DNA of 56,374 nucleotides from the NCBI GenBank assembly GCA_016185845.1, contig JACPMV010000046.1:1-56374 (forward strand), in the 5' to 3' direction. The position numbers were made by a program, and so were the translations under genes. The notes under the pieces were generated by a model. It did not search any database, had not been told where the DNA came from, and saw nothing but the letters and a program-made list of their open reading frames with translations. This document shows positions 1 through 56,374 of the stretch, one piece after another. The DNA is from Candidatus Woesearchaeota archaeon. Lineage in GTDB: Archaea > Nanobdellota > Nanobdellia > Woesearchaeales > GW2011-AR4. How positions within the stretch are numbered: position 1 is the stretch's first letter; each line of letters begins with the position of its first letter.

Positions 1-47
1 AATATTTGTTGTTTATTATTTAAACAAGACAAAAAAGGCTGGATAAA

Positions 48-140
48 CCCTTATGAACGAAAATAAACAATTTTAAGCCATTTTCAGCCGAAACAAATCT
101 TTTAAAACATAAGGTACTGCGAATAAAGAATATATAAAAG
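48..140 (+). promoter_or_regulatory. Upstream element shared with 2428-2520, ending in a TATA-like box before the 160 gene
   Basis: Positions 48-84 match 2428-2464 at 34/37 nt (cccttatgaacga.aataaac.attttaagcc.tttt). Weaker similarity continues to aatatataaaa at 129-139, about 20 bp before the ATG at 160. Confidence 0.5.
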
Positions 141-159
141 GATAGGTTAATGCTATAAA

Positions 160-1143
160 ATGAGCCGAATCAAGTTATTTTTTATTTTATTGGCAACTGC
201 CATGCTCTTTATTGCTGGCTGCGCGCAGGGCCAAAATTCAAATGAAGATTTGGAATTTAAAAATATGTGCCAGCAATCAGGCTATCAATGGATGAAGATG
301 AGGCCTACCGAGAACGGCAAATTCATCAGGGACGCAGGGGAATGCTTTGGTTGCATGGTTGAAATCGAGCATGTTTGTGGCAGGGAAAAATTTGAAGAGA
401 TGACGGGAAATATGGAAAACAATATGCATTCAATGCAGCATATGGCCATGACAGCGCATGCGGGCACCAGAAGCTCTGTTGACATTCATATGTATAAAGT
501 CGGCTTTATAAGGCCTGATGCGCAGCTTGGAAAAGAAGGACTGCTTAAATTCACAATTAACGATATACAGTTCAAAAAACCAGTATCGGATTTAGAAATA
601 GTCCATGATAAAATAATGCACGTTGTTCTTGTAAGAAATGACTTAAAACATTTTGACCATGTTCATACTGAAATGACAGAGCCAGGAGTTTTTTCTGTTC
701 CTTACAAATTTTCTTCGTCAGGAACTTACAGAATCTGGGTTGATTTTACGATAAATGGAATGCAGCATATTGTCGATTTTGACATTAATGTCCCGGGCAG
801 TGTGGAATTAGGGGAAAAAGATATGCTAGACGGGCTGAAAGTTAATTTTATTTCATCGAAAGAAATTGCAGCAGGAAAAGAAACTGAGTTAAAATTTGAA
901 ATTTTTGACAAAAGCAATAAGCCAGCCCCAATAACAGAGAAATTTTTAGCTGCAAATGCCCACTTGATAGCAATAGACGAAGCTTTGGAAGAATTCAACC
1001 ACAATCATGACGAGAATTTTGACGAGGATAACGAGCTAATATTCAGTCACACATTTACAGAGTCTGGAAAATACAGGCTTTGGGTCCAATTTTTAGCGGA
1101 AGGAAAAGTTAGAACAGCCGGCTTTGATATTGTGGTGAAATAA
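160..1143 (+). CDS. Secreted lipoprotein with a Cys-rich N-domain and a His-rich C-terminal region, possibly metal-binding
   Basis: Signal peptide plus lipobox (LFIAGC). Cys cluster (CQQ..ECFGC..HVCG). His motifs HFDHVHTE and HNHDENFD. First gene of a co-directional redox cluster. Confidence 0.5.
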   Translation: MSRIKLFFILLATAMLFIAGCAQGQNSNEDLEFKNMCQQSGYQWMKMRPTENGKFIRDAGECFGCMVEIEHVCGREKFEEMTGNMENNMHSMQHMAMTAHAGTRSSVDIHMYKVGFIRPDAQLGKEGLLKFTINDIQFKKPVSDLEIVHDKIMHVVLVRNDLKHFDHVHTEMTEPGVFSVPYKFSSSGTYRIWVDFTINGMQHIVDFDINVPGSVELGEKDMLDGLKVNFISSKEIAAGKETELKFEIFDKSNKPAPITEKFLAANAHLIAIDEALEEFNHNHDENFDEDNELIFSHTFTESGKYRLWVQFLAEGKVRTAGFDIVVK

Positions 1144-1144
1144 T

Positions 1145-1696
1145 ATGAAAAAGATGCGATTAATGCTATTAATTTTCATCTTTGCAATTTTTGCAATTGG
1201 CTGCTCTCAAAATAATCCGCAGAAAACAGCGCAGGATACTATAAGCAACCTGAGGAAATTCGCCCCTGTCTCTTCAGAGTACCCAAACAAGCCCGCTCCT
1301 TTATTTACTCTGACAGACGATAAGGGAGTTCAATTCACAAGCGAGGACCTGAAGGGCAAAATCTATGTTCTGCAGGGATTTTCTCCCGGGTGCAGCTCCT
1401 GCGCAAGAGAAATAGGGAATTTAAATAAAGTCTACAATAATTTTCAAGATAAGAATGTTGAAATAATCTCATTGGATATTTTAAGCGAGGACATAAGCGG
1501 GGCTTTGGACACAAAGGAGCAGTTTAACGGCGGAGACTGGATATGGGCAGTTGATTTTGACGATGTCGCTGCAAAATTCGGAATGAGAACTTTGGAGTCC
1601 ACCTACATTGTGGATAAGGAAGGCATTATACGGTATAAAGACGAGATAATCAGCAATCCCGACACGCTAATAAAAGAAATTGAAAAGCTGGTATAA
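1145..1696 (+). CDS. Membrane-anchored or lipoprotein TlpA/ResA-like thioredoxin-fold thiol-disulfide oxidoreductase
   Basis: Lipobox (AIGCS). Trx-fold active site GFSPGCSSCAREI (CxxC). Start is 2 nt after the upstream stop, and the gene is followed by a CcdA-like gene. Confidence 0.75.
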   Translation: MKKMRLMLLIFIFAIFAIGCSQNNPQKTAQDTISNLRKFAPVSSEYPNKPAPLFTLTDDKGVQFTSEDLKGKIYVLQGFSPGCSSCAREIGNLNKVYNNFQDKNVEIISLDILSEDISGALDTKEQFNGGDWIWAVDFDDVAAKFGMRTLESTYIVDKEGIIRYKDEIISNPDTLIKEIEKLV

Positions 1697-1697
1697 T

Positions 1698-2417
1698 ATG
1701 GTAAGCTTATCGTTGGCTGCATTGGCTTTTTCTTCCGGCATGATTACTTTTGTCAACCCATGCGGGTTCGCGCTTCTGCCGGTGTACATAACCTACTATT
1801 TTAAGAACGAGGGCCTGGAAAAAAGCTCTGCTGCAAAAAGAATTTTTGCTGCCTTGATATTGGGATTGATTGTAAGCCTGGGCTTTGTTGCCGTATTTTT
1901 ATTGATAGGCTCGGTATTTAATTATATCGGAAAGGGGCTGTTGGCCTACGTAGGATGGCTTGACTTTGGCATCGGAATATTGCTGATGGTTATAGGGTTT
2001 ATCTATCTGTTTAACTTGAATGCAAAGCTCAATTTAAGCAAGCTAACTAATCTGGGAGAAAAGCTCAAATCAAACAAATTAAGCAATAAATACGCTTCAT
2101 TCTTCCTGTACGGGGCGGGATTTGCAATAGCATCATTGGCGTGCACTCTGCCAATATTCCTGCTTATTGTCGCAACTGCTGCAAAAGCAGGCGGCTTTGC
2201 AGGCAGCATGCTGGTTTTCCTGATTTATGCGGCTGGGATGAGCCTGTTTATGATCCTGTTTTCAGTGGCAATCGCATTATCGAAGAGCGCAATAGAAAGA
2301 ACATTAAAAAGATGGATGCCTCACATATACAAGCTTGGAGCAATAATAGTGATTTTGGCAGGAGCTTATTTGATATACAATCAGGTAGTACTTGGAAAGC
2401 TGTTTAGTTATATATAA
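1698..2417 (+). CDS. ccdA: CcdA/DsbD-family transmembrane thiol-disulfide electron transporter
   Basis: Polytopic membrane protein with the conserved Cys-containing helices (FVNPCGFALLP, ASLACTLPIF). I prefer the ATG at 1698 (MVSLSL..), directly after the upstream stop, over the track start at 1680. Confidence 0.8.
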   Translation: MVSLSLAALAFSSGMITFVNPCGFALLPVYITYYFKNEGLEKSSAAKRIFAALILGLIVSLGFVAVFLLIGSVFNYIGKGLLAYVGWLDFGIGILLMVIGFIYLFNLNAKLNLSKLTNLGEKLKSNKLSNKYASFFLYGAGFAIASLACTLPIFLLIVATAAKAGGFAGSMLVFLIYAAGMSLFMILFSVAIALSKSAIERTLKRWMPHIYKLGAIIVILAGAYLIYNQVVLGKLFSYI

Positions 2418-2427
2418 GGCAAATTAG

Positions 2428-2520
2428 CCCTTATGAACGATAATAAACCATTTTAAGCCTTTTTTAAGGCAAATAAGGTTTTTAAACAATACTGTTTTCC
2501 AAGTAAAATATATATAAAAA
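2428..2520 (+). promoter_or_regulatory. Second copy of the shared upstream element, before the 2549 gene
   Basis: 34/37 nt identity to 48-84, then a TATA-rich stretch (aaatatatataaaaatataaaaa) about 20-40 bp before the ATG at 2549. Confidence 0.5.
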
Positions 2521-2548
2521 TATAAAAAGCCCTTAATTACATATAAAA

Positions 2549-3652
2549 ATGACTCACGAAAGCAAAGATGACCTTTTTTTAGAGAAAGTTATAATATTCT
2601 TAATCGTTTTAGTTGGAGCTATCCTTATTTACAGCCGATTCCAGTTTGCGAAATTGTCATCTAATATTTTCTTTAACGCTGCTTCATTTTTACTGGTATT
2701 AGCTCTAATAGGATTAGTTGTATGGTTATTTTTAAGCAAGGAAAAAGGTGAACATGCCTTGCACCATATTGAGCACGTTGCAAAAGCTGAAAGAAAGCCA
2801 TTCACCTTTTTTGAGAAAGTAAGCTACAGCCTTGTTGCTGCTGTTGCTTTTATGGTATTTTTCAGCCAGATCCAGATTTCGCAAGTCAATGCCTTGGTTA
2901 GCGGAACATCATCCTCGATAAGCAGTTTTGCCAAGTCTGTATCAACTCCCTTAAAGCTCGGCTCAGGCAAAGGCGGTGTAGTTATAGGCCCTCAATTGAA
3001 TACAGATGGCAGAACAACTAAACTAGTGGAATGGCCTACAATAAGTGAAACTCCTTCTCCGAAAGAAACAGGAAACCCTACGCAGGATGCAATTGCGGCA
3101 GTTGTGCCGACAGGCACTCCTTTTTATATTTTGGAAGGTCCGGGATTAGAGAGGATAAGGGGTGCAACTTTTGACGACCCGATAACAAGCCAAAAGGTCT
3201 GGGCTTCTTTGCTTGGCTCCAGGAGATTTGGAACAGAGAATGCAATACAGCTTACGCCAGAAGAAGAGCAAAGATGGAATAAGCTTACAGGCGTTTTTAC
3301 ATGCGATTTTTGCTGTGGCGGCCCAAATAGCGTTACAACGATAAACAGGTGCGGATGCGCCCATAGCTATGCATGGCAGGGCATGGCAAAATTCTTCATA
3401 AAATATTATCCGGAGTACACTGATGAGCAGATACTTGGCGAGATGACAAAATGGAAAGGCCTATGGTATCCTCAGGGAATGATTCAGGATTATTTGGTAT
3501 ACACTGGCCAGCAGCCGGCAGATATACTGACCCATGGCGGCTCAATCGGAATAAGGCAGCAGTTCCTTCAGAGCGGCTCAAGTGCCCAGCAGCAAACTCA
3601 CGCATCAGTAACACCGCTTGACCAGCTGCCTTCAATGGTCGGCGGATGTTAA
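2549..3652 (+). CDS. Membrane-anchored Cys-rich protein ending in LPSMVGGC
   Basis: Three or more N-terminal hydrophobic helices. Cys cluster FTCDFCCGGPNSVTTINRCGCAHSY. The C-terminal octapeptide LPSMVGGC is identical to that of the next gene. Confidence 0.6.
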   Translation: MTHESKDDLFLEKVIIFLIVLVGAILIYSRFQFAKLSSNIFFNAASFLLVLALIGLVVWLFLSKEKGEHALHHIEHVAKAERKPFTFFEKVSYSLVAAVAFMVFFSQIQISQVNALVSGTSSSISSFAKSVSTPLKLGSGKGGVVIGPQLNTDGRTTKLVEWPTISETPSPKETGNPTQDAIAAVVPTGTPFYILEGPGLERIRGATFDDPITSQKVWASLLGSRRFGTENAIQLTPEEEQRWNKLTGVFTCDFCCGGPNSVTTINRCGCAHSYAWQGMAKFFIKYYPEYTDEQILGEMTKWKGLWYPQGMIQDYLVYTGQQPADILTHGGSIGIRQQFLQSGSSAQQQTHASVTPLDQLPSMVGGC

Positions 3653-3722
3653 AGAATAAAATAAATCAAATAACAATCCAAAACTTTAAATAAACTTAAA
3701 AATTAACAAGGAGGAGGTAAAT

Positions 3723-3920
3723 ATGAACAGAAACGTAATAATTGTGATTGTGCTTGTAGTTTTGGTGCTACTGACAGCTGTTCAGGCAATACAATTAAGT
3801 GCGCTGAAGTCAAGCATAAGCACAGGCAAAGTTGCTGTTGGAAGCGTTCCAGTCCAAAGCTCGGGCGCATCAATTCCATCAAACATACAAGATCTGCCTT
3901 CAATGGTCGGCGGATGTTAG
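3723..3920 (+). CDS. Small (65 aa) N-terminally anchored protein ending in LPSMVGGC
   Basis: Strong SD (aaggaggaggtaaatATG). Hydrophobic N-terminus. Its last 26 nt are identical to 3626-3651. Confidence 0.6.
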   Translation: MNRNVIIVIVLVVLVLLTAVQAIQLSALKSSISTGKVAVGSVPVQSSGASIPSNIQDLPSMVGGC

Positions 3921-3941
3921 CATAATAATGGGTGGTAAAAA

Positions 3942-4145
3942 ATGAATGCAAAACTAGTGGTATTGTTAGTTTTAGTTGTTGGAGTGATGTTGGCAGGTTG
4001 CAATTCAGCAAGCAGCGATGGCTACGCATCTTACAACCAGCAGCAAGGCCAGCAACAGGGCGGCCAATATGTTGGCGGCGGCTGCGGAGTTGCTGCAGAA
4101 ACAGATTATTCAGTTCCATCAGCAGGCCAAGCTTCCGGGTTTTAG
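3942..4145 (+). CDS. Small (67 aa) Gln/Gly-rich lipoprotein
   Basis: SD ggtggt upstream. Signal peptide plus lipobox (MLAGCNS). Internal YVGGGCG resembles the MVGGC tails upstream. Confidence 0.5.
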   Translation: MNAKLVVLLVLVVGVMLAGCNSASSDGYASYNQQQGQQQGGQYVGGGCGVAAETDYSVPSAGQASGF

Positions 4146-4151
4146 TTAAAA

Positions 4152-4622
4152 ATGGAGCTAAGCAAGAGAGAGAAGCGCAAGCTTAGGCTGGAAAAGCTCA
4201 GGCAGGAAAGCCATGAAGCACATAATGAATACGAGCAGAGGCTTGAGCATCAAAAAGAGCTCCATCAGTCACACGAAAAATCAAAAAAATCAAGATATTA
4301 CATAATCGGGGCGGTTATTGGAATTTTGATTTTGTCAATACTGGCTTACTCAGTTTATTCAGTCAACAAGCCCGGTCCTTACGACAGCTTTGCCAAATGC
4401 CTTGCCGAAAAAGGCGCCGTGATGTACGGTGCAATGGACTGGTGCAAATACACCCAGGCGCAAAAAGGAATGTTTGGAAAGTCATTCAAGTACATTAACT
4501 ATCATGAATTTCAGGAACTGCCGGGCATAAAGAAGACGCCAACATGGGTTGTAAATGGGGAATGGCATGAAAACGTCCAGCCGTTTGACAAGTTATCTGC
4601 GCTGACCGGATGCAAAATTTAA
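4152..4622 (+). CDS. Membrane-anchored thioredoxin-fold protein with a degenerate active site
   Basis: One TM helix. YGAMDWCKYTQAQKGMFG resembles the GAxWCxxCxxQK motif of VKOR-associated Trx domains, but only the first Cys is kept. KKTPTWVVNGE is a cis-Pro-loop-like segment. Confidence 0.6.
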   Translation: MELSKREKRKLRLEKLRQESHEAHNEYEQRLEHQKELHQSHEKSKKSRYYIIGAVIGILILSILAYSVYSVNKPGPYDSFAKCLAEKGAVMYGAMDWCKYTQAQKGMFGKSFKYINYHEFQELPGIKKTPTWVVNGEWHENVQPFDKLSALTGCKI

Positions 4623-4633
4623 AGTGATTTTGA

Positions 4634-5800
4634 ATGGAAGAAAAAAAAGAAGGGCATCATCATATTCATAGTACGCATCATATCAATAAAAAAAATAAAC
4701 TTGATATTCTCCTTATAGTTGCCGCTGTCCTTGGAGTTATTTTGATAATAAACATATTTTTGGCATTCGGCATAAACCAAAATTTAAAGAAGAACATTGA
4801 AGCAGCCAAGGAAGCTGCAAGGCCTGCAAAAATACAATTGACCTTAATAAAAAATTCAAAATGCGCTGACTGCTTTGATGCTTCTGTGCTTGTGGATTAC
4901 GTCAAGTCGCAAAAAATAGAGCTGCTGAATGAAAAAGCCATAGAATTCAATTCAAATGAGGCAAAAGAGCTGATAAGCAAATATAAAATTGAGAAAATTC
5001 CGTCTATCTTAATTACCGGAGAGCTGGAAAAGCTGAATCTGGACGGCTTTGATAAAATCCAGGACGCTTTGGTTTTGAGCCAGATAAATCCCCCATATAC
5101 AGATGCCGCAAGCGGCAAAGTCAAGGGACGGGTAAGCCTAAAGCTTGTAAAAGACGAGTCTTGCGTGAAATGCGATAATATGGAAGCCCTTATAGGACAA
5201 ATAAACCTTGCAGGCATAAAGCTAGGGGAGAATAAGAACATAAGCGCATCCAGCCAGGAAGGCAAGGCATTGATTGCAAAATACAAAATTGGATTTGTCC
5301 CGACTATTGTCTTGTCTGAAGATGCAGGGGAATATGCAATAATACAGCAGGCATGGCCGTCAATAGGCACCAAGGAAAAAGATGCTTATGTCTTAAGGAC
5401 AGTTTACCCGCCCTTCATAAATTTAACAACAGGCCAGTTAAGGGGATTGATAGACATTATTTATCTTACAGATAACAGCTGTGCTGATTGCTACAATGTA
5501 AGCTTCCATAAATCCGTATTGACAAGCCAGCAAAGCTTTGCAATGGCTATTGGGAATGAAAAAACAGCCGATATATCATCTGCAGAAGGGGAGGATTTGG
5601 TGTCAAAATACAGCATAACTCAGGTTCCTACCGTCATACTTTCTTCTGAAGCAGGAGTTTATCCTTCAAGCACGGGGCTGGCACAGTTCTTCTCAATAGA
5701 AAAGGACAACTCCTATGTCTTCAGGCAGCCGAGTGTTGTTGGAGCATATAAGGACCTGACAACAAATAGTATTGTAAAGCCGCAGCAAGAAGTGCAGTAA
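4634..5800 (+). CDS. Membrane-anchored protein with three tandem thioredoxin/glutaredoxin-like CxxC domains
   Basis: Three internal repeats each carry CxxC plus a (K)Y.I..(I/V)PT(I/V)(I/L)L segment: CADC..KYKIEKIPSILI, CVKC..KYKIGFVPTIVL, CADC..KYSITQVPTVIL. One N-terminal TM helix. Confidence 0.7.
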   Translation: MEEKKEGHHHIHSTHHINKKNKLDILLIVAAVLGVILIINIFLAFGINQNLKKNIEAAKEAARPAKIQLTLIKNSKCADCFDASVLVDYVKSQKIELLNEKAIEFNSNEAKELISKYKIEKIPSILITGELEKLNLDGFDKIQDALVLSQINPPYTDAASGKVKGRVSLKLVKDESCVKCDNMEALIGQINLAGIKLGENKNISASSQEGKALIAKYKIGFVPTIVLSEDAGEYAIIQQAWPSIGTKEKDAYVLRTVYPPFINLTTGQLRGLIDIIYLTDNSCADCYNVSFHKSVLTSQQSFAMAIGNEKTADISSAEGEDLVSKYSITQVPTVILSSEAGVYPSSTGLAQFFSIEKDNSYVFRQPSVVGAYKDLTTNSIVKPQQEVQ

Positions 5801-5802
5801 GC

Positions 5803-6384
5803 ATGAGCAAAAAAGACATGGTTTTTTATGCCCTGATTGCCATTTTGCTATTACTGTTCCTATGGCAGTGGTTTTCAAAGGGGGCTTTGCTCGGGCAATT
5901 AAGCATGCAGTTAAGCGAGCTGCAGAAGGACAACAAGGACATTATGCTGTTATCGGGTGTCGGTCCCTTAAGGTCTGCGCATAACCATGCAGATGTCAAA
6001 GTTTACATCAACGGCAAAGCGATTGATTTCTCGCAAAGCAAATACCAGCTGGCTGCAAGATTCATTCATTTTGAGGAAGGCATTGGAGATGTGATCCATA
6101 CCCATGCAACCGGCCTGACAATTGGGCATTTATTTAAATCTCTTGGCGCGGATTTCGGCAGTAACTGCCTTGCATTTGAGGAAGCTGATTACTGCAATGG
6201 GGGAAATGCAAGATTAAGGTTTTATGTCAACGGCAAGCCAAACGATGAATTTGACAATTATGTCATAAAAGACCTTGACAAGATCTTGGTTTCTTACGGG
6301 AACGAAAGCGAAGAAGAACTCCAAAAGCAATTGAATTCAGTCACTAATTTGGCAGCAAAGTACAGCGCAAACAGGTATTCTTAG
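5803..6384 (+). CDS. Membrane-anchored His-rich protein of unknown function, last gene of the redox island
   Basis: One N-terminal TM helix. Motifs HNHADVKVYING and FIHFEEGIGDVIHTHATG. Start is 3 nt after the upstream stop. Confidence 0.5.
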   Translation: MSKKDMVFYALIAILLLLFLWQWFSKGALLGQLSMQLSELQKDNKDIMLLSGVGPLRSAHNHADVKVYINGKAIDFSQSKYQLAARFIHFEEGIGDVIHTHATGLTIGHLFKSLGADFGSNCLAFEEADYCNGGNARLRFYVNGKPNDEFDNYVIKDLDKILVSYGNESEEELQKQLNSVTNLAAKYSANRYS

Positions 6385-6738
6385 ATTTTTCAATAATTAT
6401 TTTTTTAGAATTTTAAGATTATTTTTATTGAAAGGTATTATTAATGAAATCGTTCGTTATTGAAAGTGCGCTAATTGTCCAGCGCAGGTAGAGCTAAAAT
6501 AATCAAGCGTTTAAACGCATTAACTAACACCCAATAACTAAAAAAACAATACGATTTAACATTAAATAAATCCATTACGAAAATTACAATAAAAATAACG
6601 AGAACGACCACTTTAGGCAAGCGTGATTTGGGTAACCCTTTTTATCTGGATGAACTATAAATCTTCTCGTCAAAATCACTTAAAGCGAAATCTTTAAATA
6701 CTACTTATCTAATGTAAACTATATTCTAAAAGCTATAA

Positions 6739-7026
6739 ATGGGGGATATAATGGCTATGCAAAATAAGGAGATATTCAATGTTTTTTTCAGGGAAAAGCC
6801 AGCAATGATGCTGGTTGAATTGAAAAATGCAAAAGGCGAGATTTATGCTTCTTCAGTCGCAAAAACAGTTGACTGCACTTATTCACATGTTGTGAAAATT
6901 CTTCAGGAGATGCAGAAAGCCGGCCTGATAAACTTCGAAAAGCAGGGCAGGCTGAAATTATTGACGCTTACAAAAATGGGCCAGGAAGTCGCAGACAAGA
7001 TTGACGGGATAAGGGCTGTTCTGTAG
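6739..7026 (+). CDS. Small winged-helix transcriptional regulator
   Basis: YASSVAKTVDCTYSHVVKILQEMQKAGLINFEKQGRLKLLTLT has an HTH-plus-wing pattern. Start is ambiguous (M1, M5 or M7). Confidence 0.6.
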   Translation: MGDIMAMQNKEIFNVFFREKPAMMLVELKNAKGEIYASSVAKTVDCTYSHVVKILQEMQKAGLINFEKQGRLKLLTLTKMGQEVADKIDGIRAVL

Positions 7027-7064
7027 AATTATGATAGTTCTTTTAAGAAATCATATCTAAAAGT

Positions 7065-8492
7065 CTACCCAATCTTCTCCACAGCGGCATACTTCCCAAG
7101 AATTTCTTTTGCAGCTTCAAAAAACTCATTTTCCTTGTCTGTTGGAATGACAGCTCCAGCAGCGTTCTGATGGCCTCCTGATTCTGAATTGCCTATGCCG
7201 CCAATTATCTCTTCAATTATCCTTCTCAGGTCAAGGGCGCCGTTGATATTGTTAGTTGTCCGCAAAGAAATTTTTGTATTTCCTTCAAGCGCCTGGGCCA
7301 TGGAAAGTATAAACGTATTATTAGTCATCACATTTGATTTGGATAATATCGAGGCAAGAGTGCCAATCATGGTTGACATGACATTGTCTTTCGCATTTAT
7401 TATCACAAAGTTGTTGCCCCAAAATATATCATCTGAAAACTTATTCTCATTGTACCAGTTCAATGCCTTGACTATCTCTTTTTTATAATCACCAAGGCTT
7501 CTTATTGCCTGCTGCTTGATTTTCTTGTCGCCCATGCAAGCTCCGATTCCATAAGACGCCTTTCCAAGCCTTCCGCATGCATTGAGCAAGGTTGCAAACT
7601 CTTTAGCATCTCTTGTAGGGCTTTCCTCGTCTTCATGAGGCAGGATATACACATTTCCAAGGACATCATCGGGCCTGGACTCGCTGAGCCTCTTCATGAT
7701 TACTCCTGTGACGAGCTTTTTCATGTCTTCCTGGTCCAGATGAACTATCTTTTTCCAGCCATTGCCGTTTTTTGGGTCTATGCCTATTTGGTACAGGAAC
7801 TGTATTGCGCCTGATTCAGAGCCGGAAACACCGGGTATATATGGGTCTGTGCAGTATTCAAGCGCTTTATGCAGCGGCTTGGTCTGGGACCCAAATATCC
7901 TTAGCCCTATATCGACTTTTATCTTGTTTTTCCTGACAGCAACATCCAGAATCTCTTTGTTCAGCTGCATGAATCCATTCTGTTCCTGCAAATCACCTAC
8001 AGCTCCAATTATGGCTATATGCGCCATTTCTTCCATGGCTGGGTCAACAGCGCATGCAAATTTAAACACAACCCCTGCGCCTGAAATCTCTTTGCCTCCG
8101 TCAATGCCCTGAAGGTGAGGGTTTACAAAAACAATGTCTCCATAATCCTCATTTGCTATGCTGTGGTGGTCAAGAATAAACACTTTTTTGCCTTTTAGGT
8201 GCTCTTTTATTTCATCTATCAGTCCGGAGCCTATATCTGTAAATACAAAGCAGTTATACGGCTCAGAAGCAAGCTGAGTTATCACTGCCAAATTCAGCTG
8301 CTGCACTATTGAAACAGAGTATTTCCGGTTTTCTGCGCTGAGCAGTTTCACCATGATGGATGCCGCGCTTATTCCGTCAGCATCAAGGTGGCTTACCAGC
8401 CTTATCGCTTCCTTTTTGTCAATCTGCCTGAATGACTCTGCAGCTTTTCTCAGGCTTTCACTGAATTGTTCATAAGAATCCATCAAATGCAC
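7065..8492 (-). CDS. recJ: Archaeal RecJ/GAN-like DHH-family single-strand nuclease
   Basis: DHH motifs: HLDADGISAA, FTDIGSG, ILDHH, GAVGD. A DHHA1-like GGHQNAAG lies near the C-terminus. Confidence 0.8.
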   Translation of the reverse strand: MHLMDSYEQFSESLRKAAESFRQIDKKEAIRLVSHLDADGISAASIMVKLLSAENRKYSVSIVQQLNLAVITQLASEPYNCFVFTDIGSGLIDEIKEHLKGKKVFILDHHSIANEDYGDIVFVNPHLQGIDGGKEISGAGVVFKFACAVDPAMEEMAHIAIIGAVGDLQEQNGFMQLNKEILDVAVRKNKIKVDIGLRIFGSQTKPLHKALEYCTDPYIPGVSGSESGAIQFLYQIGIDPKNGNGWKKIVHLDQEDMKKLVTGVIMKRLSESRPDDVLGNVYILPHEDEESPTRDAKEFATLLNACGRLGKASYGIGACMGDKKIKQQAIRSLGDYKKEIVKALNWYNENKFSDDIFWGNNFVIINAKDNVMSTMIGTLASILSKSNVMTNNTFILSMAQALEGNTKISLRTTNNINGALDLRRIIEEIIGGIGNSESGGHQNAAGAVIPTDKENEFFEAAKEILGKYAAVEKIG

Positions 8493-8602
8493 CTTAAAAA
8501 TAGTAGGTTTTTAAGAACATAGCTCGTATTTATAAGTTTTCTTTTATTTAAGTTAAATAAAAATCACCCATTGTAATTTTAGATAATTATAAATCAAATA
8601 GT

Positions 8603-9193
8603 TCATTTGCCAAGAGTTTGATCCCTTGCTCTTCGAGCTAAGGTATAACCTATTCTTACCTCACTGACAATTTCTTGATTTTCAATATTTGGATGAAAGA
8701 TACCATAAAATGGATTCCACCCTCCTCTAAATTTTCTTACAAAACCAGAGCCATCAAAAATGGGTTCATATGATTCCCAAAAACCATGTCCAGTTTTAAC
8801 TATTCTTTCTTTTACCTCAAAACATCTTTGGGCTACCTCATCAATGCTATCTGCACTTTTCTTTGGTGGTTCATCACTAAAACATACTCTTATATCATAC
8901 ATCCAACCCCTATCATAAAAGATAACTTGCGGTTGCGTATCTTTATTTATAGCAACCAGATAGACTACTGGGCGTCTGTCATTGTCTGTTGTGCTTACTC
9001 TGTAGCCTTCAAATTCACCTTTCACAATTGATGGGGAGTTAAACATATAATCATCTTTACCGGTAATTGCTCGGTATTCATAGTCTTGATCAAGAAATTC
9101 AGTGTATGCTCCAACAATAGCAGAAACTAGTAATGCAGCTCTTGTTTTTCTCCATCTTCTTCTCTTAGGTATCTTCTTAGGCTTCTTTTCCAT
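8603..9193 (-). CDS. Hypothetical membrane-anchored protein
   Basis: Basic N-terminus followed by one hydrophobic helix. No recognisable catalytic motif. Confidence 0.45.
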   Translation of the reverse strand: MEKKPKKIPKRRRWRKTRAALLVSAIVGAYTEFLDQDYEYRAITGKDDYMFNSPSIVKGEFEGYRVSTTDNDRRPVVYLVAINKDTQPQVIFYDRGWMYDIRVCFSDEPPKKSADSIDEVAQRCFEVKERIVKTGHGFWESYEPIFDGSGFVRKFRGGWNPFYGIFHPNIENQEIVSEVRIGYTLARRARDQTLGK

Positions 9194-9318
9194 ACTCGGA
9201 TAAGAATAGATTACTACTATATTAAAGTAGTGAAAATTTAAGGTATATACGATAAAATTAATATTTTATTGACATATATAATTTTACAGAAAACGTTATA
9301 ATTAACTAAATTTATTAG

Positions 9319-10014
9319 CTACTCTCCAAACCTTCTTTCTCTTTTATTGAACTCCTGTACGCATTTGACCAAATCTTTTTTTTTAAACTCTGGCCATAGC
9401 TTTTTGACAAATATCCATTCACTGTAGGCGCTCTGCCACATCAGAAAATTAGATGTCCTTATCTCCCCTCCGGGTCTTATGACCATGTCAGGCTCGCTTT
9501 GCAGGTAAAGATTCTGAGTTATCAGGCTTTCATTGATGTCGCTTGGCTTTATTTTTTTTGAATTTTTTATTGCCTTCCTGAAGGCATCAACTATCTCCTG
9601 CCTGCCTCCGTAAGCCATAGCAAAATTAACTGTGAACTTGCTGTATTTTTTTGTCTTTGACATTATTTCAAGCATAGAACGTTTCATACCTTTAGGAAAC
9701 ATGTTGATTCTTCCGATAAAATTAAACCTTATCCCTTCCTTAAAGACCCCTTTTTTCTCTTTTATATCCTCAATTTCGTTCCTGAACAAGCCAAACAGGT
9801 AATCAATCTCCCTTTTTGTCCTGTTGAAATTTTCAGTAGAGAATGTGTAAAGCGTCAGTTCTTTTACTCCAAGCTCCCGGCACCATTTAAACAGATCTTC
9901 GAGCTTCTTCAGCCCAAACTCATGACCTTTTAAGGAATTCAGGCCGAGCTTTTTGGCATATCTCCTGTTGCCGTCAAGGATAATTCCTATGTGATTAGGC
10001 GCCTTAGAAACCAT
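9319..10014 (-). CDS. uppS: Cis-prenyltransferase (undecaprenyl/di-trans,poly-cis-polyprenyl diphosphate synthase)
   Basis: HIGIILDGNRRYAKK, TLYTFSTENFNR, and an IRPGGEIRTSNFLMWQSAYSE signature. Confidence 0.9.
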   Translation of the reverse strand: MVSKAPNHIGIILDGNRRYAKKLGLNSLKGHEFGLKKLEDLFKWCRELGVKELTLYTFSTENFNRTKREIDYLFGLFRNEIEDIKEKKGVFKEGIRFNFIGRINMFPKGMKRSMLEIMSKTKKYSKFTVNFAMAYGGRQEIVDAFRKAIKNSKKIKPSDINESLITQNLYLQSEPDMVIRPGGEIRTSNFLMWQSAYSEWIFVKKLWPEFKKKDLVKCVQEFNKRERRFGE

Positions 10015-10053
10015 TGGAAAGCGAAAGCTAGATTTGTTTATATACCTTTTGAA

Positions 10054-10272
10054 TCAAACCCTGAACAGGAAAATAAGGCCCATTAACAGGCTGATTATGG
10101 AATATGAGATTATGGCAGCTTCCAGGTAGCCAAAAGCGCCCGCAGGTTCGCCGTCATATACTGCCCTTCCGGTAATCTCGGCTGCCGCGCCGTAATTAAA
10201 ATCTATAAAAGCCCCTGTAAACAATGCAATAATCCCACTTATAACAAGCAGGATTCCTATGTATTTTGTCAT
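10054..10272 (-). CDS. Small two-helix membrane protein
   Basis: 72 aa with two hydrophobic helices. Only ORF of this size in the gap. Confidence 0.4.
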   Translation of the reverse strand: MTKYIGILLVISGIIALFTGAFIDFNYGAAAEITGRAVYDGEPAGAFGYLEAAIISYSIISLLMGLIFLFRV

Positions 10273-10287
10273 TTTGTTTCTGCCTCT

Positions 10288-10782
10288 CTATTGTTTAAAT
10301 AATTTTCCAAACAGGCTGATAAAAACATCCTGCGGAATCTCGATTCCGGATTCGACAAAAGCCCTTGCCAGCCTGTAGCCGTCATTTGATTCGTCGCCTT
10401 CCGGCCTGAATTCAAATATGTTATTTAAAGTCAGGCTGCACATAAACCCCTCATTGATCATCAGAACAGCATTCCTCCCATTTTGCATGACCTTCATACT
10501 GTTTAAATCAATTGCAAAATTATTTTTATCTATCTCGTGCCTGAAAAGTTCCCACTCAATCAAATCGGTTATTATTTTCCTGAAGCCATTCTCAGCAACA
10601 TATTTTTCAACATTTTCAATTTTCACGAACTCAGGGAAACTAATGATATTTTTCACATTAAATGGGTAAGCTCTGCCGGCATAGCCGATTACCTTCTGCC
10701 TGCTGCCATTTTTCTTCCATTCGTTCTCAACAATATAGGAATACTCGTTGCCTTTGATTTTTTTAATTCTAAAGAACGCCAT
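10288..10782 (-). CDS. Hypothetical protein
   Basis: 164 aa ORF whose only overlaps are antisense shadow ORFs. No motif recognised. Confidence 0.45.
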   Translation of the reverse strand: MAFFRIKKIKGNEYSYIVENEWKKNGSRQKVIGYAGRAYPFNVKNIISFPEFVKIENVEKYVAENGFRKIITDLIEWELFRHEIDKNNFAIDLNSMKVMQNGRNAVLMINEGFMCSLTLNNIFEFRPEGDESNDGYRLARAFVESGIEIPQDVFISLFGKLFKQ

Positions 10783-10884
10783 TTAATCAGTTAGGCACTA
10801 TGAATTTATAAGCTTTTTGGCTCAGTTTTAGAATTATTTTCCTATATTGATTTAAGATTTAAGCGAACTTTTTTAGAAAAGGTT

Positions 10885-11163
10885 TTACTTTATAGCTGCA
10901 GCAAACTCTTTTTTGAATTTTTCATTTACCTTATGAATCCGCTGCACCGCATTTATTGTGGCATTTTTTGGGCTTATCTCGCCGTCAGTCTCAACAATCA
11001 TCTGCGGCACGCTTATCTGCGGATGCCTTATGCTGTAAGTTGCAATCTTGACATGCTTGTCATTAAGCAGCTCAGATTTCAGCGCATTGCACAATGTGTG
11101 GTCTGCGCCTTTGACTTCAACAATCAGCTTGTTTTTTTTGTCGTCGAGAATTTTAATTTCCAT
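10885..11163 (-). CDS. rpoL: DNA-directed RNA polymerase subunit L (Rpo11)
   Basis: The 92 aa size and the pattern EVKGADHTLCNALKSELLNDKHVKIATYSIRHP are typical of archaeal RpoL/eukaryotic Rpb11. Confidence 0.85.
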   Translation of the reverse strand: MEIKILDDKKNKLIVEVKGADHTLCNALKSELLNDKHVKIATYSIRHPQISVPQMIVETDGEISPKNATINAVQRIHKVNEKFKKEFAAAIK

Positions 11164-11245
11164 TTTGCTTATTCATTAGGACATTCACTTCATTTAAAAA
11201 TCTTTTGCTGTTTTATTCATCTGTTACTCAAACAGCCCCTCGTCG

Positions 11246-11878
11246 TCAAATCTTCTCAAACCTGAAGCAGCTGACATCTATCCTGCGTATTTGCCGACGG
11301 TGAAATGAAAAAGAAGCTTTCAGGGGAAATTTAAAATTCCAAATATGGGTGATTTTTGCGCCTTTTCCGGCTGAAAACCGCTCCAAAAAGCCCTTGCTCT
11401 CACTTTTATGGAAGGAGTACACAATTGGGGCTGTTTCAAGCGCTTTTTCAAGGAAAGAGATATCTGCATGCCTCTTCTTTGTGCCAAAGGGTGGATTCTG
11501 AATCACCACCTCTGCCTTGAGATTCCTTATGTCTGATATGCCCTGGCACTTGAATTCAGCCTTTCCGATACTATATCCCTCACTTTTCAGCTTTGAAATG
11601 CTGTTTTTGGCTGTTTCCAGGGCGTTTTTATCAGAATCTATGAATACTGCCCTATCTCCCCCCAGTAATAAGGCCCCAATACCCAAAATACCTGTTCCGC
11701 AGCCAAGATCCCCTATACTCTTTCCTTCTAGATCTCCCAGCAGATAAGCGTTCCAAATCACACTTGCTGCTACCTCGCTGTCTGTCGGATACTGCTCCTG
11801 CATCACTTTTGGGCTTTCAAAACCTTTCAGGCCCGATAAAATGATTGCAAGGCCCGATTTTGACATTGTTTTGCTCAT
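11246..11878 (-). CDS. Class I SAM-dependent N6-adenine-type methyltransferase (METTL5/COG2263-like)
   Basis: SAM motif I DLGCGTGILG and motif IV NPPFG. Confidence 0.8.
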   Translation of the reverse strand: MSKTMSKSGLAIILSGLKGFESPKVMQEQYPTDSEVAASVIWNAYLLGDLEGKSIGDLGCGTGILGIGALLLGGDRAVFIDSDKNALETAKNSISKLKSEGYSIGKAEFKCQGISDIRNLKAEVVIQNPPFGTKKRHADISFLEKALETAPIVYSFHKSESKGFLERFSAGKGAKITHIWNFKFPLKASFSFHRRQIRRIDVSCFRFEKI

Positions 11879-12202
11879 ATTAAACTCTCACTTTCCATGA
11901 ATAAGCTTTTGATATTTATATTTTTTCAATATGGAAATTAAATATTGTAGATATTTTTATCATTTCAATATTGGCTGTATGTTCTTAAGCTTACTCCCAC
12001 TTCATATTCACAAATTCAATAGTTATACATTATTTCAATATGGTAAATAATCAATATTATACCTTCCCTCTAACATCTGAGATACCCTCCTTTTATTTAA
12101 TTTTTTGCAAAATTTTGCCAAAACAATCAGATTAATCCGCGCAAAAAATATCGGTTTTAATCGATTTTAAAATTCAACAAAACAAAAACAGTATTGTATG
12201 GT

Positions 12203-12334
12203 CTGCCATGTCATTCCCAACCCAGTCCCACTATATTCCCAATATTGTCCTATTTCAGTCCTATTCTTTTTAATTTGTCGTCTAGAAATAGTCCCAAAAT
12301 AGTCCTATAATAGTCCCAGAATATTCCCAAGAAT
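12203..12334 (+). repeat. Degenerate tandem array of 11-bp units with (G/T)TCC(C/T)A cores in strict phase
   Basis: Core hexamers start at 12214, 12225, 12236, 12247, 12258, 12291, 12302, 12313 and 12324. All spacings are 11 bp or 33 bp. Degenerate units sit at 12203, 12269 and 12280. The array ends about 10 bp before a TATA-like tttaaataa. Confidence 0.85.
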
Positions 12335-12350
12335 CAAAAGATTTAAATAA

Positions 12351-13058
12351 ATGATAATAAATTCATTAATTATGTTCTGGAGAAAGGAAAAAAAAGATGA
12401 TGCAGGAGAGAAAAAATTAATCCAGATAAACGAGCTTCTCAAACTGTCATTCGGCAACGTAAAAAGGGACACAACAAATATCTTCAAGTGGCTGAATTAT
12501 TTGTATAGGAGAAACATGGAGCAGGAGCAGCTCATAAAACAGCTCCAGCTAGAGCTTTCCTATATGCCGAAAACAAGGGAAGACATCAGAAGGGTTATAG
12601 ACGAATACTACTCTTTTGAGGGCATGATGGCAAAAATAAGGGACTTGAATTCCAAAATAGATGAAATGGCAAATATTCATATGCAAAAACAGGCAGCGCC
12701 TCAGCAGGCTGTTGCTGTGCAAAAAGAAGCGCCAAAAGAGATGCAGAATGAAATAAGCACGCTTTACCAAAGGCTTGAAAGGCTGGAGCAAAAAAAGATG
12801 TCAATGAAGGAAAAGATAGTCAAAAAAATCACCAGGAACTCGAAGGATTATGTGAAAAGCATTATCATTTCCTATATCAGAAAATACGAGCAGGTATCTG
12901 CCCTGCAGCTCAAGGAAATCGTGGTTGACGAGCAGGATTTGTGCTCAAAAAGCTCATTCTACAGGCTGCTGGAGGAAATAGGGCAGTCGGATGAAATTGC
13001 AGTCATGAAGCAGGGCAAGGAAAAGCATTATCTTATGAGAATACTGAAGAAAAACTAG
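12351..13058 (+). CDS. Coiled-coil protein with a C-terminal winged-helix domain
   Basis: Heptad-like central region, then a C-terminal wHTH-like ALQLKEIVVDEQDLCSKSSFYRLLEEIGQSDEIAVMKQGKEKHY. The true start may be the ATG at 12372, which would give a leaderless spacing from the TATA at 12342. Confidence 0.55.
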   Translation: MIINSLIMFWRKEKKDDAGEKKLIQINELLKLSFGNVKRDTTNIFKWLNYLYRRNMEQEQLIKQLQLELSYMPKTREDIRRVIDEYYSFEGMMAKIRDLNSKIDEMANIHMQKQAAPQQAVAVQKEAPKEMQNEISTLYQRLERLEQKKMSMKEKIVKKITRNSKDYVKSIIISYIRKYEQVSALQLKEIVVDEQDLCSKSSFYRLLEEIGQSDEIAVMKQGKEKHYLMRILKKN

Positions 13059-13098
13059 CAAAATAGAAATCTATTTAAACAACCCTTAACTAAAAAAT

Positions 13099-13653
13099 TT
13101 GGGGGTGAGTGCAATTTTGAGAAAAATATTTCTTAGAGGAATTAATCTAAAATTAGCGCCAGTCAGCAGGAGATTAAGGCAGGAATTTGCCAGGATAAGG
13201 CAGGAATTTGACGAGCACCTGCTTGCAATAAACGAGAATACAAATGAGATAACAGCAAATTACGAGTGCATAGGGGAGATTGAAAACAAGCTGGACAGGC
13301 TGAGCGAAAGAGTGGACCAAATCCACATGTTTCTGGAATCAGCGGGAATGCCTGCTGCAAAGCGGAATAATTTCGATGTCAAGAGGCTTAACAGGAGGGA
13401 GCAGGATGTCTTCCTGGTCATCTACACTCTTGAAGAGGAGAAAGGCAGCGTCACTTATGCAGACATAGCTGAAAAGCTCGGCATTTCAGAGCAGCTTGCA
13501 GGCAATTATGTGACTTCAATCATCGAGAAAGGGGTGCCGATAATAAAACGCTACTTCAACTCAAAGCCGCATCTGAGGCTTGATCCGGAGTTCAAGACCT
13601 TGCAGGCAAAAGAGAACATACTGCAGCTGAGCCTTATGGAGTTCGGGTTTTGA
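13099..13653 (+). CDS. Coiled-coil protein with a C-terminal HTH domain
   Basis: Same architecture as the upstream gene. HTH region REQDVFLVIYTLEEEKGSVTYADIAEKLGISEQLAGNYVTSIIEKG. Non-ATG start (TTG 13099 or GTG 13105). Confidence 0.5.
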   Translation: MGVSAILRKIFLRGINLKLAPVSRRLRQEFARIRQEFDEHLLAINENTNEITANYECIGEIENKLDRLSERVDQIHMFLESAGMPAAKRNNFDVKRLNRREQDVFLVIYTLEEEKGSVTYADIAEKLGISEQLAGNYVTSIIEKGVPIIKRYFNSKPHLRLDPEFKTLQAKENILQLSLMEFGF

Positions 13654-13791
13654 ATTTTCTTTTAATTTTGATTTAATTATTTTAGGATTTGATTAAAAGA
13701 TTTAAGCGCATTGTCAATCAATAGCTTTTTATATGATTTGATCCGCTTGATTTTAAGGTGATTCAAAATTAGTGTATTTTCATCCATACTT

Positions 13792-14316
13792 TTGCCCTTA
13801 TGGGATTTTTTTTTGCATTGGCTGTCGATTTTCGCAGCTCCGCTGAAAGAGCCCGAGATGTGGTGGATTATTGTGCCGATATGGATCAATTGGTTATTTA
13901 CGGAATTTTTCCAGGAAAAGCACGGAACATCATTCGGAAATGCCATAAGCAACGGTGCAATCGCGATATTTGCGAGCATTGACTGGACAAGGTACATGTA
14001 CAGGCTTTACACGGAAGGGATAATAAGGAGTTTTACATTCGGGATTTTTCTGAAGGTCATAGTTTCACTTGGGGTTTTTGTTTACGGATTTTATGTGATA
14101 ATTCTAAGCATAAAGACCCATAAGCTTGTTTATTTAATCGGCAGGATAAGGTGGGTAACTTACCTTTTGGTGATGTTCACTCCGATTGTCTATAATGTGA
14201 TAAAGATGGATTTCTATACGCTTCTTGCAATTATCGTATTCTTCCCCCTGTATTACTGGATCATAGAAATTTTTGACAGAATAACGCCTGAGCCAAAGAC
14301 TTACAGGCACTCATAA
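13792..14316 (+). CDS. Polytopic membrane protein, unknown function
   Basis: Four to five hydrophobic helices. TTG start in the track; an ATG at 13858 is an alternative. Confidence 0.45.
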   Translation: MPLWDFFLHWLSIFAAPLKEPEMWWIIVPIWINWLFTEFFQEKHGTSFGNAISNGAIAIFASIDWTRYMYRLYTEGIIRSFTFGIFLKVIVSLGVFVYGFYVIILSIKTHKLVYLIGRIRWVTYLLVMFTPIVYNVIKMDFYTLLAIIVFFPLYYWIIEIFDRITPEPKTYRHS

Positions 14317-15174
14317 TTCATCCAAAGGGCTTTTTACTTTCTTCAGCTGCTGTGTCGAGACTTTTGTGTAAATCTGCGTCGTTGACAAATCAGAATGGCC
14401 TAAAAGCTCCTGTATGACCCTTATATCAGTCCCTGCTTCAAGCAGATGCGTTGCAAAGCTGCTTCTTAATGCATGGCAGAAAACCCTTTTCTTCAGGCCT
14501 GCTTTTTTTGCGTTTTCTTTAACAATATTTTGCGCCTGCCTTATTGTTATTGGCCTGCCTTTTACCGAGAAAATGTACTGGCTGCTGTCTTTCTTTTTTG
14601 TAATGTAATCGTTAAAATGATGGATCAGGTTATTGGAGAGTATGATGTACCTCTCCTTGTTGCCCTTGCCGTGCCTTATCTTGCCCATCTTTTCGCTTAA
14701 GTCAAGGTCGTCAATTTTCAGATTGACGCATTCGCTGACCCTTAATCCGGAAGAGTACATAAACTCGATAAGAAGCCTGTGCTTTGGATTATCAACAGCG
14801 TTAAGCAGTTTTTTTATCTCATCCTTTGTCAGTACTGTGGGGAGCTTTTTTTCCAGCTTTGGCGCCTTAACCTCATTAAAGGCTGGATTTTGCAATATTT
14901 CCCTGTAGAAGAACTTGAGAGAGCTTAAGGCAAGATTTGCGCTCCTTGGGCTGTATTTTCGTTCAGAGAGCAGGTAAGCAAGGTACCTCTTTGCATCATG
15001 CTCACCGACTTCCTTTGGATCTTTTTTAATGAACTCAATGAAATTTTTGCTGTGGTACTTATAGGAATCAACAGTCCTTTTGCTGAATCCCCTTATTTTG
15101 AGCTCTGTTTCAAGTTTATCCAGCATCTCTTCATTTTTTGACATAGTTAGTGGGATGAACTTGAGTAACATCAA
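14311..15174 (-). CDS. xerA: Tyrosine recombinase, archaeal XerA / XerCD family
   Basis: SAM-like N-domain. Catalytic region with R (GLRVSE), HALRSSFATHLLEAGTDIRVIQELLGHSDLSTTQIYT (H-x-x-R ... H ... Y). The start may be at 15144 (MSKNEE). Confidence 0.85.
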   Translation of the reverse strand: MMLLKFIPLTMSKNEEMLDKLETELKIRGFSKRTVDSYKYHSKNFIEFIKKDPKEVGEHDAKRYLAYLLSERKYSPRSANLALSSLKFFYREILQNPAFNEVKAPKLEKKLPTVLTKDEIKKLLNAVDNPKHRLLIEFMYSSGLRVSECVNLKIDDLDLSEKMGKIRHGKGNKERYIILSNNLIHHFNDYITKKKDSSQYIFSVKGRPITIRQAQNIVKENAKKAGLKKRVFCHALRSSFATHLLEAGTDIRVIQELLGHSDLSTTQIYTKVSTQQLKKVKSPLDEL

Positions 15175-15649
15175 AACCTTTTTTTCTTAAATTTTCCTTT
15201 ATTTCTTCATAATATTGATAAGTATGAATCATCTTATGGCAATTATGGCATAGGCCGATAAGATTCTTGTTGTCGTTATTTTTTCTATTCCCATCAAGAT
15301 GGTGCAGGGCAATGAGCTTATCAAAGCCGCATGATGCACATATTTTTGTAATTTGGCGTAGTTTTTCTAAGCTTATGTTATGGTCTTTTCTGGCATTATA
15401 ACTTAAGGTTAAATCATAGTGATGTAGTCTTGTATGACATCCACCGCAAAGCCCGAACGCCTTATGGGGTCTTAATCTCCCGCAGCTTTTACATTTAATT
15501 TCCTTGCTTTTCCAAGAATACTTCTTGTAACACTTGTAGCAGTAACCTTTGGAGTGATATTCCTTCCTTTCTTTACAACCTGGGCAATCAATTAGAAATC
15601 TTCCGTTGGGATTGGGATTTGGGTATTTTTTAATATTTTTAACAACCAT
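15131..15649 (-). CDS. HNH endonuclease with N-terminal Cys-rich zinc-ribbon repeats
   Basis: HHLDGNRKNNDNKNLIGLCHNCHKMIH is an HNH motif. Several CxxC pairs lie upstream of it. Confidence 0.75.
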   Translation of the reverse strand: MVVKNIKKYPNPNPNGRFLIDCPGCKERKEYHSKGYCYKCYKKYSWKSKEIKCKSCGRLRPHKAFGLCGGCHTRLHHYDLTLSYNARKDHNISLEKLRQITKICASCGFDKLIALHHLDGNRKNNDNKNLIGLCHNCHKMIHTYQYYEEIKENLRKKGFDVTQVHPTNYVKK

Positions 15650-15857
15650 TGGTTTTTCTTATGTTAAAGAATATAAAAATGTTCGCATTTTGAAAACCTG
15701 CGGACTTCCTGTAATACAGATTATACGAAGTTTTAAGCTTCAGAATTCAAGCAGAATAATTTTGTCGTCGGGAATCATTAAATTGCGCCGTGTTTTGCGC
15801 GATTTGGCCGGCTCTTTTGATTGAAATAAGGTATTTTTTGATTGATTGAAGAATGAA

Positions 15858-16010
15858 TCAGCGGTGATAGCTCGGATTTACTCCGACAGCCTTCATCTCC
15901 TCTGCGCCGCACTCGTTGCACCTGTAAACCTCATATTTTGAGTTGCCGCTTTGAATTATGCCTTTCTTGCTCATCTTGTCGTCGCATTTCCTGCATTTGA
16001 ATTCTGCCAT
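15858..16010 (-). CDS. Unlisted 50-aa zinc-ribbon protein
   Basis: My own translation is MAEFKCRKCDDKMSKKGIIQSGNSKYEVYRCNECGAEEMKAVGVNPSYHR, with two CxxC pairs. It falls below the 60-aa ORF track cutoff. Confidence 0.45.
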   Translation of the reverse strand: MAEFKCRKCDDKMSKKGIIQSGNSKYEVYRCNECGAEEMKAVGVNPSYHR

Positions 16011-16042
16011 TTTGCTTTTCCTGAACAAGGTGGTTTATATAA

Positions 16043-16507
16043 CTATTGATTTAGGATTAGCTTGTCATCGACATTAATCTTGTTGCCTGCCGCAAATCCG
16101 GCATTTACTTCAAGGACATATTTTGCAGGGCCTGATGAAGCATAATATTTGCAAGGGTCTTTGCTGCACGGCTCTGCGCCCTTGATGTCCACAATTTCAA
16201 AATTATTCCCAATGAAAATAATATCCAGGGGAATCAATGTGTTTTTCATCCAGAAAGTTTGAGGCCCCTCATTTTCAAAAATGAACAGCATTCCGGAATT
16301 TTCTTCAAGTTTTTCCCTGAACATAAGGCCTTTCATCATCTCTTCTTTGTCGTCTGCAATTTCAGCATTGATTCCGATTAATTCTCCACCATTGTCAATA
16401 AAGATTTCTTTTTGGGTTTTGTCGGAAATTTTTGTGCAATTTACTAAAAAAATCAGCATAAAAACCAACAAAATTTTAACGGAATTTTTTGCAAATTTTT
16501 TTGTCAT
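16043..16507 (-). CDS. Secreted DUF192 (COG1430) family protein
   Basis: N-terminal signal or lipobox-like VNC. Motifs GLMFRE, GMLFIF, FWMKNTLIPLDIIFI. Confidence 0.7.
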   Translation of the reverse strand: MTKKFAKNSVKILLVFMLIFLVNCTKISDKTQKEIFIDNGGELIGINAEIADDKEEMMKGLMFREKLEENSGMLFIFENEGPQTFWMKNTLIPLDIIFIGNNFEIVDIKGAEPCSKDPCKYYASSGPAKYVLEVNAGFAAGNKINVDDKLILNQ

Positions 16508-17395
16508 TTTTGATTGATTTTTTTCAAAATTTTTAATGTTTTCTATTCAAATTTACAATTATTAATTATTAAATATTGTAGTTAATTATTATATAATTTA
16601 GTTAACTTAATCTTTTTTATTGTATATTTTTTTATACTCTTGTTTTAATAAGTATTTTATAATAATTATATTTTTAATCTCCCTTTTCATTACATACTTT
16701 ATTAAATACTCCATATAACATACACTTTAAATAATATAAATTACTCATAATTTTATTTTCAATATTAAAAATCTTCAATTTTTAATCCCGAAAAATAATT
16801 TATTATTTTTCGATATAGAAAAATTTATCTTAAACGTGAAGTTGACTCATAAAAAGTGAGAGTTAAATAAGCAAAACAGAGTATATGGGTTAATCAGATA
16901 TACTCTTTTTAGAATAAAAGGGAATCAATATAGGGAGGCTAGGCTGATAAGGCAACCTAATTAAAACATTGGATCAAGCACCTCTTTTGTGTTAACCATA
17001 ATCTGGCTGGAAATAGTTAAGATGGTCAAGCCACCACCTCTAAAAATACCCCGGCTAAAACGTTAAAATAAGCATATTGTGAACTAACCTATAACAAACA
17101 CCATTAACAAAGCGGTTTACATAATAGAAAGTGAGGATTACATGATAAGTTAGGCACTATGAAAATAGCTAATTTTTTGTGCTAATACGGCTTATAACCC
17201 ATGAATCTAGCCTTTATAGGCGTTTTAAACAATAATCAAATATGGTGCTAAACTGAGTTTATGGAAGGATTAGCCAATTGGGTACTAATCTAATTTTTGG
17301 ATATAATCTTAACAAAAAATAACTATTCTGGATTTGTTTGGCGCAAGCTGCTTTTGGTAATTTGTCGACGGGAAATTGATTTTATGGCTATAATT

Positions 17396-18106
17396 TTAAC
17401 CGAAATAGCTTAGCTTTTTCTTGTCGCTTATCTCCTGTGCTTCCTGGCTTTTCTTCAGGATCGTCTTTAATTTTTCCTCAAACTTCTGTGCCTGCTCCAG
17501 CAGCGGCTTATAGTCCAGATCCATGCCCAGATATTTATCCAAAGCCTCGACTATCTTTGCTGCTGCCTTGCTGTCCGGCAGATTGGAATGTGTTTCTGCA
17601 AACAGGCAGCTTATAGGGATTTTATCAATTCTGAGCAAAACAGCGCCAGTAACTCCCATTATTATGCCTTCGTTTAATTTAGGTATTCCTATCTTGTCAA
17701 ATATTTTGGCGTTTTTTTCATTATTCGTGTAATAAAACACCCTGCTGCCCTCGCTGTCCTCTCCGGAGCCGACTCCTTCAAGCGAGATTATCTCTTTTAC
17801 ATTCAGGTCGGAGGCAATCTTCGCGATTGTATTGGACATTTCCCACTCGTAATGCGTTGCCGCAGTAATAGCATGAAGAATGACTACATTGTATTTGGAA
17901 TTGTAGAATATCCCCAACGGCTCAACAATCTTATTTTCATGTATTGCAACCATTGCGGGCATGTCATTAAATATGATCTTGCCGATCTGCTCTGTCTTCA
18001 GGTGTTCTATAAGAAACTCTGATGCGATTGTTCCCACCAATCCAAATCCCGGAAATCCCTCTACAATAGTGCAGTTCTTCGGTTTTTTCCATAGTTTAAT
18101 TTCCAT
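17396..18106 (-). CDS. PAC2-family proteasome assembly chaperone
   Basis: N-terminal VEGFPGFGLVGTIASEFLIEHL and a size of about 236 aa, typical of archaeal PAC2/COG1938 proteins. Confidence 0.7.
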   Translation of the reverse strand: MEIKLWKKPKNCTIVEGFPGFGLVGTIASEFLIEHLKTEQIGKIIFNDMPAMVAIHENKIVEPLGIFYNSKYNVVILHAITAATHYEWEMSNTIAKIASDLNVKEIISLEGVGSGEDSEGSRVFYYTNNEKNAKIFDKIGIPKLNEGIIMGVTGAVLLRIDKIPISCLFAETHSNLPDSKAAAKIVEALDKYLGMDLDYKPLLEQAQKFEEKLKTILKKSQEAQEISDKKKLSYFG

Positions 18107-18117
18107 GATTACACCTC

Positions 18118-18903
18118 TTATTTTTTTGGATAAAAAATTGTGCCGATACTTTTTCCATTTATGATATCAATCAAAACATTGCCCTTTCTGCCGTTGGCAA
18201 TTATGGCCGCTGCCCCATCTCCTGTCGCTTTTTTCGCAGCCTGTATTTTTGCTTTCATTCCACCTATCCCAAGATTGCTTGGTCTGCTTCCCATGGCTTC
18301 TATTTTTTTATTTATATTTTTGACTTCACTTATCAAAACAGCATCCTTGTACTTTGGGGGCTTGTCAAATAGTCCGTCTACATTTGTCAGGATAATCAGC
18401 AGGTCGGCTTTTATTTTGCCCGCAATCAGCGCCGACATATTGTCATTGTCGCCGAAAGAAGGCCCGATCTCACTTATAGACACAGGGTCATTTTCATTTA
18501 TTATCGGGATTATTCCCAGCTGGAACAGCCTTTCCAGACTATTGGCCAAATGCCTGTAATTTTCCTTATTGGCAAGATCATTGTAAGTTATCAGTATCTG
18601 GGCTATTTTCACTTTGTGCTTGCTGAACATCGTATGATAGTTGGCCATTAATATGCCTTGGCCTACTGCCGCGCAGACTTGCTGCCCTACTACCTCTTTT
18701 GGTCTTTCCCTGATTCCAAGCTCTTTCATTCCCGCGCCTATTGCGCCGCTTGTGACAATAACAATATCCTTATTATTTTTTATCCTTGCAATCTGGGAAA
18801 CTAATTTCCGTATAACATCCAATTCCAGCAGGCCATTTTTATCAGTCAGCGTGTTTGTCCCGATTTTTATTACAATCCTCTTTGATTTTAGGTTTCTTGG
18901 CAT
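18118..18903 (-). CDS. proB: Glutamate 5-kinase (short form without PUA domain)
   Basis: Amino-acid kinase fold motifs (IVIKIGTNTL, VTSGAIGAG, FGDNDNMSA). Adjacent to proA. Confidence 0.85.
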   Translation of the reverse strand: MPRNLKSKRIVIKIGTNTLTDKNGLLELDVIRKLVSQIARIKNNKDIVIVTSGAIGAGMKELGIRERPKEVVGQQVCAAVGQGILMANYHTMFSKHKVKIAQILITYNDLANKENYRHLANSLERLFQLGIIPIINENDPVSISEIGPSFGDNDNMSALIAGKIKADLLIILTNVDGLFDKPPKYKDAVLISEVKNINKKIEAMGSRPSNLGIGGMKAKIQAAKKATGDGAAAIIANGRKGNVLIDIINGKSIGTIFYPKK

Positions 18904-18904
18904 T

Positions 18905-20197
18905 TTAGAATATTTTCCTGATTATTTTATGCGTGAATTTATTTGCATTTTTTCCGGTATAATTTCTTACAACCTGGCCTTTTCCCACCAGCTTGTATTT
19001 GTATATTACTAAGCCTTCCAATCCAACCGGCCCTCGCGCATGGATTTTTGCAGTACTTATGCCTACTTCCGCGCCTTTTCCGTACCTGAAGCCGTCTGCA
19101 AACCTTGTAGAGGCATTCCACATGACTGAGGCAGAGTCAACAAGATCCATGAATTTTTCAGCATTTTTTTTGTTTTCTGTTATTATTGCATCAGTGTGCT
19201 TTGAGCTGTGCTTATTTACATGGCTTATCGCTTCATCCAAATCATTGACCACCTTTACAGACAAAATAAGGTCATTGTATTCTGCGTCCCAGTCTTTTTC
19301 TGATGCCTTTTTAACATCTGCTATTCTTCTCGTTGATTCGTCTCCTCTGATTTCAACCCCTGCTTTTTTGAATTTTTCAGCCATTTTCGGCAGAAATTTC
19401 TTTGCAATATCCTTGTGGACAAGCAGCGTTTCAACTGCATTGCAGACAGCAGGATACTGGCATTTTGCATCAAAGCTTATCCTTATTGCTTTGTTCAAAT
19501 CAGCGTATTTATCAACATAAATATGGCAGATGCCCTCTGAATGCCCCAAGACGGGTATTTTTGTGTTCTCTTGTACATACTTTACAAAGGCATTGCTCCC
19601 TCTTGGGATTATTAAATTGATATGCTCATGCATTTTCAGCATTTCTGCTACCTGCTCTCTTGTTTCAATCAGCTGCACAGCGCCTTTTGGAATCCCGTTC
19701 TTCTCTGCAGCTTCTGATATTATTTTAACTAGTATCTTGTTGGAATTCAATGCTTCAGAGCCGCCTTTTAAAATAGCAGCATTGCCGGATTTTAGGCACA
19801 AAGCGCTTATTTGAGTGACCGCATCAGGCCTGGATTCAAATACTGCTCCGATAACTCCGATAGGGCATGTGACTTGGTAAAGCATCAGCCCTTTGTCAAG
19901 CTCGGTTTGGGATAATGTTTTTCCTACAGGGTCTTCCAGTCTTGCAACGCTTTTTATTTCTTCAACAATTTCATGTATTTTATTGTTGTCTATTCTCAGC
20001 CTGTCTACAATTACCATATTTAGTTTTTGTTTTTCGGCTAATATTAAATCTTTTTCATTTGCCCCAATTATTTTCTTTGAATTGCTTTTTATTGAGTTTG
20101 CAATTGCATTCAGCGCTTTATTTTTTACGCCAGTCGGCAATACAGCTAGCTTGATTGATGCTTCTTTCGCAAGTTTTGACTGTTCTGTTATGCTCAT
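18905..20197 (-). CDS. proA: Gamma-glutamyl phosphate reductase
   Basis: Aldehyde dehydrogenase fold with the catalytic Cys context (AVCNAVETLLVH) and a HGSKHTD-like SSKHTDAIIT. Confidence 0.9.
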   Translation of the reverse strand: MSITEQSKLAKEASIKLAVLPTGVKNKALNAIANSIKSNSKKIIGANEKDLILAEKQKLNMVIVDRLRIDNNKIHEIVEEIKSVARLEDPVGKTLSQTELDKGLMLYQVTCPIGVIGAVFESRPDAVTQISALCLKSGNAAILKGGSEALNSNKILVKIISEAAEKNGIPKGAVQLIETREQVAEMLKMHEHINLIIPRGSNAFVKYVQENTKIPVLGHSEGICHIYVDKYADLNKAIRISFDAKCQYPAVCNAVETLLVHKDIAKKFLPKMAEKFKKAGVEIRGDESTRRIADVKKASEKDWDAEYNDLILSVKVVNDLDEAISHVNKHSSKHTDAIITENKKNAEKFMDLVDSASVMWNASTRFADGFRYGKGAEVGISTAKIHARGPVGLEGLVIYKYKLVGKGQVVRNYTGKNANKFTHKIIRKIF

Positions 20198-21012
20198 TTT
20201 CCCAGCTCTTTGCTTCTTTTTATCGCAGCATTGATTGTTTTTTCTATGATTTTGCTTGTTTTGTTTTTGTCCAATACTTTTAATCCTGCCAGTGTAACAC
20301 CTTTTTTCGACGCTACCATTTTTATCAGTTCGTCAGGGCTTAGATTTTTTTCAATCAGCAGCTTACCGGTTCCCAATGCAGTTTTGGCAGCAAGCTTATA
20401 AGCCGTTTCCTTTGGTAGCCCATTTTTCATACCAGCTTTTGCCATTGCTTCCATGAAATAGGCGAAGAAAGCCGGTCCTGATCCGCTTATTGACGAAAGA
20501 GCATCTATCAATTCTTCTTTTATAAAAAATGATATGCCTGCCGAATTCAGCAATTTTTTAACTTCATTTACATCATCCTTTGTCGCGTATTTTCCCGCTG
20601 AAAACCCTGCAGCCATCTCTCCAACCAAGCTGTTTATGTTGGGCATAACCCTTATTATTCGCTTTTTGCCTAAAACAGATTCTATATGCCTTATTTTTAT
20701 TCCTGCGGCTATGGAAACAATTAGCTGGTTTTTTATTTCTCCTTTTATTTCTTTTAGGACAACATCAATGTCCTGCGGCTTTACGCAGATAAAGACAATA
20801 TCGGAGTTTCTTACGGCTTCTTTGTTGTCCGTTGTTGTTCTGATTCTTTTAAATTTTGATTTAATATTTCTCAAGTTTTCTTCCCTGTGGTCGCTTGCTA
20901 TCACGGATTTGGCAAGATTATTCTTATAGATACAGCTAATCAGGGCTGCTGCCATCTTTCCGGTTCCGATGAAGGAGATTGGTTTGGTCATCTTTTTTAA
21001 CACTTTATTCAC
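20194..21012 (-). CDS. proC: Pyrroline-5-carboxylate reductase
   Basis: Rossmann motif ISFIGTGKMAAAL and a P5CR C-terminal dimerisation domain. The biological start is probably the ATG at 20991 (MTKPISF..). Confidence 0.85.
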   Translation of the reverse strand: MNKVLKKMTKPISFIGTGKMAAALISCIYKNNLAKSVIASDHREENLRNIKSKFKRIRTTTDNKEAVRNSDIVFICVKPQDIDVVLKEIKGEIKNQLIVSIAAGIKIRHIESVLGKKRIIRVMPNINSLVGEMAAGFSAGKYATKDDVNEVKKLLNSAGISFFIKEELIDALSSISGSGPAFFAYFMEAMAKAGMKNGLPKETAYKLAAKTALGTGKLLIEKNLSPDELIKMVASKKGVTLAGLKVLDKNKTSKIIEKTINAAIKRSKELGK

Positions 21013-21704
21013 TTATTTTTAAACTTTTCATAATCAAGGACAGCTTTCTTATGCTTTTCAAACAATTTATTGTCAATATGCCCGTAAACTCCTTGAAGAT
21101 TGTCCTTGAACTGCTCCGAGACTATTTTTTCCTTTATTTTTAAAAATCTATCATTAAAATCCGCCCTTTCCGATACTTCCCCCTTAACCCATTCGGGATC
21201 CTTAACTTGCGGCATCAGCATAAAAATATCCCTTATGTCTGTATTTCTGCAGGCTACCAACTTCATAACTACAAGCGCCTCAGGATTCACAATCCGCAGC
21301 TTTAACTCTCCTGCAATGGTTTTTCCCTTTAGTGCTCTTAAAGCAGAGTTCTTAAAAACCCATTCTGCGCTAAACATTGCTTTTGTCTGCCTGTCATAAA
21401 CATTCTTAATCAATATATCGAAGCTGACAATAAAATTTTTCTTTATTGCTTTTTCATATCTGAGGAAATCTCCGGAATATGGCCCAAAATCTGTGCCTTT
21501 TGCTATTTCATAGCCTAATTTGTCCAGCTCCTTTGCTATTTCTGCAGTTTCAGCCTTATTTTCTGTGACTATATCGCAATCCACAGAAAATCTGGGCAGA
21601 GTGTAAGCATTGACTGCATAGCCGCCTATTACTGCAAATTTTTGATTATTTATTTTTTTAAGAGCGTCAAAAATTTCCTTTTCCCTAATCTGAAGCAGTT
21701 CCAT
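21009..21704 (-). CDS. Minimal nucleotidyltransferase, AbiEii-like toxin candidate
   Basis: VIGGYAVNAYTLPRFSVDCDIV fits the GG..(A)......R.S.D.D NTase pattern of DUF1814/AbiEii. It overlaps the upstream partner gene by 20 nt. Confidence 0.5.
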   Translation of the reverse strand: MELLQIREKEIFDALKKINNQKFAVIGGYAVNAYTLPRFSVDCDIVTENKAETAEIAKELDKLGYEIAKGTDFGPYSGDFLRYEKAIKKNFIVSFDILIKNVYDRQTKAMFSAEWVFKNSALRALKGKTIAGELKLRIVNPEALVVMKLVACRNTDIRDIFMLMPQVKDPEWVKGEVSERADFNDRFLKIKEKIVSEQFKDNLQGVYGHIDNKLFEKHKKAVLDYEKFKNK

Positions 21705-22287
21705 ATTTTTTCCTCATGTAGTTGTAGGCGTATGAATACATTTCATTTGCTTTTGCTGTTTTTAATGAGTCCTTTAATGGCTCAACTTTTAACCCGCCAT
21801 TGTCATCAAATTTAATCTCATTTACCGGGATTAAAATCACATATTCCCCAATTGTCGAGCCCTCTTTTATATAATTGGGTATATTTATTTTATTGAAGAA
21901 CCTTTTCCAGTATTGTAAGTCTTTTCTCAAGACCTTTATGAAGTAAGGTGATTTCTCAATGCCCCTCTGGACATAGGAATAGTCAGACCATACCTCTATT
22001 GCCGATAAATTTGTGAATGCATAAGGTTTTGAGGCTTCTTTCATTAAGCGTGGCACTTTGAATTCCAACAATCCTTCGATTACAGTCTCCGGCTGCATGC
22101 ATTTATAAGTGCCCCTTGAGGCCTTTACTATCCAGCCTGCTCTTAATAAGGTGGAGAATATCTTTTTCCTCATGCTCTGGCCTACAATCCAGTCTAATTC
22201 AGACTGCTTAAACTGTTCTCTTGGGCCGTGCCTTGTGAAAAACAATGAGTACGCCCTCAAGCAATACTGCGGTATTTCGCTTATCAT
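21685..22287 (-). CDS. AbiEi-like winged-helix antitoxin/regulator candidate
   Basis: The N-terminal LLRAGWIVKASRGTYKC matches the L..G.l..v.RG.Y signature of AbiEi N-domains. It lies upstream of and overlaps the NTase gene. Confidence 0.45.
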   Translation of the reverse strand: MISEIPQYCLRAYSLFFTRHGPREQFKQSELDWIVGQSMRKKIFSTLLRAGWIVKASRGTYKCMQPETVIEGLLEFKVPRLMKEASKPYAFTNLSAIEVWSDYSYVQRGIEKSPYFIKVLRKDLQYWKRFFNKINIPNYIKEGSTIGEYVILIPVNEIKFDDNGGLKVEPLKDSLKTAKANEMYSYAYNYMRKKYGTASD

Positions 22288-22320
22288 AGTTACCTATTAG
22301 GTAACTATCTATTTAAATAG
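22286..22320 (-). promoter_or_regulatory. Palindromic operator candidates at the AbiEi-like gene start
   Basis: Perfect inverted repeat atagttacc-tatta-ggtaactat (22286-22308) touches the start codon. It is followed by the 12-bp palindrome ctatttaaatag (22309-22320), which contains a TATA-like core. Confidence 0.5.
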
Positions 22321-22337
22321 TTTTCGGTTTTGAGAAA

Positions 22338-22524
22338 CTAATCAAGGCTGCTGCCATCTGTCAAAAACCAACAAGATTAACTATATCTCGGAAATTCAAA
22401 AATTTCCGATGACCATCGAAAATTGCTTTGCAATTTATCGAGGAATTGTATTGGTTTTTGAGCATCATCAGAAATTATCAAGATTTCTGAGATTTCCGGT
22501 TCCTATGAAGGAGATTGGTTTCAT
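22338..22524 (-). pseudogene. Orphan duplicate of the proC 5' end, interrupted by a 134-bp insert
   Basis: 22338-22359 plus 22494-22524 align to 20936-20991 with 2 substitutions and one 3-nt indel. The fragment would encode MKPISFIGTGKMAAALI(S). Both substitutions are synonymous. Confidence 0.8.
22360..22493. mobile_element. 134-bp highly palindromic insert (MITE-like element or structured RNA)
   Basis: It splits the duplicated proC fragment exactly. Nested stems are tcaaaaaccaacaa/ttgtattggtttttga, tcggaaat/atttccga, tcgaaaattgc/gcaatttatcga and cagaaat/atttctg. Confidence 0.45.
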
Positions 22525-22567
22525 TATTTTAAAAAATAAATTTTTTAGTATTTAAGATTCATTTGTT

Positions 22568-24637
22568 TTAATGTTCCCTTATTGCGAATAATTGCGCATA
22601 TCCTTGCGCAGTCTTTTTTGGCTTAATAATCTCATTTATTTGAGTTAGCATGCTTTGCCACTGGAATACGCTTTCAGGCATTTTTTTGCCCCACATATCC
22701 CATGGTCTTACCCCATAGTCCAAGCCGCCTTGCTCAGCGCCAATAGTATCCAACTCTTCCATAACCTCATTCCATGGGCGGATTTCACGCATTAATTTTT
22801 CTATTATATACATAGATATTCCTCTTGAAGATATATGCGGCTCCTGATTTTGGCCGCTTATAGCAAATGAATGGTCTGGCACTTCATAATAATATCTTCT
22901 TCCAACATGTTTCCAATCTACGCTTGTTTCTTTTCTTTTAACCCACCCAAGATCAAATGCAGGATTCTTGTCAGTCGGGCCTACTTTGTAAAGATAAGGG
23001 TATGTTCCAATATCTGATTTTTTCAGCCCTGCTCCGGGAATCTCCCTTAAAAGATCTACAGGAACATATTTTTGACCTGTAACTCTTCCTGTAACTGGGT
23101 CTTTCCTGTATGCTATATCATTTTCATTTTCCATATGCCATAAGTTCCATATTGATGCATTATTTGCTTCAACATAATCCATTATAGTCGAAGTCCCAGT
23201 ATGAAACCTGCCGTCTCTTAAATCATCTCTGTAAGTGTCATGCATATTTGTTATATAATTTGCCATTTCCAGCGTATCCACCCAAACCTTAAATTGCGAC
23301 TCGGCGCCGCCAGGAAGTTGTCTCCACGTGCTGCTTTTGGTAGGATTGCCTTTCTCATCCCATTTGTCCATCATTACATAGCCATCTTCATCAACTTCCA
23401 AAGGATAGCCATATTTATCAAGCCCATGGTCTAACTCATCAGGCTTTTTGTACCATTTGCCTCCTCCGGGATTTGTGTAGCCGTCATATTTTCTTAACTC
23501 GTCTTTAATTTCAGCATTGAAGTATCGCTTGCCGTAAACAATCGGCTGTATAATTTTATAAGAATGGTAATAAACCATTTTTTCTGGAGAAAATACTTCT
23601 TGGGATTGTGTTCTACTCATATCCGCAATTTTATCAAATGCCTGAGACATAACTACGCCACGATTCCTGACAAAAGAACGGGCCCTTCCCTCATATCCTG
23701 TAGTCAGCTCATCTCCAAAATGTGAACCTTTGATTTTTTCGCCACCGCAATATTCAGATAGTATAATTCCAATGTAGCTTATGTATGCTCCTCGTATTGA
23801 TTTAACATGACCTATCATATTTTTTTTGATAGTTTCATCCGCTTCCAAATCAACTACTCTTGCTATAAAATCATCGCATATTTTATTTATTGTAGCTGTA
23901 TAACGTAGAGCATAATCAGCCTGCCGGCCATATCCAAATGGGCTGATTTCAACAATCCATTCACGGCTCATGCCAGGAATAGGATACCTCATTTTGCATT
24001 TTGCAGGCACAATATACTCATAAGCCTGACCTGCAATGTTTATTGATAACTTATCAAAAACAAATGGATCCTGCAGTCTCCTCATTCTTTCCTCTTCAGT
24101 TTCTTCTTCAATATCCTGCTCTATTTCCAAGTCTTTTTGTGTTATCCCCCTTTCATATAATGGGTACTCCCAGTTTGTTCTTGAAGGATCCAGGAATATT
24201 CCCGCTTTTGCATATATATCATTAAGCTCTTCTACATAACCTCTTTGGTCCTTATCCGGGTCCCATCTTTGAAAAACATCCCAGCTTTTCTCAATGGAAT
24301 TTACTGCTTCTACTCGCCTTTGCAATAATTTAATTAAGTTTTCAACCCTTGTGTCGTGTCTTTTTAAGGGATGCCTGAGCCTTTGCCATAAGCTTATTTC
24401 TTCTCTTGCAACTTTGCCTATGTCAAGCCTTACTGCCTGCAGTGCGCCAGCCGCTTCCCCTCTGTATTTAGTATATCTTAATGGTATTCCCGTTCCTTCT
24501 TGAATATTTATATCAATCCATCTGCCAAAACGGGACCTCTTGAATTTATGCTTTATTATGTTAGCCCATCTTTGTGGCCATTTACTTGCCTGCCTTGGTT
24601 GTGGTTGTTGCACACTAGGCTGCTCTTGGTCTGCCAT
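22568..24637 (-). CDS. 689-aa orphan protein, last gene of the five-gene operon
   Basis: Strong SD (gggaggag) 5 nt before the ATG. Overlaps the upstream gene by 23 nt. Trp/Tyr/Arg-rich with no recognised motif. Confidence 0.7.
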   Translation of the reverse strand: MADQEQPSVQQPQPRQASKWPQRWANIIKHKFKRSRFGRWIDINIQEGTGIPLRYTKYRGEAAGALQAVRLDIGKVAREEISLWQRLRHPLKRHDTRVENLIKLLQRRVEAVNSIEKSWDVFQRWDPDKDQRGYVEELNDIYAKAGIFLDPSRTNWEYPLYERGITQKDLEIEQDIEEETEEERMRRLQDPFVFDKLSINIAGQAYEYIVPAKCKMRYPIPGMSREWIVEISPFGYGRQADYALRYTATINKICDDFIARVVDLEADETIKKNMIGHVKSIRGAYISYIGIILSEYCGGEKIKGSHFGDELTTGYEGRARSFVRNRGVVMSQAFDKIADMSRTQSQEVFSPEKMVYYHSYKIIQPIVYGKRYFNAEIKDELRKYDGYTNPGGGKWYKKPDELDHGLDKYGYPLEVDEDGYVMMDKWDEKGNPTKSSTWRQLPGGAESQFKVWVDTLEMANYITNMHDTYRDDLRDGRFHTGTSTIMDYVEANNASIWNLWHMENENDIAYRKDPVTGRVTGQKYVPVDLLREIPGAGLKKSDIGTYPYLYKVGPTDKNPAFDLGWVKRKETSVDWKHVGRRYYYEVPDHSFAISGQNQEPHISSRGISMYIIEKLMREIRPWNEVMEELDTIGAEQGGLDYGVRPWDMWGKKMPESVFQWQSMLTQINEIIKPKKTAQGYAQLFAIREH

Positions 24638-26387
24638 AATTCTCCTCCCTCTTAATTTCTATTGATGTTTTTGTTTGTTGATTATCTAAAATAAGGAACC
24701 CAAAATTATTTTTCATGAACCTATCGAGCACTCGATATTCTTCTTCAACTGCGACCATATAATCCTTTAATTCTTCCAGTTTTCTTTGAATATTCTCATC
24801 TTTAAATATACTCTCCATTAAAGATAGATTATATTCGGCGCTTTTAGCGAAACCAGCTGCCTGTCCAAGGCCGTACATTATTGCTAAGAAATACTTTGGC
24901 GTTAAGGAAGTTGCTTCTAAGCTGGCGCCGCTGATTTTACGAACCCTATCTATAAGTGGAATAGCCATATTAATGCGGGCAAGTGCAATTTCTAATCTTG
25001 ACACAATCTGTTCCCTTATATCATGATCGATAACCCTTTCTTTTGCAGAGAAAAAATCAGTAGATACATCAGCGCATCTATCACTTAAATATTCGAACAT
25101 TGTCTTTAAATCTTCAATTCTTTTCCTCAATCTTTCTTTAACCCTTCTAGCTTCTTTCAGGATGGCAGCGGCAGTGTCGCGTTCACTTTTGACTATTGGC
25201 AATAAAGCATCTTTCAGCTCGCCAACCTCGGGTTTTTCCATTTTGCTTAATTCCGCAATTCTGCTCCTAAAAAGAATTTCCATCGCTGTAATGAATGGGT
25301 ATATGACTCTTGCCCTCATGTACTGGACAGAGCTGAATTCCGCCAGCTTTTGCGTCAAAAATTGAAGCATTTCTCTTGGATATTCTCTTTTTGCTTCGGC
25401 CTTGGAAAACAACCCTTTGTGGTAAGCGATTTTTTGCTCCAGCTCCTCTGCAAATTCGGCAGCTCCGAAATCATTCACCAATTTGTCCACTACTTTTTTT
25501 GGATTTGTGAACCCTTCCCAATTAAATGAATCTCTTTGGAAGGCGTCTATTTGCGCTTTTAAATACCCAAGGAAGGCATAAAAGTTTTCAAGATGCCTCT
25601 TGGCTCTATTTGTTCTTGAGAATTTTTCAACTGCCTCATCGTTAAAGTCCTTTATCAAGCCCAAATGATCTTTGCCTTCTCCATCAAAGAAAACTTTGGC
25701 TCTGGCTTCAAAGAATGGGATTCCCATTGTCATAGACTCTCTTGTTTTCCATGACTCAACTTCTCTTAAATCCCTTGCCAGCCACTCTATCTCCTGCCCT
25801 GTAAGCATTACTATTATATTCTCAATTCTTGCAGATGCTTTTTTATCTCTCATGCTGTCAAGAGAAGCTCTTATTTCTGCTCTGTGGGGCGGGGTTTTAA
25901 TATATCCCTCAACTTTCTCTTTTTCAGGATTTTCCATTACAAACCTGTAAAGATTCAGCAATACAATAAACTCATCTTGTGCCTTATCACTTGTAAACTC
26001 TTTTCCTGATTTTCCTAGTTGCTCTAGGACATATCCCATCAGCTCTCCCCGGTATCTTACAATCCATTGCCTCATTGCCCTTAACTTTCTTAAAAATTCA
26101 AATGGGTCACCATTGGATGCCCTGTAGTTATTCGATATCAAGAGTATCAACTGGAAATCAGGGTATCTTTCCAGTAATTTGCGATCGTCATTTAAGCCGT
26201 TTTTTAAATGATCTTGCACCCTTATTCTTTTAGAATCTACTTTATCTATGAATTCCAAGCTGCTGCCAAAAACTTGGGCCAGAATTGCGTCTGCGCGTTT
26301 CATAGTTTCTTCAATAAGTTTACTTTTTCCTTTTCTTCGCAAAATGCCTTTCAGTTTTTCAAACAATGCTGAATTAATTTTAATCAT
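24615..26387 (-). CDS. 590-aa predominantly helical orphan protein
   Basis: ATGA start/stop overlap with the upstream gene. Long charged helical segments. No NTPase or nuclease motif seen. Confidence 0.7.
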   Translation of the reverse strand: MIKINSALFEKLKGILRRKGKSKLIEETMKRADAILAQVFGSSLEFIDKVDSKRIRVQDHLKNGLNDDRKLLERYPDFQLILLISNNYRASNGDPFEFLRKLRAMRQWIVRYRGELMGYVLEQLGKSGKEFTSDKAQDEFIVLLNLYRFVMENPEKEKVEGYIKTPPHRAEIRASLDSMRDKKASARIENIIVMLTGQEIEWLARDLREVESWKTRESMTMGIPFFEARAKVFFDGEGKDHLGLIKDFNDEAVEKFSRTNRAKRHLENFYAFLGYLKAQIDAFQRDSFNWEGFTNPKKVVDKLVNDFGAAEFAEELEQKIAYHKGLFSKAEAKREYPREMLQFLTQKLAEFSSVQYMRARVIYPFITAMEILFRSRIAELSKMEKPEVGELKDALLPIVKSERDTAAAILKEARRVKERLRKRIEDLKTMFEYLSDRCADVSTDFFSAKERVIDHDIREQIVSRLEIALARINMAIPLIDRVRKISGASLEATSLTPKYFLAIMYGLGQAAGFAKSAEYNLSLMESIFKDENIQRKLEELKDYMVAVEEEYRVLDRFMKNNFGFLILDNQQTKTSIEIKREENYGRPRAA

Positions 26388-28618
26388 TTTGTTTTTTCTC
26401 CGCCTGTAGTAACTCCAGTTGTGAATACTTTTTCAGGAGTTTTAGATGAACTATCCCATACCCAATAAGCCAATTCCTGCCTGGTTTTGTCAGTTTTCTT
26501 TTCTGCTTTTTCAATCATCATATTCAATACCTGCGATAATCCGACTGTGGAAAGCGTTGGGTAAGGATTTCCGGTTTTTCTGTCCCTGCTCACAGATTCA
26601 TCCCAGTAATTTTTTTTGCCCCAATATTTATAGAGCCCAGAATGCCTTAATGCCTCCAAATCAAATGCCCCTCTCTCAGGGTATTGCGGAGGTGTTCTTG
26701 TCGGATATTCTCTGCCATTTTGATTCCTGCTTCTCAAGTCAAATGTATTCTTGCTTATTAGGTTTGTATAATCTACATCAGACCTGCTGTTTGGATGGTA
26801 ATGCCCAAATCTAAGGTCCTGCATAAAAGCATCCCACTCATTTAAAATCTGTTTAAAGACAAAGGCAAACGATGCTATGTTAGGATACTCATTGGTTTGC
26901 GGGTAATCTTTAATGTCTTCTATCCTTACTCGTCTTATATAGCCAAGGTTTTTGTGCTCAACTTCTATGGCATTGACATCTTCCAGAACAAAGCCTTTTA
27001 TGTCAACCTCGTGCCTCAACGGGACTGTTCCAAATTGAGTTGCAAAAGACTGGATAGCAAAACCAAGCCTGAAACTCTTGTTAATTTTAGCCAATTCATC
27101 ATTTATTTGCTTTCTTACTTTAAGGCTTTTAAGTTCAAGCTGAGCAGCATCTGTCACTTCTAATTTGTAGCGTCTTTTGAATTTCTTATCGGTCCTGTAA
27201 AGTCTGGTAAATTCAGGCTTTAACCGTCCTCTAACCTCTCCTTCAAGCCTTCTATTAACTTCTTCAGCAACCCTTTCTTCAACCCATCTTCTGGCCGGTG
27301 AACCCGCACGACCAATGCCAGTCGCATTTGGAATTCTCCGTTTTATCTCGTTAAGCGCATGTTCTGTAAATCTTCGTCTTGCATCTTCAGTTAATGCGGT
27401 TCTTAGCTCGCTTTCAATCCTTTTTCTTAAATCTTCCATAAACTCTTTTTGCTTTTTCTTCATTATTTCAATGTATTTTCTTCTGACCGCTTTGGCGTAC
27501 TCCTTATAACCCGGATAATCTTTCCAAATCTTAAGTTTTTCAAAGTCTATAGACCAAACTACAGGATCGCCTTTATCAATGGTATTTACTGGAACTTCCC
27601 ACAACTCATAAATTGCGTTTTCGTCTGCAAACCTGTAATAATGCTTATATGCGCCGTATAAGGCAACTAGGTCCAAGATATGGATTTTTAGGCTCTTTAA
27701 CCTATGGATTAGCCCGAATTTCTTTATATCATCTTCGAATTGAGAATATCCTTTACTCATAGCTGTAAAAATTCCCAAGAAACGTGATTTTATATATCCT
27801 TCATATATCTTCAAATCGTCATGCTCATTGTATTTTCCTTTGAGTTCACTGCTTTCAAGATGACTTTTGAGCAATTCAAAAAATTGGGTAATCATCTCCC
27901 TGTTTGTGTTCCAGCCTCTTTTTTTATCACCCAAGTCAAACCTGTGCGTGTCAATCACTTCACTTAGCTCGTCATAACTCATTGGAGTCTGATCAAAAAT
28001 TATCTGAAGCCCGGCAGCCTGGGCCTGGGCATCCTCAACTCCTCCCTTTTTGCCATAATAAGTGTGCAATCTCGTCATCCAGTTCATAACCATCATTAAT
28101 TCTGCCCTAATCTGGGTAAAAGTGTAGGAAAGCTCATTATTGAACTGCGGATTTTTCATTTCAAGATTCTCTATTCTATTTTTTACAATCCGCAGTCTGG
28201 ATTGCCTTAATGCGAGCAAAAACGGAGCCCAGCCCCTTTCTTTTACCCCTTTCCAGATTCTGCTGCGGCGTTTTTTGTATGGGAACCATTTGTACCATTT
28301 ATTTGAGGTTTTTCCCAACAATCCAATTCCTGTCCACCACGGCATCCATGCAAATTTTGGAGCAACTTTTCTGAAAAAGACGCGCCACATTTTCCATATT
28401 ACCCAAAACCATATAATGCCAACTAGGGTATTTGAGAAAGGACCAAGATATTCCTTTCCACCAGCCGAGGTTGAAATACTGTCAAAGATAATAGTTACAG
28501 TCGGTACCCATCCTGCAATAAATGGCGTAGCTAATATATCTAGGAGTAGGAATACCATAAGCCATCTGAAGATTTTTCTCCATTTCCAGCTATCCAAAAT
28601 ATTTGTTGTGTCCGCCAT
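26384..28618 (-). CDS. 744-aa orphan protein with N-terminal transmembrane helices
   Basis: Two to three N-terminal hydrophobic helices, then Lys/Arg-rich helical regions. The C-terminal roughly 200 aa resemble the C-terminus of the 689-aa protein. Confidence 0.7.
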   Translation of the reverse strand: MADTTNILDSWKWRKIFRWLMVFLLLDILATPFIAGWVPTVTIIFDSISTSAGGKEYLGPFSNTLVGIIWFWVIWKMWRVFFRKVAPKFAWMPWWTGIGLLGKTSNKWYKWFPYKKRRSRIWKGVKERGWAPFLLALRQSRLRIVKNRIENLEMKNPQFNNELSYTFTQIRAELMMVMNWMTRLHTYYGKKGGVEDAQAQAAGLQIIFDQTPMSYDELSEVIDTHRFDLGDKKRGWNTNREMITQFFELLKSHLESSELKGKYNEHDDLKIYEGYIKSRFLGIFTAMSKGYSQFEDDIKKFGLIHRLKSLKIHILDLVALYGAYKHYYRFADENAIYELWEVPVNTIDKGDPVVWSIDFEKLKIWKDYPGYKEYAKAVRRKYIEIMKKKQKEFMEDLRKRIESELRTALTEDARRRFTEHALNEIKRRIPNATGIGRAGSPARRWVEERVAEEVNRRLEGEVRGRLKPEFTRLYRTDKKFKRRYKLEVTDAAQLELKSLKVRKQINDELAKINKSFRLGFAIQSFATQFGTVPLRHEVDIKGFVLEDVNAIEVEHKNLGYIRRVRIEDIKDYPQTNEYPNIASFAFVFKQILNEWDAFMQDLRFGHYHPNSRSDVDYTNLISKNTFDLRSRNQNGREYPTRTPPQYPERGAFDLEALRHSGLYKYWGKKNYWDESVSRDRKTGNPYPTLSTVGLSQVLNMMIEKAEKKTDKTRQELAYWVWDSSSKTPEKVFTTGVTTGGEKTK

Positions 28619-28622
28619 TGTA

Positions 28623-29777
28623 TTATTTAGTTATGGACTCCCATAGTCCGCCGACAAGCCCAGCTACTAATCCTACTACTAATTTGCCAATAGCCACGCC
28701 TGTACTCAATGAAAAACTGCTGCCAGGAGCTGAAGGCGCGCCCAGACTTGGTGCTCCAGCTATACTGCATGCGCTTCCTAAAGCTTTGGCAGTAGCTGAA
28801 AAAAATCCACTTATGTATCCTGCTCCGATTGTATTACTAGATACTTCCGCAATTTTGCATAATCCGCTTCCAAATAATCCGACAAGCGCGCTTGCGCCGA
28901 ACATTGTCCGGAATAGATATTCAACTACTACGATAGTTATTAGCCATCCTAATACCATTCCAAGAGAGCCTTTGCCTTGAGTGAGTATGCTGGCAATTAT
29001 CACTATTAGGAATAATTGCGCCATTCCAATTACAAGAGAGTAATCAGCTCCAGTACGGGCAAGAGTTGAGCCAAGCCATGCTGCTATGAAATAAGTAAGT
29101 TTTTTGCCGCCAGCTTGATCCAACTTTAGGAATACGCTGAAGAACCAGGCAAATAGGATGGTAGACCCAAAAAACACCCACAGCCTGTATTTATTCGCTT
29201 TTTCTGGCCTTAGTATTCCTCCTAAGGTTTTTCCAGGCGTTGAAGGATCAGGCTTGTCTGGCTCAAGGAGATAATTTTTAGCTACAGTATAATTTTCAGT
29301 TCTCCATAACCAATTATCTCCTATGCTTACCGCTATCATGCCTGCTATTAATATTGACAATAAGACAAGTCCAATTTGCCCTTGTTTTTTTTGCGGGTTA
29401 ACACCAAGAAACCCTGCTCCAAACCATCCAACAGCAGCAATAATTAACGCATTCACCAGAACTTTCGGCCTTAGTATTGTTGAAAGCGGCCCAACATTCC
29501 ATATATATCCCTCGCCTTTTCCGCCAATTGTCAGGACTGTTATGACGGCCAGCGCATAGCATATGACCCATATCGCTACTTTCTCCTTGCCCTCTTTTTT
29601 CGGTATAAGGACTGACTGAAGTATGAATAGAATGAAAAACACTATCTTGACGTTTACAAAAAATATAAACCATGTATTGCTGAATATGGGAGCGTCGAAT
29701 ATGCTTTGGGCAAAAGCCAACGGCAGGCTGATTATCAAAACCAATGCGCTAATCCACATTAATTTGTTTATTTTCAT
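28623..29777 (-). CDS. 384-aa polytopic membrane protein with a Gly/Ala/Ser-rich C-terminus
   Basis: Signal-like N-terminus and eight or more hydrophobic helices. C-terminal SNTIGAGYISGF and a Pro/Ala/Ser tail. 4-nt overlap with the upstream ATPase gene. Confidence 0.7.
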   Translation of the reverse strand: MKINKLMWISALVLIISLPLAFAQSIFDAPIFSNTWFIFFVNVKIVFFILFILQSVLIPKKEGKEKVAIWVICYALAVITVLTIGGKGEGYIWNVGPLSTILRPKVLVNALIIAAVGWFGAGFLGVNPQKKQGQIGLVLLSILIAGMIAVSIGDNWLWRTENYTVAKNYLLEPDKPDPSTPGKTLGGILRPEKANKYRLWVFFGSTILFAWFFSVFLKLDQAGGKKLTYFIAAWLGSTLARTGADYSLVIGMAQLFLIVIIASILTQGKGSLGMVLGWLITIVVVEYLFRTMFGASALVGLFGSGLCKIAEVSSNTIGAGYISGFFSATAKALGSACSIAGAPSLGAPSAPGSSFSLSTGVAIGKLVVGLVAGLVGGLWESITK

Positions 29778-30925
29778 AACTCTTTCACAGCCTCATCCAA
29801 AATTTTGTCATCAGGAAGCTCATCAAACTCATAGCCCATAGAAGTTAATTTAATCCAAAGCCTAAGAACATTATCAGTAAAGTAGAATTTGTTGCCTTTC
29901 TTGTGTATCACATCGACATCCATCAGCCTTTCAATGATGCTTTTTGTGACAGGGGCGCTCCTGTAGATTTTTTTGGCAATTTCGCTCAGTCTCAATTCAT
30001 CATTTGCGACGACTTTCAGGATTATTTTGAGCAGGGTCTGCCCCCTTGCCCTGTTGTAATAGTAATTCAGGGAATCATTGCAATAATTGTAAATAGGATT
30101 GTTTTTTTGCAGAAGCTCAATCAGAAATGATTTTTTAGCATCTTTTATCTCATTGTATCTTTTGGAAATAAGGATGGTTATCAAGGGATGGCCCTGGCCC
30201 AACGCCCAGATTTCTTCGCTTGCGTTATCTTTTCCTATAATGCTTTCCGCAAGCTCAATAGCCTCTTTTTTCTCAAGATTTTTTATCTCGTAGCACTCAA
30301 AATTTTTCAGCGAAGCAAGGCTTTCCCTTATGGCAGAGCTTGCCGCAATATACCTTGCATTTTCAGCCTCAAAATTTATCACTGATAAAATATCCCTAAT
30401 CTGCGAGAAATTGTTCAGGTCAAGAAGGTTCTCGAAATTGTCAAGGGCAATGATGAATTTCCTGCCGCTGTCTTTCCCAAGCCTTTCTGCAAAATCAAAC
30501 GCGCTTTCAACAAGCAGCTTCTGGTCGGGCTTTATCTTTAATAATTCATTCTCAACAGCCTTTATCAGAGAAAATGCATTTTTGCTTTTCAGCTCGTTTT
30601 CAGCCTTAAGAAGGTTTTCCAGCAGAAGAAATTTTTTGTACTCTTTTAAGGGCTTTTTTAAAAAATTATAGGCAACATTACCTATAAGCTCAACAGAAAA
30701 ATTCTCAGGATTGAGGCTTATTTTTTCCAAGTCAATATAGACAGGAACAACGTCTTTGGCATTTTTAAGATGCTCTTTGATTATTGCTGTTTTTCCTGAT
30801 TTTCTGGACCCAAGCAGTGCAATGTTCTTGCCCGCTCCTGCCTTGAAAGAGTTTGTATTTTTATCTAGCAAATCCAGGTAATACTCTCTCTTAAAAACTA
30901 CCTCTTTCTTTGCCAAATATTTCAC
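29774..30925 (-). CDS. Archaeal ATPase (Arch_ATPase-type AAA+) with a DUF234-like C-terminal winged helix
   Basis: Walker A LLGSRKSGKT. Walker B-like FIIALDNFENL. C-terminal wHTH SEIAKKIYRSAPVTKSIIERLMDVDVIHKKGNKFYF. GTG start at 30925. Confidence 0.75.
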   Translation of the reverse strand: MKYLAKKEVVFKREYYLDLLDKNTNSFKAGAGKNIALLGSRKSGKTAIIKEHLKNAKDVVPVYIDLEKISLNPENFSVELIGNVAYNFLKKPLKEYKKFLLLENLLKAENELKSKNAFSLIKAVENELLKIKPDQKLLVESAFDFAERLGKDSGRKFIIALDNFENLLDLNNFSQIRDILSVINFEAENARYIAASSAIRESLASLKNFECYEIKNLEKKEAIELAESIIGKDNASEEIWALGQGHPLITILISKRYNEIKDAKKSFLIELLQKNNPIYNYCNDSLNYYYNRARGQTLLKIILKVVANDELRLSEIAKKIYRSAPVTKSIIERLMDVDVIHKKGNKFYFTDNVLRLWIKLTSMGYEFDELPDDKILDEAVKEL

Positions 30926-30930
30926 TCGTA

Positions 30931-31180
30931 AATTATACCAATTGGAATATATACTTATAATATAAAAATGTTTTGTTTCTTTTAATTATACCAATAGGTA
31001 TATATTTTTAAAATTAATATTCCATTTTGTATAGAACTAGTATTTAAGACTTTTGTTTCTTATAATTATACCATTTAGTATATAAACTTTTTGGTATAAA
31101 TTTGGATATCAGCTCTATTCAGGAATAATGTAACCATTTTCTAGTAATAAAAATAAAAACCTTTATATATTGGTAGTATA
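30931..31180. promoter_or_regulatory. Divergent control region with repeated TATACCA-N-GGTATA palindromes
   Basis: aattataccaattggaatatata (30931-30953), aattataccaataggtatata (30984-31004) and aattataccatttagtatata (31064-31084). Copies 2 and 3 share the flank ttttgtttct. A degenerate copy tatattggtagtata (31165-31179) overlaps the TATA of the RHH operon. Confidence 0.65.
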
Positions 31181-31226
31181 AAACACTACTGAGTAGTACT
31201 CATATAACGTTGGGGTAATTTGTTTC

Positions 31227-31421
31227 ATGAAACACAAGCTAAGTGTAAGTTTAGATGAAAGGCTCGTGCAGGAGCTAGACAGGATTCTTTCTACGGGCAA
31301 GTACAGAAACAAGAGCCATGCAATAGACTTTGCAGTGAGAAAATTGCTGGATAGCTCATCTTTGACGAACAAAATCTCCACGCCTGCCCCACAAACTAGC
31401 CCGGAGGCAAAAAATGGCTGA
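31227..31421 (+). CDS. Ribbon-helix-helix (CopG-like) protein, module 1
   Basis: KLSVSLDERLVQELDRILSTGKYRNKSHAIDFAVRKLL has a beta-strand plus two-helix RHH pattern. Its stop overlaps the next start (ATGGCTGA). Confidence 0.75.
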   Translation: MKHKLSVSLDERLVQELDRILSTGKYRNKSHAIDFAVRKLLDSSSLTNKISTPAPQTSPEAKNG

Positions 31422-32289
31422 GCCTTCAGAGCTTGAAAATATGGCGCAGGCTGCTCCGCAAACTGCTTCTCAACCAGCACAACAGCAGCCTGAGAAAAAG
31501 AAAGAAGAAACTCCGCTAGAGGAAATTGCAAACGGAGCAAAAAATGTTGCTGCATTTGGTGTCGGTACTGCATTGCCCTTTGTCTGGCCATTTGGAACTG
31601 GCATTAACAACGCAGTAACCGCCCTGCCGTTGGCCATGGGCTCTGCAATAGAAGACAAGATGCAGGGCAAGCCGATAAACTGGGTTAAAGGCGCAAAAGA
31701 ATCTCTTGTTGGAACTATAATCAACCGGCCGTTGGAGCGGATGTTCGGATACATAAACATTTCTCGTGATTATGTGACTGCAAATTACGGAATGATTCCT
31801 GGCTTTGCGGCAGCTACTGCGGCATTGGGAGCTGCGCAGGCTGTTTTCGTTGGAGCTTACATGGGCCTTAACCATGTCATACAAAATCACACATTCAAAG
31901 GCTTGTATGAAAAATTAAAGAAAGACTACTTGCCGACAATCAAAAGAACCTGGAAATATGTACTGCCATTTAGCGCTTTGAATGTTACCCTTCTACCACT
32001 AACCGGCCTTTACCAAACTCTTGGGGTTACAGCACAGCTTGCATACGGCTCATTGATGTCTTTATTGTTCAGGCTGGTTGGTCCAAAAGCAGAAGGCACC
32101 AGTCTGAAGAATCTAGTCAAGGAATTGAATCCTTTTGCGTACATAGGTGGGACTATAAGTGTCACAGCCAAAGCTGCCAAAAATACAATCGGGGGATTAT
32201 ACACTGGACTTTATGATTTAGGCAGAGCCATTGGCGGATATTCTGCAAAAGCGGCACCAGCAACAGCACCAGCACTGCAACCGGCATAA
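31414..32289 (+). CDS. Paralogous membrane protein P1 (291 aa)
   Basis: Small-residue-rich hydrophobic helices. Motifs LNPFAYIGG and AKNTIGGLYTGL. Pro/Ala-rich tail. Confidence 0.7.
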   Translation: MAEPSELENMAQAAPQTASQPAQQQPEKKKEETPLEEIANGAKNVAAFGVGTALPFVWPFGTGINNAVTALPLAMGSAIEDKMQGKPINWVKGAKESLVGTIINRPLERMFGYINISRDYVTANYGMIPGFAAATAALGAAQAVFVGAYMGLNHVIQNHTFKGLYEKLKKDYLPTIKRTWKYVLPFSALNVTLLPLTGLYQTLGVTAQLAYGSLMSLLFRLVGPKAEGTSLKNLVKELNPFAYIGGTISVTAKAAKNTIGGLYTGLYDLGRAIGGYSAKAAPATAPALQPA

Positions 32290-32291
32290 AA

Positions 32292-32438
32292 ATGAAACAA
32301 AAAATATCCATCACAATAGATGAAAAAACAGTTCACGATATTTTGAAGACTATTTCTACAGGAAAATTCAGGAATAAAAGCCACGTTGTAGAGTACGCTG
32401 TAAGGAAACTGCTTGAGGTGGAAAATGGCAGAGACTAA
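32292..32438 (+). CDS. Ribbon-helix-helix protein, module 2 (48 aa, not in the ORF track)
   Basis: My own translation is MKQKISITIDEKTVHDILKTISTGKFRNKSHVVEYAVRKLLEVENGRD. It is paralogous to modules 1 and 3 and overlaps the P2 start by 14 nt. Confidence 0.7.
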   Translation: MKQKISITIDEKTVHDILKTISTGKFRNKSHVVEYAVRKLLEVENGRD

Positions 32439-33285
32439 TCCTCTGGCAGTTCCTGGAGAACAGAAAAAGGAAAAAGGAACATTGGAGAGTGTAGTTGACG
32501 AAATATGGGATTTTGGAAAAAAGACAATTGCCATAGGCGCAGTTGCTGCTATGCCTTTCCTTTACAATTTCTATGATCCAAGCCATGTGGCAAGAGCTGC
32601 CGTTACAACTTACGGATTTGCCGCTGCCAAATCAACAGCGAATGTAATACAAAACAAAAAGCCTTTGGAAGGAATAGTATGGCAAGGCGCAACTGGAAAT
32701 ATGCTTTCCTATCCTTTAGCGCGGGGATTCACAGGATTAAACAATCTGGAAACAGCACTTGCTCCGGACTATGGCGCTACAACTGCCAGAGTGGCAAAAG
32801 CCGGCGGAATGGTTTTTGGATTGCAGCCCGCATTCACGACTATCAGGACTGCGCTTAATTATGGAGTCGGAAAAAAATTCAGGGAAAATTTGTGGCCGGG
32901 CATTAATAATACTTTAAAGTATATATCATTAATAGGCGCAGCCAATGTTTTGTGGATATACCAATATGGATTATTGGCGCAAATGGCTACGTCCATGCTT
33001 GGCAGCTATGTTATCAACCTAGTGGAATCTCTAAGAGGCGGAAAAGGCCACATAAACAATCTCTTCAGTGCTTTAAATCCGTTTTCTTACATCGGCGCAG
33101 CCGCAGGCGTTTCCTACAAGCTCGCCAAAAACACAATCGGCGGAATTTATACAGGACTTCATGATGTTGGAAAATCCATTGGCGATGCTTTTGGAGGCTC
33201 ATATCAGCCTTCTGCTCCATCTCAACCATCACCGGCAAGGCCAGCACCATCACCAGCAGCAGCGCATCCAGCCCCAGCACACTAA
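32425..33285 (+). CDS. Paralogous membrane protein P2
   Basis: I chose the start at MAETNPL by analogy with P1 (MAEPSE) and P4 (MAENLE). Motifs LNPFSYIGA and AKNTIGGIYTGL. Pro/Ala/Ser tail. Confidence 0.7.
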   Translation: MAETNPLAVPGEQKKEKGTLESVVDEIWDFGKKTIAIGAVAAMPFLYNFYDPSHVARAAVTTYGFAAAKSTANVIQNKKPLEGIVWQGATGNMLSYPLARGFTGLNNLETALAPDYGATTARVAKAGGMVFGLQPAFTTIRTALNYGVGKKFRENLWPGINNTLKYISLIGAANVLWIYQYGLLAQMATSMLGSYVINLVESLRGGKGHINNLFSALNPFSYIGAAAGVSYKLAKNTIGGIYTGLHDVGKSIGDAFGGSYQPSAPSQPSPARPAPSPAAAHPAPAH

Positions 33286-33287
33286 AA

Positions 33288-33461
33288 ATGAAGCAAAAAA
33301 TAAGCATAACTTTGGACGAAGAAACAGTTTTCAAAATTCAAAATAATCTGCGCACTGGAAAGTTCAGGAACAAAAGCCATGTTGTGGAGTTTGCAGTGAA
33401 GAAACTGCTTGAAGCGGAAAATTCTGAAGACAAAATTCTTTTGAGGGGTGATATGGAATGA
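33288..33461 (+). CDS. Ribbon-helix-helix protein, module 3 (57 aa, not in the ORF track)
   Basis: My own translation is MKQKISITLDEETVFKIQNNLRTGKFRNKSHVVEFAVKKLLEAENSEDKILLRGDME. ATGA overlap with P3. Confidence 0.7.
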   Translation: MKQKISITLDEETVFKIQNNLRTGKFRNKSHVVEFAVKKLLEAENSEDKILLRGDME

Positions 33462-34129
33462 GCCTCGAAGAAAAAGTTGCAGACCATAAGAACAGGGGAT
33501 TCCTGAGAAAAGCGCTGAAAATTGGGCTGTATGCCGGAATTGGCGCGGCAGCAGGCGCATTAAGCTACGGGCTTGTAGGAATTTCAGGCCCATTAACTGG
33601 TATTGCGTTCAGCGCAGGCTCTGCAGTTTTGAATGCCCTTGGAAAAAACCCTGACAAGAAATCAAGGGGCCTTGAAGGGATAGTCAAGGATTTTACGGTA
33701 GGTTCTTTGACTGGAATAGCAGGAGTGTGGGGCTACGATTTGGCCGCATCTTTGTTTCCTGTGCCTGGGATAGGGAGGGCATTATTTGGGCTTGCAGTTG
33801 CAAATTCCGTATTTGACGCTGCATATCTTGTTAGTGATTATATCATCAAGAACGATTTTAACCCAAGAGGAATTGGCAGACATGTTAAGGATAATTTTTG
33901 GCCGTTATTTAGGGATTCCACGATATGGCTTGGTTTGCCTGTTGCATTGACAATAAACGGCTATGGAATTCCTGCAACAATCGGAGGACTTGACTTAAGA
34001 GGATATCCAACAATTCTTGCAGCCGATGCAGCTTTTAGGGTAGTTGCAGGACTGGCTGAATCAAAAGCTTCCGGCAAGAGCCATTACGGGTATTCCGTTC
34101 CAAACATACAATATGCAGGAGCGCACTAA
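33458..34129 (+). CDS. Paralogous membrane protein P3 (223 aa, shorter)
   Basis: Gly/Ala-rich helices. VKDNFWPLFRDSTIWLGLP matches FRENLWPGINNTLKYISL (P2) and FSENYWKSTKKTMLYLGLP (P4). Confidence 0.65.
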   Translation: MSLEEKVADHKNRGFLRKALKIGLYAGIGAAAGALSYGLVGISGPLTGIAFSAGSAVLNALGKNPDKKSRGLEGIVKDFTVGSLTGIAGVWGYDLAASLFPVPGIGRALFGLAVANSVFDAAYLVSDYIIKNDFNPRGIGRHVKDNFWPLFRDSTIWLGLPVALTINGYGIPATIGGLDLRGYPTILAADAAFRVVAGLAESKASGKSHYGYSVPNIQYAGAH

Positions 34130-34130
34130 G

Positions 34131-34901
34131 ATGGCAGAAAACCTTGAGCAAAAAACTGAATCAGAATTCGGGCAATTATTCAAAGGAATAGCCAATACTT
34201 TTATAGGGGCCGGAGCAATAGGCGCTTCTTATGCCTTATTGGGCACTACTGGACTGGCAATTGCCTCTGCTGCTCCGTTAAGCGGAAGGATTGTGACCAA
34301 GCTTGCAGGCAATGATTATACGGGCAGAAATTTCAGGAATGATACACTTGCAGGAGCCGTTACAGCGCCATTATTTGTAGGAATACTTAATGCTGTGACA
34401 AGGCTTCCAAGATATTACGGAATAGACGGCTTGGTTAATATTTTAGGGGCATCCATACCTGCCTATTCGCTTGGAGTTGCAGGATTTACATTAGCAGCAA
34501 TACCTTTTTTCACAGCTTTGACATATCCTATAGGATACATGGTGAGAAATAAAACATTAAAAGGAATTGGCAAGGATTTCAGCGAAAATTACTGGAAGAG
34601 TACAAAAAAGACTATGCTGTACCTAGGCTTGCCCGGAGCAGCTCTGGTATCATTAGGGGCTACTTTGCCTTATTTAGCGCCTTACCTGGCTCCGATATAC
34701 TTCGGATTAGGAATAGTCTCCAGGGCTATGAACTCAAAAGAAAAACTGGACTATAAAAAATTGTTCAATCCATCAACATATTTGCCAAACTTTTTGAATC
34801 CGTTTTATATAGTAGAAGGACTGGCAAGCTTAATCTCCAGGGCAGTAAGATCAAGCCCTAAGCCAGCTGCTCCTGAGTTATCACCGCAGCCCGCTCACTA
34901 A
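34131..34901 (+). CDS. Paralogous membrane protein P4 (no RHH partner)
   Basis: The start at MAENLEQ is 2 nt after the P3 stop. FLNPFYIVEG and a Pro/Ala tail ending PQPAH, like P2 (APAH). Confidence 0.65.
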   Translation: MAENLEQKTESEFGQLFKGIANTFIGAGAIGASYALLGTTGLAIASAAPLSGRIVTKLAGNDYTGRNFRNDTLAGAVTAPLFVGILNAVTRLPRYYGIDGLVNILGASIPAYSLGVAGFTLAAIPFFTALTYPIGYMVRNKTLKGIGKDFSENYWKSTKKTMLYLGLPGAALVSLGATLPYLAPYLAPIYFGLGIVSRAMNSKEKLDYKKLFNPSTYLPNFLNPFYIVEGLASLISRAVRSSPKPAAPELSPQPAH

Positions 34902-35682
34902 AGCACTCAGGATGAATAGCTTCAGCCAATTTTTCAGCTCCGATTGCCAGTCTTGGCCCCGGCCTGTTTAATAAAGAATCATCAAAAACAAAGACTTTGT
35001 CATTTTGAACCGCGCTTAAATTCTGCCAGCCCTCTCTTTTTGTTATCCATTCTTTTGGGGCTTTGTCGGCCATGCCGCATATCGAGATTATTATTATTTC
35101 GGGGTCATATTTTTGTATTTGCTCTGTTGAAACTTCTTTGCTATGCACGCCTGCATTTATCAAGCTGTAATCTCCTCCGGCAATCTTCACTAAATTCGGA
35201 ACCCAGTTTCCCGAAACAGTAGGCGGCTTGTGCCATTCCTCAATGTAGGCTCTGGGCTTGTTTTTTATTTTTTTATTTTTAATATGATTTTGTATTTTGT
35301 TTTCAATTTCACTGAATCTACTTTTCATTGAATTAACTAATCTGCCTGCTTCTTTATCTTTATTAACCAATCTCCCTATTTCGGCTATTGAATCAAAAAC
35401 CCCTTTTAACGTTGTGGGCATCAAGGCAACAATATTCATCTTTGATTTTTTATATCTTGAAGTTATTTTATTCTGCACAAATGTAGAAGTCAAAATCAAG
35501 TCAGGATTGTAGCTTTTGACCAGCTCGTCATTTATGTCAAGCCAGCCCCCTATCCTTGGCTTTTTATTTGCATCTTCCGGAAAATCACAGTATCTTGTGG
35601 CAGCGGCTAATCTGTCCTGAGCGCCTAAAGCATAAAGAATTTCAGTGTTGCTCGGTGCCAGGGAAATAATTCTTCGGTACAT
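34858..35682 (-). CDS. BtuF/FhuD-type (class III) substrate-binding protein, cobalamin/iron-chelate family, with no signal peptide
   Basis: IISLAPSNTEILYALGAQDRL, YNPDLILT and DSLLNRPGPRL are typical of the Peripla_BP_2 family. The protein starts MYRRIISL with no hydrophobic leader. Confidence 0.7.
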   Translation of the reverse strand: MYRRIISLAPSNTEILYALGAQDRLAAATRYCDFPEDANKKPRIGGWLDINDELVKSYNPDLILTSTFVQNKITSRYKKSKMNIVALMPTTLKGVFDSIAEIGRLVNKDKEAGRLVNSMKSRFSEIENKIQNHIKNKKIKNKPRAYIEEWHKPPTVSGNWVPNLVKIAGGDYSLINAGVHSKEVSTEQIQKYDPEIIIISICGMADKAPKEWITKREGWQNLSAVQNDKVFVFDDSLLNRPGPRLAIGAEKLAEAIHPECFSERAAVITQEQLA

Positions 35683-35691
35683 AAGATTATG

Positions 35692-36108
35692 TCACTCTAT
35701 TCTTTCTATGTAGGGAAATTTATCAAAATCCGAGTCAAAGCTGGCTACATTTTTAACTCCGAATTTTTTGGCTAATGCAATAATGGTGCAGTCAGTAAAG
35801 CTTAATCTGCTTGTTTTTTTAAAATTTTCCCATGACTGCAAAAATATTTCCTCATCAATATTAAACCTTTCTATAGTTGGATCGCTTAAAAGAGCATCAC
35901 CAATTTCATTTATCTTATCATCAGGGATGGATTTAGCTCTGAGAAATGTTACTAGTTCATCAAATATATAATCAGAAATAAAGCACTGGCCAAATTCCTT
36001 ATTTTTAATTTTGGATTTCAACGCTAATGCGTTCTCATGCTTATGGTCTCCTGAATCATTTAGAGCGATTAGAAAAGAAGTATTCAAAATTAAACTCAAG
36101 TTTTCCAC
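35692..36108 (-). CDS. vapC: PIN-domain toxin (VapC-like)
   Basis: Acidic PIN residues are in context (LNTSFLIALND, DYIFDELV, FTDCTIIA, SFDSDF). Confidence 0.75.
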   Translation of the reverse strand: MENLSLILNTSFLIALNDSGDHKHENALALKSKIKNKEFGQCFISDYIFDELVTFLRAKSIPDDKINEIGDALLSDPTIERFNIDEEIFLQSWENFKKTSRLSFTDCTIIALAKKFGVKNVASFDSDFDKFPYIERIE

Positions 36109-36362
36109 CCATACAGCACTTCATCCACTTTTGTGCTTAAAATTCCAGCGTCCTTTCCTTCAAATTTAAATGGCTTCAAATCCCAAAAGCTCCTGCCTTT
36201 TTTTGTTTTTTTAGTTTCTTTATCATGCAGCCATCTCTCTAAAGCAAGGTTCATAGCTTCACCCATAGTCAGGCCTTCCTTGACGGCTTCCACCTTCAGC
36301 TCTCTCCACAAACTTTGGTTTACATCTCTTACTGTTATCAGTTTTGTCATATATGTAAACAT
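36096..36362 (-). CDS. vapB: RHH-type antitoxin (VapB-like)
   Basis: ITVRDVNQSLWRELKVEAVKEGLTMGEAMNLALERWL. Overlaps the PIN gene by 13 nt. Confidence 0.65.
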   Translation of the reverse strand: MFTYMTKLITVRDVNQSLWRELKVEAVKEGLTMGEAMNLALERWLHDKETKKTKKGRSFWDLKPFKFEGKDAGILSTKVDEVLYGWKT

Positions 36363-36443
36363 GTATTACAAGTTATATTTAAATCTTTCTAGTTATTTTC
36401 TTAGAAATCTTCCACAATAAATTGAATTGCTTTTTGATTAACT

Positions 36444-37181
36444 TTATCCCCACACATCCGTTTTAATCTGCTCCCTTTTGACGCCCATTGCTTTAAGCAG
36501 CCCCATTATATCATTGACAAATTCCCTTGACCCGCACAGAAAATACATATTTTCAGAAGCATTTTCAATATTCTCTTCCAAAAGAACTAAGTCAATTCTT
36601 CCCCTTCCCCCCTTCCAGTTTTGATTTTCCTCGTCTCTTGTAACAGTAACAACATGGTCAAAGTTTTGGTTGGCAGCCTTAAGCCTTTCAAGCTCATTTT
36701 TGTAAATTATTTCATCTGCAGCCTTTACGCTGTAAATAAGCTTTATTTTATTGCCGAGATTTTTATCCGTGCAATGCCTTATGATGCCAATCAGCGGTGT
36801 GATTCCTACACCGCCTCCAATCAGCACAAGGCTATTCTTCATTTCTTCGCTGAAATAAAATTTTCCGTAAGGCCCCTTGAATTTCAGCAGGTCACCGGGC
36901 TTTAATCCAAACATCTTTGCCGTGAAAGGACCGACTTTATTCAAGGCGATTTCAAGATATCTCTTTTGCTGGGGGGAAGAGGCGATTGAGTATGCCCTGG
37001 CTGTTTTTATCTCAGGATCATTTGGAAAAGAGACCATAAAAAACTGCCCCGGATAAAAATTTATTTCAGAGTTGGCAGGCAATTCCATCTTGAAAGATTT
37101 CACTGTAGCGGTTTCATCAATTATCTCGGATACGCCAAGAACCATGTCCTTTATCTGTTGCGGCTGCTGCATAAAAATCAT
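36444..37181 (-). CDS. FNR-family FAD/NAD(P)H oxidoreductase
   Basis: RAYSIASSP (RxYS FAD motif) and [11 protein letters not shown] (NAD(P) binding). 4-nt overlap with bcp. Confidence 0.75.
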
Positions 37182-37639
37182 TTAACGGCATGCAGCACTT
37201 CCTCTATGTGCTGCTCCGGATTTACCCTGTAAAATATCTTTTTTATCCTGCCTTCTTCGTCAATCACGAAAGTTGACCTTGTTATCCCCCAGTATCTGTT
37301 GCCGAATTTTTCCTTTTCCTCGTAAACTCCATAATCCCCTGAAACTTTTTTATCTGTATCAGCCAGCAGCCTGAAATTAAGATGGTATTTGCTTTTGAAT
37401 TTAGTATGCGATTCAGCATCATCATTGCTTACCCCGAGCACCTCGACATTGCTTCTGTCCAGCCTGTTCATATTATCCCTGAAATCGCAGGCTTCTTTTG
37501 TGCAGCCGGGAGTATCATCCTTTGGGTAGAAATAAAGAACGACCTTTTTCCCCCTGAAATCCGATAATTTTATTTTATTGCCTTCCGAATCCTCCAGAGC
37601 AAAATCCGGAGCCTTGTCGCCTTCTTTTAGAGTTATCAT
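37178..37639 (-). CDS. bcp: Peroxiredoxin, Bcp/PrxQ type
   Basis: [15 protein letters not shown] active-site motif. Confidence 0.85.
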
Positions 37640-37684
37640 AAAACCGCCTGAAAAATAATAATGCTTGCTTATTTAAAAATTTAT

Positions 37685-38614
37685 TCACCAGTCCAGAATT
37701 GCCCCTTTTCCTCCGGTAAGCCACCTGTAGCATTCCAAGGCTGCTTTTGAGCCGTCTCCTGCAGCAATTACTGTCTGCTTGTACGGAACCGGAGTTATGT
37801 CGCCTGCTGCAAAAATTCCCGGATGGGATGTATTGCCTCTTTCATCAACAATTATCTCCTTTTTGTCATTCACCTTTACAAGATGCTGCACGAAAGAAGT
37901 GTCGACAACATACCCTATTTCTATGAATATCCCGTCAACTTTCAGGGTTCTTCTATCTTTTGTGGCCATGTTCTCAACTTCCATCCCGTCAACGTTCTTG
38001 TCGCCAATTACTTTTGTCCCAACACTGTTTAGGACCAGTTCGATATTGGGATTATTCTTCAGTTTTTCAACTGTGATTTCATCAGCCCTGAAAGTGTCCC
38101 TCCTGTGGACAAGATAAACTTTTTTTGCTATTGTTGCAAGCTCCAAAGCGCCTTCAACAGCCGAATTTCCGCCCCCAATCACTGCTGTTTCCCTGTTCTT
38201 GTACAATGGGGCATCGCAGGTAACGCATGTTGAAACCCCCCTTCCGAAGAATTTTTCCTCATTTTCAATCCCCAGGCTTCTTGGAACTTTTCCGTATGCA
38301 AGGATCAGGGCTTTGCATTCATACTCTTCCCCGTTTGCAAGGCCTACTTTAAACCCCTTTTCGGTTTTATCAACTTTATTTGCCTTTCCCATTATTATCT
38401 CAGCGCCAAAGCCAATCGCCTCATTTTGGAAGCGCTGCATGAGCTCAGGGCCGCTCATAGGTCCTGTTCCCGGATAATTCTCAATATGGTTGGTGAGGTT
38501 TGTCTGCCCGCCTACATCTATGCTTAGGATTGCTGTATTTAGCTTTTTTCTGCATGTATAAACTGCGGCAGTCAGCCCAGCAGCTCCTGCCCCAACAATT
38601 ATGACGTCGTACAT
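37685..38614 (-). CDS. trxB: Thioredoxin-disulfide reductase
   Basis: GAGAAGLTAAVY (FAD), redox-active CVTCDAPLY, GGGNSAVEGA (NADPH) and GIFAAGD. Confidence 0.9.
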   Translation of the reverse strand: MYDVIIVGAGAAGLTAAVYTCRKKLNTAILSIDVGGQTNLTNHIENYPGTGPMSGPELMQRFQNEAIGFGAEIIMGKANKVDKTEKGFKVGLANGEEYECKALILAYGKVPRSLGIENEEKFFGRGVSTCVTCDAPLYKNRETAVIGGGNSAVEGALELATIAKKVYLVHRRDTFRADEITVEKLKNNPNIELVLNSVGTKVIGDKNVDGMEVENMATKDRRTLKVDGIFIEIGYVVDTSFVQHLVKVNDKKEIIVDERGNTSHPGIFAAGDITPVPYKQTVIAAGDGSKAALECYRWLTGGKGAILDW

Positions 38615-38666
38615 GAAGTTTAGAAATTAACAGCGTTTTAAAAAGGTTGCGAAAAATATTTTCTAT

Positions 38667-39056
38667 TTAATCCCCAATGTAAACAATCTTTTTCATGTTT
38701 TTGAAATGTTCGTCCCCGCTAATTAGCATGCAATTCAATTCATTTTGCTTCGCAACTAATATTGCATCAATTAGCCCAAAATCTTTTACTTTTTTTCTGA
38801 TTTCATGCTTTGCTTCCGCAGCTTTCAGCCAAATATCAGCTTGCACAGGCAGCATAATGGAATTTTTATTTATGATATCCTTAATGCGGCCAAAATCGCT
38901 GTTTGTTCTCAGGCAATAACTCTTCACTTCGCTTAAAGTGCATTCCATAGTTATGAATTTATGATTTTTGTTGCCCAGCAATTTTTTTAATTTCAATCCA
39001 CCGTTTGAACCTACAAAATACTCTATCCAAGCCCATGAGTCAACTATAAACATCAT
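38667..39056 (-). CDS. vapC: PIN-domain toxin (VapC-like)
   Basis: FIVDSWAWIEY, LSEV, LIDAILVA and ISGDEHF are PIN acidic positions. Confidence 0.75.
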   Translation of the reverse strand: MMFIVDSWAWIEYFVGSNGGLKLKKLLGNKNHKFITMECTLSEVKSYCLRTNSDFGRIKDIINKNSIMLPVQADIWLKAAEAKHEIRKKVKDFGLIDAILVAKQNELNCMLISGDEHFKNMKKIVYIGD

Positions 39057-39256
39057 TAGAAGTCGCTGTCCCCCTTGTCTTCTCTGCTGAATTTGGGCGC
39101 ACCCTTTAGAATTCCAAATCCATCAATTCTTTTTTCCTTGGATATGTCCACTTTTACGATATCCCCTTCGTTTAAATCTTCCTGCTTAGTTATTTCCTTT
39201 GGAATTATCATGGCAAGGGAATTGCCCCACTTCCTGATTTTAGTTTCGGTTATCAT
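39056..39256 (-). CDS. vapB: AbrB/SpoVT/MazE-type antitoxin
   Basis: KIRKWGNSLAMIIPKEI swapped-hairpin motif. 1-nt overlap with the PIN gene. Confidence 0.75.
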   Translation of the reverse strand: MITETKIRKWGNSLAMIIPKEITKQEDLNEGDIVKVDISKEKRIDGFGILKGAPKFSREDKGDSDF

Positions 39257-39321
39257 CTTATATCACCTTTAAGTATCATTAATGATACATGGAAGTATAA
39301 CTAATATATAAAGCTTTGGCT

Positions 39322-40257
39322 TTATAGTGTTGTTATGGGCCTTGCCTGAAGAATGTAAACTTTGCCGTCAATCGCCCATTCAATGTCCATTGGCTTTTTA
39401 TAATGATTTTCTATATTTAATGATTCTTTTATCAGCTGATTTATCTCTTTTTTATTTAATGTTTTTTCGTTTGCTTTTTTAGTGTTTAACTTTATTGTTT
39501 TATTTTTTCCATTCTGCCTTACTATTGCTATTTTTTTCTCATTTATTGTTTCTTTTATAACCTCATGTTCATTTTTATCAATTAAAAAATTATCCGGTGT
39601 TACCATTCCTGAGACAATTGACTCGCCTAACCCAAAAGCAGCCTCGATAATCATTTCATTTTTATTCTTAGTAACTGGATTTATGGTAAATATAACTCCT
39701 GATTTTTTAGCATCAATCATTTCCTGAATAACAATAGCCATTTTTGGCTCATGGTTGAATTTATTGCTATCTCTGTAAATTATAGCTCTCGAAGTATAGA
39801 AAGAAGCCCAGCATTCTTTTATATATTTTAACAAATCTTTTTCTCCCTTTACGTTCAAAAAAGTGGCCTGCTGCCCTGCAAAGCTTGCTTCCTGCAAATC
39901 CTCGGCAACTGCAGAGCTTCTAACAGCCACAAACCCATTTAATTTTTTATAATTTTTAACTACTTCATTTTGCATTTCTGGTGAAATTATTGATTTTATA
40001 ATCAGATTTCTTATCTGTTTAGATAAAAATTCAGTTTTTTCTAAATCATTCACATCAACTTTTTCAACAAGCGAAACTATTCTTTCTTTTATTCTTGCAG
40101 ACTCAAGAAATATTTCAAATACAGAAACGATGATGCAGAAGCCATCTGGAATGGGGAATCTGGAAAACATCTCTCCGAGATTTGCGCCTTTGCCGCCTAC
40201 GGTAGAAATATCTTTCTTCTTTACATCTTTAAGCCATTTGATAAAATGCGAAGTCAT
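39322..40257 (-). CDS. PEP/pyruvate-utilising enzyme, ATP-grasp (PPDK_N) domain only
   Basis: VGGKGANLGEM, AVRSSAVAEDL and FAGQQATFLNV are the N-terminal nucleotide-binding motifs of PEP synthase/PPDK. Confidence 0.75.
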   Translation of the reverse strand: MTSHFIKWLKDVKKKDISTVGGKGANLGEMFSRFPIPDGFCIIVSVFEIFLESARIKERIVSLVEKVDVNDLEKTEFLSKQIRNLIIKSIISPEMQNEVVKNYKKLNGFVAVRSSAVAEDLQEASFAGQQATFLNVKGEKDLLKYIKECWASFYTSRAIIYRDSNKFNHEPKMAIVIQEMIDAKKSGVIFTINPVTKNKNEMIIEAAFGLGESIVSGMVTPDNFLIDKNEHEVIKETINEKKIAIVRQNGKNKTIKLNTKKANEKTLNKKEINQLIKESLNIENHYKKPMDIEWAIDGKVYILQARPITTL

Positions 40258-40282
40258 GTTAGGAAATAGATTATAGCCCTAT

Positions 40283-41689
40283 TTAAGCCTTTTTCATTAC
40301 CTTTACAGTCCCGCTATTGGCATCAACCTCAACAACATCTCCATTCTGCAATGTTTTTGTCGCATTTTTTGTCCCAACTACGCATGGAATCCCAATCTCT
40401 CTTGAGACAATCGCGGCATGGCTTGTCACTCCTCCTTCATCTGTGACTATTGCGCTTGCTTTCTGCATCGCTGGAACATAGTCTGGATGGGTTGTTACTG
40501 CAACTAAAATATCCCCTTTCATAACATTTGGCAGGTCCTTGACACCCTTAACTATCGCCACTTTCCCATGCGCAAAACCTCTTGAAGCAGGGGTGCCTTG
40601 CAGATTAACATTTATTGATTCTTTCATTAGGCCAAGCGCCATTAAACCATCATTAATTTGTTCTCCGTTCAGGCAAATTATATCTCTCTTATTATCATAC
40701 ATTATTATAAATCCCTTTTTTCTTGACTCAATCAAGCCTTTGTCCGCTTTTAGCCTTTGTAGCAAGCATTTCTTTATCTCGTCTTCTCGCAAATAAGCCA
40801 TATCATGAATTTCCACTCCCAGCCTGTTTGACAATTCTTTAAAGAGGGAGCTTTGAATGTAGAAAATGCCCTTTCTCCTGAAATCGTCCCTCAAATCCTT
40901 TATATACGCAAAAAGCTTTGCCGTGTCTAACACTTTTCTTTCTTCTTTATTTACGTTCAATTGCTTTAGTGCTTCGCTGTAACTCATTCTGGCTTTTTGG
41001 GTATTTTTTCTGAAATCCTTCAGATGATCATTGAACTCTTCAAAAGCCCATGGCTTGTTATGTATATCCAGGCATGGAATCCACTTGTATTTGCTGTAAA
41101 GATTCTTTATAACCTTCTTATTCAATTTCTTTGTGCTTACAGTATAGGTAAGCTCCAGAATTGATGCTCTTTTTATAGGAGTTAGGGCAGCATCCAAGTA
41201 ATCATGAAGCTTTTCGCTTGTCGCTGCCTTTTTCTCAATAAGTTTTCTGGCTCTTTCAGCAGCGAATTCGTTAAGGAAGTATGCCCCCCATATGAAAAAA
41301 GTATAGCGTACGCAGATTTTCTGATACTGGTCATATACTTTTGCCAACTCATTGGCCCTTTTTTTCGACAGGTTAATTTTTGATATTTTTTTGCAATAAT
41401 CAACATACTGGTTTCCAGTCTTTACAAATAATCTATAAAATCCCCGGGAATCTTTTATTACATATCTCTTATTGATTGCATCAAGAAATTTGTTCCATTT
41501 ATTCTCATCAGCATAGCATACCTGGTTGTTATCTTCAGGAACATATGCCTGCTCATAAAAAGTGACTGGCGACAAGTCCTTTACTTCATCGCTTAATGAG
41601 CGCAAAGAAATTTCTGTATATTGGACTGCATATTCTCTGCTAAACAGATTCTTCCACTTGGCTTTTGGATTAATTGGTTTTATTTCCAT
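40283..41689 (-). CDS. Protein with a C-terminal PEP-utilising swivel phosphohistidine domain and an unassigned roughly 350-aa N-region
   Basis: DILVAVTTHPDYVPAMQKASAIVTDEGGVTSHAAIVSREIGIPCVVG is the mobile-domain signature, including the catalytic His. Confidence 0.75.
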   Translation of the reverse strand: MEIKPINPKAKWKNLFSREYAVQYTEISLRSLSDEVKDLSPVTFYEQAYVPEDNNQVCYADENKWNKFLDAINKRYVIKDSRGFYRLFVKTGNQYVDYCKKISKINLSKKRANELAKVYDQYQKICVRYTFFIWGAYFLNEFAAERARKLIEKKAATSEKLHDYLDAALTPIKRASILELTYTVSTKKLNKKVIKNLYSKYKWIPCLDIHNKPWAFEEFNDHLKDFRKNTQKARMSYSEALKQLNVNKEERKVLDTAKLFAYIKDLRDDFRRKGIFYIQSSLFKELSNRLGVEIHDMAYLREDEIKKCLLQRLKADKGLIESRKKGFIIMYDNKRDIICLNGEQINDGLMALGLMKESINVNLQGTPASRGFAHGKVAIVKGVKDLPNVMKGDILVAVTTHPDYVPAMQKASAIVTDEGGVTSHAAIVSREIGIPCVVGTKNATKTLQNGDVVEVDANSGTVKVMKKA

Positions 41690-42299
41690 TTTTTATCTTC
41701 TTATCAATCTGTTTTATTATTGCTTCATATTTTTTTACAGGCCTCATGCCCATTTCCTTTCTCAATTTTATTATCCTCTTAAAATATTCTTTTGCAACTT
41801 TTGGCGGCTTATTGCCGGTGTAGTATCCCTCAACGTTATCATAAAGGAAGCAGTCTAAAGTATCTGCATCTTTCGCCAGCTCAACATAGGGGTTTTTTGT
41901 GTAAATGTGCTTGTCGCTGTGATGGAAAATAGCTTCTGAAATAATCTTTATCTCTTTTTCATTAAATTTTACTGTTGCCCTTAATATTTTTTCAGCTATT
42001 GGCGCTCCAAGATGGGCATGGTCTTTATATTTTCCTTTGACGATAACCTGTATATCATGCAAAGCACAAATCAGCTCTGCATACTCCTTGTTTAGCCTCC
42101 TTTTTTCGGCTAGAATCCTGCCAACCTGGACGCAGCCGCTTGAGTGCTTCAATTCAAAAACTTTTGAGCTTTCTCTTTCCTTATCTGTTAATTTGCTTTT
42201 TAGTATCAACTCTATAACTTTTCTTTGCACAAACTCTGACCTGTTCAGCTTGTTGCCCTTGAAATGATGATAGCCTTCATTTTTTCCCAAAATAACCAC
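41670..42299 (-). CDS. HD-domain phosphohydrolase
   Basis: H..(x)..ALHDI...HHSD...DADTLD fits the HD metal-ligand pattern. Confidence 0.65.
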   Translation of the reverse strand: MVILGKNEGYHHFKGNKLNRSEFVQRKVIELILKSKLTDKERESSKVFELKHSSGCVQVGRILAEKRRLNKEYAELICALHDIQVIVKGKYKDHAHLGAPIAEKILRATVKFNEKEIKIISEAIFHHSDKHIYTKNPYVELAKDADTLDCFLYDNVEGYYTGNKPPKVAKEYFKRIIKLRKEMGMRPVKKYEAIIKQIDKKIKNGNKTN

Positions 42300-42397
42300 C
42301 TTGCAATAACAATCAGCTAGTCCTATTTAAATTTTCCTACCCCCTTACTAGGGTATGAATAGAAAGATTTTTATAATATCCCGGTATAGGATACTGC

Positions 42398-43153
42398 ATG
42401 GAAATAGATGTATTGAAAGATTTAGGCCTTACAGATGGCGAAATAAGGGTTTACTTGGCATTGCTTGAGATAGGAACTTCCACGGCTGGCAGAATAATTG
42501 AGAAATCAAAAATATCACCCTCAAAAATTTATGATGTATTGAACAGGCTCATTGACAAGGGGCTGGTTAGCTACATAATTGAAGGCAAAACCAAGCATTT
42601 CAGAGCAGCACCGCCAAAGAATATCCTGCACTATATAGAAAGGAGAGAAAATGAATTGGTGCAGCACAAAAATGAATTCAGAAAAATAATTCCGTTGCTT
42701 GAGGCAAAAAAGAAAGCAGAAACCAGCGCCTTCAATGCTGAAATTTTTGAGGGGGTCAATGGTTTAATAACTGTTTTTGATATGTCTGTTGATGAGCTAA
42801 GGAAAGGAGATATCGCATATGCTTTTGGCTATCCTGCATATGCAAGCGAATTATTTGATGATTATTGGAGACAATATTATAAAAAATGCGACAGAAAAGG
42901 TATAATGAGAAAAGTTATTTTTGATTATGATGCTTGGTTCTTAAAAAAAAGGACTGGAAGAAAAATGTCCTATTACAGATATATGCCAAAAGGCATTGTT
43001 ACGCCGTCATGGGTTTTAATTTTTAATGATAAAGTTGCTACAGCTATAGTTACACCCGAACAAAAAGTATGTTTTCTTGTGCAAAACAAAGAAGTAGCAA
43101 AGAGCTATATCGGATATTTTAATCTGCTGTGGAAAAACGCGATACAGCCATAA
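42398..43153 (+). CDS. TrmB-family transcriptional regulator
   Basis: LGLTDGEIRVYLALLEIGTSTAGRIIEKSKISPSKIYDVLNRLIDKGLVSY. Confidence 0.8.
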   Translation: MEIDVLKDLGLTDGEIRVYLALLEIGTSTAGRIIEKSKISPSKIYDVLNRLIDKGLVSYIIEGKTKHFRAAPPKNILHYIERRENELVQHKNEFRKIIPLLEAKKKAETSAFNAEIFEGVNGLITVFDMSVDELRKGDIAYAFGYPAYASELFDDYWRQYYKKCDRKGIMRKVIFDYDAWFLKKRTGRKMSYYRYMPKGIVTPSWVLIFNDKVATAIVTPEQKVCFLVQNKEVAKSYIGYFNLLWKNAIQP

Positions 43154-43154
43154 T

Positions 43155-44651
43155 TCACTTCCACTCCCTCAGCATCTCCATCATCAGCCTTACAGCAGCC
43201 CCTGTCGCGCCTTTTGCCAGAATTCCCTTGTCCGCTTTGCTCCATACAGTCGTGCCTATATCAATATGCGCCCAGGGCACGTCATTTACAAAATTCTTAA
43301 GGAAAACAGCGCCTATTATGACTCCTGCTTCAGGGTCATCCGGTATGTTCTGTATGTCGGCCACATCGCTCTTTATTTTTTCCTCGTATTCCGGCCATAA
43401 AGGGAGCTCCCACACTTTTTCAAGGCTTTTTTCAGAGGCTTTTTTTATTTTTCCGCTTAATCCATCATCTGTGCTTAAAAAAGGAGTGCCTACAGAGCCC
43501 AAGACTACTGTGCTCGCGCCTGTCAGAGTTGCAAGGCAGATTATAGCTTCCGGCTTCATTTCCGCGGCATAGGCAAGTGCATCAGCAAGAATCAGCCTTC
43601 CTTCAGCATCTGTATTTTTTATTTCTACAGTCATCTTGTTGTACGCTGTTAATACATCATCCGGCCTGAATGCACCAGCATCTATCATATTCTCGCATAA
43701 GGGAGTAACAGCCACGACATTTACGGGCAGCTTCAGTTTGGCGCATGCTTCCATGGTGTGCATAGCCGCAATTGCCCCTCCCTTGTCATCTTTCATGTTA
43801 AGGATATAAGGATACGGCTTTACATTCAGTCCGCCGCTGTCAAAAGTTACCCCTTTTCCGACCAATGCAACCGGATTTTTGCCTTTGCCCGCGCCATTAT
43901 ATTCCAGAACCACGAGCCTTGGCTTGTTTACGCTGCCCTTTCCTACCGCAAAAAAGCATCCCATCTTCATCTTTTCAATCTGCCTGTCGTCAAAAACAGA
44001 GCACTTTAAGCCGGATTTTTTTGCAAGCTCTTTTGCGTAATTTGCAACATATTCGGGAGTCGCTACATTTGGCGGAGTATTCACCATATCCCTTGTTTTA
44101 TTTACTGCTTCTGCAGCAACAGAGGCGTATTTTAACTGATCCTGGAAATTTTTATTTGAATTTGTTACTATTGTTATCTGTTTAATTTTTTTTATCTTGT
44201 CTTTGTCTTTCGTCTTGTAGTCAATGAACTTATACAGCCCAATCAGGCAGCTTAATGCGGTTTTTTCAGCCAGTTCTTCATCGTTGAGCCTGCTGTTTTT
44301 GAATGACTCAAGGCATATGCTGAAGGTTTCAGTTGAATTATCCCTTAGACGCTTGGAAACGTCTGCTATTGTGTTTGACAATATGTATAAATCATATTTT
44401 TCCTCTTCACCTAATCCAACAAGAACAATATTTTTTATATTCCTGTTTGCAAAAATGCTTTTTAATTCGCCTTTCTCTGCCTTGAAGCTGTTCTTTTTTA
44501 TGCATTCGCTTATTATATTTTGGTATTCATTGTCCAGCTTTTTCAAATCGCCGGCTAAACTTGTTTTGTCCTTGAAGAAGCCTATCAATAATGCATTGTC
44601 CTTGATCTTGCTCAAATCAGATTTTGACACAGCTACAGAAGTTTTTTCCAT
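43155..44651 (-). CDS. pepA: Leucyl aminopeptidase (M17)
   Basis: NTDAEGRLILADAL signature, VGKGVTFDSGG and the other metal-ligand contexts. Confidence 0.9.
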   Translation of the reverse strand: MEKTSVAVSKSDLSKIKDNALLIGFFKDKTSLAGDLKKLDNEYQNIISECIKKNSFKAEKGELKSIFANRNIKNIVLVGLGEEEKYDLYILSNTIADVSKRLRDNSTETFSICLESFKNSRLNDEELAEKTALSCLIGLYKFIDYKTKDKDKIKKIKQITIVTNSNKNFQDQLKYASVAAEAVNKTRDMVNTPPNVATPEYVANYAKELAKKSGLKCSVFDDRQIEKMKMGCFFAVGKGSVNKPRLVVLEYNGAGKGKNPVALVGKGVTFDSGGLNVKPYPYILNMKDDKGGAIAAMHTMEACAKLKLPVNVVAVTPLCENMIDAGAFRPDDVLTAYNKMTVEIKNTDAEGRLILADALAYAAEMKPEAIICLATLTGASTVVLGSVGTPFLSTDDGLSGKIKKASEKSLEKVWELPLWPEYEEKIKSDVADIQNIPDDPEAGVIIGAVFLKNFVNDVPWAHIDIGTTVWSKADKGILAKGATGAAVRLMMEMLREWK

Positions 44652-44690
44652 AGAATTGATTATTTTGAGGTTATTTATTAAGCTTTTTGT

Positions 44691-45359
44691 TTATCTGCTT
44701 CTAGCCACTCCAATTCGCGGGCATAATTGCCTTATGATGCATTTAGAGCAAATTGGAGACATTGTGACGCAAACATTTTGTCCATGCAATACGAAAAGAT
44801 CATTTAAGTCACCCCAATACTTTCTAGGAACTATCCTCATTAATTCATCCATAGTCTGTTCGGCATTTTTTGTTTTAATCCAGCCTAATCTGTTTGAGAT
44901 GACATGAACGTGCACATCTACAGGTATGTAATCGGATTTTTGATGCCCATACACCATTGTTATAGCTGCAGTTTTTTTCCCGACACCTTTTAATTTCATC
45001 AATTCATCAAAATTATTTGGAACCTTGCCGTCATACTTTTTGATAATATTCTTTGCTATCTCCTTTATCCTCTTCGATTTTGTTATGTAATAATTTACCG
45101 GTCTGATTATATTCTGTATTTTCTTCAGCGGCATTTTCGCAAGTTTTTTAGGGGTGTCTGCAACTTGAAAAAGTTTTAAAGAAACAGGCCCGGTTGTCCT
45201 GTCCTGCGTCCTTAAGCTCAGAATGCATGAGATTAAAACCTTGAAAGGGTCTTTTTGGATTTCCCCTATTTTAGAAACAACCGGATTATCAAAGTCTTTT
45301 ACTTCTTTTTTTAGAAGGGTGATTATTTTGGAGATGTTTTTTATTTTATTTTGTTGCAT
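44691..45359 (-). CDS. nth: Endonuclease III (HhH-GPD, 4Fe-4S)
   Basis: HhH LKGVGKKTAAI, catalytic-region DVHV, and the C-x6-C-x2-C-x5-C cluster (CVTMSPICSKCIIRQLC). Confidence 0.9.
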   Translation of the reverse strand: MQQNKIKNISKIITLLKKEVKDFDNPVVSKIGEIQKDPFKVLISCILSLRTQDRTTGPVSLKLFQVADTPKKLAKMPLKKIQNIIRPVNYYITKSKRIKEIAKNIIKKYDGKVPNNFDELMKLKGVGKKTAAITMVYGHQKSDYIPVDVHVHVISNRLGWIKTKNAEQTMDELMRIVPRKYWGDLNDLFVLHGQNVCVTMSPICSKCIIRQLCPRIGVARSR

Positions 45360-45360
45360 T

Positions 45361-45969
45361 TTAAAGAATTTTGATTATTCCGAGTATTGCATCTGGTTTC
45401 CTATTAGGATTTTTGAAAATAAATCCATCTTTTTTAATCTCTTTTTCTCTTCCTTTATACCTGTGTTCTACAACTTCCAGCTGATTTGGGTCATAAACTA
45501 CGGCAATATCTATTCTTATTGGTTTTTTCCTATCTGCAATAGGCCAGTAATAAAATGGCTCAATGAATTGTTTAAAATATTCTTCATTCTTCTTTATTGT
45601 AAATGGAAGGGCAAATAAGTCTATATGCTTTTTATCAATATTTTTATATCTGTCACCTTTTCTTTTAGAATCATACCTATCATGCCCCATTTTCTTAATT
45701 ATATTAATTAATTCACTGATTGATTTGCCTTTATGCTCTTCAGAACTAAGTGCCCTTATTACAACTTTTTTTCCAAGGAAACGTTTTTTCAGGCAATTGT
45801 CAATTTTTGCGCTAATTTTAGCAAAATCCGGCTTATTATCTAAATAAACTTTGGGAATTTTAAGATTGTACCAAGGAGTTCCAGCATATTCAATTTTTTT
45901 GGAAGTTTTTCTGAATTGCTTGAATTTATATTCAGGAACTCTTACTTGATAAACTGGTATTTTTATCAT
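45361..45969 (-). CDS. 202-aa basic protein of unknown function inside the repair operon
   Basis: ORF flanked at 1-2 nt by ogg and nth. Lys/Arg/Tyr-rich with no recognised motif. Confidence 0.55.
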   Translation of the reverse strand: MIKIPVYQVRVPEYKFKQFRKTSKKIEYAGTPWYNLKIPKVYLDNKPDFAKISAKIDNCLKKRFLGKKVVIRALSSEEHKGKSISELINIIKKMGHDRYDSKRKGDRYKNIDKKHIDLFALPFTIKKNEEYFKQFIEPFYYWPIADRKKPIRIDIAVVYDPNQLEVVEHRYKGREKEIKKDGFIFKNPNRKPDAILGIIKIL

Positions 45970-45970
45970 T

Positions 45971-46672
45971 TCACTTCAAAATCCTTCCGTTCTTCCTGCT
46001 CCAAAGCAGTAAATCCAGTTCATCCATGCCGATTCCGACCTGTTTGGAAAAATCAATGAATTTCTGCTCTATCTCAAGATAATTTCTTGCATTCTTCGGC
46101 TTGTCATTTGTACTCAAAACGCCGAATTCATGAAGGGAATTTATTATATGCTTGTCAAGGATTGCATAGCCCTTGAACCCTATGTTCCTAAGGAAATGGC
46201 TAGCTTCCTTGTAGGCCAGCCCCTTGATGTCCTTGTTCAGCGCAAAAAAATCCCTCAGCTCGTTTTTGTCCCTGAATGAAAGAATCTTATTTTTCAGCCT
46301 GAAGCCTATAATATTTTTGAGGTATTCTCTCGTGTGCACGATGTAAGCTGCCCTTGCATTGCTGAACCTATGCACTCCTTTCAATCTTTCTGATATCCTC
46401 TCTGCATTTTCTGCATAGATAATATTCCTGATAGCATCTATTGACCTCAGCCCCATCTCGGCGCTGGCATTTGCAGTGCAGATGCAAAAAGAAAGCTCTT
46501 CAAATATCCTTTCATCATCATTTTTTCCAGACGGCAGCAATTTCATCTCGTTGCCGGCATAATGCCACGAATAAGGCTCGTTAAAGAATTTTCCAAATTG
46601 GTCAAGCCTTTCTTTTATCCTGTCTTTTTTGACTGAATACTCTTCCCTTAATCTCTCTATGTCCATAATCAA
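45971..46672 (-). CDS. ogg: Archaeal-type N-glycosylase/DNA lyase (Ogg2-like 8-oxoguanine glycosylase)
   Basis: GLAYKEASHFLRNIGFKGYAILDKHI gives an HhH with catalytic Lys and Asp contexts. The size is typical of Ogg2. Confidence 0.75.
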   Translation of the reverse strand: MIMDIERLREEYSVKKDRIKERLDQFGKFFNEPYSWHYAGNEMKLLPSGKNDDERIFEELSFCICTANASAEMGLRSIDAIRNIIYAENAERISERLKGVHRFSNARAAYIVHTREYLKNIIGFRLKNKILSFRDKNELRDFFALNKDIKGLAYKEASHFLRNIGFKGYAILDKHIINSLHEFGVLSTNDKPKNARNYLEIEQKFIDFSKQVGIGMDELDLLLWSRKNGRILK

Positions 46673-47178
46673 TGGATTATTCTGTGTTTTTTAAAGTTTG
46701 TTCTCTTTTTCTTTGCCCTGTTGTGGGCTATCCTAACAAAAACAATCATCAAAGCCCCGTAATTCAGCAGCATGAACCATCCTGTTGCCCAGCTTATCCC
46801 GTCAAACTTGTAATCCGACAAGGGCCATAAAAACGGAGTTGGAAAAAACCTGAATGAATGCGTCGGTATATCGATCAGTATGTGGATTGCCCAGGCAGCC
46901 AAGGGCCAGAACCATTTTTTCGTTATAAAATATATCAATAAAAATACTGCAAAGAAAATTATAAAGCTGTGCGTCATATTGTAGGCTGCAAAAAGCCATG
47001 TAGGCAGGGTTTCTAAAGCAGGCCTGCCCCTTACCAAGTCGCCATTTACCAAATTTGCAGCAAACAATATTCCAAAAGACAATAAATCCGGCAGAATCCC
47101 AAATAAAGTTGCAAGCCACGCATACTTTCTTTTATGGAAAACTGCAAAACTCCACAATCCATGGGCTAAAGTGTCCAT
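46669..47178 (-). CDS. Membrane-bound metal-dependent hydrolase (YdjM/DUF457-like)
   Basis: N-terminal MDTLAHGLW and several TM helices with conserved His residues. 4-nt overlap with ogg. Confidence 0.6.
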   Translation of the reverse strand: MDTLAHGLWSFAVFHKRKYAWLATLFGILPDLLSFGILFAANLVNGDLVRGRPALETLPTWLFAAYNMTHSFIIFFAVFLLIYFITKKWFWPLAAWAIHILIDIPTHSFRFFPTPFLWPLSDYKFDGISWATGWFMLLNYGALMIVFVRIAHNRAKKKRTNFKKHRIIH

Positions 47179-47281
47179 TAACTGGAGCCTCGGTTAACAC
47201 GGCAATCAAGTGGAATTTCGGCGACATGCGAACCTCGCTCACAATTTTCCAACTCAATTCCACGAATTTTACTTAACAAGT

Positions 47282-48457
47282 TCATTCTGACACTGCCTCT
47301 ACATGGGCCGTCCTATACTCTTTATTGTTCTTCATAAGATAATAGAAGATTATCGTTCCTGCCAATGTTATTATTGCCGATGATATAAAAACAACTGTAA
47401 GGTTTGTGGCTACCATTATCAATCCTGCTATCATTGGACCTATCCCGGCCCCTATCCCGAATGCAGTATTAAAAATTCCCATCACAGAGCCCATTCCCAT
47501 CTTTCTTCCGAGCTTTGCCGTTATCGCGCTGCCTGCAGGTATTGAAACAGCCGAGCCGAATCCCATAATCAGGTTTAGGGCAAGCAGCGAATAAAATCCC
47601 GTTGCAAAAGGCATTAGCAATAATGAAGCCGCCATTATGAAAGTCCCTATTATTGTCATCATAATCTTGTCTTTTTTGTCAGCCACAATCCCGAAATATC
47701 TTTGAAAGGCAGAAGAGACTATCAAATTAGTGCTGACCATGAATCCAATCTGAAATATTGTTACATCCAGTCTTTGCGCGAGCAATGGCAAAAAGCCCAT
47801 CAGTGCAGCTATACCATAGGCATTTAGCAGCCTGAAAATTATCATTGCCTGCATCGTTTTGTCTTTCATTATAACTTTCATCGAAGATGGCTTTATTTTT
47901 TTATGGGCGTTAATCTCCGGCAGCATGAAAATCAGCAGAAGCAGGGATAAAAAGCTGATTGCGCCCATTGTGTAGAACGCGGCATTCATGCTCCACAGGT
48001 CGTGCAGCGACCCTCCAATTATAGGCCCGAAGGCCATGCCCATGAAAAAAGCTATTGTGAATGTTCCAAGATATTTTCCTTCCTGGTTTTTTGGCGCAAT
48101 ATCGCCTATGTAAGCCATTGCTATCGGCAAAATCATTGCAGACGCCAGCCCATGAAAAAACCTGACTGCTGTAAGTGAAATCACAGTATGCGAGGCTGCA
48201 TAGAAAAACGAAAGTATTGTGTATCCGATAAGTCCTGCAATCATGATATTTTTTCTTCCGCTTAAATCAGACCATCTTCCTATCAAAGGAGTAAAAATGG
48301 CTCTTGACAGAGTAAACGCTCCGAATATCAGCCCGATAAAGAATCCGTTTGCCCCAAGGCTTTCTGCATAGATACCCATGAACGGCTCTATAATGCCGAC
48401 TCCGAGCATTGTAGCAAAGACAGCGATGAAAAGCACTGTAAAAATCCTTTTTTCCAT
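47282..48457 (-). CDS. MFS transporter
   Basis: About 12 TM helices with the loop 2-3 motif GRWSDLSGRK. Confidence 0.8.
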   Translation of the reverse strand: MEKRIFTVLFIAVFATMLGVGIIEPFMGIYAESLGANGFFIGLIFGAFTLSRAIFTPLIGRWSDLSGRKNIMIAGLIGYTILSFFYAASHTVISLTAVRFFHGLASAMILPIAMAYIGDIAPKNQEGKYLGTFTIAFFMGMAFGPIIGGSLHDLWSMNAAFYTMGAISFLSLLLLIFMLPEINAHKKIKPSSMKVIMKDKTMQAMIIFRLLNAYGIAALMGFLPLLAQRLDVTIFQIGFMVSTNLIVSSAFQRYFGIVADKKDKIMMTIIGTFIMAASLLLMPFATGFYSLLALNLIMGFGSAVSIPAGSAITAKLGRKMGMGSVMGIFNTAFGIGAGIGPMIAGLIMVATNLTVVFISSAIITLAGTIIFYYLMKNNKEYRTAHVEAVSE

Positions 48458-48481
48458 GCATCTGGAAAAGTTTAGATGTTT

Positions 48482-49045
48482 TTAAGAGTTGCTGTTTATT
48501 GATTTATTTATCAGCTCAAGAAGCTGCGGGAATTTCTCAAATCCTGCTTTTTTATTTAAGTGCCCTCCGTTTTTTATTATATGCAGCTCGGCGTCAAGCA
48601 AAACCGCAAGCTGCCTTGTTGTTTCTATTGATATGTACTCGTCATTGTCGGAGCCTATAACAAAGAAATGCCCGCAATTCTCAATTATCCTGCTCCAGTT
48701 GAATTTCTTGTCATCAAAGCTTTTGTTTAATTCCTTAAATTCATTTTCCAGAGGCCTATGCCAACCAGCCACTAAAAAAGCTGCTTTTATTTCCCTGTCC
48801 GACTGCTCCAAATAATTTAATATGAAATTTGCTCCCAGACTGTGCCCTATCATCACAGTATCTGCATTTATCTTGTCTTCATATTTTTTAATGATTTTAA
48901 GCCAGCTTTCAAGAGACTGGCCTACAGGCGTAGGAAATTTTGGCACAATAACTTCGTAGCCTTTTTGCTCCAATTCTTCCTTCAGCCAGGGGAACCAGTT
49001 CTCTTCCGGATGGCCGTAGATTCCGTGAATTATGAAGAAGTTCAT
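48482..49045 (-). CDS. Alpha/beta serine hydrolase (YdeN/RBBP9-like)
   Basis: Nucleophile elbow GHSLG, later Asp and His (GGHLN) contexts, and a size of about 187 aa. Confidence 0.65.
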   Translation of the reverse strand: MNFFIIHGIYGHPEENWFPWLKEELEQKGYEVIVPKFPTPVGQSLESWLKIIKKYEDKINADTVMIGHSLGANFILNYLEQSDREIKAAFLVAGWHRPLENEFKELNKSFDDKKFNWSRIIENCGHFFVIGSDNDEYISIETTRQLAVLLDAELHIIKNGGHLNKKAGFEKFPQLLELINKSINSNS

Positions 49046-49560
49046 TTTATCCTCGCGTAAAGATACATGTCCACAAACTCACCATCTTTTATTCTGTGCT
49101 TTCTTAAAAGTCCTTCTTTTTTGAATTTATTTTTTATAAGCACTGTTACAGAATTCTTGTTTTTTAAAAAAACATAAGCGTACAGCCTGTCAAGCTTCAG
49201 CTTTTTAAAGGAAAAATCAACAACAGTTTTTATAGCTTCTGTCATTATTCCCTGATTCCAGTATAGTCTGCCAACCCAATAACCAATTTCTGCTTTGTGT
49301 TTTTCTATATTCTTTAGGCTTATGCTGCCTACAAATTTTTTGTTTTTTTCAATCACAAAAATAATTTCTTTTATAGGTTTTTTTCTTGCAGTTTTTTGGC
49401 AGCGTTTTATCCATTTTTTTGCACGATTTAATGTAAATGGATATTTAACTCCAGTCATGAACTGTATTATTTTTATGTCATTGAAATTCTCATATAAATC
49501 TTGAGCATCCTTGGTGCTGTAAGGCCTTAAGATAATGTTTTTTGATTTTAGAACTGCCAT
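49042..49560 (-). CDS. GNAT N-acetyltransferase (RimJ/RimL-like)
   Basis: Typical length, with a WNQGIMTEA acetyl-CoA pocket region. Confidence 0.7.
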   Translation of the reverse strand: MAVLKSKNIILRPYSTKDAQDLYENFNDIKIIQFMTGVKYPFTLNRAKKWIKRCQKTARKKPIKEIIFVIEKNKKFVGSISLKNIEKHKAEIGYWVGRLYWNQGIMTEAIKTVVDFSFKKLKLDRLYAYVFLKNKNSVTVLIKNKFKKEGLLRKHRIKDGEFVDMYLYARIK

Positions 49561-49561
49561 T

Positions 49562-51316
49562 TTATCTCCTGAAAAAATCCTTCAGCGTAATCTGCTCATC
49601 CCTTTTCGAGCTTAGGTAAATGACCTGCCCTTCTCTAGAACCAAACCTGTAGATTGAGATTCCCTTGCAGCCAAGCTCATAAGCCATGGTGAATATTTTC
49701 CCGGCATCTTCAACAGTCGCGTCTTTCGGCAAAGTCACCGTTTTTGAAATCCCGTTGTCAACATATTTTTGGAAAGCAGCCTGCATTCTTACATGCCATT
49801 CCGGAGCTATGTCGGATCCGACAACAAATATCCTCCTCGTCATTGCAGGTATCTCATCAATGTTTTTGATTGAGCCTTCCCGGTTTATCCTTTCAATGAT
49901 CCCATCATCATATGACTTATTTTTAATCAGCGCCTTCTTTAGACTTTCATTGAAATAAACCAAAGTTTTCCCTTCTGCTGTCTTTCTCGCATAGCTCAGC
50001 GCAAACAAGGGCTCGATTCCGCTTGAAGCGTCTGCAATTATGCTTATTGTGCCCGTAGGGGCTATTGTAGTTAAAGTGGCATTTCTCAGCTTGATTTTTT
50101 TATTCTTGGAATTATAAATGCTGTTTTTCCACGACGGAAAAACCCCCCTTGATTCTGCTAATTCCGTGGAAGCCCCTTTTGCCTCTTTAGAAATAAACTT
50201 CATTATTTCTTCCGCTGTTTTCAATCCTTCATTAGAATCATACGGAATTCCAAGCTTGATAAGCATATCAGCAAAGCCCATTATTCCCAGGCCTATCTTC
50301 CTGTTTTTTTCAACGATTTTCATGTTTTCTTTCAAAGGATACTCGCACATGTCTATTACATTGTCAAGAAGATGCACTGACGCATGAATGGTTTTTTTCA
50401 ATTTTGCATAGTCTATTCTTCCATTGCCGGCCATATTGGATAGGTTTATGCTTCCCAGATTGCATGACTCATAAGGCAGCAATGGCTGTTCCCCGCAGCT
50501 GTCCGTTGACTCTATTTTTCCAAGCTTTGGCGTTGGATTGAACTGGTTTATCCTGTCAATGAAAATAACTCCCGGATCTCCGTTGAGCCACGCCTGTTCG
50601 CAAATTAATTTAAAAATACTTCTAGCACTTTCCTTTTTTACTGTTTTTTTAGTTCTTGGGCTCACTAAGCTGTAGCTTTTGTTTTTTCTTACAGCATCCA
50701 TGAATTCATCGGTTATCGCAACAGAAACATTGAAATTCGTCAGGACATTTTCCTTGCTTTTTACAGTTATCAAATCTTCTATATCCGGATGGTCCGCATT
50801 CAAAATGCCCATGTTTGCGCCCCTTAAATTTCCCCCCAGCTTGATCTGCTCTGTTGCGGCGTCAAAGATTTTCATGAAAGAGATGGGCCCTGAAGTAAAT
50901 CCTGAGCTTTCTATTATGTCCCCTTTCGGCCTCAGTCTTGAGAAATTGAAGCCTGTTCCTGCCCCTGTCTTGTGTACCAGCGCAGTGTCATGCAGCGTCT
51001 TGAATATTGAATCTATTCCGTCTTCAATCGGCAGCACAAAGCAGGCTGCCAATTGCTGCAGCTTTCTTCCGGCGTTCAATAAGGTCGGGGAATTCGGCAG
51101 AAAATCCAATGAGGACATTAAATTATAAAATTCCTGCTCTGTTTTCTTGATATTTTTTTTCGAATTCCGGTATTTTCCGTCTGCCTGCGCAATATTTTTT
51201 GCAACTCTCCTGAACATGTCTTCCGGCTTTTCGATTACCCTGCCTTTTGCGTTCTTTTTCAGGTATCTCTGCTCAAGGATTGTCAGCGCATTTTTTGAAA
51301 GATTGATTTTTGGCAT
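49562..51316 (-). CDS. nrdJ: Class II (adenosylcobalamin-dependent) ribonucleotide reductase, short intein-free paralog
   Basis: TGAGTGFNFS, GANMGIL, thiyl-radical loop DSCGEQPLLPYESCNLGSINL and TIAPTGTIS. Confidence 0.85.
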   Translation of the reverse strand: MPKINLSKNALTILEQRYLKKNAKGRVIEKPEDMFRRVAKNIAQADGKYRNSKKNIKKTEQEFYNLMSSLDFLPNSPTLLNAGRKLQQLAACFVLPIEDGIDSIFKTLHDTALVHKTGAGTGFNFSRLRPKGDIIESSGFTSGPISFMKIFDAATEQIKLGGNLRGANMGILNADHPDIEDLITVKSKENVLTNFNVSVAITDEFMDAVRKNKSYSLVSPRTKKTVKKESARSIFKLICEQAWLNGDPGVIFIDRINQFNPTPKLGKIESTDSCGEQPLLPYESCNLGSINLSNMAGNGRIDYAKLKKTIHASVHLLDNVIDMCEYPLKENMKIVEKNRKIGLGIMGFADMLIKLGIPYDSNEGLKTAEEIMKFISKEAKGASTELAESRGVFPSWKNSIYNSKNKKIKLRNATLTTIAPTGTISIIADASSGIEPLFALSYARKTAEGKTLVYFNESLKKALIKNKSYDDGIIERINREGSIKNIDEIPAMTRRIFVVGSDIAPEWHVRMQAAFQKYVDNGISKTVTLPKDATVEDAGKIFTMAYELGCKGISIYRFGSREGQVIYLSSKRDEQITLKDFFRR

Positions 51317-51317
51317 T

Positions 51318-51704
51318 TTACTTTACAAATTCAACTCCAGTTTTATCTTCAAATTTCATATCTCCGGTTAAAAATGGCACTTCACTTGATAATGCGTATA
51401 TATACCCCATGCAATCTATATAGCTTAGTTTCTCTTTTTTGTGCAGATATTTTAATTCCATTGCCCCTTGAATCATGCTTTTTGGTATTATCACTGCCGA
51501 GTCTTCCCATTCTGCAAAATATTTTTCAGCTATACCCCTTCCAAAATCTCTTAACAGCGAATAATAGAGTTCCATCAGGTTTAGCTCTGAAGTCACCAGA
51601 ATAAAGTCTGTGTATTTGCTGTAATTTTTATTGCCTTTGATTATTTCTATCAGGGCATAAGTATCACAAAAGAAGGTTTTAATGCTCATCATATCCTTCG
51701 TCAA
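51318..51704 (-). CDS. vapC: PIN-domain toxin (VapC-like)
   Basis: FFCDTYALIE, SELNLMEL, YIDCMGY and LTGDMKF. Confidence 0.7.
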   Translation of the reverse strand: MTKDMMSIKTFFCDTYALIEIIKGNKNYSKYTDFILVTSELNLMELYYSLLRDFGRGIAEKYFAEWEDSAVIIPKSMIQGAMELKYLHKKEKLSYIDCMGYIYALSSEVPFLTGDMKFEDKTGVEFVK

Positions 51705-51912
51705 TCTCGTCCATAATCTGCTGGGTCGGCTTCTTGATTTTTAGTGTTCCAAATAGTTTCTTTATCTTCTGCCTGCTGTCTCCCATAACTAAAAATATCG
51801 CTTCCTTATTCATTTTCAGGTTTTCTGATTTTATTATCTCTGTAGGTATAGTAACGCCGAGCGAATTTCCCCATTTTTTAGGCGCGGCTTTGAATTGCTC
51901 CATTTTTATCAC
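51679..51912 (-). CDS. vapB: AbrB/SpoVT-type antitoxin
   Basis: PKKWGNSLGVTIPTEII. Overlaps the PIN gene. Confidence 0.7.
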   Translation of the reverse strand: MIKMEQFKAAPKKWGNSLGVTIPTEIIKSENLKMNKEAIFLVMGDSRQKIKKLFGTLKIKKPTQQIMDEIDEGYDEH

Positions 51913-51973
51913 CTTCTTATATGTATAATTTAATTATATTTAAACCTTTGCTTTTTATGCAATCCATAAATAA

Positions 51974-52060
51974 CGCAAATTCGACACTTGGTGCCAGTCG
52001 AATTTGCGGGATTGAAAATTGTCAGACTAAAATCTGGAAATTATACTGGCAATTTTCAAT
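51974..52060. promoter_or_regulatory. Two long inverted repeats in a divergent intergenic region
   Basis: cgcaaattcgac-N11-gtcgaatttgcg is a perfect 12-bp inverted repeat (51974-52008). attgaaaattgtcag-N20-ctggcaattttcaat (52011-52060) matches at 14/15 and would allow a G-U pair in RNA. Confidence 0.5.
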
Positions 52061-52093
52061 AAATTTATATAAATTAAAGCTAAAGATGCTATT

Positions 52094-52378
52094 ATGGAGG
52101 AGCCTTTGTCAATAAAAGACGTGCACGACAGGCTGCAGGAGCTGCCTGGCTGGGAGATGCCAAGCCATACTGAGATTGCAAAGGAATTTGAGTTTGCAAA
52201 TTTCAGCGAAGCAATGGATTTTGTGAAGAAAGTGGGGGAAGAATCTGAAAGGCAGCACCATCATCCTGATATTCTGATAAGGGACAATAGGGTTTTGCTG
52301 ACTTTGACAACTCATGAAGATAATGGGCTGACTTACATGGACTTCAAGATGGCAAAGATTATAGAGCAGATGGTTTAA
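52094..52378 (+). CDS. Pterin-4a-carbinolamine dehydratase (PCD/DCoH)
   Basis: EFEFANFSEAMDFVKKVGEESERQHHHPDI signature. Confidence 0.8.
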   Translation: MEEPLSIKDVHDRLQELPGWEMPSHTEIAKEFEFANFSEAMDFVKKVGEESERQHHHPDILIRDNRVLLTLTTHEDNGLTYMDFKMAKIIEQMV

Positions 52379-52417
52379 GATAAGTGTGCGGGTTATAGGG
52401 AATTGAATATCAAATTT

Positions 52418-52726
52418 TTATTTGGCAACGACTTCTGCTTCGAGACCAGACACTTCTTCATTGTGCGTTTTCAATAGTGCGTCTATTTGTGCAACCTGCT
52501 CTGGCGTAAATGCATCCGGATTTTGATTATGGGATACTGCTTTTCTATTTTTATTCTCTGGTTTGCCAAGATGCTCAACAAATGCACGAACCAAAGAATC
52601 AAAATTACCGGGCTTGGGGGAAGTTCCATCAGAACGGGCATAAAATGTGTACCAGCCCGGGAAATTACCTGGATCAGCAAAACCATAAATGTACGACAGA
52701 GGAATTATTTCATTTGACTCAGCCAT
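52418..52726 (-). CDS. Hypothetical protein (102 aa)
   Basis: Longest ORF in this interval; the three overlapping ORFs are all shorter (67-76 aa). No motif recognised. Confidence 0.4.
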   Translation of the reverse strand: MAESNEIIPLSYIYGFADPGNFPGWYTFYARSDGTSPKPGNFDSLVRAFVEHLGKPENKNRKAVSHNQNPDAFTPEQVAQIDALLKTHNEEVSGLEAEVVAK

Positions 52727-52777
52727 ACTGATTAGAAATATGGCAGTGTTTAAATTATTTTCGCCGTTATTTACTAT

Positions 52778-53380
52778 CTAGTACTCAATCCCCTTTCTCG
52801 CGACAATGCCCTTCTGCCACGGATGCTTCAATCCTGAAACTACATTGACGTAATCTGCCGCATCCATCAGCTCTTTTGGAGCGTCCCTTCCCGTGAATAT
52901 TAATTCAACTTCGCCGTGATTTTTAGCTATATCAAGCACTTCCTGCAGCGGGATAAGCCCTTTAGCCAAAACGCAATTAATCTCGTCCATTACCACAACA
53001 TCAAAATTGCTGCTTTTGATTATGTTCTTTGCGTGCTCCCAGCCCTGCAATGCAGCCTCTTTCTCCTGGATATCCGGCTGGAAGACAAACCTTCCTGTCT
53101 TGTCCTTGAATTCCTGCAGGCTTTTCTGCTTCAGCGCATCAACGCCAAACTGCTCTATCTCGAAGCCAAGCTTCTTTGCGCCGTATAGCTCTCCTGTAAA
53201 GCCGCTTTTAAGAAACTGTATCATATGGACTCTCAGATTATTCCCGACTGCTCTTAATGCTATCCCCAAAGAGGAAGTTGTCTTTCCTTTTCCGTCTCCT
53301 GTGATGACATGAACAAGTCCAAGTTTGCCGGAGTCATCCCCTCTGACAGTAATCGGCTTTTTTATTTGAGTTAGTGACAT
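52778..53380 (-). CDS. cobA: Cob(I)yrinic acid a,c-diamide / cob(I)alamin adenosyltransferase (CobA/BtuR type)
   Basis: P-loop TGDGKGKTTSSLG, MDEINCVL and LIFTGRDAP. Confidence 0.8.
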   Translation of the reverse strand: MSLTQIKKPITVRGDDSGKLGLVHVITGDGKGKTTSSLGIALRAVGNNLRVHMIQFLKSGFTGELYGAKKLGFEIEQFGVDALKQKSLQEFKDKTGRFVFQPDIQEKEAALQGWEHAKNIIKSSNFDVVVMDEINCVLAKGLIPLQEVLDIAKNHGEVELIFTGRDAPKELMDAADYVNVVSGLKHPWQKGIVARKGIEY

Positions 53381-53681
53381 TTTATTGGAGATTTTTTAAT
53401 AGCATTTCTTTATTTTCAATCCGCTCACTTCGTTCGCAACAATTAGTGCTCGTTGTCGCTCCGATTGCCACATCGCGACAACTCGCCTATACATTTACTA
53501 ATGAAATCACAAGCGGTTCACTTTCTTAGCCTTTGGGGCAAAAAGTCGCTCTCGTTGATTTAAAAAATTTAATTTTGTTTTTGCCGTTTATTGTAAATGT
53601 AAGCACTATTTATTGATAAATCTATCTGCAAATCTCATCTCCTTTTTTAATGGTAAATTAAATAATAATAAAAGAAATAAA

Positions 53682-56374
53682 CTACATGCAAAGGCCCCAG
53701 CCGCATCCCGGGCAGTGCAAACATCCTTCTTTCAGCTCAACCAAAGTATTGCACTCAGGGCAGTTCTTGATTGTTGCTTTTGTCATTGGCCTTTCTGTTT
53801 TTTGATTGCCGTTGTTCGCATACACCAAGCCATGCCCGGCTTCCTTTACTGCTTTTGCCGGCTGAGGAGTTTCTGCTTTTGCCTCCTGCTTGTGCTCTTT
53901 AGCGCTTGGCGCAACTAAAACCTGGTCCTTGATGCTGGAATCCCTGAATACTGTTACATCCTTGCATCCGAGCCTGTAAGCCATGATATATGAGTCCCTC
54001 ATGTGCTCCAAGGTGGCATCTGCGGGGAAATTGTTTGTCTTTGAAATGGAAGAATCCACCCATCTCTGGAATGCTGCCAGCGCCCTTATATGGTCTTCAG
54101 GAGTTATGTCCATTGCAGTGACCAATGCCTTTCTTATCTTTTCAGGTATGTAATCAATGTTTTGGATGCTGCCGCGATGCTTGTTTATGTCTTCCAGCAC
54201 TTTCTCGTTGAACAGCCCTTCTTCCCTCAGGACTTTCTCAGCTGCAGGGTCAATGTAGAAGAAGCTGCCGACCTTGACATTCTTCTCGAATACAACTGAA
54301 TACACTGGCTCCATTCCGGAAGAGCAGCCTGCAATCATTGAGATGCTTCCTGTAGGGGCGATTATAGTTGTGTAGCCGTTCCTTATTCCGTATTTTTTCA
54401 TGTCCTGGCTTATCTTGTCCCAGTTGAATCCATTAAGGCTTCCTTCCTCTGGGCCTTTTATAGGATGCCTTCCGTCCTTGTAGAAGCTCTTGCTGTAATA
54501 AGGCAGGTTGCCCCTTAATTGGGCAAGTTTTATGCTTTCCACCTTGCTCCAGTAAGCGATGAATTCCATCAGCTTTTCCATGAACTGCCTTCCTTCATCT
54601 GTGTTGTAAGGCAGCTTAAGCTCGTACAATAGGTTTGCAACGCCCATTACTCCCAGGCCAACCTTTCTTGTGCTCAGGCTCATTTCTTCTATGGATTTCA
54701 GAGGGAAATTATTTACATCTATGACATTATCAAGGAACCTTGTGCAGCTCATCACAACTTCTTTTAAGCCGTCCCAGTCAACTGTTGTCTCTCCGGTTTC
54801 CTCGTCCTTTTTTGCGAATGCCCACACGTTTATGGAGCCAAGATTGCACGGCTCATTTGGATAAAGGAGGACTTCGCCGCAATTATGCACTACTAGTCCA
54901 TTGGCTATGAAAGAATGGGTTGATGGCTCGGTTATATCATATACCTCTTTTTTACCAACATATTCAACAGATTTAACACTATCAACAAAATATTCTTCAT
55001 AAAATTTGAATTTATTTAATTTTAAAGCTTTTTCTTTCAATTTGCTATGTATAAAACCTATCTTATCAGCAAATCTTGGTACGTTTTCTTTACTTACATT
55101 TAACTCGTAGTTTGTGCCAGAGGTCTTATATATTACAAGCTCTCCTTTAGCATTTGTATATTTGAATTCTTTGGGCTTAGTCGAGCGGTTGTATATTGAA
55201 CTCCGTATTCCCAAATTCAATAAAAGCAGCTGTACATCTTTCAAGAGCTTTGTCGAGCTTGAGTTTAGTCTTATATAATTTCTGCTTTCCTTACTCAATC
55301 CTATTGTGCCGTCTGCAGCAAAGAGCCCTTGCAAGAATCCGATAACTGCTTCTTCAGTTGCGGTGAATAAAGCATTTGGGACGCATCTCTGTTCAGTTAC
55401 GCCAAGATTCTTAAAATATTTTACTACATACTTGCTTGCGCTTCTTAGCTGGATGCATTTATTTTCATACATTACTTCCTTAACTTCCCTATTGCAATAT
55501 CTCTCAAAAATAGGCTTTAGTACCTCCTTGATTTCTTTGTCCTCAGGCGCAAAAACCAAACCCATTGAATTATACTTCTCACTTAACCAGCCATCGCCTG
55601 TAAGCCATCCGAGCAATAGCCCAAGCTCCCTGCTCCATTTGGTTGGAAGGTTTAAAGTGTATGTCCTTCCATTCTCTCCAACCACCCTATTTTCTACTTT
55701 AAATTGCATTTCTGTATTTTTGTTGAAATTGCCCTGTCCAGATTGCAGGAATACGGAGTCTTCACCGGTCAATTGCCCTACTTCTTTCCAGCCATTATCA
55801 GTAAGCACCCTATGGTCAGCTGTTGCTACTATTTCATAGCCTGATTTTGTAGTAAGTTTATACGCATCCTTTACACCTGTTTTTATTATTTGCTCAGCTT
55901 CTACATTCTTGCATCCTTTTTGAATCATCAACAGATTTTTTCCTGTAGATTCAGTCCTTACATCAACTATTATGTTTTTGGTCTTAATAGAATCTATTCT
56001 TTCCAAGCCATTTTCTGTTGAAATTAAAGTATCGCCTGCAACGCATGGATTTGTAGTCACAATCGGCCCAAGATGCTCATAGAATGGATTGTAGTCATTC
56101 ACCTTGTCGAAGAATATTACTCCTGGCTCTGCCGATTCCCATGCCTGATAGACTATCTTGTCAAACAGGGCTCTTGGGCTTACATGCTTTACAACTTTCC
56201 CGTCTTTTGGATTTACTAATGGGTAGGGCTCATCAGCCTCATAATACTTCCAGAAATCACCCATTATCAATACGCTTATGTTGAAATTCCTCAATGCCTT
56301 ATTGCCGTCTTTTGCTGTTATGAATTTTTCAATGTCAGGGTGGTTTGAATTCAAGATGCCCATATTTGCCCCCC
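53682..56374 (-). CDS. nrdJ: Class II ribonucleotide reductase with an intein and a C-terminal zinc ribbon; the N-terminus lies beyond the window edge
   Basis: GANMGILN at the window edge. TTNP|intein|CGEVLLYPNEPCNLGSINV, IIAPTGSIS, and a C-terminal CPEC..CLHCPGC. The reading frame is open to position 56374. Confidence 0.9.
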   Translation of the reverse strand, partial: GANMGILNSNHPDIEKFITAKDGNKALRNFNISVLIMGDFWKYYEADEPYPLVNPKDGKVVKHVSPRALFDKIVYQAWESAEPGVIFFDKVNDYNPFYEHLGPIVTTNPCVAGDTLISTENGLERIDSIKTKNIIVDVRTESTGKNLLMIQKGCKNVEAEQIIKTGVKDAYKLTTKSGYEIVATADHRVLTDNGWKEVGQLTGEDSVFLQSGQGNFNKNTEMQFKVENRVVGENGRTYTLNLPTKWSRELGLLLGWLTGDGWLSEKYNSMGLVFAPEDKEIKEVLKPIFERYCNREVKEVMYENKCIQLRSASKYVVKYFKNLGVTEQRCVPNALFTATEEAVIGFLQGLFAADGTIGLSKESRNYIRLNSSSTKLLKDVQLLLLNLGIRSSIYNRSTKPKEFKYTNAKGELVIYKTSGTNYELNVSKENVPRFADKIGFIHSKLKEKALKLNKFKFYEEYFVDSVKSVEYVGKKEVYDITEPSTHSFIANGLVVHNCGEVLLYPNEPCNLGSINVWAFAKKDEETGETTVDWDGLKEVVMSCTRFLDNVIDVNNFPLKSIEEMSLSTRKVGLGVMGVANLLYELKLPYNTDEGRQFMEKLMEFIAYWSKVESIKLAQLRGNLPYYSKSFYKDGRHPIKGPEEGSLNGFNWDKISQDMKKYGIRNGYTTIIAPTGSISMIAGCSSGMEPVYSVVFEKNVKVGSFFYIDPAAEKVLREEGLFNEKVLEDINKHRGSIQNIDYIPEKIRKALVTAMDITPEDHIRALAAFQRWVDSSISKTNNFPADATLEHMRDSYIMAYRLGCKDVTVFRDSSIKDQVLVAPSAKEHKQEAKAETPQPAKAVKEAGHGLVYANNGNQKTERPMTKATIKNCPECNTLVELKEGCLHCPGCGWGLCM
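54882..56045 (-). mobile_element. 388-aa intein with a LAGLIDADG homing endonuclease domain, inserted at the catalytic Cys of NrdJ
   Basis: Block A CVAGDTLIS, block B GYEIVATADHRVLT, LAGLIDADG motifs LLGWLTGDGWL and FLQGLFAADGTIG, block F VYDITEPSTHSFIANG, block G LVVHN followed by the +1 Cys. Confidence 0.9.

Follow-up and report, generated by a model that had tools for sequence, protein, structure and literature searches.

The locus considered here raises the question of how the start of proC came to be present twice, with a toxin–antitoxin-like gene pair lying between the copies. The window, i.e. the whole stretch of DNA that was analysed, comprises 56,374 nt from Candidatus Woesearchaeota archaeon (GCA_016185845.1, contig JACPMV010000046.1; GTDB Woesearchaeales GW2011-AR4), and all features described below are on its minus strand. 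An intact proC, encoding a pyrroline-5-carboxylate reductase of 265 aa (Pfam P5CR_dimer, 2.9e-35; F420_oxidored, 4.5e-21), occupies 20194–20991 and is followed by proA and then proB; a gene call starting at ATG 20991 is already on record, and the named organisms among the 1057 homologues found are Woesearchaeota or Nanoarchaeota. An earlier note on this DNA reported that the first 56 nt of proC (20936–20991) recur at 22338–22359 plus 22494–22524, the copies differing by two synonymous substitutions and one deleted codon, and repeat searches agree. The gene-side copy (attR-like, delimited by sequence reading and repeat searches) can be divided into part A, nt 1–34 (20958–20991), and part B, nt 35–56 (20936–20957). 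In the orphan copy, part B' (22338–22359) is identical over 21 of its 22 nt, the one mismatch (G/A at 20943/22345) turning CTG into TTG, both Leu, and part A' (22494–22524), made up of the ATG and 10 codons, keeps 31 of 34 nt with a single mismatch (ATC to ATA, Ile) and lacks codon 2 (ACC).

A chance origin of this repeat is ruled out by the blastn-short E-values (3.5e-09 for part A, 5.3e-05 for part B) and by its recurrence in independent assemblies. The earlier note also considered that the repeat might belong to a wider dispersed family unrelated to proC. For the proC-derived parts this is ruled out, since neither A nor B has an additional copy within the 56-kb window, but the two halves of the orphan are parted by 134 nt (22360–22493; one boundary base is ambiguous), here termed element X, which the earlier note had not picked out and which is dispersed at low copy. 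The A copies are spaced 1,536 bp start to start; a crossover at proC nt 34/35 would make this the length of the inserted DNA.

Between the copies there are only two genes, both on the strand of proC and overlapping by 20 nt, in keeping with the AbiEi/AbiEii-like pair described previously. The downstream gene (21009–21704) encodes an AbiEii-like nucleotidyltransferase of 231 aa, a putative toxin, which matches Pfam PF08843 at 25.8 bits (E 1.2e-05; gathering cutoff 22.5), PADLOC AbiEii at 3e-05 and, weakly, PDB entry 8an4 (AbiEii/AbiGii toxin). The upstream gene (21685–22287) encodes an AbiEi-like putative antitoxin/repressor of 200 aa with an N-terminal winged helix-turn-helix (wHTH). Its assignment to AbiEi is weak; PADLOC AbiEi matched at 0.0043 only (residues 37–79), and Pfam, NCBIfam and PDB sequence searches returned no match. 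In a poor AlphaFold2 model (pLDDT 59), residues 7–63 follow an H-H-H-E-E order that resembles a wHTH N-terminus; the quality of this model was too low for a fold search. Exact-protein look-ups for the window's own genes gave no match. The region preceding the pair (22288–22337) holds the cassette promoter and a conserved leader, TTTCTCAAAACCGAAAAC. The palindromic operator proposed there can now be described as a perfect 19-nt palindrome, AGTTACCTATTAGGTAACT (22288–22306), which abuts the ATG of the 200-aa gene and is a putative operator, with a TATA-like TTTAAATA immediately upstream of it at about 22309–22316; palindrome and CCGAAA..TTTAAATA box are kept in homologous cassettes, both at proC and at other loci.

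The operon is bicistronic, with the putative antitoxin gene first and an inverted repeat at its promoter. The likeliest function of the cassette is that of an AbiE-type pair, with AbiEii as nucleotidyltransferase toxin; the wHTH protein would, most likely, neutralise this toxin and act as repressor of the operon at the palindrome next to the ATG. It resembles AbiE type IV toxin–antitoxin/abortive infection systems in having an AbiEii-family gene downstream of, and overlapping, a wHTH gene, and in the perfect inverted repeat at the promoter, as in AbiEi autoregulation. Unlike AbiE, its 200-aa partner lacks a significant AbiEi sequence match and belongs to a very uniform, Woese/Pacearchaeota-specific family: of 977 homologues, the best 120 are 198–206 aa long (nearly all of them 200) with identities of 68% or more, and those of the listed matches that have an organism name are Woese- or Pacearchaeota. 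A spacer of 17 nt (20992–21008) leads from the abiEii stop (TGA) to the ATG of proC; comparison of the window with L142 and L009 (loci from related genomes are given L-numbers, and all come from metagenome assemblies) showed this spacer to be homologous across other AbiE-bearing arrays, and it therefore came in with the cassette.

The ancestral layout is evident from some 15 Woesearchaeota loci which share the synteny p744-p590-p689-[gap]-proC-proA-proB. The 689-aa conserved protein (22568–24637), for which Pfam and NCBIfam searches gave no match, borders the hotspot on its left in every lineage, as judged by synteny. In four of the Woesearchaeota (L017, L086, L025 and L043) proC directly follows the 689-aa gene, as had been predicted for relatives lacking the cassette. 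From the stop of the 689-aa gene to the start of proC there are ~50–130 nt in these empty-site relatives (54 nt in L017), and in the window the ATG of the orphan is found 43 nt past the same stop, at the ancestral proC start position; the 43-nt AT-rich spacer (22525–22567) is, by comparison with L017, L025 and L043, the ancestral proC promoter region. The AbiE pair adjoins proC in L142/L001, L009 and L149, with ~83–86% aa identity in the 200-aa protein, and in L142/L001 and L009 a proC' orphan stands upstream of the pair, which meets the expectation that the same cassette should be found elsewhere with proC-like repeats. Features of an integrative element of the tyrosine-integrase type with a gene-end att site are present, namely flanking direct repeats, one of which completes the target gene, and an unoccupied site in relatives. 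The proposal that DNA entered the 5' end of proC with a replacement end, the orphan keeping the old promoter, is supported by these empty sites and by the arrays described below.

The insertion was not a one-off event; the inserted cassette is one unit of a lineage-wide array at proC. Other relatives carry four or five toxin–antitoxin/defence cassettes between the 689-aa gene and proC (4 in L007, 5 in L142 and 4 in L100), and there are further arrays in L132, L131 and L149, some of them ending at contig edges. Nearly all array boundaries are copies of the proC 5' end in the form A'[X]B', with X-less junctions in L142 (J0 and J4), L009 and L023, and the duplicated end reaches nt 56 in most arrays and nt ~85 in L021. 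The orphan A' copies have kept their own ATG and differ in codons 2–6, as would be predicted had each cassette come with a proC start of its own. In L131 an MNT/HEPN cassette abuts intact proC, and in L007 the MNT/HEPN cassette is followed by A'/X-B' and two more cassettes; the two loci together provide a before/after view of insertion at nt 34/35. The orphan A' of L028 likewise breaks off at GGAAA/, and a gene remnant comes after it. Identical cassette types occupy differing positions in different arrays; these loci combine tandem recombinase-less cassettes, structured repeats between them and a cassette order that differs between arrays, as integrons and CALINs do. The AbiE pair adjoining proC in most arrays could go back to an ancient insertion passed on vertically, and later cassettes would then have used upstream junctions, not proC itself. 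This pair also occurs at other loci without flanking repeats (three loci examined), and in L016 and L020 there are cassettes at the same place, with proC' repeats undetected.

Parallel arrays occur in another lineage (L015), where the boundaries repeat the 3' end of ppc, the duplicated extent of the gene end is variable, and empty sites are seen in L024 and L014. A common core of the proC-type and ppc-type sites was sought by eye, and yielded just a non-significant 8-mer.

Element X (22360–22493) is a two-hairpin insertion, identified by folding and a covariance model, whose position in the orphan is precisely proC nt 34/35. It has the form TCTCAGAAATC-loop-(G/A)ATTTCTGATGATGC-TCAAAAA-loop-TTTTTGACA and folds at -41.5 kcal/mol, with z-scores of -4.5 on the gene strand and -5.0 on the opposite strand. 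The covariance model finds it at 65.5 bits (E 1e-12) as the sole copy in the window on its own strand; the one other match in the window (32.2 bits, 22381–22466, plus strand) is the antisense of the same palindromic element. X is conserved across species, and the family is carried by more than 15 other contigs; covariance model and regex searches located it outside proC junctions in L008 (proB-PAC2 spacer), L038, L021 and L093/L130, as well as in L103, L114, L115, L120, L124 and L127. Like a MITE or dispersed hairpin repeat, it is found at multiple unrelated loci, lacks coding capacity and has conserved ends; unlike a MITE, it has no terminal inverted repeats, its ends TCTCAG... and ...TTTTTGACA not being inverted repeats of each other, and at its insertion point, GGAA(A)/GATGG, target-site duplication is absent beyond the one ambiguous base. 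Searches of Rfam returned nothing at gathering thresholds, the sole miRNA match (E 6.7) being meaningless, and the window contains no tRNA or tmRNA genes. The presence of CUGAUGA with hairpins suggested by eye a hammerhead, C/D-box or bulge-helix-bulge intron, and these readings were dropped, since the GAAA and D-box that they call for are missing and variant copies have GAGCAUGA in place of the motif; a role as transcription terminator was likewise dropped, because X stands immediately before downstream start codons in L114, L115 and L120. A single X-motif match in viral contigs was to coding DNA.

Considering what might move the cassettes, the absence of an integrase noted at the outset holds: there are no recombinase or integrase genes between the repeats of the window, nor in any of the related arrays. 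Among the window ORFs scanned, the only recombinase found is XerA (14311–15174), a tyrosine recombinase 6 kb from proC, which matches NF040815 recomb_XerA_Arch at 270.7 bits (cutoff 220) and Pfam Phage_integrase at 3.2e-46; its match to the integron-integrase model TIGR02249 (240.4 bits, in two split stretches) is under the cutoff of 265. XerA is syntenic in relatives, 5–9 kb downstream of proC, including one with an empty site, and we regard it as a candidate catalyst only. The sites themselves were compared with known recombination sites. No attC cores, R'' (RYYYAAC) and R' (GTTRRRY), which should be complementary and 40–140 nt apart at each boundary, were found by regex at the boundaries of the window junction, L142, L100, L007, L132 or L131, and no dif-like site (two ~11-bp arms with at least 9 of 11 matching and a 6–8-bp spacer) was found in 22300–22580 or 20900–21030. 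Viral contigs contained neither a proC-type site, nor an X-B' joint, nor a relative of the 200-aa protein. Logan contigs from 6 independent groundwater runs contain the region, the cassette being covered as deeply as its flanks. These assembled contigs show no skip joint (20957/22494), empty-site molecule or excised circle, and their one back-joint (22345 to 20945) is accounted for by strains with an intact proC that co-occur.

We consider it probable that integrase-less circular cassettes carrying a copy of the proC 5' end integrate by single crossover at the start of proC, and do so repeatedly. The cassette of the window would then be an integrase-less mobile unit of 1,536 bp, 20958 to 22493, with the order, in gene direction, of X, B', promoter/operator, abiEi, abiEii, 17-nt spacer and A. 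Entry would have been by one reciprocal crossover, within roughly the first 35 nt of proC, between the chromosomal gene and a circular DNA bearing a proC-5'-like site (A-X-B'). In the upstream product the host's old start, A', together with its promoter, would be joined to X-B', and in the downstream product the incoming A would be joined to the remainder of proC, which therefore stays intact. Reuse of the site would let cassettes collect one behind another in the gap between 689-aa gene and proC in related Woesearchaeota, and the same process would have operated at the ppc 3' end in the other lineage. A circular intermediate presumably exists, and the catalyst would act in trans, being either a tyrosine recombinase (the sole candidate found is XerA) or homologous recombination of the host between junction repeats of 35–250 nt. 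After insertion, transcription of proCAB would start inside the cassette, at the AbiEi-controlled promoter or at a TATA-like TTTAAAAATA within the final codons of abiEii.

There are known precedents for parts of this process. CIMEs and integrative elements accrete site-specifically and are flanked by att sites, as described for Streptococcus ICESt, and the loci analysed here share with them integrase-less units inside attL-/attR-like direct repeats that originate from the end of a gene, att copies also between tandem units, and restoration of the target gene by the element's own copy; they differ in that a resident ICE or integrase was not seen, unit size is just 0.7–1.5 kb, the host is archaeal and a protein gene is targeted, at its 5' end. 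IMEX are Xer-exploiting elements, and pdif modules are toxin–antitoxin or resistance modules lying between pdif sites on Acinetobacter plasmids. These too are small, recombinase-less, often toxin–antitoxin units bounded by repeated recombination sites, for which the presumed mover is a housekeeping recombinase of the host, XerA being the only one nearby here; in contrast to them, neither junction nor proC 5' end has a dif-like 11-6-11 site, and the XerA synteny is also seen beside empty sites.

A possible but less favoured explanation is that homologous recombination did everything after a founding duplication, with RadA-type exchange between the 35–250-nt junction repeats looping out circles, re-inserting them at any junction or at the first 35 nt of proC, and swapping them between strains. 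This would account for arrays without integrase or attC-like or dif-like cores, for a duplicated gene end whose extent varies by lineage (nt 56, nt ~85 in L021, variable at ppc) and for the use of two different gene ends as repeats in two lineages, and junctions with X, at 100–250 nt, are sufficient for exchange; yet the homology at the real proC is only 34 nt (A) plus 22 nt (B), X-bearing junctions all break at the identical nucleotide, as does L028, and use of a gene end that is then made whole again is what integrase-mediated integration classically leaves behind. Among archaea, integrative plasmids and viruses target gene ends, mostly of tRNA genes, by means of tyrosine integrases, with both tandem integration and integrase loss after integration documented (review PMC8371274). 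The proC locus has in common with them integration at a gene end, a replacement end supplied by the element, and flanking direct repeats, and the truncated gene remnant between orphan and proC in L028 would suit a decayed larger plasmid or virus which hit the 5' end of proC with its own integrase and later lost all but an addictive toxin–antitoxin pair and the att repeats. We think this unlikely: the target here is a proC 5' end and the units are single operons of uniform size (0.7–1.5 kb), more than 20 cassettes in ~10 arrays each have their own repeat with no integrase, plasmid, replication, virus or virion gene kept in any, and the viral contigs are without the site, the joint and the relative of the 200-aa protein mentioned above.

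A further resemblance is to integrons and CALINs, which have been reported by Ghaly et al. 2022 (PMC9668308) in archaeal MAGs, including those of Nanoarchaeota and Woesearchaeales, with many toxin–antitoxin cassettes. Here as there, tandem small cassettes without their own recombinase are strongly enriched in toxin–antitoxin/defence genes, boundaries are structured, hairpin-forming imperfect palindromes of variable length, and one cassette type takes different positions across arrays; h2 of X even ends in AAC...GTT triplets. That the junctions are attC sites of a canonical integron or CALIN, served by an integron integrase elsewhere in the genome, is nevertheless very improbable, as the R''/R' pair is seen at no junction, boundaries, unlike attC, copy the end of the adjacent core gene (proC 5' or ppc 3'), and each cassette comes with a promoter of its own and usually with a gene pair. 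What the array adjoins and restores is a housekeeping gene, where an integron would have attI beside intI. In addition, no IntI was found, the only tyrosine recombinase found in the window, XerA, falls under the integron-integrase cutoff, and the junction motifs are absent from the parts of the PMC9668308 supplements that were available to us. Scarcely credible is a long target-site duplication by a Cas1/casposase-like integrase making staggered cuts ~56 nt apart, which the X-less junctions recall in resembling a plain ~55-nt duplication; A' copies within one array differ in codons 2–6 and look like different proC alleles, terminal inverted repeats and a Cas1 gene are absent, and the duplication length in L021 differs. 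We favour repeated single crossover of integrase-less circular cassettes, and judge this to be a new version of integron-, CIME- or IMEX-like cassette accretion; no integron-like arrangement of this kind was found described in the literature for these archaea.

A bolder and rather doubtful suggestion is that Woesearchaeales have a gene-capture system of their own, so far undescribed, which would resemble an integron in function but not in construction. The end of a housekeeping gene (proC 5' or, in the other lineage, ppc 3') would be the lasting attachment site, that gene end would be present in copy, along with X, as recombination site on circular one-operon cassettes, and a recombinase encoded elsewhere (XerA or a hairpin-recognising enzyme) would insert, excise and shuffle them. 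The genomes of DPANN archaea are tiny, and their routes of gene acquisition and exchange are poorly understood. At the proC site, toxin–antitoxin and defence operons are stacked and reshuffled in a reproducible, sequence-defined manner at one chromosomal address, by inserted DNA that has no recombinase. The junction repeat is a practical marker with which cassette-borne defence genes can be mined from groundwater metagenomes. If a dedicated or co-opted recombinase drives the cassettes, its substrate is already defined, viz. GGAAA/GATGG in proC and the A-X-B' junction, and these archaea would have a second, independent solution to the problem that integrons solve. The housekeeping operon proCAB may have become transcriptionally tied to an addiction module, and if a gene-capture system does exist, Woesearchaeales would hold stockpiles of toxin–antitoxin and defence genes in which the newest member takes over transcription of the proline operon.

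The first 56 nucleotides of proC (minus strand, 20194-20991, called from the ATG at 20991 on the record) occur a second time upstream of the gene, split into two pieces. Nucleotides 1-34 (20958-20991, termed A) are duplicated at 22494-22524 (A') with a single ATC to ATA mismatch and the loss of codon 2, and nucleotides 35-56 (20936-20957, termed B) at 22338-22359 (B') with one mismatch, CTG to TTG; the blastn-short E values are 3.5e-09 and 5.3e-05, respectively. Repeat searches and blastn-short agree with the earlier note, which had reported this recurrence, its two substitutions and the one lost codon, and they returned no further copy of either piece in the 56-kb window, so that the repeat is not a dispersed family there. 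The orphan alone would encode just an 18-aa peptide, and its ATG (22522-22524) follows 43 nt after the stop codon of p689, the conserved 689-aa gene that forms the upstream border of the site. The distance from 22493 down to 20958 is 1,536 bp, the same as the repeat spacing, and the whole of this segment is inserted DNA; GC content does not distinguish the cassette from its surroundings.

The only genes between the two copies are, as had been claimed, an overlapping AbiEi/AbiEii-like pair, both on the minus strand. The 231-aa product matches AbiEii in Pfam (25.8 bits against a gathering score of 22.5) and in PADLOC. Its 200-aa partner has a marginal AbiEi match (0.0043), belongs to no Pfam or NCBIfam family and is modelled, at low confidence, with a wHTH-like N-terminus. 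The proposed palindromic operator was found as a perfect 19-nt palindrome at 22288-22306, a putative operator by its position, which touches the ATG of the 200-aa gene and has a TTTAAATA box just upstream. Homologues of the 200-aa protein number 977, the named ones from Woesearchaeota and Pacearchaeota, and the best 120 of the 977 are 198-206 aa long, nearly all of them 200. The pair is very common in these groups. It is found at further places in the chromosome too, where no repeats flank it and where its ATG always has this palindrome.

The ancestral state of the site can be read from relatives, the named proC homologues being from Woesearchaeota or Nanoarchaeota MAGs. The order p744-p590-p689-[gap]-proC-proA-proB-(PAC2) is kept in about 15 Woesearchaeota loci, and four of these comparison contigs (L017, L086, L025 and L043) have nothing in the gap, proC coming directly after p689, as the earlier note had anticipated for genomes lacking the cassette; in L017, 54 AT-rich nt separate the p689 stop from the proC ATG. 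Since the orphan ATG lies 43 nt past the p689 stop, comparable to these empty sites, the orphan corresponds to the original proC start. The feature is real, and its reading as a cassette insertion into the 5' end of proC, leaving the old start orphaned, is supported and extended by the relatives. Neither Pfam nor NCBIfam gives a significant family for the three consecutive window genes of 689, 590 and 744 aa (22568-28618, minus strand), whose synteny upstream of the hotspot holds throughout the Woesearchaeota loci examined.

The same pair lies immediately upstream of proC in the contigs bearing the closest proC relatives, namely L001-L004/L142 (88% identity), L009 and L149, all of which have additional small operons farther upstream, and others occur in L007, L100, L132, L131 and L137. 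These tandem arrays between p689 and proC hold five cassettes in L142 and four each in L007 and L100, and their cargo includes several kinds of HEPN/MNT pairs, AAA_14/DUF4143 ATPases, a PIN(DUF3368)/UPF0175 pair, wHTH pairs, a second AbiE-like pair (215+234 aa) and a retropepsin-like gene; no recombinase gene was found in any array examined. Almost every array boundary has both an A' copy of the proC start, often with its ATG retained, and a B' copy. The A' copies of one array vary at codons 2-6 in the way that distinct proC alleles would, which suggests that every cassette arrived with a proC start of its own. The clearest comparison involves a 181+165-aa MNT/HEPN cassette, which is next to intact proC in L131 and is the second of four in L007; in the alignment its downstream A runs into proC in the former and into X-B' and two more cassettes in the latter (X being the element described below), and the two contigs give a before-and-after view of insertion at proC nt 34/35. 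L100 and L132 have the last cassette and junction in common and differ upstream. In L028 the orphan A' stops at the same point, after GGAAA, and is followed by the 3' remnant of a DUF4143 gene, the proC orphan of L021 runs on past nt 56 to about nt 85, and L016 and L020 have cassettes at the site with proC repeats undetectable. Many junctions also have a conserved CCAGCAGCCATTTCC(ACAAGGGAA) after B' (for example L142:5917-5931, 6789-6803, 7686-7700 and 9302-9316; L100:1501-1515; L095), missing from the window's junction, which resembles a degenerate inverted copy of the proC GGAAAGATGGCAGCAGC core.

A parallel array was found in the L015 lineage, where a convergent ppc gene lies between p689 and proC. 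In the empty state (L024 and L014) p689 and ppc are about 17-80 nt apart (L024:8372-8389), and in L015:4140-8520 (JACPJQ010000005.1) four toxin-antitoxin-type cassettes stand between the p689 homologue and ppc, every boundary copying the last ~40-50 nt of ppc with a few flanking bases. The process is therefore not tied to the proC sequence, and the gene end regenerated is whichever one borders the array.

The orphan of the window is interrupted by X (22360-22493), a 134-nt element that folds much better than shuffled controls (z -4.5 and -5.0). It comprises a hairpin (stem CAGAAATC/GATTTCTG, loop 3-60 nt), an ATGATGC linker, a second hairpin with stem TCAAAAA/TTTTTGA and a variable loop, and a 3' end in GACA. 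Among 15 distinct copies, 95% of cells are paired across 16 pairs, with compensatory changes in two pairs, which is modest covariation support, most stem positions being invariant. Rfam gave no match resembling X, and a covariance model finds one copy in the window (65.5 bits). Across Woesearchaeota genomes X is conserved, non-coding and low-copy, often standing right before a start codon. In source-run contigs, depth over the segments with B', X and the start of abiEi is 3-10 times that of the flanks, indicating that numerous strains or arrays of the community have them in common.

X interrupts orphans at the identical nucleotide in L007, L142, L100, L131, L132, L137, L104 and L095, occasionally as two tandem copies. 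It has neither terminal inverted repeats nor a target duplication, is absent at some junctions (L142 junctions J0 and J4, L009, L023), and occurs away from proC in the proB-PAC2 spacer of L008 (L008:3024-3085), adjoining a xer paralogue in L093/L130 (L093:1956-2014), and at L038:9701-9801, L021:19383-19451, L114:3678-3790, L120:839-909 and in L103, L115, L124 and L127. On these grounds we regard X as a hairpin element in its own right, present at low copy, which would have inserted into an orphan proC' on one or a few occasions and been carried along with the junction afterwards. Alternatively, it could be a component of the recombination site. As for the insertion, a gene end duplicated, the gene restored and an orphan left with the old promoter give the geometry of a single reciprocal crossover, which would be between proC and circular DNA bearing a proC-5'-like site; had that site carried X, proC would stay intact only if the crossover fell within the first ~35 nt, and proC is indeed intact. 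Recombination between the junction repeats by the host's homologous machinery is a serious rival explanation, and would account for the variable repeat extents and for two different gene ends being in use, whereas a site-specific enzyme is favoured by the fixed breakpoint and by the choice of gene ends, with the gene restored. XerA (14311-15174, minus strand), the only recombinase found in the window, passes the cutoff of the XerA equivalog model, falls short of the one for integron integrases, and keeps its syntenic place 5-9 kb downstream of proC in several relatives, both where cassettes are present and where the site is empty. Neither the junction nor the proC start has a dif-like site, the junctions have no canonical attC cores, and no virus or plasmid carrying a proC-type site was found. 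The window region was found in six groundwater metagenome runs; in contigs of the source runs cassette depth equals flank depth, and the single back-joint seen is accounted for by other strains present alongside, in which an intact proC carries the TTG codon.

Archaeal integrons are known, some of them in Woesearchaeales (PMC9668308). Like integrons and CALINs, the arrays described here stockpile and reshuffle cassettes that have no recombinase and abound in toxin-antitoxin genes; unlike integrons, their proC or ppc boundaries copy the end of the neighbouring gene. The proC arrays have neither IntI nor attC cores, the defining marks of integrons, and so do not qualify as such. CIMEs are closest in geometry, through tandem accretion of integrase-less att-flanked units, but the resident integrase element is missing here, and Xer-exploiting modules resemble the arrays but for the lack of dif-like sites. 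The literature searched, in a limited search, held no description of such arrays.

Elsewhere in the window, a perfect 26-nt direct repeat (3626-3651 and 3894-3919) gives two adjacent plus-strand ORFs (2549-3652 and a small one ending at 3919) the same C-terminus, ...LPSMVGGC*, and may be a common C-terminal signal or a gene-conversion product. Three 31-nt direct repeats (AATTATACCAAT.G.ATATA...) at 30931-31094, by the start of a minus-strand gene (29774-30925) with a weak ATPase_2/AAA_14/wHTH match, look like iterated binding sites. Intergenic repeats of 140 nt (32287-32426 and 33283-33422) and 102 nt (43-144 and 2423-2524), at 74-75% identity, adjoin neighbouring genes that look paralogous. 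At 16001-17000, largely ORF-poor and between PAC2 and a DUF192 gene, GC falls to 0.28 from ~0.38-0.40 elsewhere.

The insertion also bears on expression of the proline genes, for the proC ATG follows the abiEii stop after just 17 nt, and the stop of proC is in turn overlapped by proA. Transcription of proCAB would thus come from one of three sources, which may be the cassette's putative palindrome-controlled promoter, a TATA-like TTTAAAAATA in the final abiEii codons, or the old promoter, reading through X.

Follow-up and report, generated by a model that had tools for sequence, protein, structure and literature searches.

Among archaea not yet cultured, the Woesearchaeota and Pacearchaeota rank with the most abundant; their genomes are tiny, and they are presumed to depend on hosts. 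Defence systems, which are usually patchy in distribution and spread horizontally, include Zorya, in which the membrane proteins ZorA and ZorB are accompanied by the large cytosolic proteins ZorC and ZorD. PF01637, the 'archaeal ATPase' family, has been placed in the AAA+ fold together with Cdc6 and clamp loaders (PMC1913061); its members end in a winged helix and so show an Orc1/Cdc6-like domain order. Castelle et al. (2021) catalogued module 98, a set of 51 protein families that are found specifically in Woesearchaeota and Pacearchaeota, most of them of unknown function (PMC8204110). Here we describe an operon whose five families are likewise widespread in both groups, absent elsewhere and unannotated, and which plausibly belong to that catalogue. 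That study, however, tabulates which families are present or absent, and describes neither this operon nor its synteny, the domain common to two of its proteins, the contrast in evolutionary rates or the promoter boxes reported below.

The operon lies in a 56,374-nt stretch of DNA (the window) that belongs to the chromosome of a DPANN archaeon (Woesearchaeota/Nanoarchaeia), and comprises five minus-strand genes, A to E, spanning 8.4 kb (22568-30925). Gene A (29774-30925) is an ORF of 383 aa from GTG 30925, followed by B (28623-29777; 384 aa), C (26384-28618; 744 aa), D (24615-26387; 590 aa) and E (22568-24637; 689 aa). The tight packing described in the initial annotation is reproduced exactly, with 4-nt ATGA overlaps at the A/B and C/D junctions, a 4-nt gap between B and C, and a 23-nt overlap of D and E, where a GGAGG lies 8 nt before the ATG of E. 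The A/B overlap is retained in all 23 related loci that contain this junction, which argues that the packing is selected and not due to chance. The five genes, coupled in translation, are always found as a set and at a single place in the chromosome. Translation of A probably begins at TTG 30916, which gives 380 aa, lies within a conserved TTGGCnAGAAA and agrees with the database gene call; for C, the database call begins at Met21 (28558) and gives 724 aa. The GC content of the operon genes (0.38-0.42, against 0.39 for the window) indicates native composition.

Every related locus of sufficient length, from about 30 lineages, has the order A-B/C-D-E, and so do three loci picked through A alone. 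This conservation in about 30 related genomes bears out the earlier view of the five genes as a single coherent unit. In distant relatives, the operon is flanked by thioredoxin reductase, peroxiredoxin and binding-protein genes on one side and by proCAB, PAC2 and XerA-like genes on the other, and such a fixed order between constant housekeeping genes points to vertical inheritance rather than to an integrated element. Named relatives of the operon proteins belong to the Woese-, Pace- and Nanoarchaeota, the operon is absent from other phyla, and the best reading is that of a vertically inherited operon restricted to Woesearchaeota and Pacearchaeota (class Nanoarchaeia, DPANN). The members of the operon nevertheless evolve at contrasting rates. 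A is 63-78% identical in relatives (40-49% in the three most distant loci), similar to housekeeping genes of the same genomes such as PAC2 (54-88%, and 81-88% in closer relatives), Xer (61-82%) and TrxR (82-85%), whereas identities in those genomes are 27-38% for B, 27-46% for C, 24-37% for D and 23-49% for E. B to E, together with the membrane paralogues encoded next door, diverge several-fold faster than the surrounding housekeeping genes.

A encodes an AAA+-like, putative P-loop ATPase that ends in a winged helix. AAA+ P-loop proteins are recognized by a Walker A motif GxxxxGK[ST] and a Walker B motif hhhhD[DE]; A has the former as LLGxRKSGKT (G-x-R-K-S-G-K-T) and the latter as hhhhDNxE, with Asn instead of the usual Glu. 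Both motifs are invariant in 22 sequences, including Asn163 and Glu165 of the Walker B region, and A is likely to bind ATP. Its best Pfam matches (ATPase_2, AAA_14, DUF815, AAA_16 and HTH_45) are all sub-threshold: ATPase_2 scores 22.4 bits (E 1.2e-4) against a gathering cut-off of 33.2, HTH_45 20 bits against 25.5, and HTH_Cmi2_C is a further winged-helix match below its threshold. A precomputed PF01637 match is present in some close homologues of A, and DUF234 has no Pfam match in A at E<=1. The Walker A sequence GSRKSGKT named in the initial annotation is present, while the 'Arch-ATPase/DUF234' architecture amounts to a sub-threshold resemblance in which the DUF234 part is unconfirmed. Besides Walker A, the Walker B Asp and the winged helix, A shares with PF01637 an AAA+-lid-like segment in which GHP aligns to the GTPR of RuvB. 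It differs from that family in falling below the Pfam cut-offs, in the Asp-Asn rather than Asp-Glu of Walker B, in lacking a sensor-2 Arg at the aligned position and in always overlapping a membrane-protein gene through ATGA. It also forms its own tight subfamily, with members mostly 68-89% identical; 233 homologues were found, and the 120 of them listed are 72-89% identical. The winged helix is near-invariant among relatives and is retained, as are the promoter boxes, even where A has diverged furthest (L023 and L016, 41-49% identity).

B is a polytopic membrane protein with about 8-10 hydrophobic segments by hydropathy, as expected from the multi-pass protein proposed earlier. Alignments show a conserved, signal-peptide-like N-terminus ending in AFAQ and the conserved motifs GYIWQVG and GGILRPE. 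In most relatives B is fused to C, giving proteins of 800-1000 aa in L006, L010, L011, L012 and others, which makes B and C the halves of a single membrane protein. C itself carries one or two hydrophobic segments at its N-terminus, in agreement with the N-terminal transmembrane helices described before. There follow a juxtamembrane stretch rich in Lys and Arg, a helical block that is conserved, a charged helical region that varies, and a C-terminal domain that is also found in E. The Lys/Arg-rich stretch after the last transmembrane segment would place a large part of C in the cytoplasm. Because the crude hydropathy of the fused B-C proteins yields a variable topology (9-14 segments), this placement draws on the positive-inside rule and on the lack of signal peptides in D and E. 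The AF2 model of C was unusable (pLDDT 43.8).

D and E have no transmembrane segments. D is a soluble, probably helical protein and the fastest-evolving member of the operon (11-39% identity to relatives), and an iterated local HMM placed it after C and before E in each of the 26 related loci that extend this far. Its PDB matches are solely helical-bundle and compositional (apolipoprotein A-IV, E 6.5e-4; syntaxin Habc, E 4e-3), and hhalign gave no relationship of D to C or E. E is a soluble protein without known relatives beyond its own family, which forms 17 clusters among 5.77 billion proteins; it is rich in Trp (2.9%) and Tyr (6.0%), as already pointed out, and its N-terminal MA..QQP.. is conserved. 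The AF2 model of E is of medium quality (pLDDT 68.4, pTM 0.62), with the domain common to C partly at low confidence, and its best Foldseek hits have E 1.6 against the PDB and E 0.28 against BFVD. More broadly, B to E have no family match in Pfam, NCBIfam, PHROGs or PADLOC and no relative among PDB or viral structures. The three large proteins thus lack a recognized signature and any homology to a characterized system, in line with the novelty claimed for them in the initial annotation, although its term 'orphan' holds only in that they match no known family, since relatives do exist, though solely within the Woese-, Pace- and Nanoarchaeota.

The C-terminal domains of C (about residues 525-744; 26387-27046, minus strand) and E (about residues 395-660; 22658-23455, minus strand) are paralogous, with an hhalign probability of 95.6% and an E value of 1.2e-8 over 146 columns. 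This domain of about 200-260 aa has invariant Asp, Arg and His residues: a joint alignment of C and E retains EV(D), D, R, DLRxGxxH, AFD, G, Y, GxS and D in both, and the motifs of the E domain read GLDxYGYPLEVD, RDDLRDGRYH, NPAFD, GRKYYY, ISSRGxSMYI and GFDYGxRPW. Across 63 diverse members with a mean column identity of 13%, the residues D407, E414, D467, P559, D562, G579, Y583, G606 and D640 remain invariant. A profile search retrieved 343 cluster representatives among 1.84 billion proteins, and among the matches listed the domain is always C-terminal and the architecture throughout of the C or E type.

Directly upstream of A, a spacer of 22% GC holds a promoter/operator region (30926-31110, minus strand) with a cluster of five 16-bp palindromic boxes, TATAYC-N4-GRTATA (30934-30949, 30987-31002, 31018-31033, 31067-31082 and 31083-31098), which bracket two TATA-like elements (30959-30968 and 31041-31048). 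The sequence TGGTATAATT is present in three copies and nowhere else in the window, and none of 100 shuffles reaches three. About 170 bp of this promoter is conserved across 12 genomes in which C, D and E are only 25-38% identical, and the boxes remain beside A in L008, where toxin-antitoxin cassettes split A from the divergent unit. A may bind the boxes, and the neighbouring ribbon-helix-helix (RHH)-like protein is an equally plausible binder. The layout resembles that of autoregulated multi-operator operons with an RHH or winged-helix regulator close by (partition and toxin-antitoxin cassettes, and archaeal orc1/cdc6 with ORB repeats), in that several palindromes immediately precede a gene whose product is of the DNA-binding type, here with an RHH-like gene adjoining the boxes; it differs in that A has no ParA-type or Cdc6-type signature and that the downstream genes encode large membrane and soluble proteins instead of a toxin or partition adaptor. 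The initial annotation did not mention the palindromic operators, the B-C fusion, the C/E paralogy or the difference in rate between A and B to E.

Beyond the boxes, a divergent plus-strand array (31227-34901) consists of three translationally coupled modules, each pairing a small RHH-like protein with an Mpv17/PMP22-like membrane protein, and a fourth membrane paralogue: RHH1 (31227-31421) and membrane protein 1 (31414-32289), RHH2 (32292-32438) and membrane protein 2 (about 32425-33285), RHH3 (33288-33461) and membrane protein 3 (33458-34129), and membrane protein 4 (about 34131-34901). The membrane proteins are paralogous to one another, with an Mpv17_PMP22 match of 31 bits against a cut-off of 27. 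The small proteins have a putative RHH fold, suggested by a K-L-S-V-S-L-D and two-helix pattern and by the three paralogues; the 64-aa product has no Pfam match at E<=1. RHH paralogues occur both in the window and in relatives, and the conserved neighbour is 43-77% identical in relatives over 43 residues. The array is conserved beside A in L008, L010, L039, L040 and L041, and is possibly associated with the operon. On the other side, E is followed by a gene with an AbiEii domain (21009-21704; 25.8 bits against a Pfam cut-off of 22.5), and this AbiE cassette, together with an upstream 200-aa gene, is shared with no relative but the closest one (L008, 84-85% identity). Toxin-antitoxin or Abi genes occur on both flanks in several relatives: HEPN/MNT, VapBC and AAA_14-DUF4143 surround the operon in L008, MNT and DUF3368 follow E in L006, and L039 and L040 carry PIN/MazE and VapBC upstream. 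The set varies from one genome to another, and L004, L010 and L011 have none of these genes, which marks them as insertions at a hotspot and not partners of the operon.

Taken together, a lineage-restricted, vertically inherited operon encoding a membrane-anchored assembly with a role in the envelope or in host contact is our leading, if tentative, explanation. A membrane-associated machine had been proposed in the initial annotation, and a membrane-associated assembly is still the most reasonable reading. In such an assembly, which would be under tight regulation, B/C would anchor the complex in the membrane with a large part of C facing the cytoplasm, C would pair with soluble E through their paralogous domains, and helical D would serve as a scaffold. 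A would be a slowly hydrolysing ATP switch that may either bind the boxes, holding the operon in a repressed state pending a signal, or assemble the complex; alternatively, the boxes could be bound by the conserved RHH-like protein next door. In our opinion, the fast divergence of B to E and of the membrane paralogues around a fixed charged site suggests an envelope complex that acts on a rapidly changing partner, although the divergence could also reflect weak constraint on helical proteins. As a guess from the lifestyle of these presumed episymbionts rather than from their sequences, the role is most likely host or cell contact, or envelope remodelling.

The main rival to this reading is an abortive-infection-type anti-virus defence, in which A would sense infection and B/C, D and E would form the effector, acting for example by membrane damage. 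The toxin-antitoxin and Abi genes that adjoin the operon in the window, L006, L008, L039 and L040 would fit, as would arms-race selection as the reason why B to E evolve faster than their neighbours. The combination of an ATPase, a membrane protein and large cytosolic proteins also recalls Zorya, as does a protein that is anchored in the membrane, would extend a long helical region into the cytoplasm and is encoded near toxin-antitoxin genes. Yet PADLOC-DB 2.0 contains no credible match: B to E have none, A has no more than mad8 (E 0.0068, 14 bits) and winged-helix noise from CasR, and there is neither a match to the Zorya model nor a MotAB-like, nuclease or helicase signature. Likewise at odds with defence are vertical inheritance at one unchanging site in every relative examined, confinement to one archaeal lineage and an A evolving at housekeeping rate. 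We therefore consider defence unlikely; the suggestion of it in the initial annotation is unsupported, as it relies on the neighbouring variable insertions. The integrated-element function also suggested there fares worse. A mobile element or domesticated provirus remnant might be read from the unannotated proteins, the adjacent Abi and toxin-antitoxin genes and a tyrosine recombinase gene 7.4 kb from the operon (14311-15174), but the recombinase is a conserved, syntenic housekeeping-type Xer (61-82% identical in relatives), PHROGs yielded noise only, E and A have no relatives in the viral contigs of IMG/VR, and native composition and an identical site across distant relatives leave this explanation largely refuted.

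Export of D and E by B/C as cargo or surface components to a host cell seems improbable to us, even though it would account for fast-evolving cargo beside a conserved ATPase. B has many transmembrane segments and its signal-peptide-like start, D and E have conserved N-termini without signal peptides, and the lineage is predicted to be symbiotic, with specific families that are often membrane-bound or extracellular (PMC8204110). Against a translocon, A is not a secretion-type ATPase, given its winged helix and a Walker B without the usual Glu, no similarity to any secretion system was found, and the Lys/Arg-rich stretch puts the domain of C, which E also carries, inside the cell. A role in DNA handling, with A as an initiator- or partition-like protein, the boxes as an ORB-like origin or centromere-like site and B to E tethering DNA to the membrane, is more improbable still. 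It would suit the order of AAA+ and winged-helix domains, as in Orc1/Cdc6, the palindromes in their AT-rich spacer, the housekeeping rate of A and an RHH-like gene beside repeats, as in many partition cassettes. However, a profile of 22 A sequences run against every PDB chain at E<=10 retrieved no Orc1/Cdc6 (its top hit was the RuvB lid domain, E 0.13), Pfam gave no match to Cdc6_C or ParA-type families, cumulative GC skew has no turning point at 31 kb, and the boxes bracket TATA-like elements as operators would. No case in which an initiator is co-translated with a polytopic membrane protein is known to us.

A bolder version of the membrane-anchored assembly, possible but in our view doubtful, is a new kind of membrane machine that defines Woesearchaeota and Pacearchaeota and mediates host contact or exchange, with novel folds, a charged C/E site that is possibly catalytic or metal-binding, an AAA+/winged-helix switch and a multi-operator promoter. 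A core defence system, if that is what the operon turns out to encode, would be unusual in being vertically fixed. For experiments, it offers a new protein domain with few invariant charged residues suited to mutagenesis, a palindromic box as a defined DNA motif for binding assays, and A as a strongly conserved marker gene for locating the operon in metagenomes. To our knowledge, no component of the host-contact or envelope machinery of Woesearchaeota and Pacearchaeota has been identified. In a genome of about 1 Mb the operon takes up some 1%, and it has been kept in place throughout the lineage. Its size, fixed place, elaborate promoter and four subunits without known relatives make it a tangible candidate, open to testing, for cell biology specific to this lineage.

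Five minus-strand open reading frames make up the operon, exactly where the initial annotation had placed them: the ATPase A (29774-30925, 383 aa, GTG start), the membrane protein B (28623-29777, 384 aa) and the large proteins C (26384-28618, 744 aa), D (24615-26387, 590 aa) and E (22568-24637, 689 aa). ATGA overlaps join A to B and C to D, B and C are separated by a 4-nt gap, and D and E overlap by 23 nt, with a GGAGG 8 nt 5' of the E ATG. The TTG at 30916 is likely the true start of A, since relatives conserve the TTGGCnAGAAA in which it lies and a database call likewise gives 380 aa; the database gene call for C starts at Met21. B is polytopic as described, with about 8-10 hydrophobic segments, the N-terminal membrane segments ascribed to C are present as one or two such segments, and D and E have none. 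In relatives, the membrane protein and C are encoded either by two genes or by one fused gene of 800-1000 aa, whose products have 9-14 transmembrane segments by simple hydropathy. Scans of all five proteins against Pfam, NCBIfam, PHROGs and PADLOC returned zero matches for B-E, in line with the earlier impression that the three large proteins carry no nuclease, NTPase, protease or transporter signature, and the same libraries gave nothing for 23 D-family members, 63 E-family members and nine long relatives (in Pfam, no meaningful match for these nine or for all 63 aligned E-type proteins).

E and C have few relatives: in 5.77 billion proteins, only 17 were found for E and 9 for C, counted as 90% clusters. 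The named relatives are without exception MAGs of Candidatus Woesearchaeota, Pacearchaeota, Nanoarchaeota or Nanoarchaeia. Within a single metagenome project, several runs have short contigs with identical copies of E. On the contigs of the E and C relatives, the genes run in the order ATPase, membrane protein plus C, D, E. Scanning one genome per GTDB species with a pattern yielded 27 loci, and an iterated local HMM, which recovered D homologues beyond the reach of pairwise detection, found the order A, B/C, D, E in every sufficiently long one. In an independent test with three A homologues on long contigs outside the E-derived set, all three were followed by B-, C-, D- and E-sized genes and had the same neighbours, and the A/B ATGA overlap is retained in 23 of the 23 loci that contain this junction. 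Conservation of the five-gene order, which the initial annotation had put forward as a check on whether the genes form a coherent system, is thus found wherever relatives' contigs are long enough.

The operon has a constant place, between a thioredoxin-reductase/peroxiredoxin/binding-protein block and a proCAB/PAC2/DUF192/Xer block. Its chromosomal neighbours are proC, proA and proB, PAC2, DUF192, a Xer-type recombinase, thioredoxin reductase and peroxiredoxin, together with a periplasmic binding protein, PEP synthase, an M17 peptidase and an intein-bearing ribonucleotide reductase. From these ordinary flanking genes and the lineage of the named relatives, it follows that the window is part of the chromosome of an archaeon in the Woese-/Pace-/Nanoarchaeota lineage of DPANN. 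The GC content of the operon (0.38-0.42) equals that of the window (0.39), and neither E nor A has relatives among IMG/VR viral contigs. Conserved order, fixed site, native GC and the lack of viral relatives together show that the operon is one vertically inherited unit and essentially exclude the integrated element considered initially.

The window holds two ribonucleotide reductase large-subunit genes, both on the minus strand (53682-56363 and 49562-51316); an intein that carries a LAGLIDADG endonuclease domain interrupts the upstream one, which extends near the window end. Two PIN-domain genes (35692-36108 and 38667-39056, minus) lie amid redox housekeeping genes (peroxiredoxin, thioredoxin reductase, ferredoxin-reductase-like), and a DHH/DHH-CID/DHHA1 protein that is RecJ/GAN-Cdc45-like (7065-8492, minus) is encoded by the sole replication-related gene noticed within the window.

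The AbiE-like cassette reported beside the operon is real: it occupies 21009-22287 (minus), between E and proC, and consists of a gene for an AbiEii-type nucleotidyltransferase, which passes the Pfam cut-off, preceded by a 200-aa gene without a family match. This pair recurs only in the closest relative, locus L008 (17052-18330), at 84-85% identity. Varied toxin-antitoxin or defence-type insertions are seen at L008 1257-3030 and 12210-16780 and in three further loci (L006 12030-14559, L039 2199-2812 and L040 8252-8871). Across relatives the inserted types, on either operon flank, include VapBC, MazE/PIN, HEPN/MNT pairs, AAA_14-DUF4143 and DUF3368/UPF0175; the flanks behave as a hotspot for insertions, with the operon itself intact.

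When the same set of relatives is compared with the window proteins, the flanking proteins are well conserved (PAC2 54-88% identity, 81-88% in closer relatives; Xer 61-82%; TrxR 82-85%; proA 66-75%), as is A (63-77%, and 40-49% in the three most distant loci), whereas B (27-38%), C (27-46%), D (24-37%, and only 11-20% in more distant loci) and E (23-49%) are not. A database search with A gave 233 proteins, with 72-89% identity among the 120 matches listed. The membrane paralogues of the divergent plus-strand array that faces the operon are also fast, at 25-47% identity in most relatives. Upstream of A, about 170 bp, including the 16-bp palindromic boxes described below, are strongly conserved in an alignment of 12 genomes. 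Taken together, the contrast in identity and the conservation of the promoter point to ordinary strong constraint on A and its promoter and to several-fold faster change in the rest of the locus.

Comparison of the C and E alignments, in which matching motifs were first spotted, revealed a domain common to both proteins. A profile-profile comparison aligned E residues 412-616 with C residues 535-703 (probability 95.6%, E 1.2e-8), and the (near-)invariant positions of the joint alignment read E-V-(D), D, R, D-L-R-x-G-x-x-H, A-F-D, G, Y, G-x-S, D. Among 63 diverse E-type proteins aligned with a mean column identity of 13%, nine positions are invariant (D407, E414, D467, P559, D562, G579, Y583, G606 and D640) and eight nearly so (R470, D471, D472, R474, D475, R477, H479 and R605). 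Because this charged-residue cluster is fixed across such diverse members, we infer a putative binding or catalytic site. With the domain profile, 343 matches at E<=1e-3 were obtained in a set of 1.84 billion representatives clustered at 50% identity; among the matches listed the domain is always C-terminal, in proteins of about 500-1100 aa with C or E architecture. Paralogy tests detected no relatedness of D to C or E, and the N-terminal half of C likewise showed none to that of E (best probability 13.7%).

Structural searches led to no known fold. The AF2 model of E (17 sequences; pLDDT 68.4, pTM 0.62, residues ~100-470 mostly >75 pLDDT) combines a small sheet and three long helices with additional strands in a mixed fold, and the suggested Foldseek check of this protein gave zero matches in the PDB (best E 1.6) or BFVD (best E 0.28). 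For C (9 sequences), pLDDT reached only 43.8. Sequence and profile searches of PDB chains with A, C, D and E returned coiled-coil-type noise (apolipoproteins, syntaxin Habc, viral fusion heptad repeats; E 6.5e-4 to 10) and a RuvB lid match for A; we regard the helical-repeat matches as compositional and reject them as true homology.

The Walker A motif GSRKSGKT noted in A is confirmed, and Walker A is invariant among 22 aligned sequences. The label Arch-ATPase/DUF234 is not confirmed, as the Pfam matches of A (ATPase_2 at 22.4 bits, AAA_14, DUF815, and HTH_45 at 20 bits) fall below curated cut-offs and DUF234 is unmatched. Walker B is an invariant hhhhD-N-x-E in the 22 sequences, with Asn in place of the catalytic Glu that is usual in AAA+ proteins, and the RuvB sensor-2 region aligns with a G-H-P segment of A that lacks the arginine (RuvB lid match in the PDB profile search, E 0.13). 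The winged helix is almost invariant (ELRLSEIAKKIYRSAPVTKSILERL; 22 sequences). PF01637 has been placed in the AAA+ fold of Cdc6 and clamp loaders (PMC1913061), and this assignment together with the winged helix gives A an Orc1/Cdc6-like domain order; no Orc1/Cdc6 PDB chain was matched by the A profile even at E<=10. Judging by these motifs, A may be a switch that binds ATP and hydrolyses it slowly or in an altered way.

The 300-bp spacer 5' of A has a GC content of 22%. Within 30926-31110 it contains five 16-bp palindromes, TATAYC-N4-GRTATA (starts 30934, 30987, 31018, 31067 and 31083), and two TATA-like elements (30959-30968 and 31041-31048), and the layout suggests duplication of a box-TATA-box unit. 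Three copies of the 10-mer TGGTATAATT lie in the spacer and none elsewhere in the window, a count reached by none of 100 shuffles; the 10-mer is absent from relatives and was rejected as a conserved element, the degenerate palindrome being conserved instead. The A-proximal box sits between the start codon and the proximal TATA-like element, a repressor position. In L008, toxin-antitoxin cassettes are inserted between A and the divergent unit, and the boxes remain directly 5' of A. Since the winged-helix motif and the boxes are both retained with the most diverged A proteins (41-49% identity), the arrangement would fit, without proving, autoregulation of the operon by A.

The RHH-like proteins of the facing array are alternative candidate box binders. 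This array (31227-34901, plus strand) comprises three translationally coupled pairs, each with a small RHH-like gene ahead of one for an Mpv17/PMP22-like membrane protein, then a fourth membrane paralogue. Of its initial description as an RHH/membrane array, the membrane part is upheld by a match of the first membrane protein above the Pfam cut-off for Mpv17/PMP22, and relatives keep the array next to the operon, often with two pairs; the RHH part is without backing from Pfam, which gave zero matches for the three proteins (64, 48 and 57 aa; 43-77% identical in relatives). Pro/Ala-rich tails are common to the four array membrane proteins, three of which terminate in ...AH. A 142-aa ORF at 31163-31591 (minus) overlaps the conserved plus-strand RHH-like and membrane genes and is probably spurious. 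A second conserved non-coding element, TATTACTAGAAAATGGTTACA with ACTACCAATATATAAAGG upstream (window 31100-31226; L008 1118-1257), adjoins the first RHH-like gene and in L008 accompanies that gene, not A, so it may be the promoter or operator of the RHH-like unit itself.

We tentatively favour a model, held at somewhat short of even confidence, in which the operon encodes a lineage-specific, tightly regulated, membrane-anchored complex. The chief competitor is a defence system, which the toxin-antitoxin and Abi genes on the flanks and the rapid evolution would suit, but which we consider unlikely given vertical inheritance at a fixed place, the absence of PADLOC matches and confinement to one lineage. 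It is less probable still that D and E are exported through B/C, and an origin- or partition-like DNA function is highly improbable; a mobile element is essentially refuted.

In the membrane-anchored complex, B/C would provide the anchor, with the soluble part of C probably on the cytoplasmic side, because all fused proteins have 5-9 Lys/Arg in the membrane-proximal soluble stretches past the last hydrophobic segment. C would pair with E via their paralogous domains, D would serve as a helical scaffold, and A would act as an ATP switch, with regulation of the operon, assembly of the complex or both as its task. No account was found in the literature of the operon or of its synteny, shared domain and promoter. 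In Castelle et al. 2021 (PMC8204110), module 98 groups 51 families that are specific to Woese- plus Pacearchaeota and for the most part unannotated; the A-E families probably belong to it. Four of the five proteins are without a relative of known function or fold, and the operon therefore fits no known kind of system. A role at the envelope or in host contact is the most likely, with less confidence than the model as a whole, because a fixed charged site is kept amid otherwise rapid divergence in an organism that is presumed to be host-attached.

What the first reader, a model, noticed from the sequence alone, without database searches (positions are those of the whole stretch)
31227..34901. 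Tandem array of ribbon-helix-helix + paralogous membrane protein modules (RHH-P1, RHH-P2, RHH-P3, P4)
Four paralogous membrane proteins rich in small residues follow each other.
- They share motifs: F.EN.WP....T..Y..L; LNPF.YIG; AKNTIGG.YTGL in P1 and P2; and Pro/Ala/Ser tails ending in AH.
- Three are preceded by a paralogous 48-64 aa RHH gene whose stop overlaps the membrane gene start (ATGGCTGA, a 14-nt overlap, and ATGA).
- Two of the RHH genes are below the ORF-track cutoff and would be missed by default annotation.
- The NTIG..Y..G motif and the Pro/Ala/Ser tail recur at the C-terminus of the 384-aa membrane protein of the opposite operon. This motif is short, so it is weak evidence.

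Repeated regulator-plus-membrane-protein couples resemble toxin/antitoxin or immunity-type modules, or diversified subunits of one membrane assembly. I know of no described family with this layout.
Basis: partly seen in the sequence, partly recalled or inferred. Interest (0 to 1): 0.8.

Follow-up and report, generated by a model that had tools for sequence, protein, structure and literature searches.

The report
Interleaved RHH and Mpv17-like membrane genes
A seven-gene operon conserved in a group of tiny symbiotic (DPANN) archaea alternates very small DNA-binding genes with four related membrane proteins that appear to be distant relatives of the eukaryotic Mpv17/PMP22 channel proteins. It looks like a regulated membrane-protein operon, not a toxin-antitoxin array.

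Summary
RHH1-P1-RHH2-P2-RHH3-P3-P4 lie on the + strand at 31227-34901, with the stated 8-, 14- and 4-nt overlaps. P1-P4 are true paralogues. The three RHH genes are real, conserved and under purifying selection.

- **Known family.** P1 passes Pfam's Mpv17_PMP22 threshold. PF04117 is the only Pfam family that recurs across the P family. The P1 model and a real MPV17 model both match the same viral Mpv17-fold protein.
- **Distribution.** The P family is small (141 clusters at 50% identity). Every named member is Woese-/Pace-/Nanoarchaeota.
- **Conserved position.** The array sits at one chromosomal position in about 12 independent loci. In 11 it is divergent from a five-gene ATPase operon of unknown function.
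- **Regulation.** A TATA box followed by an inverted repeat at the predicted transcription start is conserved in the RHH-led loci.
- **Against toxin-antitoxin.** Most RHHs are bare 46-48-aa domains, some P genes have no RHH, and nothing indicates mobility.

Best reading: an autoregulated, translationally coupled operon for paralogous Mpv17-like membrane (probably channel) subunits. Channel activity and DNA binding are inferred, not shown. It is a new variant of known kinds, of moderate interest.

The parts
30934..31099 (.). Type-A palindromic boxes TATACC-N4-GGTATA. Full 16-nt sites lie at 30934-30949, 30987-31002 and 31067-31082, with a half-site at 31093-31098. They lie on the ATPase-operon side of the 301-bp divergent intergenic region. 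Box 1 lies between the inferred ATPase TATA element (about 30955-30969, minus strand) and the GTG start at 30925.
   Evidence: There are 3 sites against 0.02 expected in the window, although the pattern was derived from these sites. The boxes are conserved in all 11 ATPase-adjacent loci and absent from L006, which lacks the ATPase operon. Which protein binds them is unknown.
31130..31169 (+). Promoter of the RHH-P operon. It comprises a conserved upstream element (GTAACCATTTTCTAGTAATAAAAATAAAAACC) and the TATA box TTTATATA (31162-31169).
   Evidence: The element is conserved in 12 loci. It is partly shared with the promoters of the Zn-ribbon-P3 loci. Promoter function is inferred from archaeal TATA consensus and position.
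31172..31200 (.). Type-B inverted repeat GGTAGTAT-AAAAC-ACTACT-G-AGTAGTACT, spanning the predicted transcription start about 25 nt downstream of the TATA box. It is the candidate RHH operator.
   Evidence: It is conserved upstream of the array in all 12 array loci examined (11 RHH-led plus L002/L028, which start with P1), though weakened in L023 and L025. This includes L006, which has no ATPase operon. It is absent from the Zn-ribbon-led loci. Binding is inferred.
31227..31421 (+). RHH1, a 64-aa ribbon-helix-helix protein of the RHH1 clade, which always precedes P1-type genes. Its stop overlaps the P1 start by 8 nt.
31414..32289 (+). P1, 291 aa, an Mpv17/PMP22-like helical membrane protein (orthogroup A).
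   Evidence: Pfam PF04117 scores 31 bits against a cut-off of 27. The AF2 model is all-helical. Its single outstanding BFVD match, M1I2L4, is also the #2 match of a genuine MPV17 model.
32292..32438 (+). RHH2, 48 aa, of the RHH2 clade. It starts 2 nt after the P1 stop and overlaps the P2 start by 14 nt.
   Evidence: It is 78-96% identical across loci in which P1 is only 42-53% identical.
32425..33285 (+). P2, 286 aa from the ATG, the closest paralogue of P1 (orthogroup B).
   Evidence: The start is chosen from the conserved MAE N-terminus and the GAGGTGG Shine-Dalgarno-like motif.
33288..33461 (+). RHH3, 57 aa, 71% identical to RHH2. It overlaps the P3 start by 4 nt (ATGA).
   Evidence: In other genomes this slot is held by a 58-62-aa Zn-ribbon gene.
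33458..34129 (+). P3, 223 aa (orthogroup D, the most conserved P type).
34131..34901 (+). P4, 256 aa from the ATG (orthogroup F), with no RHH of its own. It starts 1 nt after the P3 stop. Its 3' end overlaps the convergent periplasmic-binding-protein gene by 44 nt.
22568..30925 (-). Associated divergent five-gene operon. It encodes an archaeal-type AAA ATPase with a C-terminal winged helix (383 aa), a polytopic membrane protein (384 aa) and three large proteins (744, 590 and 689 aa) with no family match.
   Evidence: It lies next to the RHH-P array in 11 distinct loci, including ones with different outer flanks or with TA genes inserted between the two operons. There are no Pfam, PDB, PHROG or PADLOC identifications.

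Best explanation
This is a conserved chromosomal operon of Woese-/Pacearchaeota-type DPANN archaea.

**Shown:**
- There are seven cistrons, and every junction is an overlap or a 1-2-nt gap.
- The P proteins fall into old paralogue groups.
- The RHHs are conserved and selected.
- A promoter and an inverted repeat are conserved upstream.
- P1 links to the Mpv17/PMP22 family.

**Inferred:**
- The seven genes form one transcript from the TATA box at 31162-31169 and are translated by termination-reinitiation coupling.
- P1-P4 are divergent Mpv17/PMP22-fold helical membrane proteins. They act as differentiated, probably hetero-oligomeric, subunits of a solute channel or pore, by analogy with PXMP2 and MPV17.
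- The RHH proteins are DNA-binding repressors that sit on the inverted repeat over the transcription start.
- Each RHH is made in fixed proportion to a P protein, so repression would track how much P has been produced and cap the dose of potentially leaky membrane proteins.
- All RHH paralogues keep the same beta-strand residues (K2, K4, S6), so they would read the same operator and could form mixed dimers.
For: **Operon anatomy.** The overlaps and junctions are verified, and SD-like GGAGG / GAGGTGG / GAGGGGTGAT motifs lie before P1, P2 and P3.

**Paralogy.** Profiles built without the window's own sequences recover all four P genes and nothing else.

**Orthogroups.** P proteins fall into six groups that are conserved between genomes. 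The RHH1 clade is always paired with P1-type genes and the RHH2 clade with the second P gene.

**Selection on the RHH genes.** RHH2 is 78-96% identical where P1 is 42-53% and the housekeeping P5CR is 70-75%. Synonymous codon differences roughly equal or exceed non-synonymous ones.

**RHH identity.**
- The pattern is a beta-strand, a helix, a G-K-F-R-N-K-S turn and a second helix.
- Sub-threshold hits cover the RHH N-terminal domains of NikR, CdrS and ParD.
- ParD and CopG are the nearest solved structures.
- K2, K4 and S6 are invariant.

**Regulatory DNA.** The TATA box and type-B inverted repeat are conserved in 12 loci, including L006 without the ATPase operon.

**Mpv17 link.**
- PF04117 is above its gathering score for P1.
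- It matches 16 of 30 and 13 of 103 family members, with a best E of 2.2e-9. It is the only Pfam family that recurs.
- A second subfamily hits it in the same register.
- hhalign against real MPV17 gives the same register three times, weakly.
- The P1 model's only standout BFVD hit is M1I2L4 (TM 0.72, probability 1.0). That protein is hit #2 of a pLDDT-91 MPV17 model (TM 0.83), next to an annotated viral Mpv17/PMP22 protein.

**Channel precedent.** PXMP2 has four TM segments, forms a homotrimer and forms a channel with a limit of about 0.6 kDa (PMC2662417).
Against: - Sequence support for Mpv17 membership is thin. P2, P3 and P4 do not hit PF04117.
- Profile-profile probabilities are only 3-16%.
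- The P1 model is of moderate quality (pLDDT 65) and has nine helices, not four.
- No solved structure matches.
- Hydrophobicity is low for integral membrane helices.
- One repressor gene would be enough for autoregulation. Keeping two or three RHH genes interleaved with the P genes is not explained by repression alone.
- A non-selective channel in the only membrane of a cell would need tight gating.
- No expression, binding or transport data exist.
- RHH Pfam hits are below threshold.
Confidence: 0.5

Rival explanations
1. Toxin-antitoxin or immunity-like modules. Each P is a membrane-damaging toxin or effector, neutralised by the RHH encoded just upstream. The array would be a set of diversified addiction or defence cassettes.
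For: - The gene order is small RHH first, then a larger partner, with overlapping stop and start.
- The nearest solved and named RHH relatives are ParD-type antitoxins. NCBI names one homologue a ParD antitoxin.
- Genuine TA pairs (AbiE, VapBC, HEPN-MNT, UPF0175-DUF3368) cluster around and even inside the locus in several genomes.
Against: - The typical RHH is 46-48 aa, with no C-terminal toxin-binding extension. The longer tails of RHH1 and RHH3 are not conserved.
- P4, the first P gene of L002/L028 and several P3 genes have no RHH. In other genomes P3 follows a Zn-ribbon gene instead.
- The orthogroups are old, and the position is syntenic in about 12 loci.
- There are no PADLOC, PHROG, plasmid, phage or viral-contig hits.
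- No RHH-P fusions or solo mobile copies were seen.
Confidence: 0.07
2. The RHH proteins are cognate partners of the P proteins and not only repressors. Each P holds or releases 'its' RHH at the membrane, as PtsG sequesters Mlc. The state of the channel or membrane would then be relayed to transcription.
For: - Distinct RHH clades stay paired with particular P positions across genomes.
- Two or three RHH genes are always kept where one would do for simple autoregulation.
- The overlapping junction GAAAATGGC(T/A)GA, which encodes ...ENG* of the RHH and MAE... of the P, is strictly conserved.
- Each P has a conserved acidic N-terminal cytoplasmic-looking segment.
- A different small nucleic-acid-binding-type protein (Zn ribbon) occupies the same slot before P3 in other genomes.
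Against: - No fusion proteins were found among the best 120 RHH-family hits listed, of 719 found.
- The RHHs have almost no surface beyond the DNA-binding fold.
- Some P genes lack a partner.
- No interaction could be modelled with the tools at hand.
Confidence: 0.15
3. The array and the divergent five-gene ATPase operon together encode one lineage-specific membrane apparatus, for example for cell-surface or host-contact functions. The P proteins would be its small membrane subunits, not free-standing channels.
For: - The two operons are adjacent and divergent in 11 distinct loci. These include L025, which has different outer flanks, and L023 and L027, where TA genes have been inserted between them.
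- The ATPase is as conserved as housekeeping genes (68-77%). Its large partners evolve fast (22-40%), as surface or interaction proteins often do.
- The operon encodes a polytopic membrane protein and a TM-anchored 744-aa protein.
Against: - All loci come from related genomes with wider synteny, so adjacency may be inherited and not functional.
- L006 has the full array without the ATPase operon in the 2.6 kb upstream.
- The P3/P5 pairs sit elsewhere, next to ribosomal genes.
- The two operons carry different operator-like repeats.
- The shared NTIG motif is not significant.
Confidence: 0.2

Closest known systems
Mpv17/PMP22 family (Pfam PF04117: MPV17, PXMP2, yeast Sym1, Wsc/Pex37)
   Same: - P1 and many relatives match the Pfam model in the loop-plus-last-helix signature (K-L-K-K-D-Y-x-P-x6-W-K-Y-x-L-P-x4-N against K-L-x-R-D-Y-x7-Y-L-W-P-x4-N).
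- They are helical proteins rich in small residues and weakly hydrophobic.
- The P1 model and an MPV17 model share the same best viral structural neighbour.
- Family members are known to form oligomeric channels (PMC2662417).
   Different: - The known family is eukaryotic and organellar (peroxisome and mitochondrial inner membrane), about 170-200 aa with four TM helices, and its genes stand alone.
- Here the proteins are archaeal (DPANN) and 220-300 aa. They carry an acidic N-terminal extension and a Pro/Ala/Ser tail ending in PA(H).
- They occur as 2-4 tandem paralogues interleaved with RHH genes.
- P2, P3 and P4 do not reach the Pfam model.
cdrS-ftsZ2 operon of Euryarchaeota (small RHH gene co-transcribed with the structural gene downstream)
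   Same: A roughly 50-60-aa archaeal RHH gene sits directly upstream of, and is co-transcribed with, a non-regulatory gene. The best NCBIfam hit of RHH1 is the CdrS model (PMC7439475).
   Different: - The score is 25.6 bits against a cut-off of 100.
- The partner is a membrane protein, not FtsZ2.
- CdrS is reported absent from DPANN.
- Here the RHH gene is repeated two or three times within one operon.
Type II toxin-antitoxin operons with RHH antitoxins (ParD-ParE, CopG-family antitoxins)
   Same: - The small RHH gene comes first, with overlapping reading frames.
- Autoregulation through an operator at the promoter is the expected logic.
- ParD is the nearest solved relative of the RHH.
   Different: - The RHH has no toxin-binding tail.
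- The partner is not a known toxin.
- The pairing is not one-to-one.
- The locus is not mobile.
- The orthogroups are old and syntenic.
NikR / CopG / Arc-MetJ ribbon-helix-helix repressors
   Same: The domain pattern is the same, and so is the expected mode of binding to repeated half-sites as dimers of dimers.
   Different: There is no sensor domain (NikR has a C-terminal Ni-binding domain). All hits are below the family thresholds.

Membership tests
Mpv17/PMP22 (PF04117) | Match to the Pfam family model at or above its gathering score | tested here: met
   P1 scores 31.0 bits against a cut-off of 27, E 2.6e-7. Close P1 homologues carry precomputed PF04117. The model matches 16 of 30 and 13 of 103 family members at E <= 0.01, best 2.2e-9. 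This is NOT met by P2, P3 or P4 themselves.
Mpv17/PMP22 (PF04117) | Full-length collinear homology to bona fide members (profile-profile) | tested here: inconclusive
   hhalign of P profiles against vertebrate MPV17 alignments gives the same register each time (P1 ~74-178 to MPV17 ~28-133). However, the probability is only 3-16% and E is 0.0015-0.016. The P3 subfamily gives no signal. The MPV17 profile was vertebrate-only (Neff ~2).
Mpv17/PMP22 (PF04117) | Mpv17-type helical fold | tested here: met
   The test is indirect. The P1 model (pLDDT 65) has one standout BFVD hit, M1I2L4 (TM 0.72 over 147 aa, rmsd 3.8, probability 1.0); the next hit scores TM 0.42. A pLDDT-91.5 MPV17 model hits an annotated Tetraselmis-virus Mpv17/PMP22 protein (TM 0.79) and the same M1I2L4 (TM 0.83) as its only two strong matches. 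No direct P1-MPV17 superposition was possible.
Mpv17/PMP22 (PF04117) | About 170-200 aa with four transmembrane helices | tested here: not met
   P1-P4 are 223-291 aa. The P1 model has nine helices, hydropathy peaks are weak, and there are extra N- and C-terminal segments. The core could still be a four-helix unit.
Mpv17/PMP22 (PF04117) | Forms an oligomeric solute channel in a membrane | not testable with these tools
   The precedent comes only from PXMP2 (PMC2662417).
Type II toxin-antitoxin module with RHH antitoxin | Antitoxin gene upstream, overlapping the toxin gene | tested here: met
   There are 8-, 14- and 4-nt overlaps.
Type II toxin-antitoxin module with RHH antitoxin | Antitoxin has a toxin-neutralising extension beyond the DNA-binding domain | tested here: not met
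   Typical family members are 46-48 aa, ending right after helix 2 (...KKLLEVENG). The longer tails are not conserved.
Type II toxin-antitoxin module with RHH antitoxin | Every toxin gene has a cognate antitoxin | tested here: not met
   P4, the first P gene of L002/L028 and P3 of L016-L018 have none. Other P3 genes follow a Zn-ribbon gene.
Type II toxin-antitoxin module with RHH antitoxin | Partner belongs to a known toxin or defence family; patchy, mobile distribution | tested here: not met
   There are no PADLOC, PHROG, plasmid, phage or viral-contig hits. The position is syntenic in about 12 loci.
Ribbon-helix-helix (CopG/Arc/MetJ) DNA-binding proteins | Beta-alpha-alpha pattern with a G-x-S/T/N turn before helix 2; match to RHH models | tested here: inconclusive
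   The pattern is clear in the sequence (K-x-S-x-x-x-D ... G-K-F-R-N-K-S-H-V-V-E-F-A-V-K-K-L-L). Pfam RHH_1 and ParD hits have E 0.035-0.12, below threshold. NCBIfam NikR, CdrS and ParD N-terminal domains give E 9e-6 to 4e-3, below their full-length cut-offs. PDB ParD gives E 0.11 over the full length. JGI names several homologues as Arc/MetJ-type RHH regulators. No structure was predicted.
CdrS (NF058555) | Score at or above the equivalog cut-off and synteny with ftsZ2 | tested here: not met
   The score is 25.6 bits against 100. The downstream gene is P1, not ftsZ2.

The most novel reading that the evidence does not exclude
The RHH-P array and the divergent ATPase operon are two halves of a DPANN-specific membrane system. 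Four Mpv17-like paralogues would build a gated hetero-oligomeric pore for bulk metabolite exchange, which genome-reduced symbionts need. The tiny RHH and Zn-ribbon partners would be held at, or released from, their cognate subunits to couple pore state to transcription. This would also make these proteins the first studied prokaryotic relatives of the eukaryotic Mpv17/PXMP2 channels.
Probability: 0.12. Interest if true: 0.8.

Novelty: new variant of a known kind. Interest (0 to 1): 0.5.

Why it matters
- **Origin of the Mpv17/PMP22 family.** Mpv17/PMP22 proteins (MPV17 in mitochondrial DNA depletion disease, the PXMP2 peroxisomal channel) have no solved structure among PDB sequences. No prokaryotic counterpart is discussed in the literature I searched. 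A compact archaeal branch with four differentiated paralogues would give a simpler system for studying what the fold does and where it came from.
- **DPANN biology.** How cells lacking most biosynthesis move metabolites across their single membrane is an open question. A conserved, lineage-specific set of putative channel subunits next to a conserved unknown ATPase operon is a concrete candidate.
- **Genome annotation.** Gene callers often miss the 46-48-aa RHH cistrons.
- **Operon design.** Regulator genes interleaved with, and translationally coupled to, each structural gene are an unusual arrangement. The conserved operator-like repeats make this directly testable.

Tried and rejected
- **Toxin-antitoxin, immunity or defence island.** Rejected for the reasons given in the membership test. 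PADLOC, PHROGs, plasmid, phage and IMG/VR searches were all empty.
- **Link between P1/P2 and the 384-aa protein through the NTIG motif.** The match is 12 residues with E = 2.2, so it was rejected as evidence.
- **Solved-structure relatives.** The P profile found nothing by sequence in the PDB. Foldseek of the P1 model against the PDB gave no hit better than E ~1 and TM 0.2.
- **Identity of the five-gene operon.** Pfam, NCBIfam, PADLOC, PHROGs and PDB sequence searches gave only a sub-threshold archaeal ATPase_2 plus winged-helix match for the first gene. It is left as unknown.
- **CdrS identity of the RHHs.** Rejected.
- **Structured RNA.** Rfam finds none in the window. The inverted repeat straddles the predicted start site, so an RNA hairpin reading was set aside in favour of a DNA operator (inference).
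- **Wider locus sampling.**
  - The P3 alignment gave only 5 genome and 9 metagenome loci.
  - The locus sample therefore comes from one related clade.
- **Rosetta-stone RHH-P fusions.** None occur among the best 120 RHH-family hits listed; all are <= 91 aa.

Full report
**1. What is in the sequence**

- RHH1 31227-31421
- P1 31414-32289
- RHH2 32292-32438
- P2 32425-33285 (an upstream TTG at 32413 is less likely)
- RHH3 33288-33461
- P3 33458-34129
- P4 34131-34901

The junctions are as claimed. RHH1/P1 share ATGGCTGA, RHH2/P2 share 14 nt, and RHH3/P3 share ATGA. Both P-to-RHH junctions read TAAAAATG, so a stop is followed 2 nt later by a start, and P4 starts 1 nt after the P3 stop. SD-like motifs (GGAGG, GAGGTGG, GAGGGGTGAT) precede P1, P2 and P3. 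The whole 3.7 kb therefore has no room for internal promoters and looks like one translationally coupled operon (inference).

**2. More than chance**

- An HMM built from P1-like homologues, with the window's sequence left out, recovers exactly P1, P2 (7e-85), P4 (4e-11) and P3 (3e-5) among 486 window ORFs. A P3-like HMM recovers P3, P1 and P4.
- The three RHHs are 50-71% identical.
- Their orthologues elsewhere are 46-96% identical. RHH2 is 78-96% identical in loci where P1 is only 42-53% and the housekeeping P5CR is 70-75%.
- Synonymous codon differences roughly equal or exceed non-synonymous ones.
- Public gene calls missed the second RHH in four loci (searches compared).
- The one part of the observation that fails is the motif shared with the 384-aa protein (12 residues, E = 2.2).
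- P1-P4 are only weakly hydrophobic.

**3. Where else it occurs**

- An exhaustive profile search of 1.84 billion representatives finds only 141 clusters.
- Every named homologue is Woesearchaeota, Pacearchaeota or Nanoarchaeia.
- The RHH subfamily has 719 clusters. The best 120 listed are all 46-91 aa, with no fusions.

I examined about 20 distinct loci. In 11 of them, an RHH-P1-type pair followed by an RHH-second-P pair lies divergent from the same five-gene operon. These are the window, L001, L002, L019, L021, L022, L023, L025, L027, L028 and L029.
- L006 carries the identical seven-gene array without that operon in the 2.6 kb of contig upstream of it.
- P3-type genes usually sit elsewhere, followed by a fifth P type. 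They are preceded not by an RHH but by a 58-62-aa CxxC...CxxC Zn-ribbon gene, again with an ATGA overlap.
- L009 and L022 show both loci in one genome (GCA_023266475.1).

Clustering gives six P orthogroups, an RHH1 clade tied to P1, and an RHH2 clade tied to the second P gene. The paralogues are therefore old and individually conserved, typically four per genome. That pattern fits differentiated subunits better than fast-diversifying cassettes.

**4. What the P proteins are**

- P1 passes Pfam's Mpv17_PMP22 gathering score (31 against 27 bits).
- The same model matches 16 of 30 and 13 of 103 diverse family members. It is the only Pfam family that recurs.
- An independent subfamily hits it in the same register.
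- NCBI already labels some homologues 'Mpv17/PMP22 family protein'.
- hhalign against real vertebrate MPV17 (retrieved) finds the same register three times, but weakly.

No solved structure is related, so I used an indirect structural test:
- The AF2 model of P1 (pLDDT 65, all-helical) has a single outstanding match in BFVD. This is M1I2L4, with TM 0.72 over the 147-aa target; the next hit scores 0.42.
- A pLDDT-91.5 model of MPV17 has just two strong BFVD matches. One is an annotated Tetraselmis-virus Mpv17/PMP22 protein. The other is the same M1I2L4, with TM 0.83.

I conclude, at roughly 65% confidence, that the P family is a very divergent archaeal branch of the Mpv17/PMP22 fold. It carries an acidic N-terminal extension and a Pro/Ala/Ser tail. 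The tail ends in PA or AH in 69 of 164 members. PXMP2, the best-studied relative, is a four-TM, trimeric, size-limited channel (PMC2662417). Channel function here is inferred by analogy only.

**5. What the RHH proteins are**

The sequence has the canonical strand-helix-turn-helix pattern. Hits to the RHH domains of NikR, CdrS, ParD and CopG are sub-threshold but consistent. The putative DNA-reading residues K2, K4 and S6 are invariant in all paralogues, so they should recognise one operator.

A conserved candidate operator exists:
- Downstream of a conserved upstream element and the TATA box (31162-31169) lies the inverted repeat GGTAGTAT-N5-ACTACT-G-AGTAGTACT (31172-31200).
- It spans the predicted transcription start and is followed by a leader of about 30 nt with GGGGT.
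- This block is conserved upstream of the array in all 12 array loci examined (11 RHH-led plus L002/L028), including L006, though it is weakened in L023 and L025. It is absent from the Zn-ribbon-led loci.

A second repeat type, TATACC-N4-GGTATA, occurs three times only here in the window. It stays with the ATPase operon in every locus, even where TA genes have been inserted between the operons. It probably serves that operon.

**6. Mechanism proposed**

One promoter drives seven coupled cistrons. RHH dimers repress at the start site. Each RHH is made in step with a P protein, so repression would scale with P output and limit the dose of potentially leaky membrane proteins. P1-P4 would assemble as differentiated Mpv17-like subunits.

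- Shown: the anatomy, conservation, selection, family link and conserved repeats.
- Inferred: single transcript, DNA binding, membrane insertion, channel activity and hetero-oligomery.
- Not explained: why two or three RHH genes are kept. This leaves room for the rival in which each RHH also interacts with its P.

**7. Rivals**

- Toxin-antitoxin fails four of five defining features (see the membership test). Real TA pairs nevertheless crowd the neighbourhood, and ParD is the nearest RHH relative.
- A single apparatus with the ATPase operon is plausible but cannot be separated from inherited synteny with the present sample.

**8. Comparison and novelty**

The closest known items are the Mpv17/PMP22 family (for P), RHH repressors and antitoxins, and the cdrS-ftsZ2 arrangement (for the small RHH co-transcribed with a structural gene; PMC7439475). 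None has interleaved, repeated RHH cistrons. I found no paper linking Mpv17 to DPANN or to archaea generally. I rate it a new variant of known kinds, interest 0.5. It is well-defined, conserved and testable, but without functional data.

Noticed in passing
window 22568-30925 (- strand): A five-gene 'dark matter' operon encodes an archaeal-type AAA ATPase with winged helix, a roughly 10-TM protein, and proteins of 744, 590 and 689 aa with no family or PDB match. The ATPase is 68-77% identical across loci, while its partners are only 22-40% identical. In several genomes the membrane protein and the first large protein appear to be fused or resized (791-912 aa).
   Followed up: partly
window 30934-31099: The palindrome TATACC-N4-GGTATA occurs three times, plus a half-site, found only here in 56 kb. 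It is conserved next to the ATPase operon in 11 loci. The first copy lies between the inferred ATPase TATA element and its GTG start. The binding protein is unknown; the ATPase's own winged helix is a candidate.
   Followed up: partly
L007 8839-9015, L009 9829-10017, L005 844-1020, L008 5486-5662, L025 9554-9727 (-): A conserved 58-62-aa Zn-ribbon protein (CEFCTYRWISRV.NPKSCPRCKRRFDY) takes the place of the RHH in front of P3-type genes, with an ATGA overlap. Its leaderless-looking promoter shares the upstream element of the RHH-P promoter but not the inverted repeat. No copy is present in this window.
   Followed up: partly
C-termini of P1-P4 (e.g. window 33244-33285, 34121-34129, 34860-34901) and of the family: The Pro/Ala/Ser-rich tails end in PA or AH far more often than composition predicts. 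A His lies in the last two residues in 55 of 164 members, against 1.1% His overall. This may be a sorting, processing or metal-binding signal.
   Followed up: partly
window 21009-22287 (-), 35692-36362 (-); L022, L023, L027, L002: Genuine toxin-antitoxin pairs flank this locus in different genomes, and in L023 and L027 they sit between the two operons. They include AbiEii plus a 200-aa partner, PIN plus an 88-aa RHH-like VapB, HEPN-MNT, UPF0175-DUF3368 and MazE-PIN. The region seems to be an insertion hot spot.
   Followed up: no
L006 (CAZLGX010000016.1): This contig is labelled 'uncultured Methanosarcinales archaeon' but carries the same seven-gene array at 73-96% protein identity to the window, plus the same binding-protein neighbour. 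It is probably a mis-binned DPANN contig.
   Followed up: no
window 34858-34901: The 3' end of P4 overlaps the 3' end of the convergent periplasmic-binding-protein gene (34858-35682, - strand) by 44 nt.
   Followed up: no
L001 9284-9811; L023 8353-9072: Extra small-residue-rich ORFs (175 and 239 aa) lie between the ATPase operon and the first RHH in two genomes. The P-family HMM did not recognise them. They may be further, more divergent relatives.
   Followed up: no
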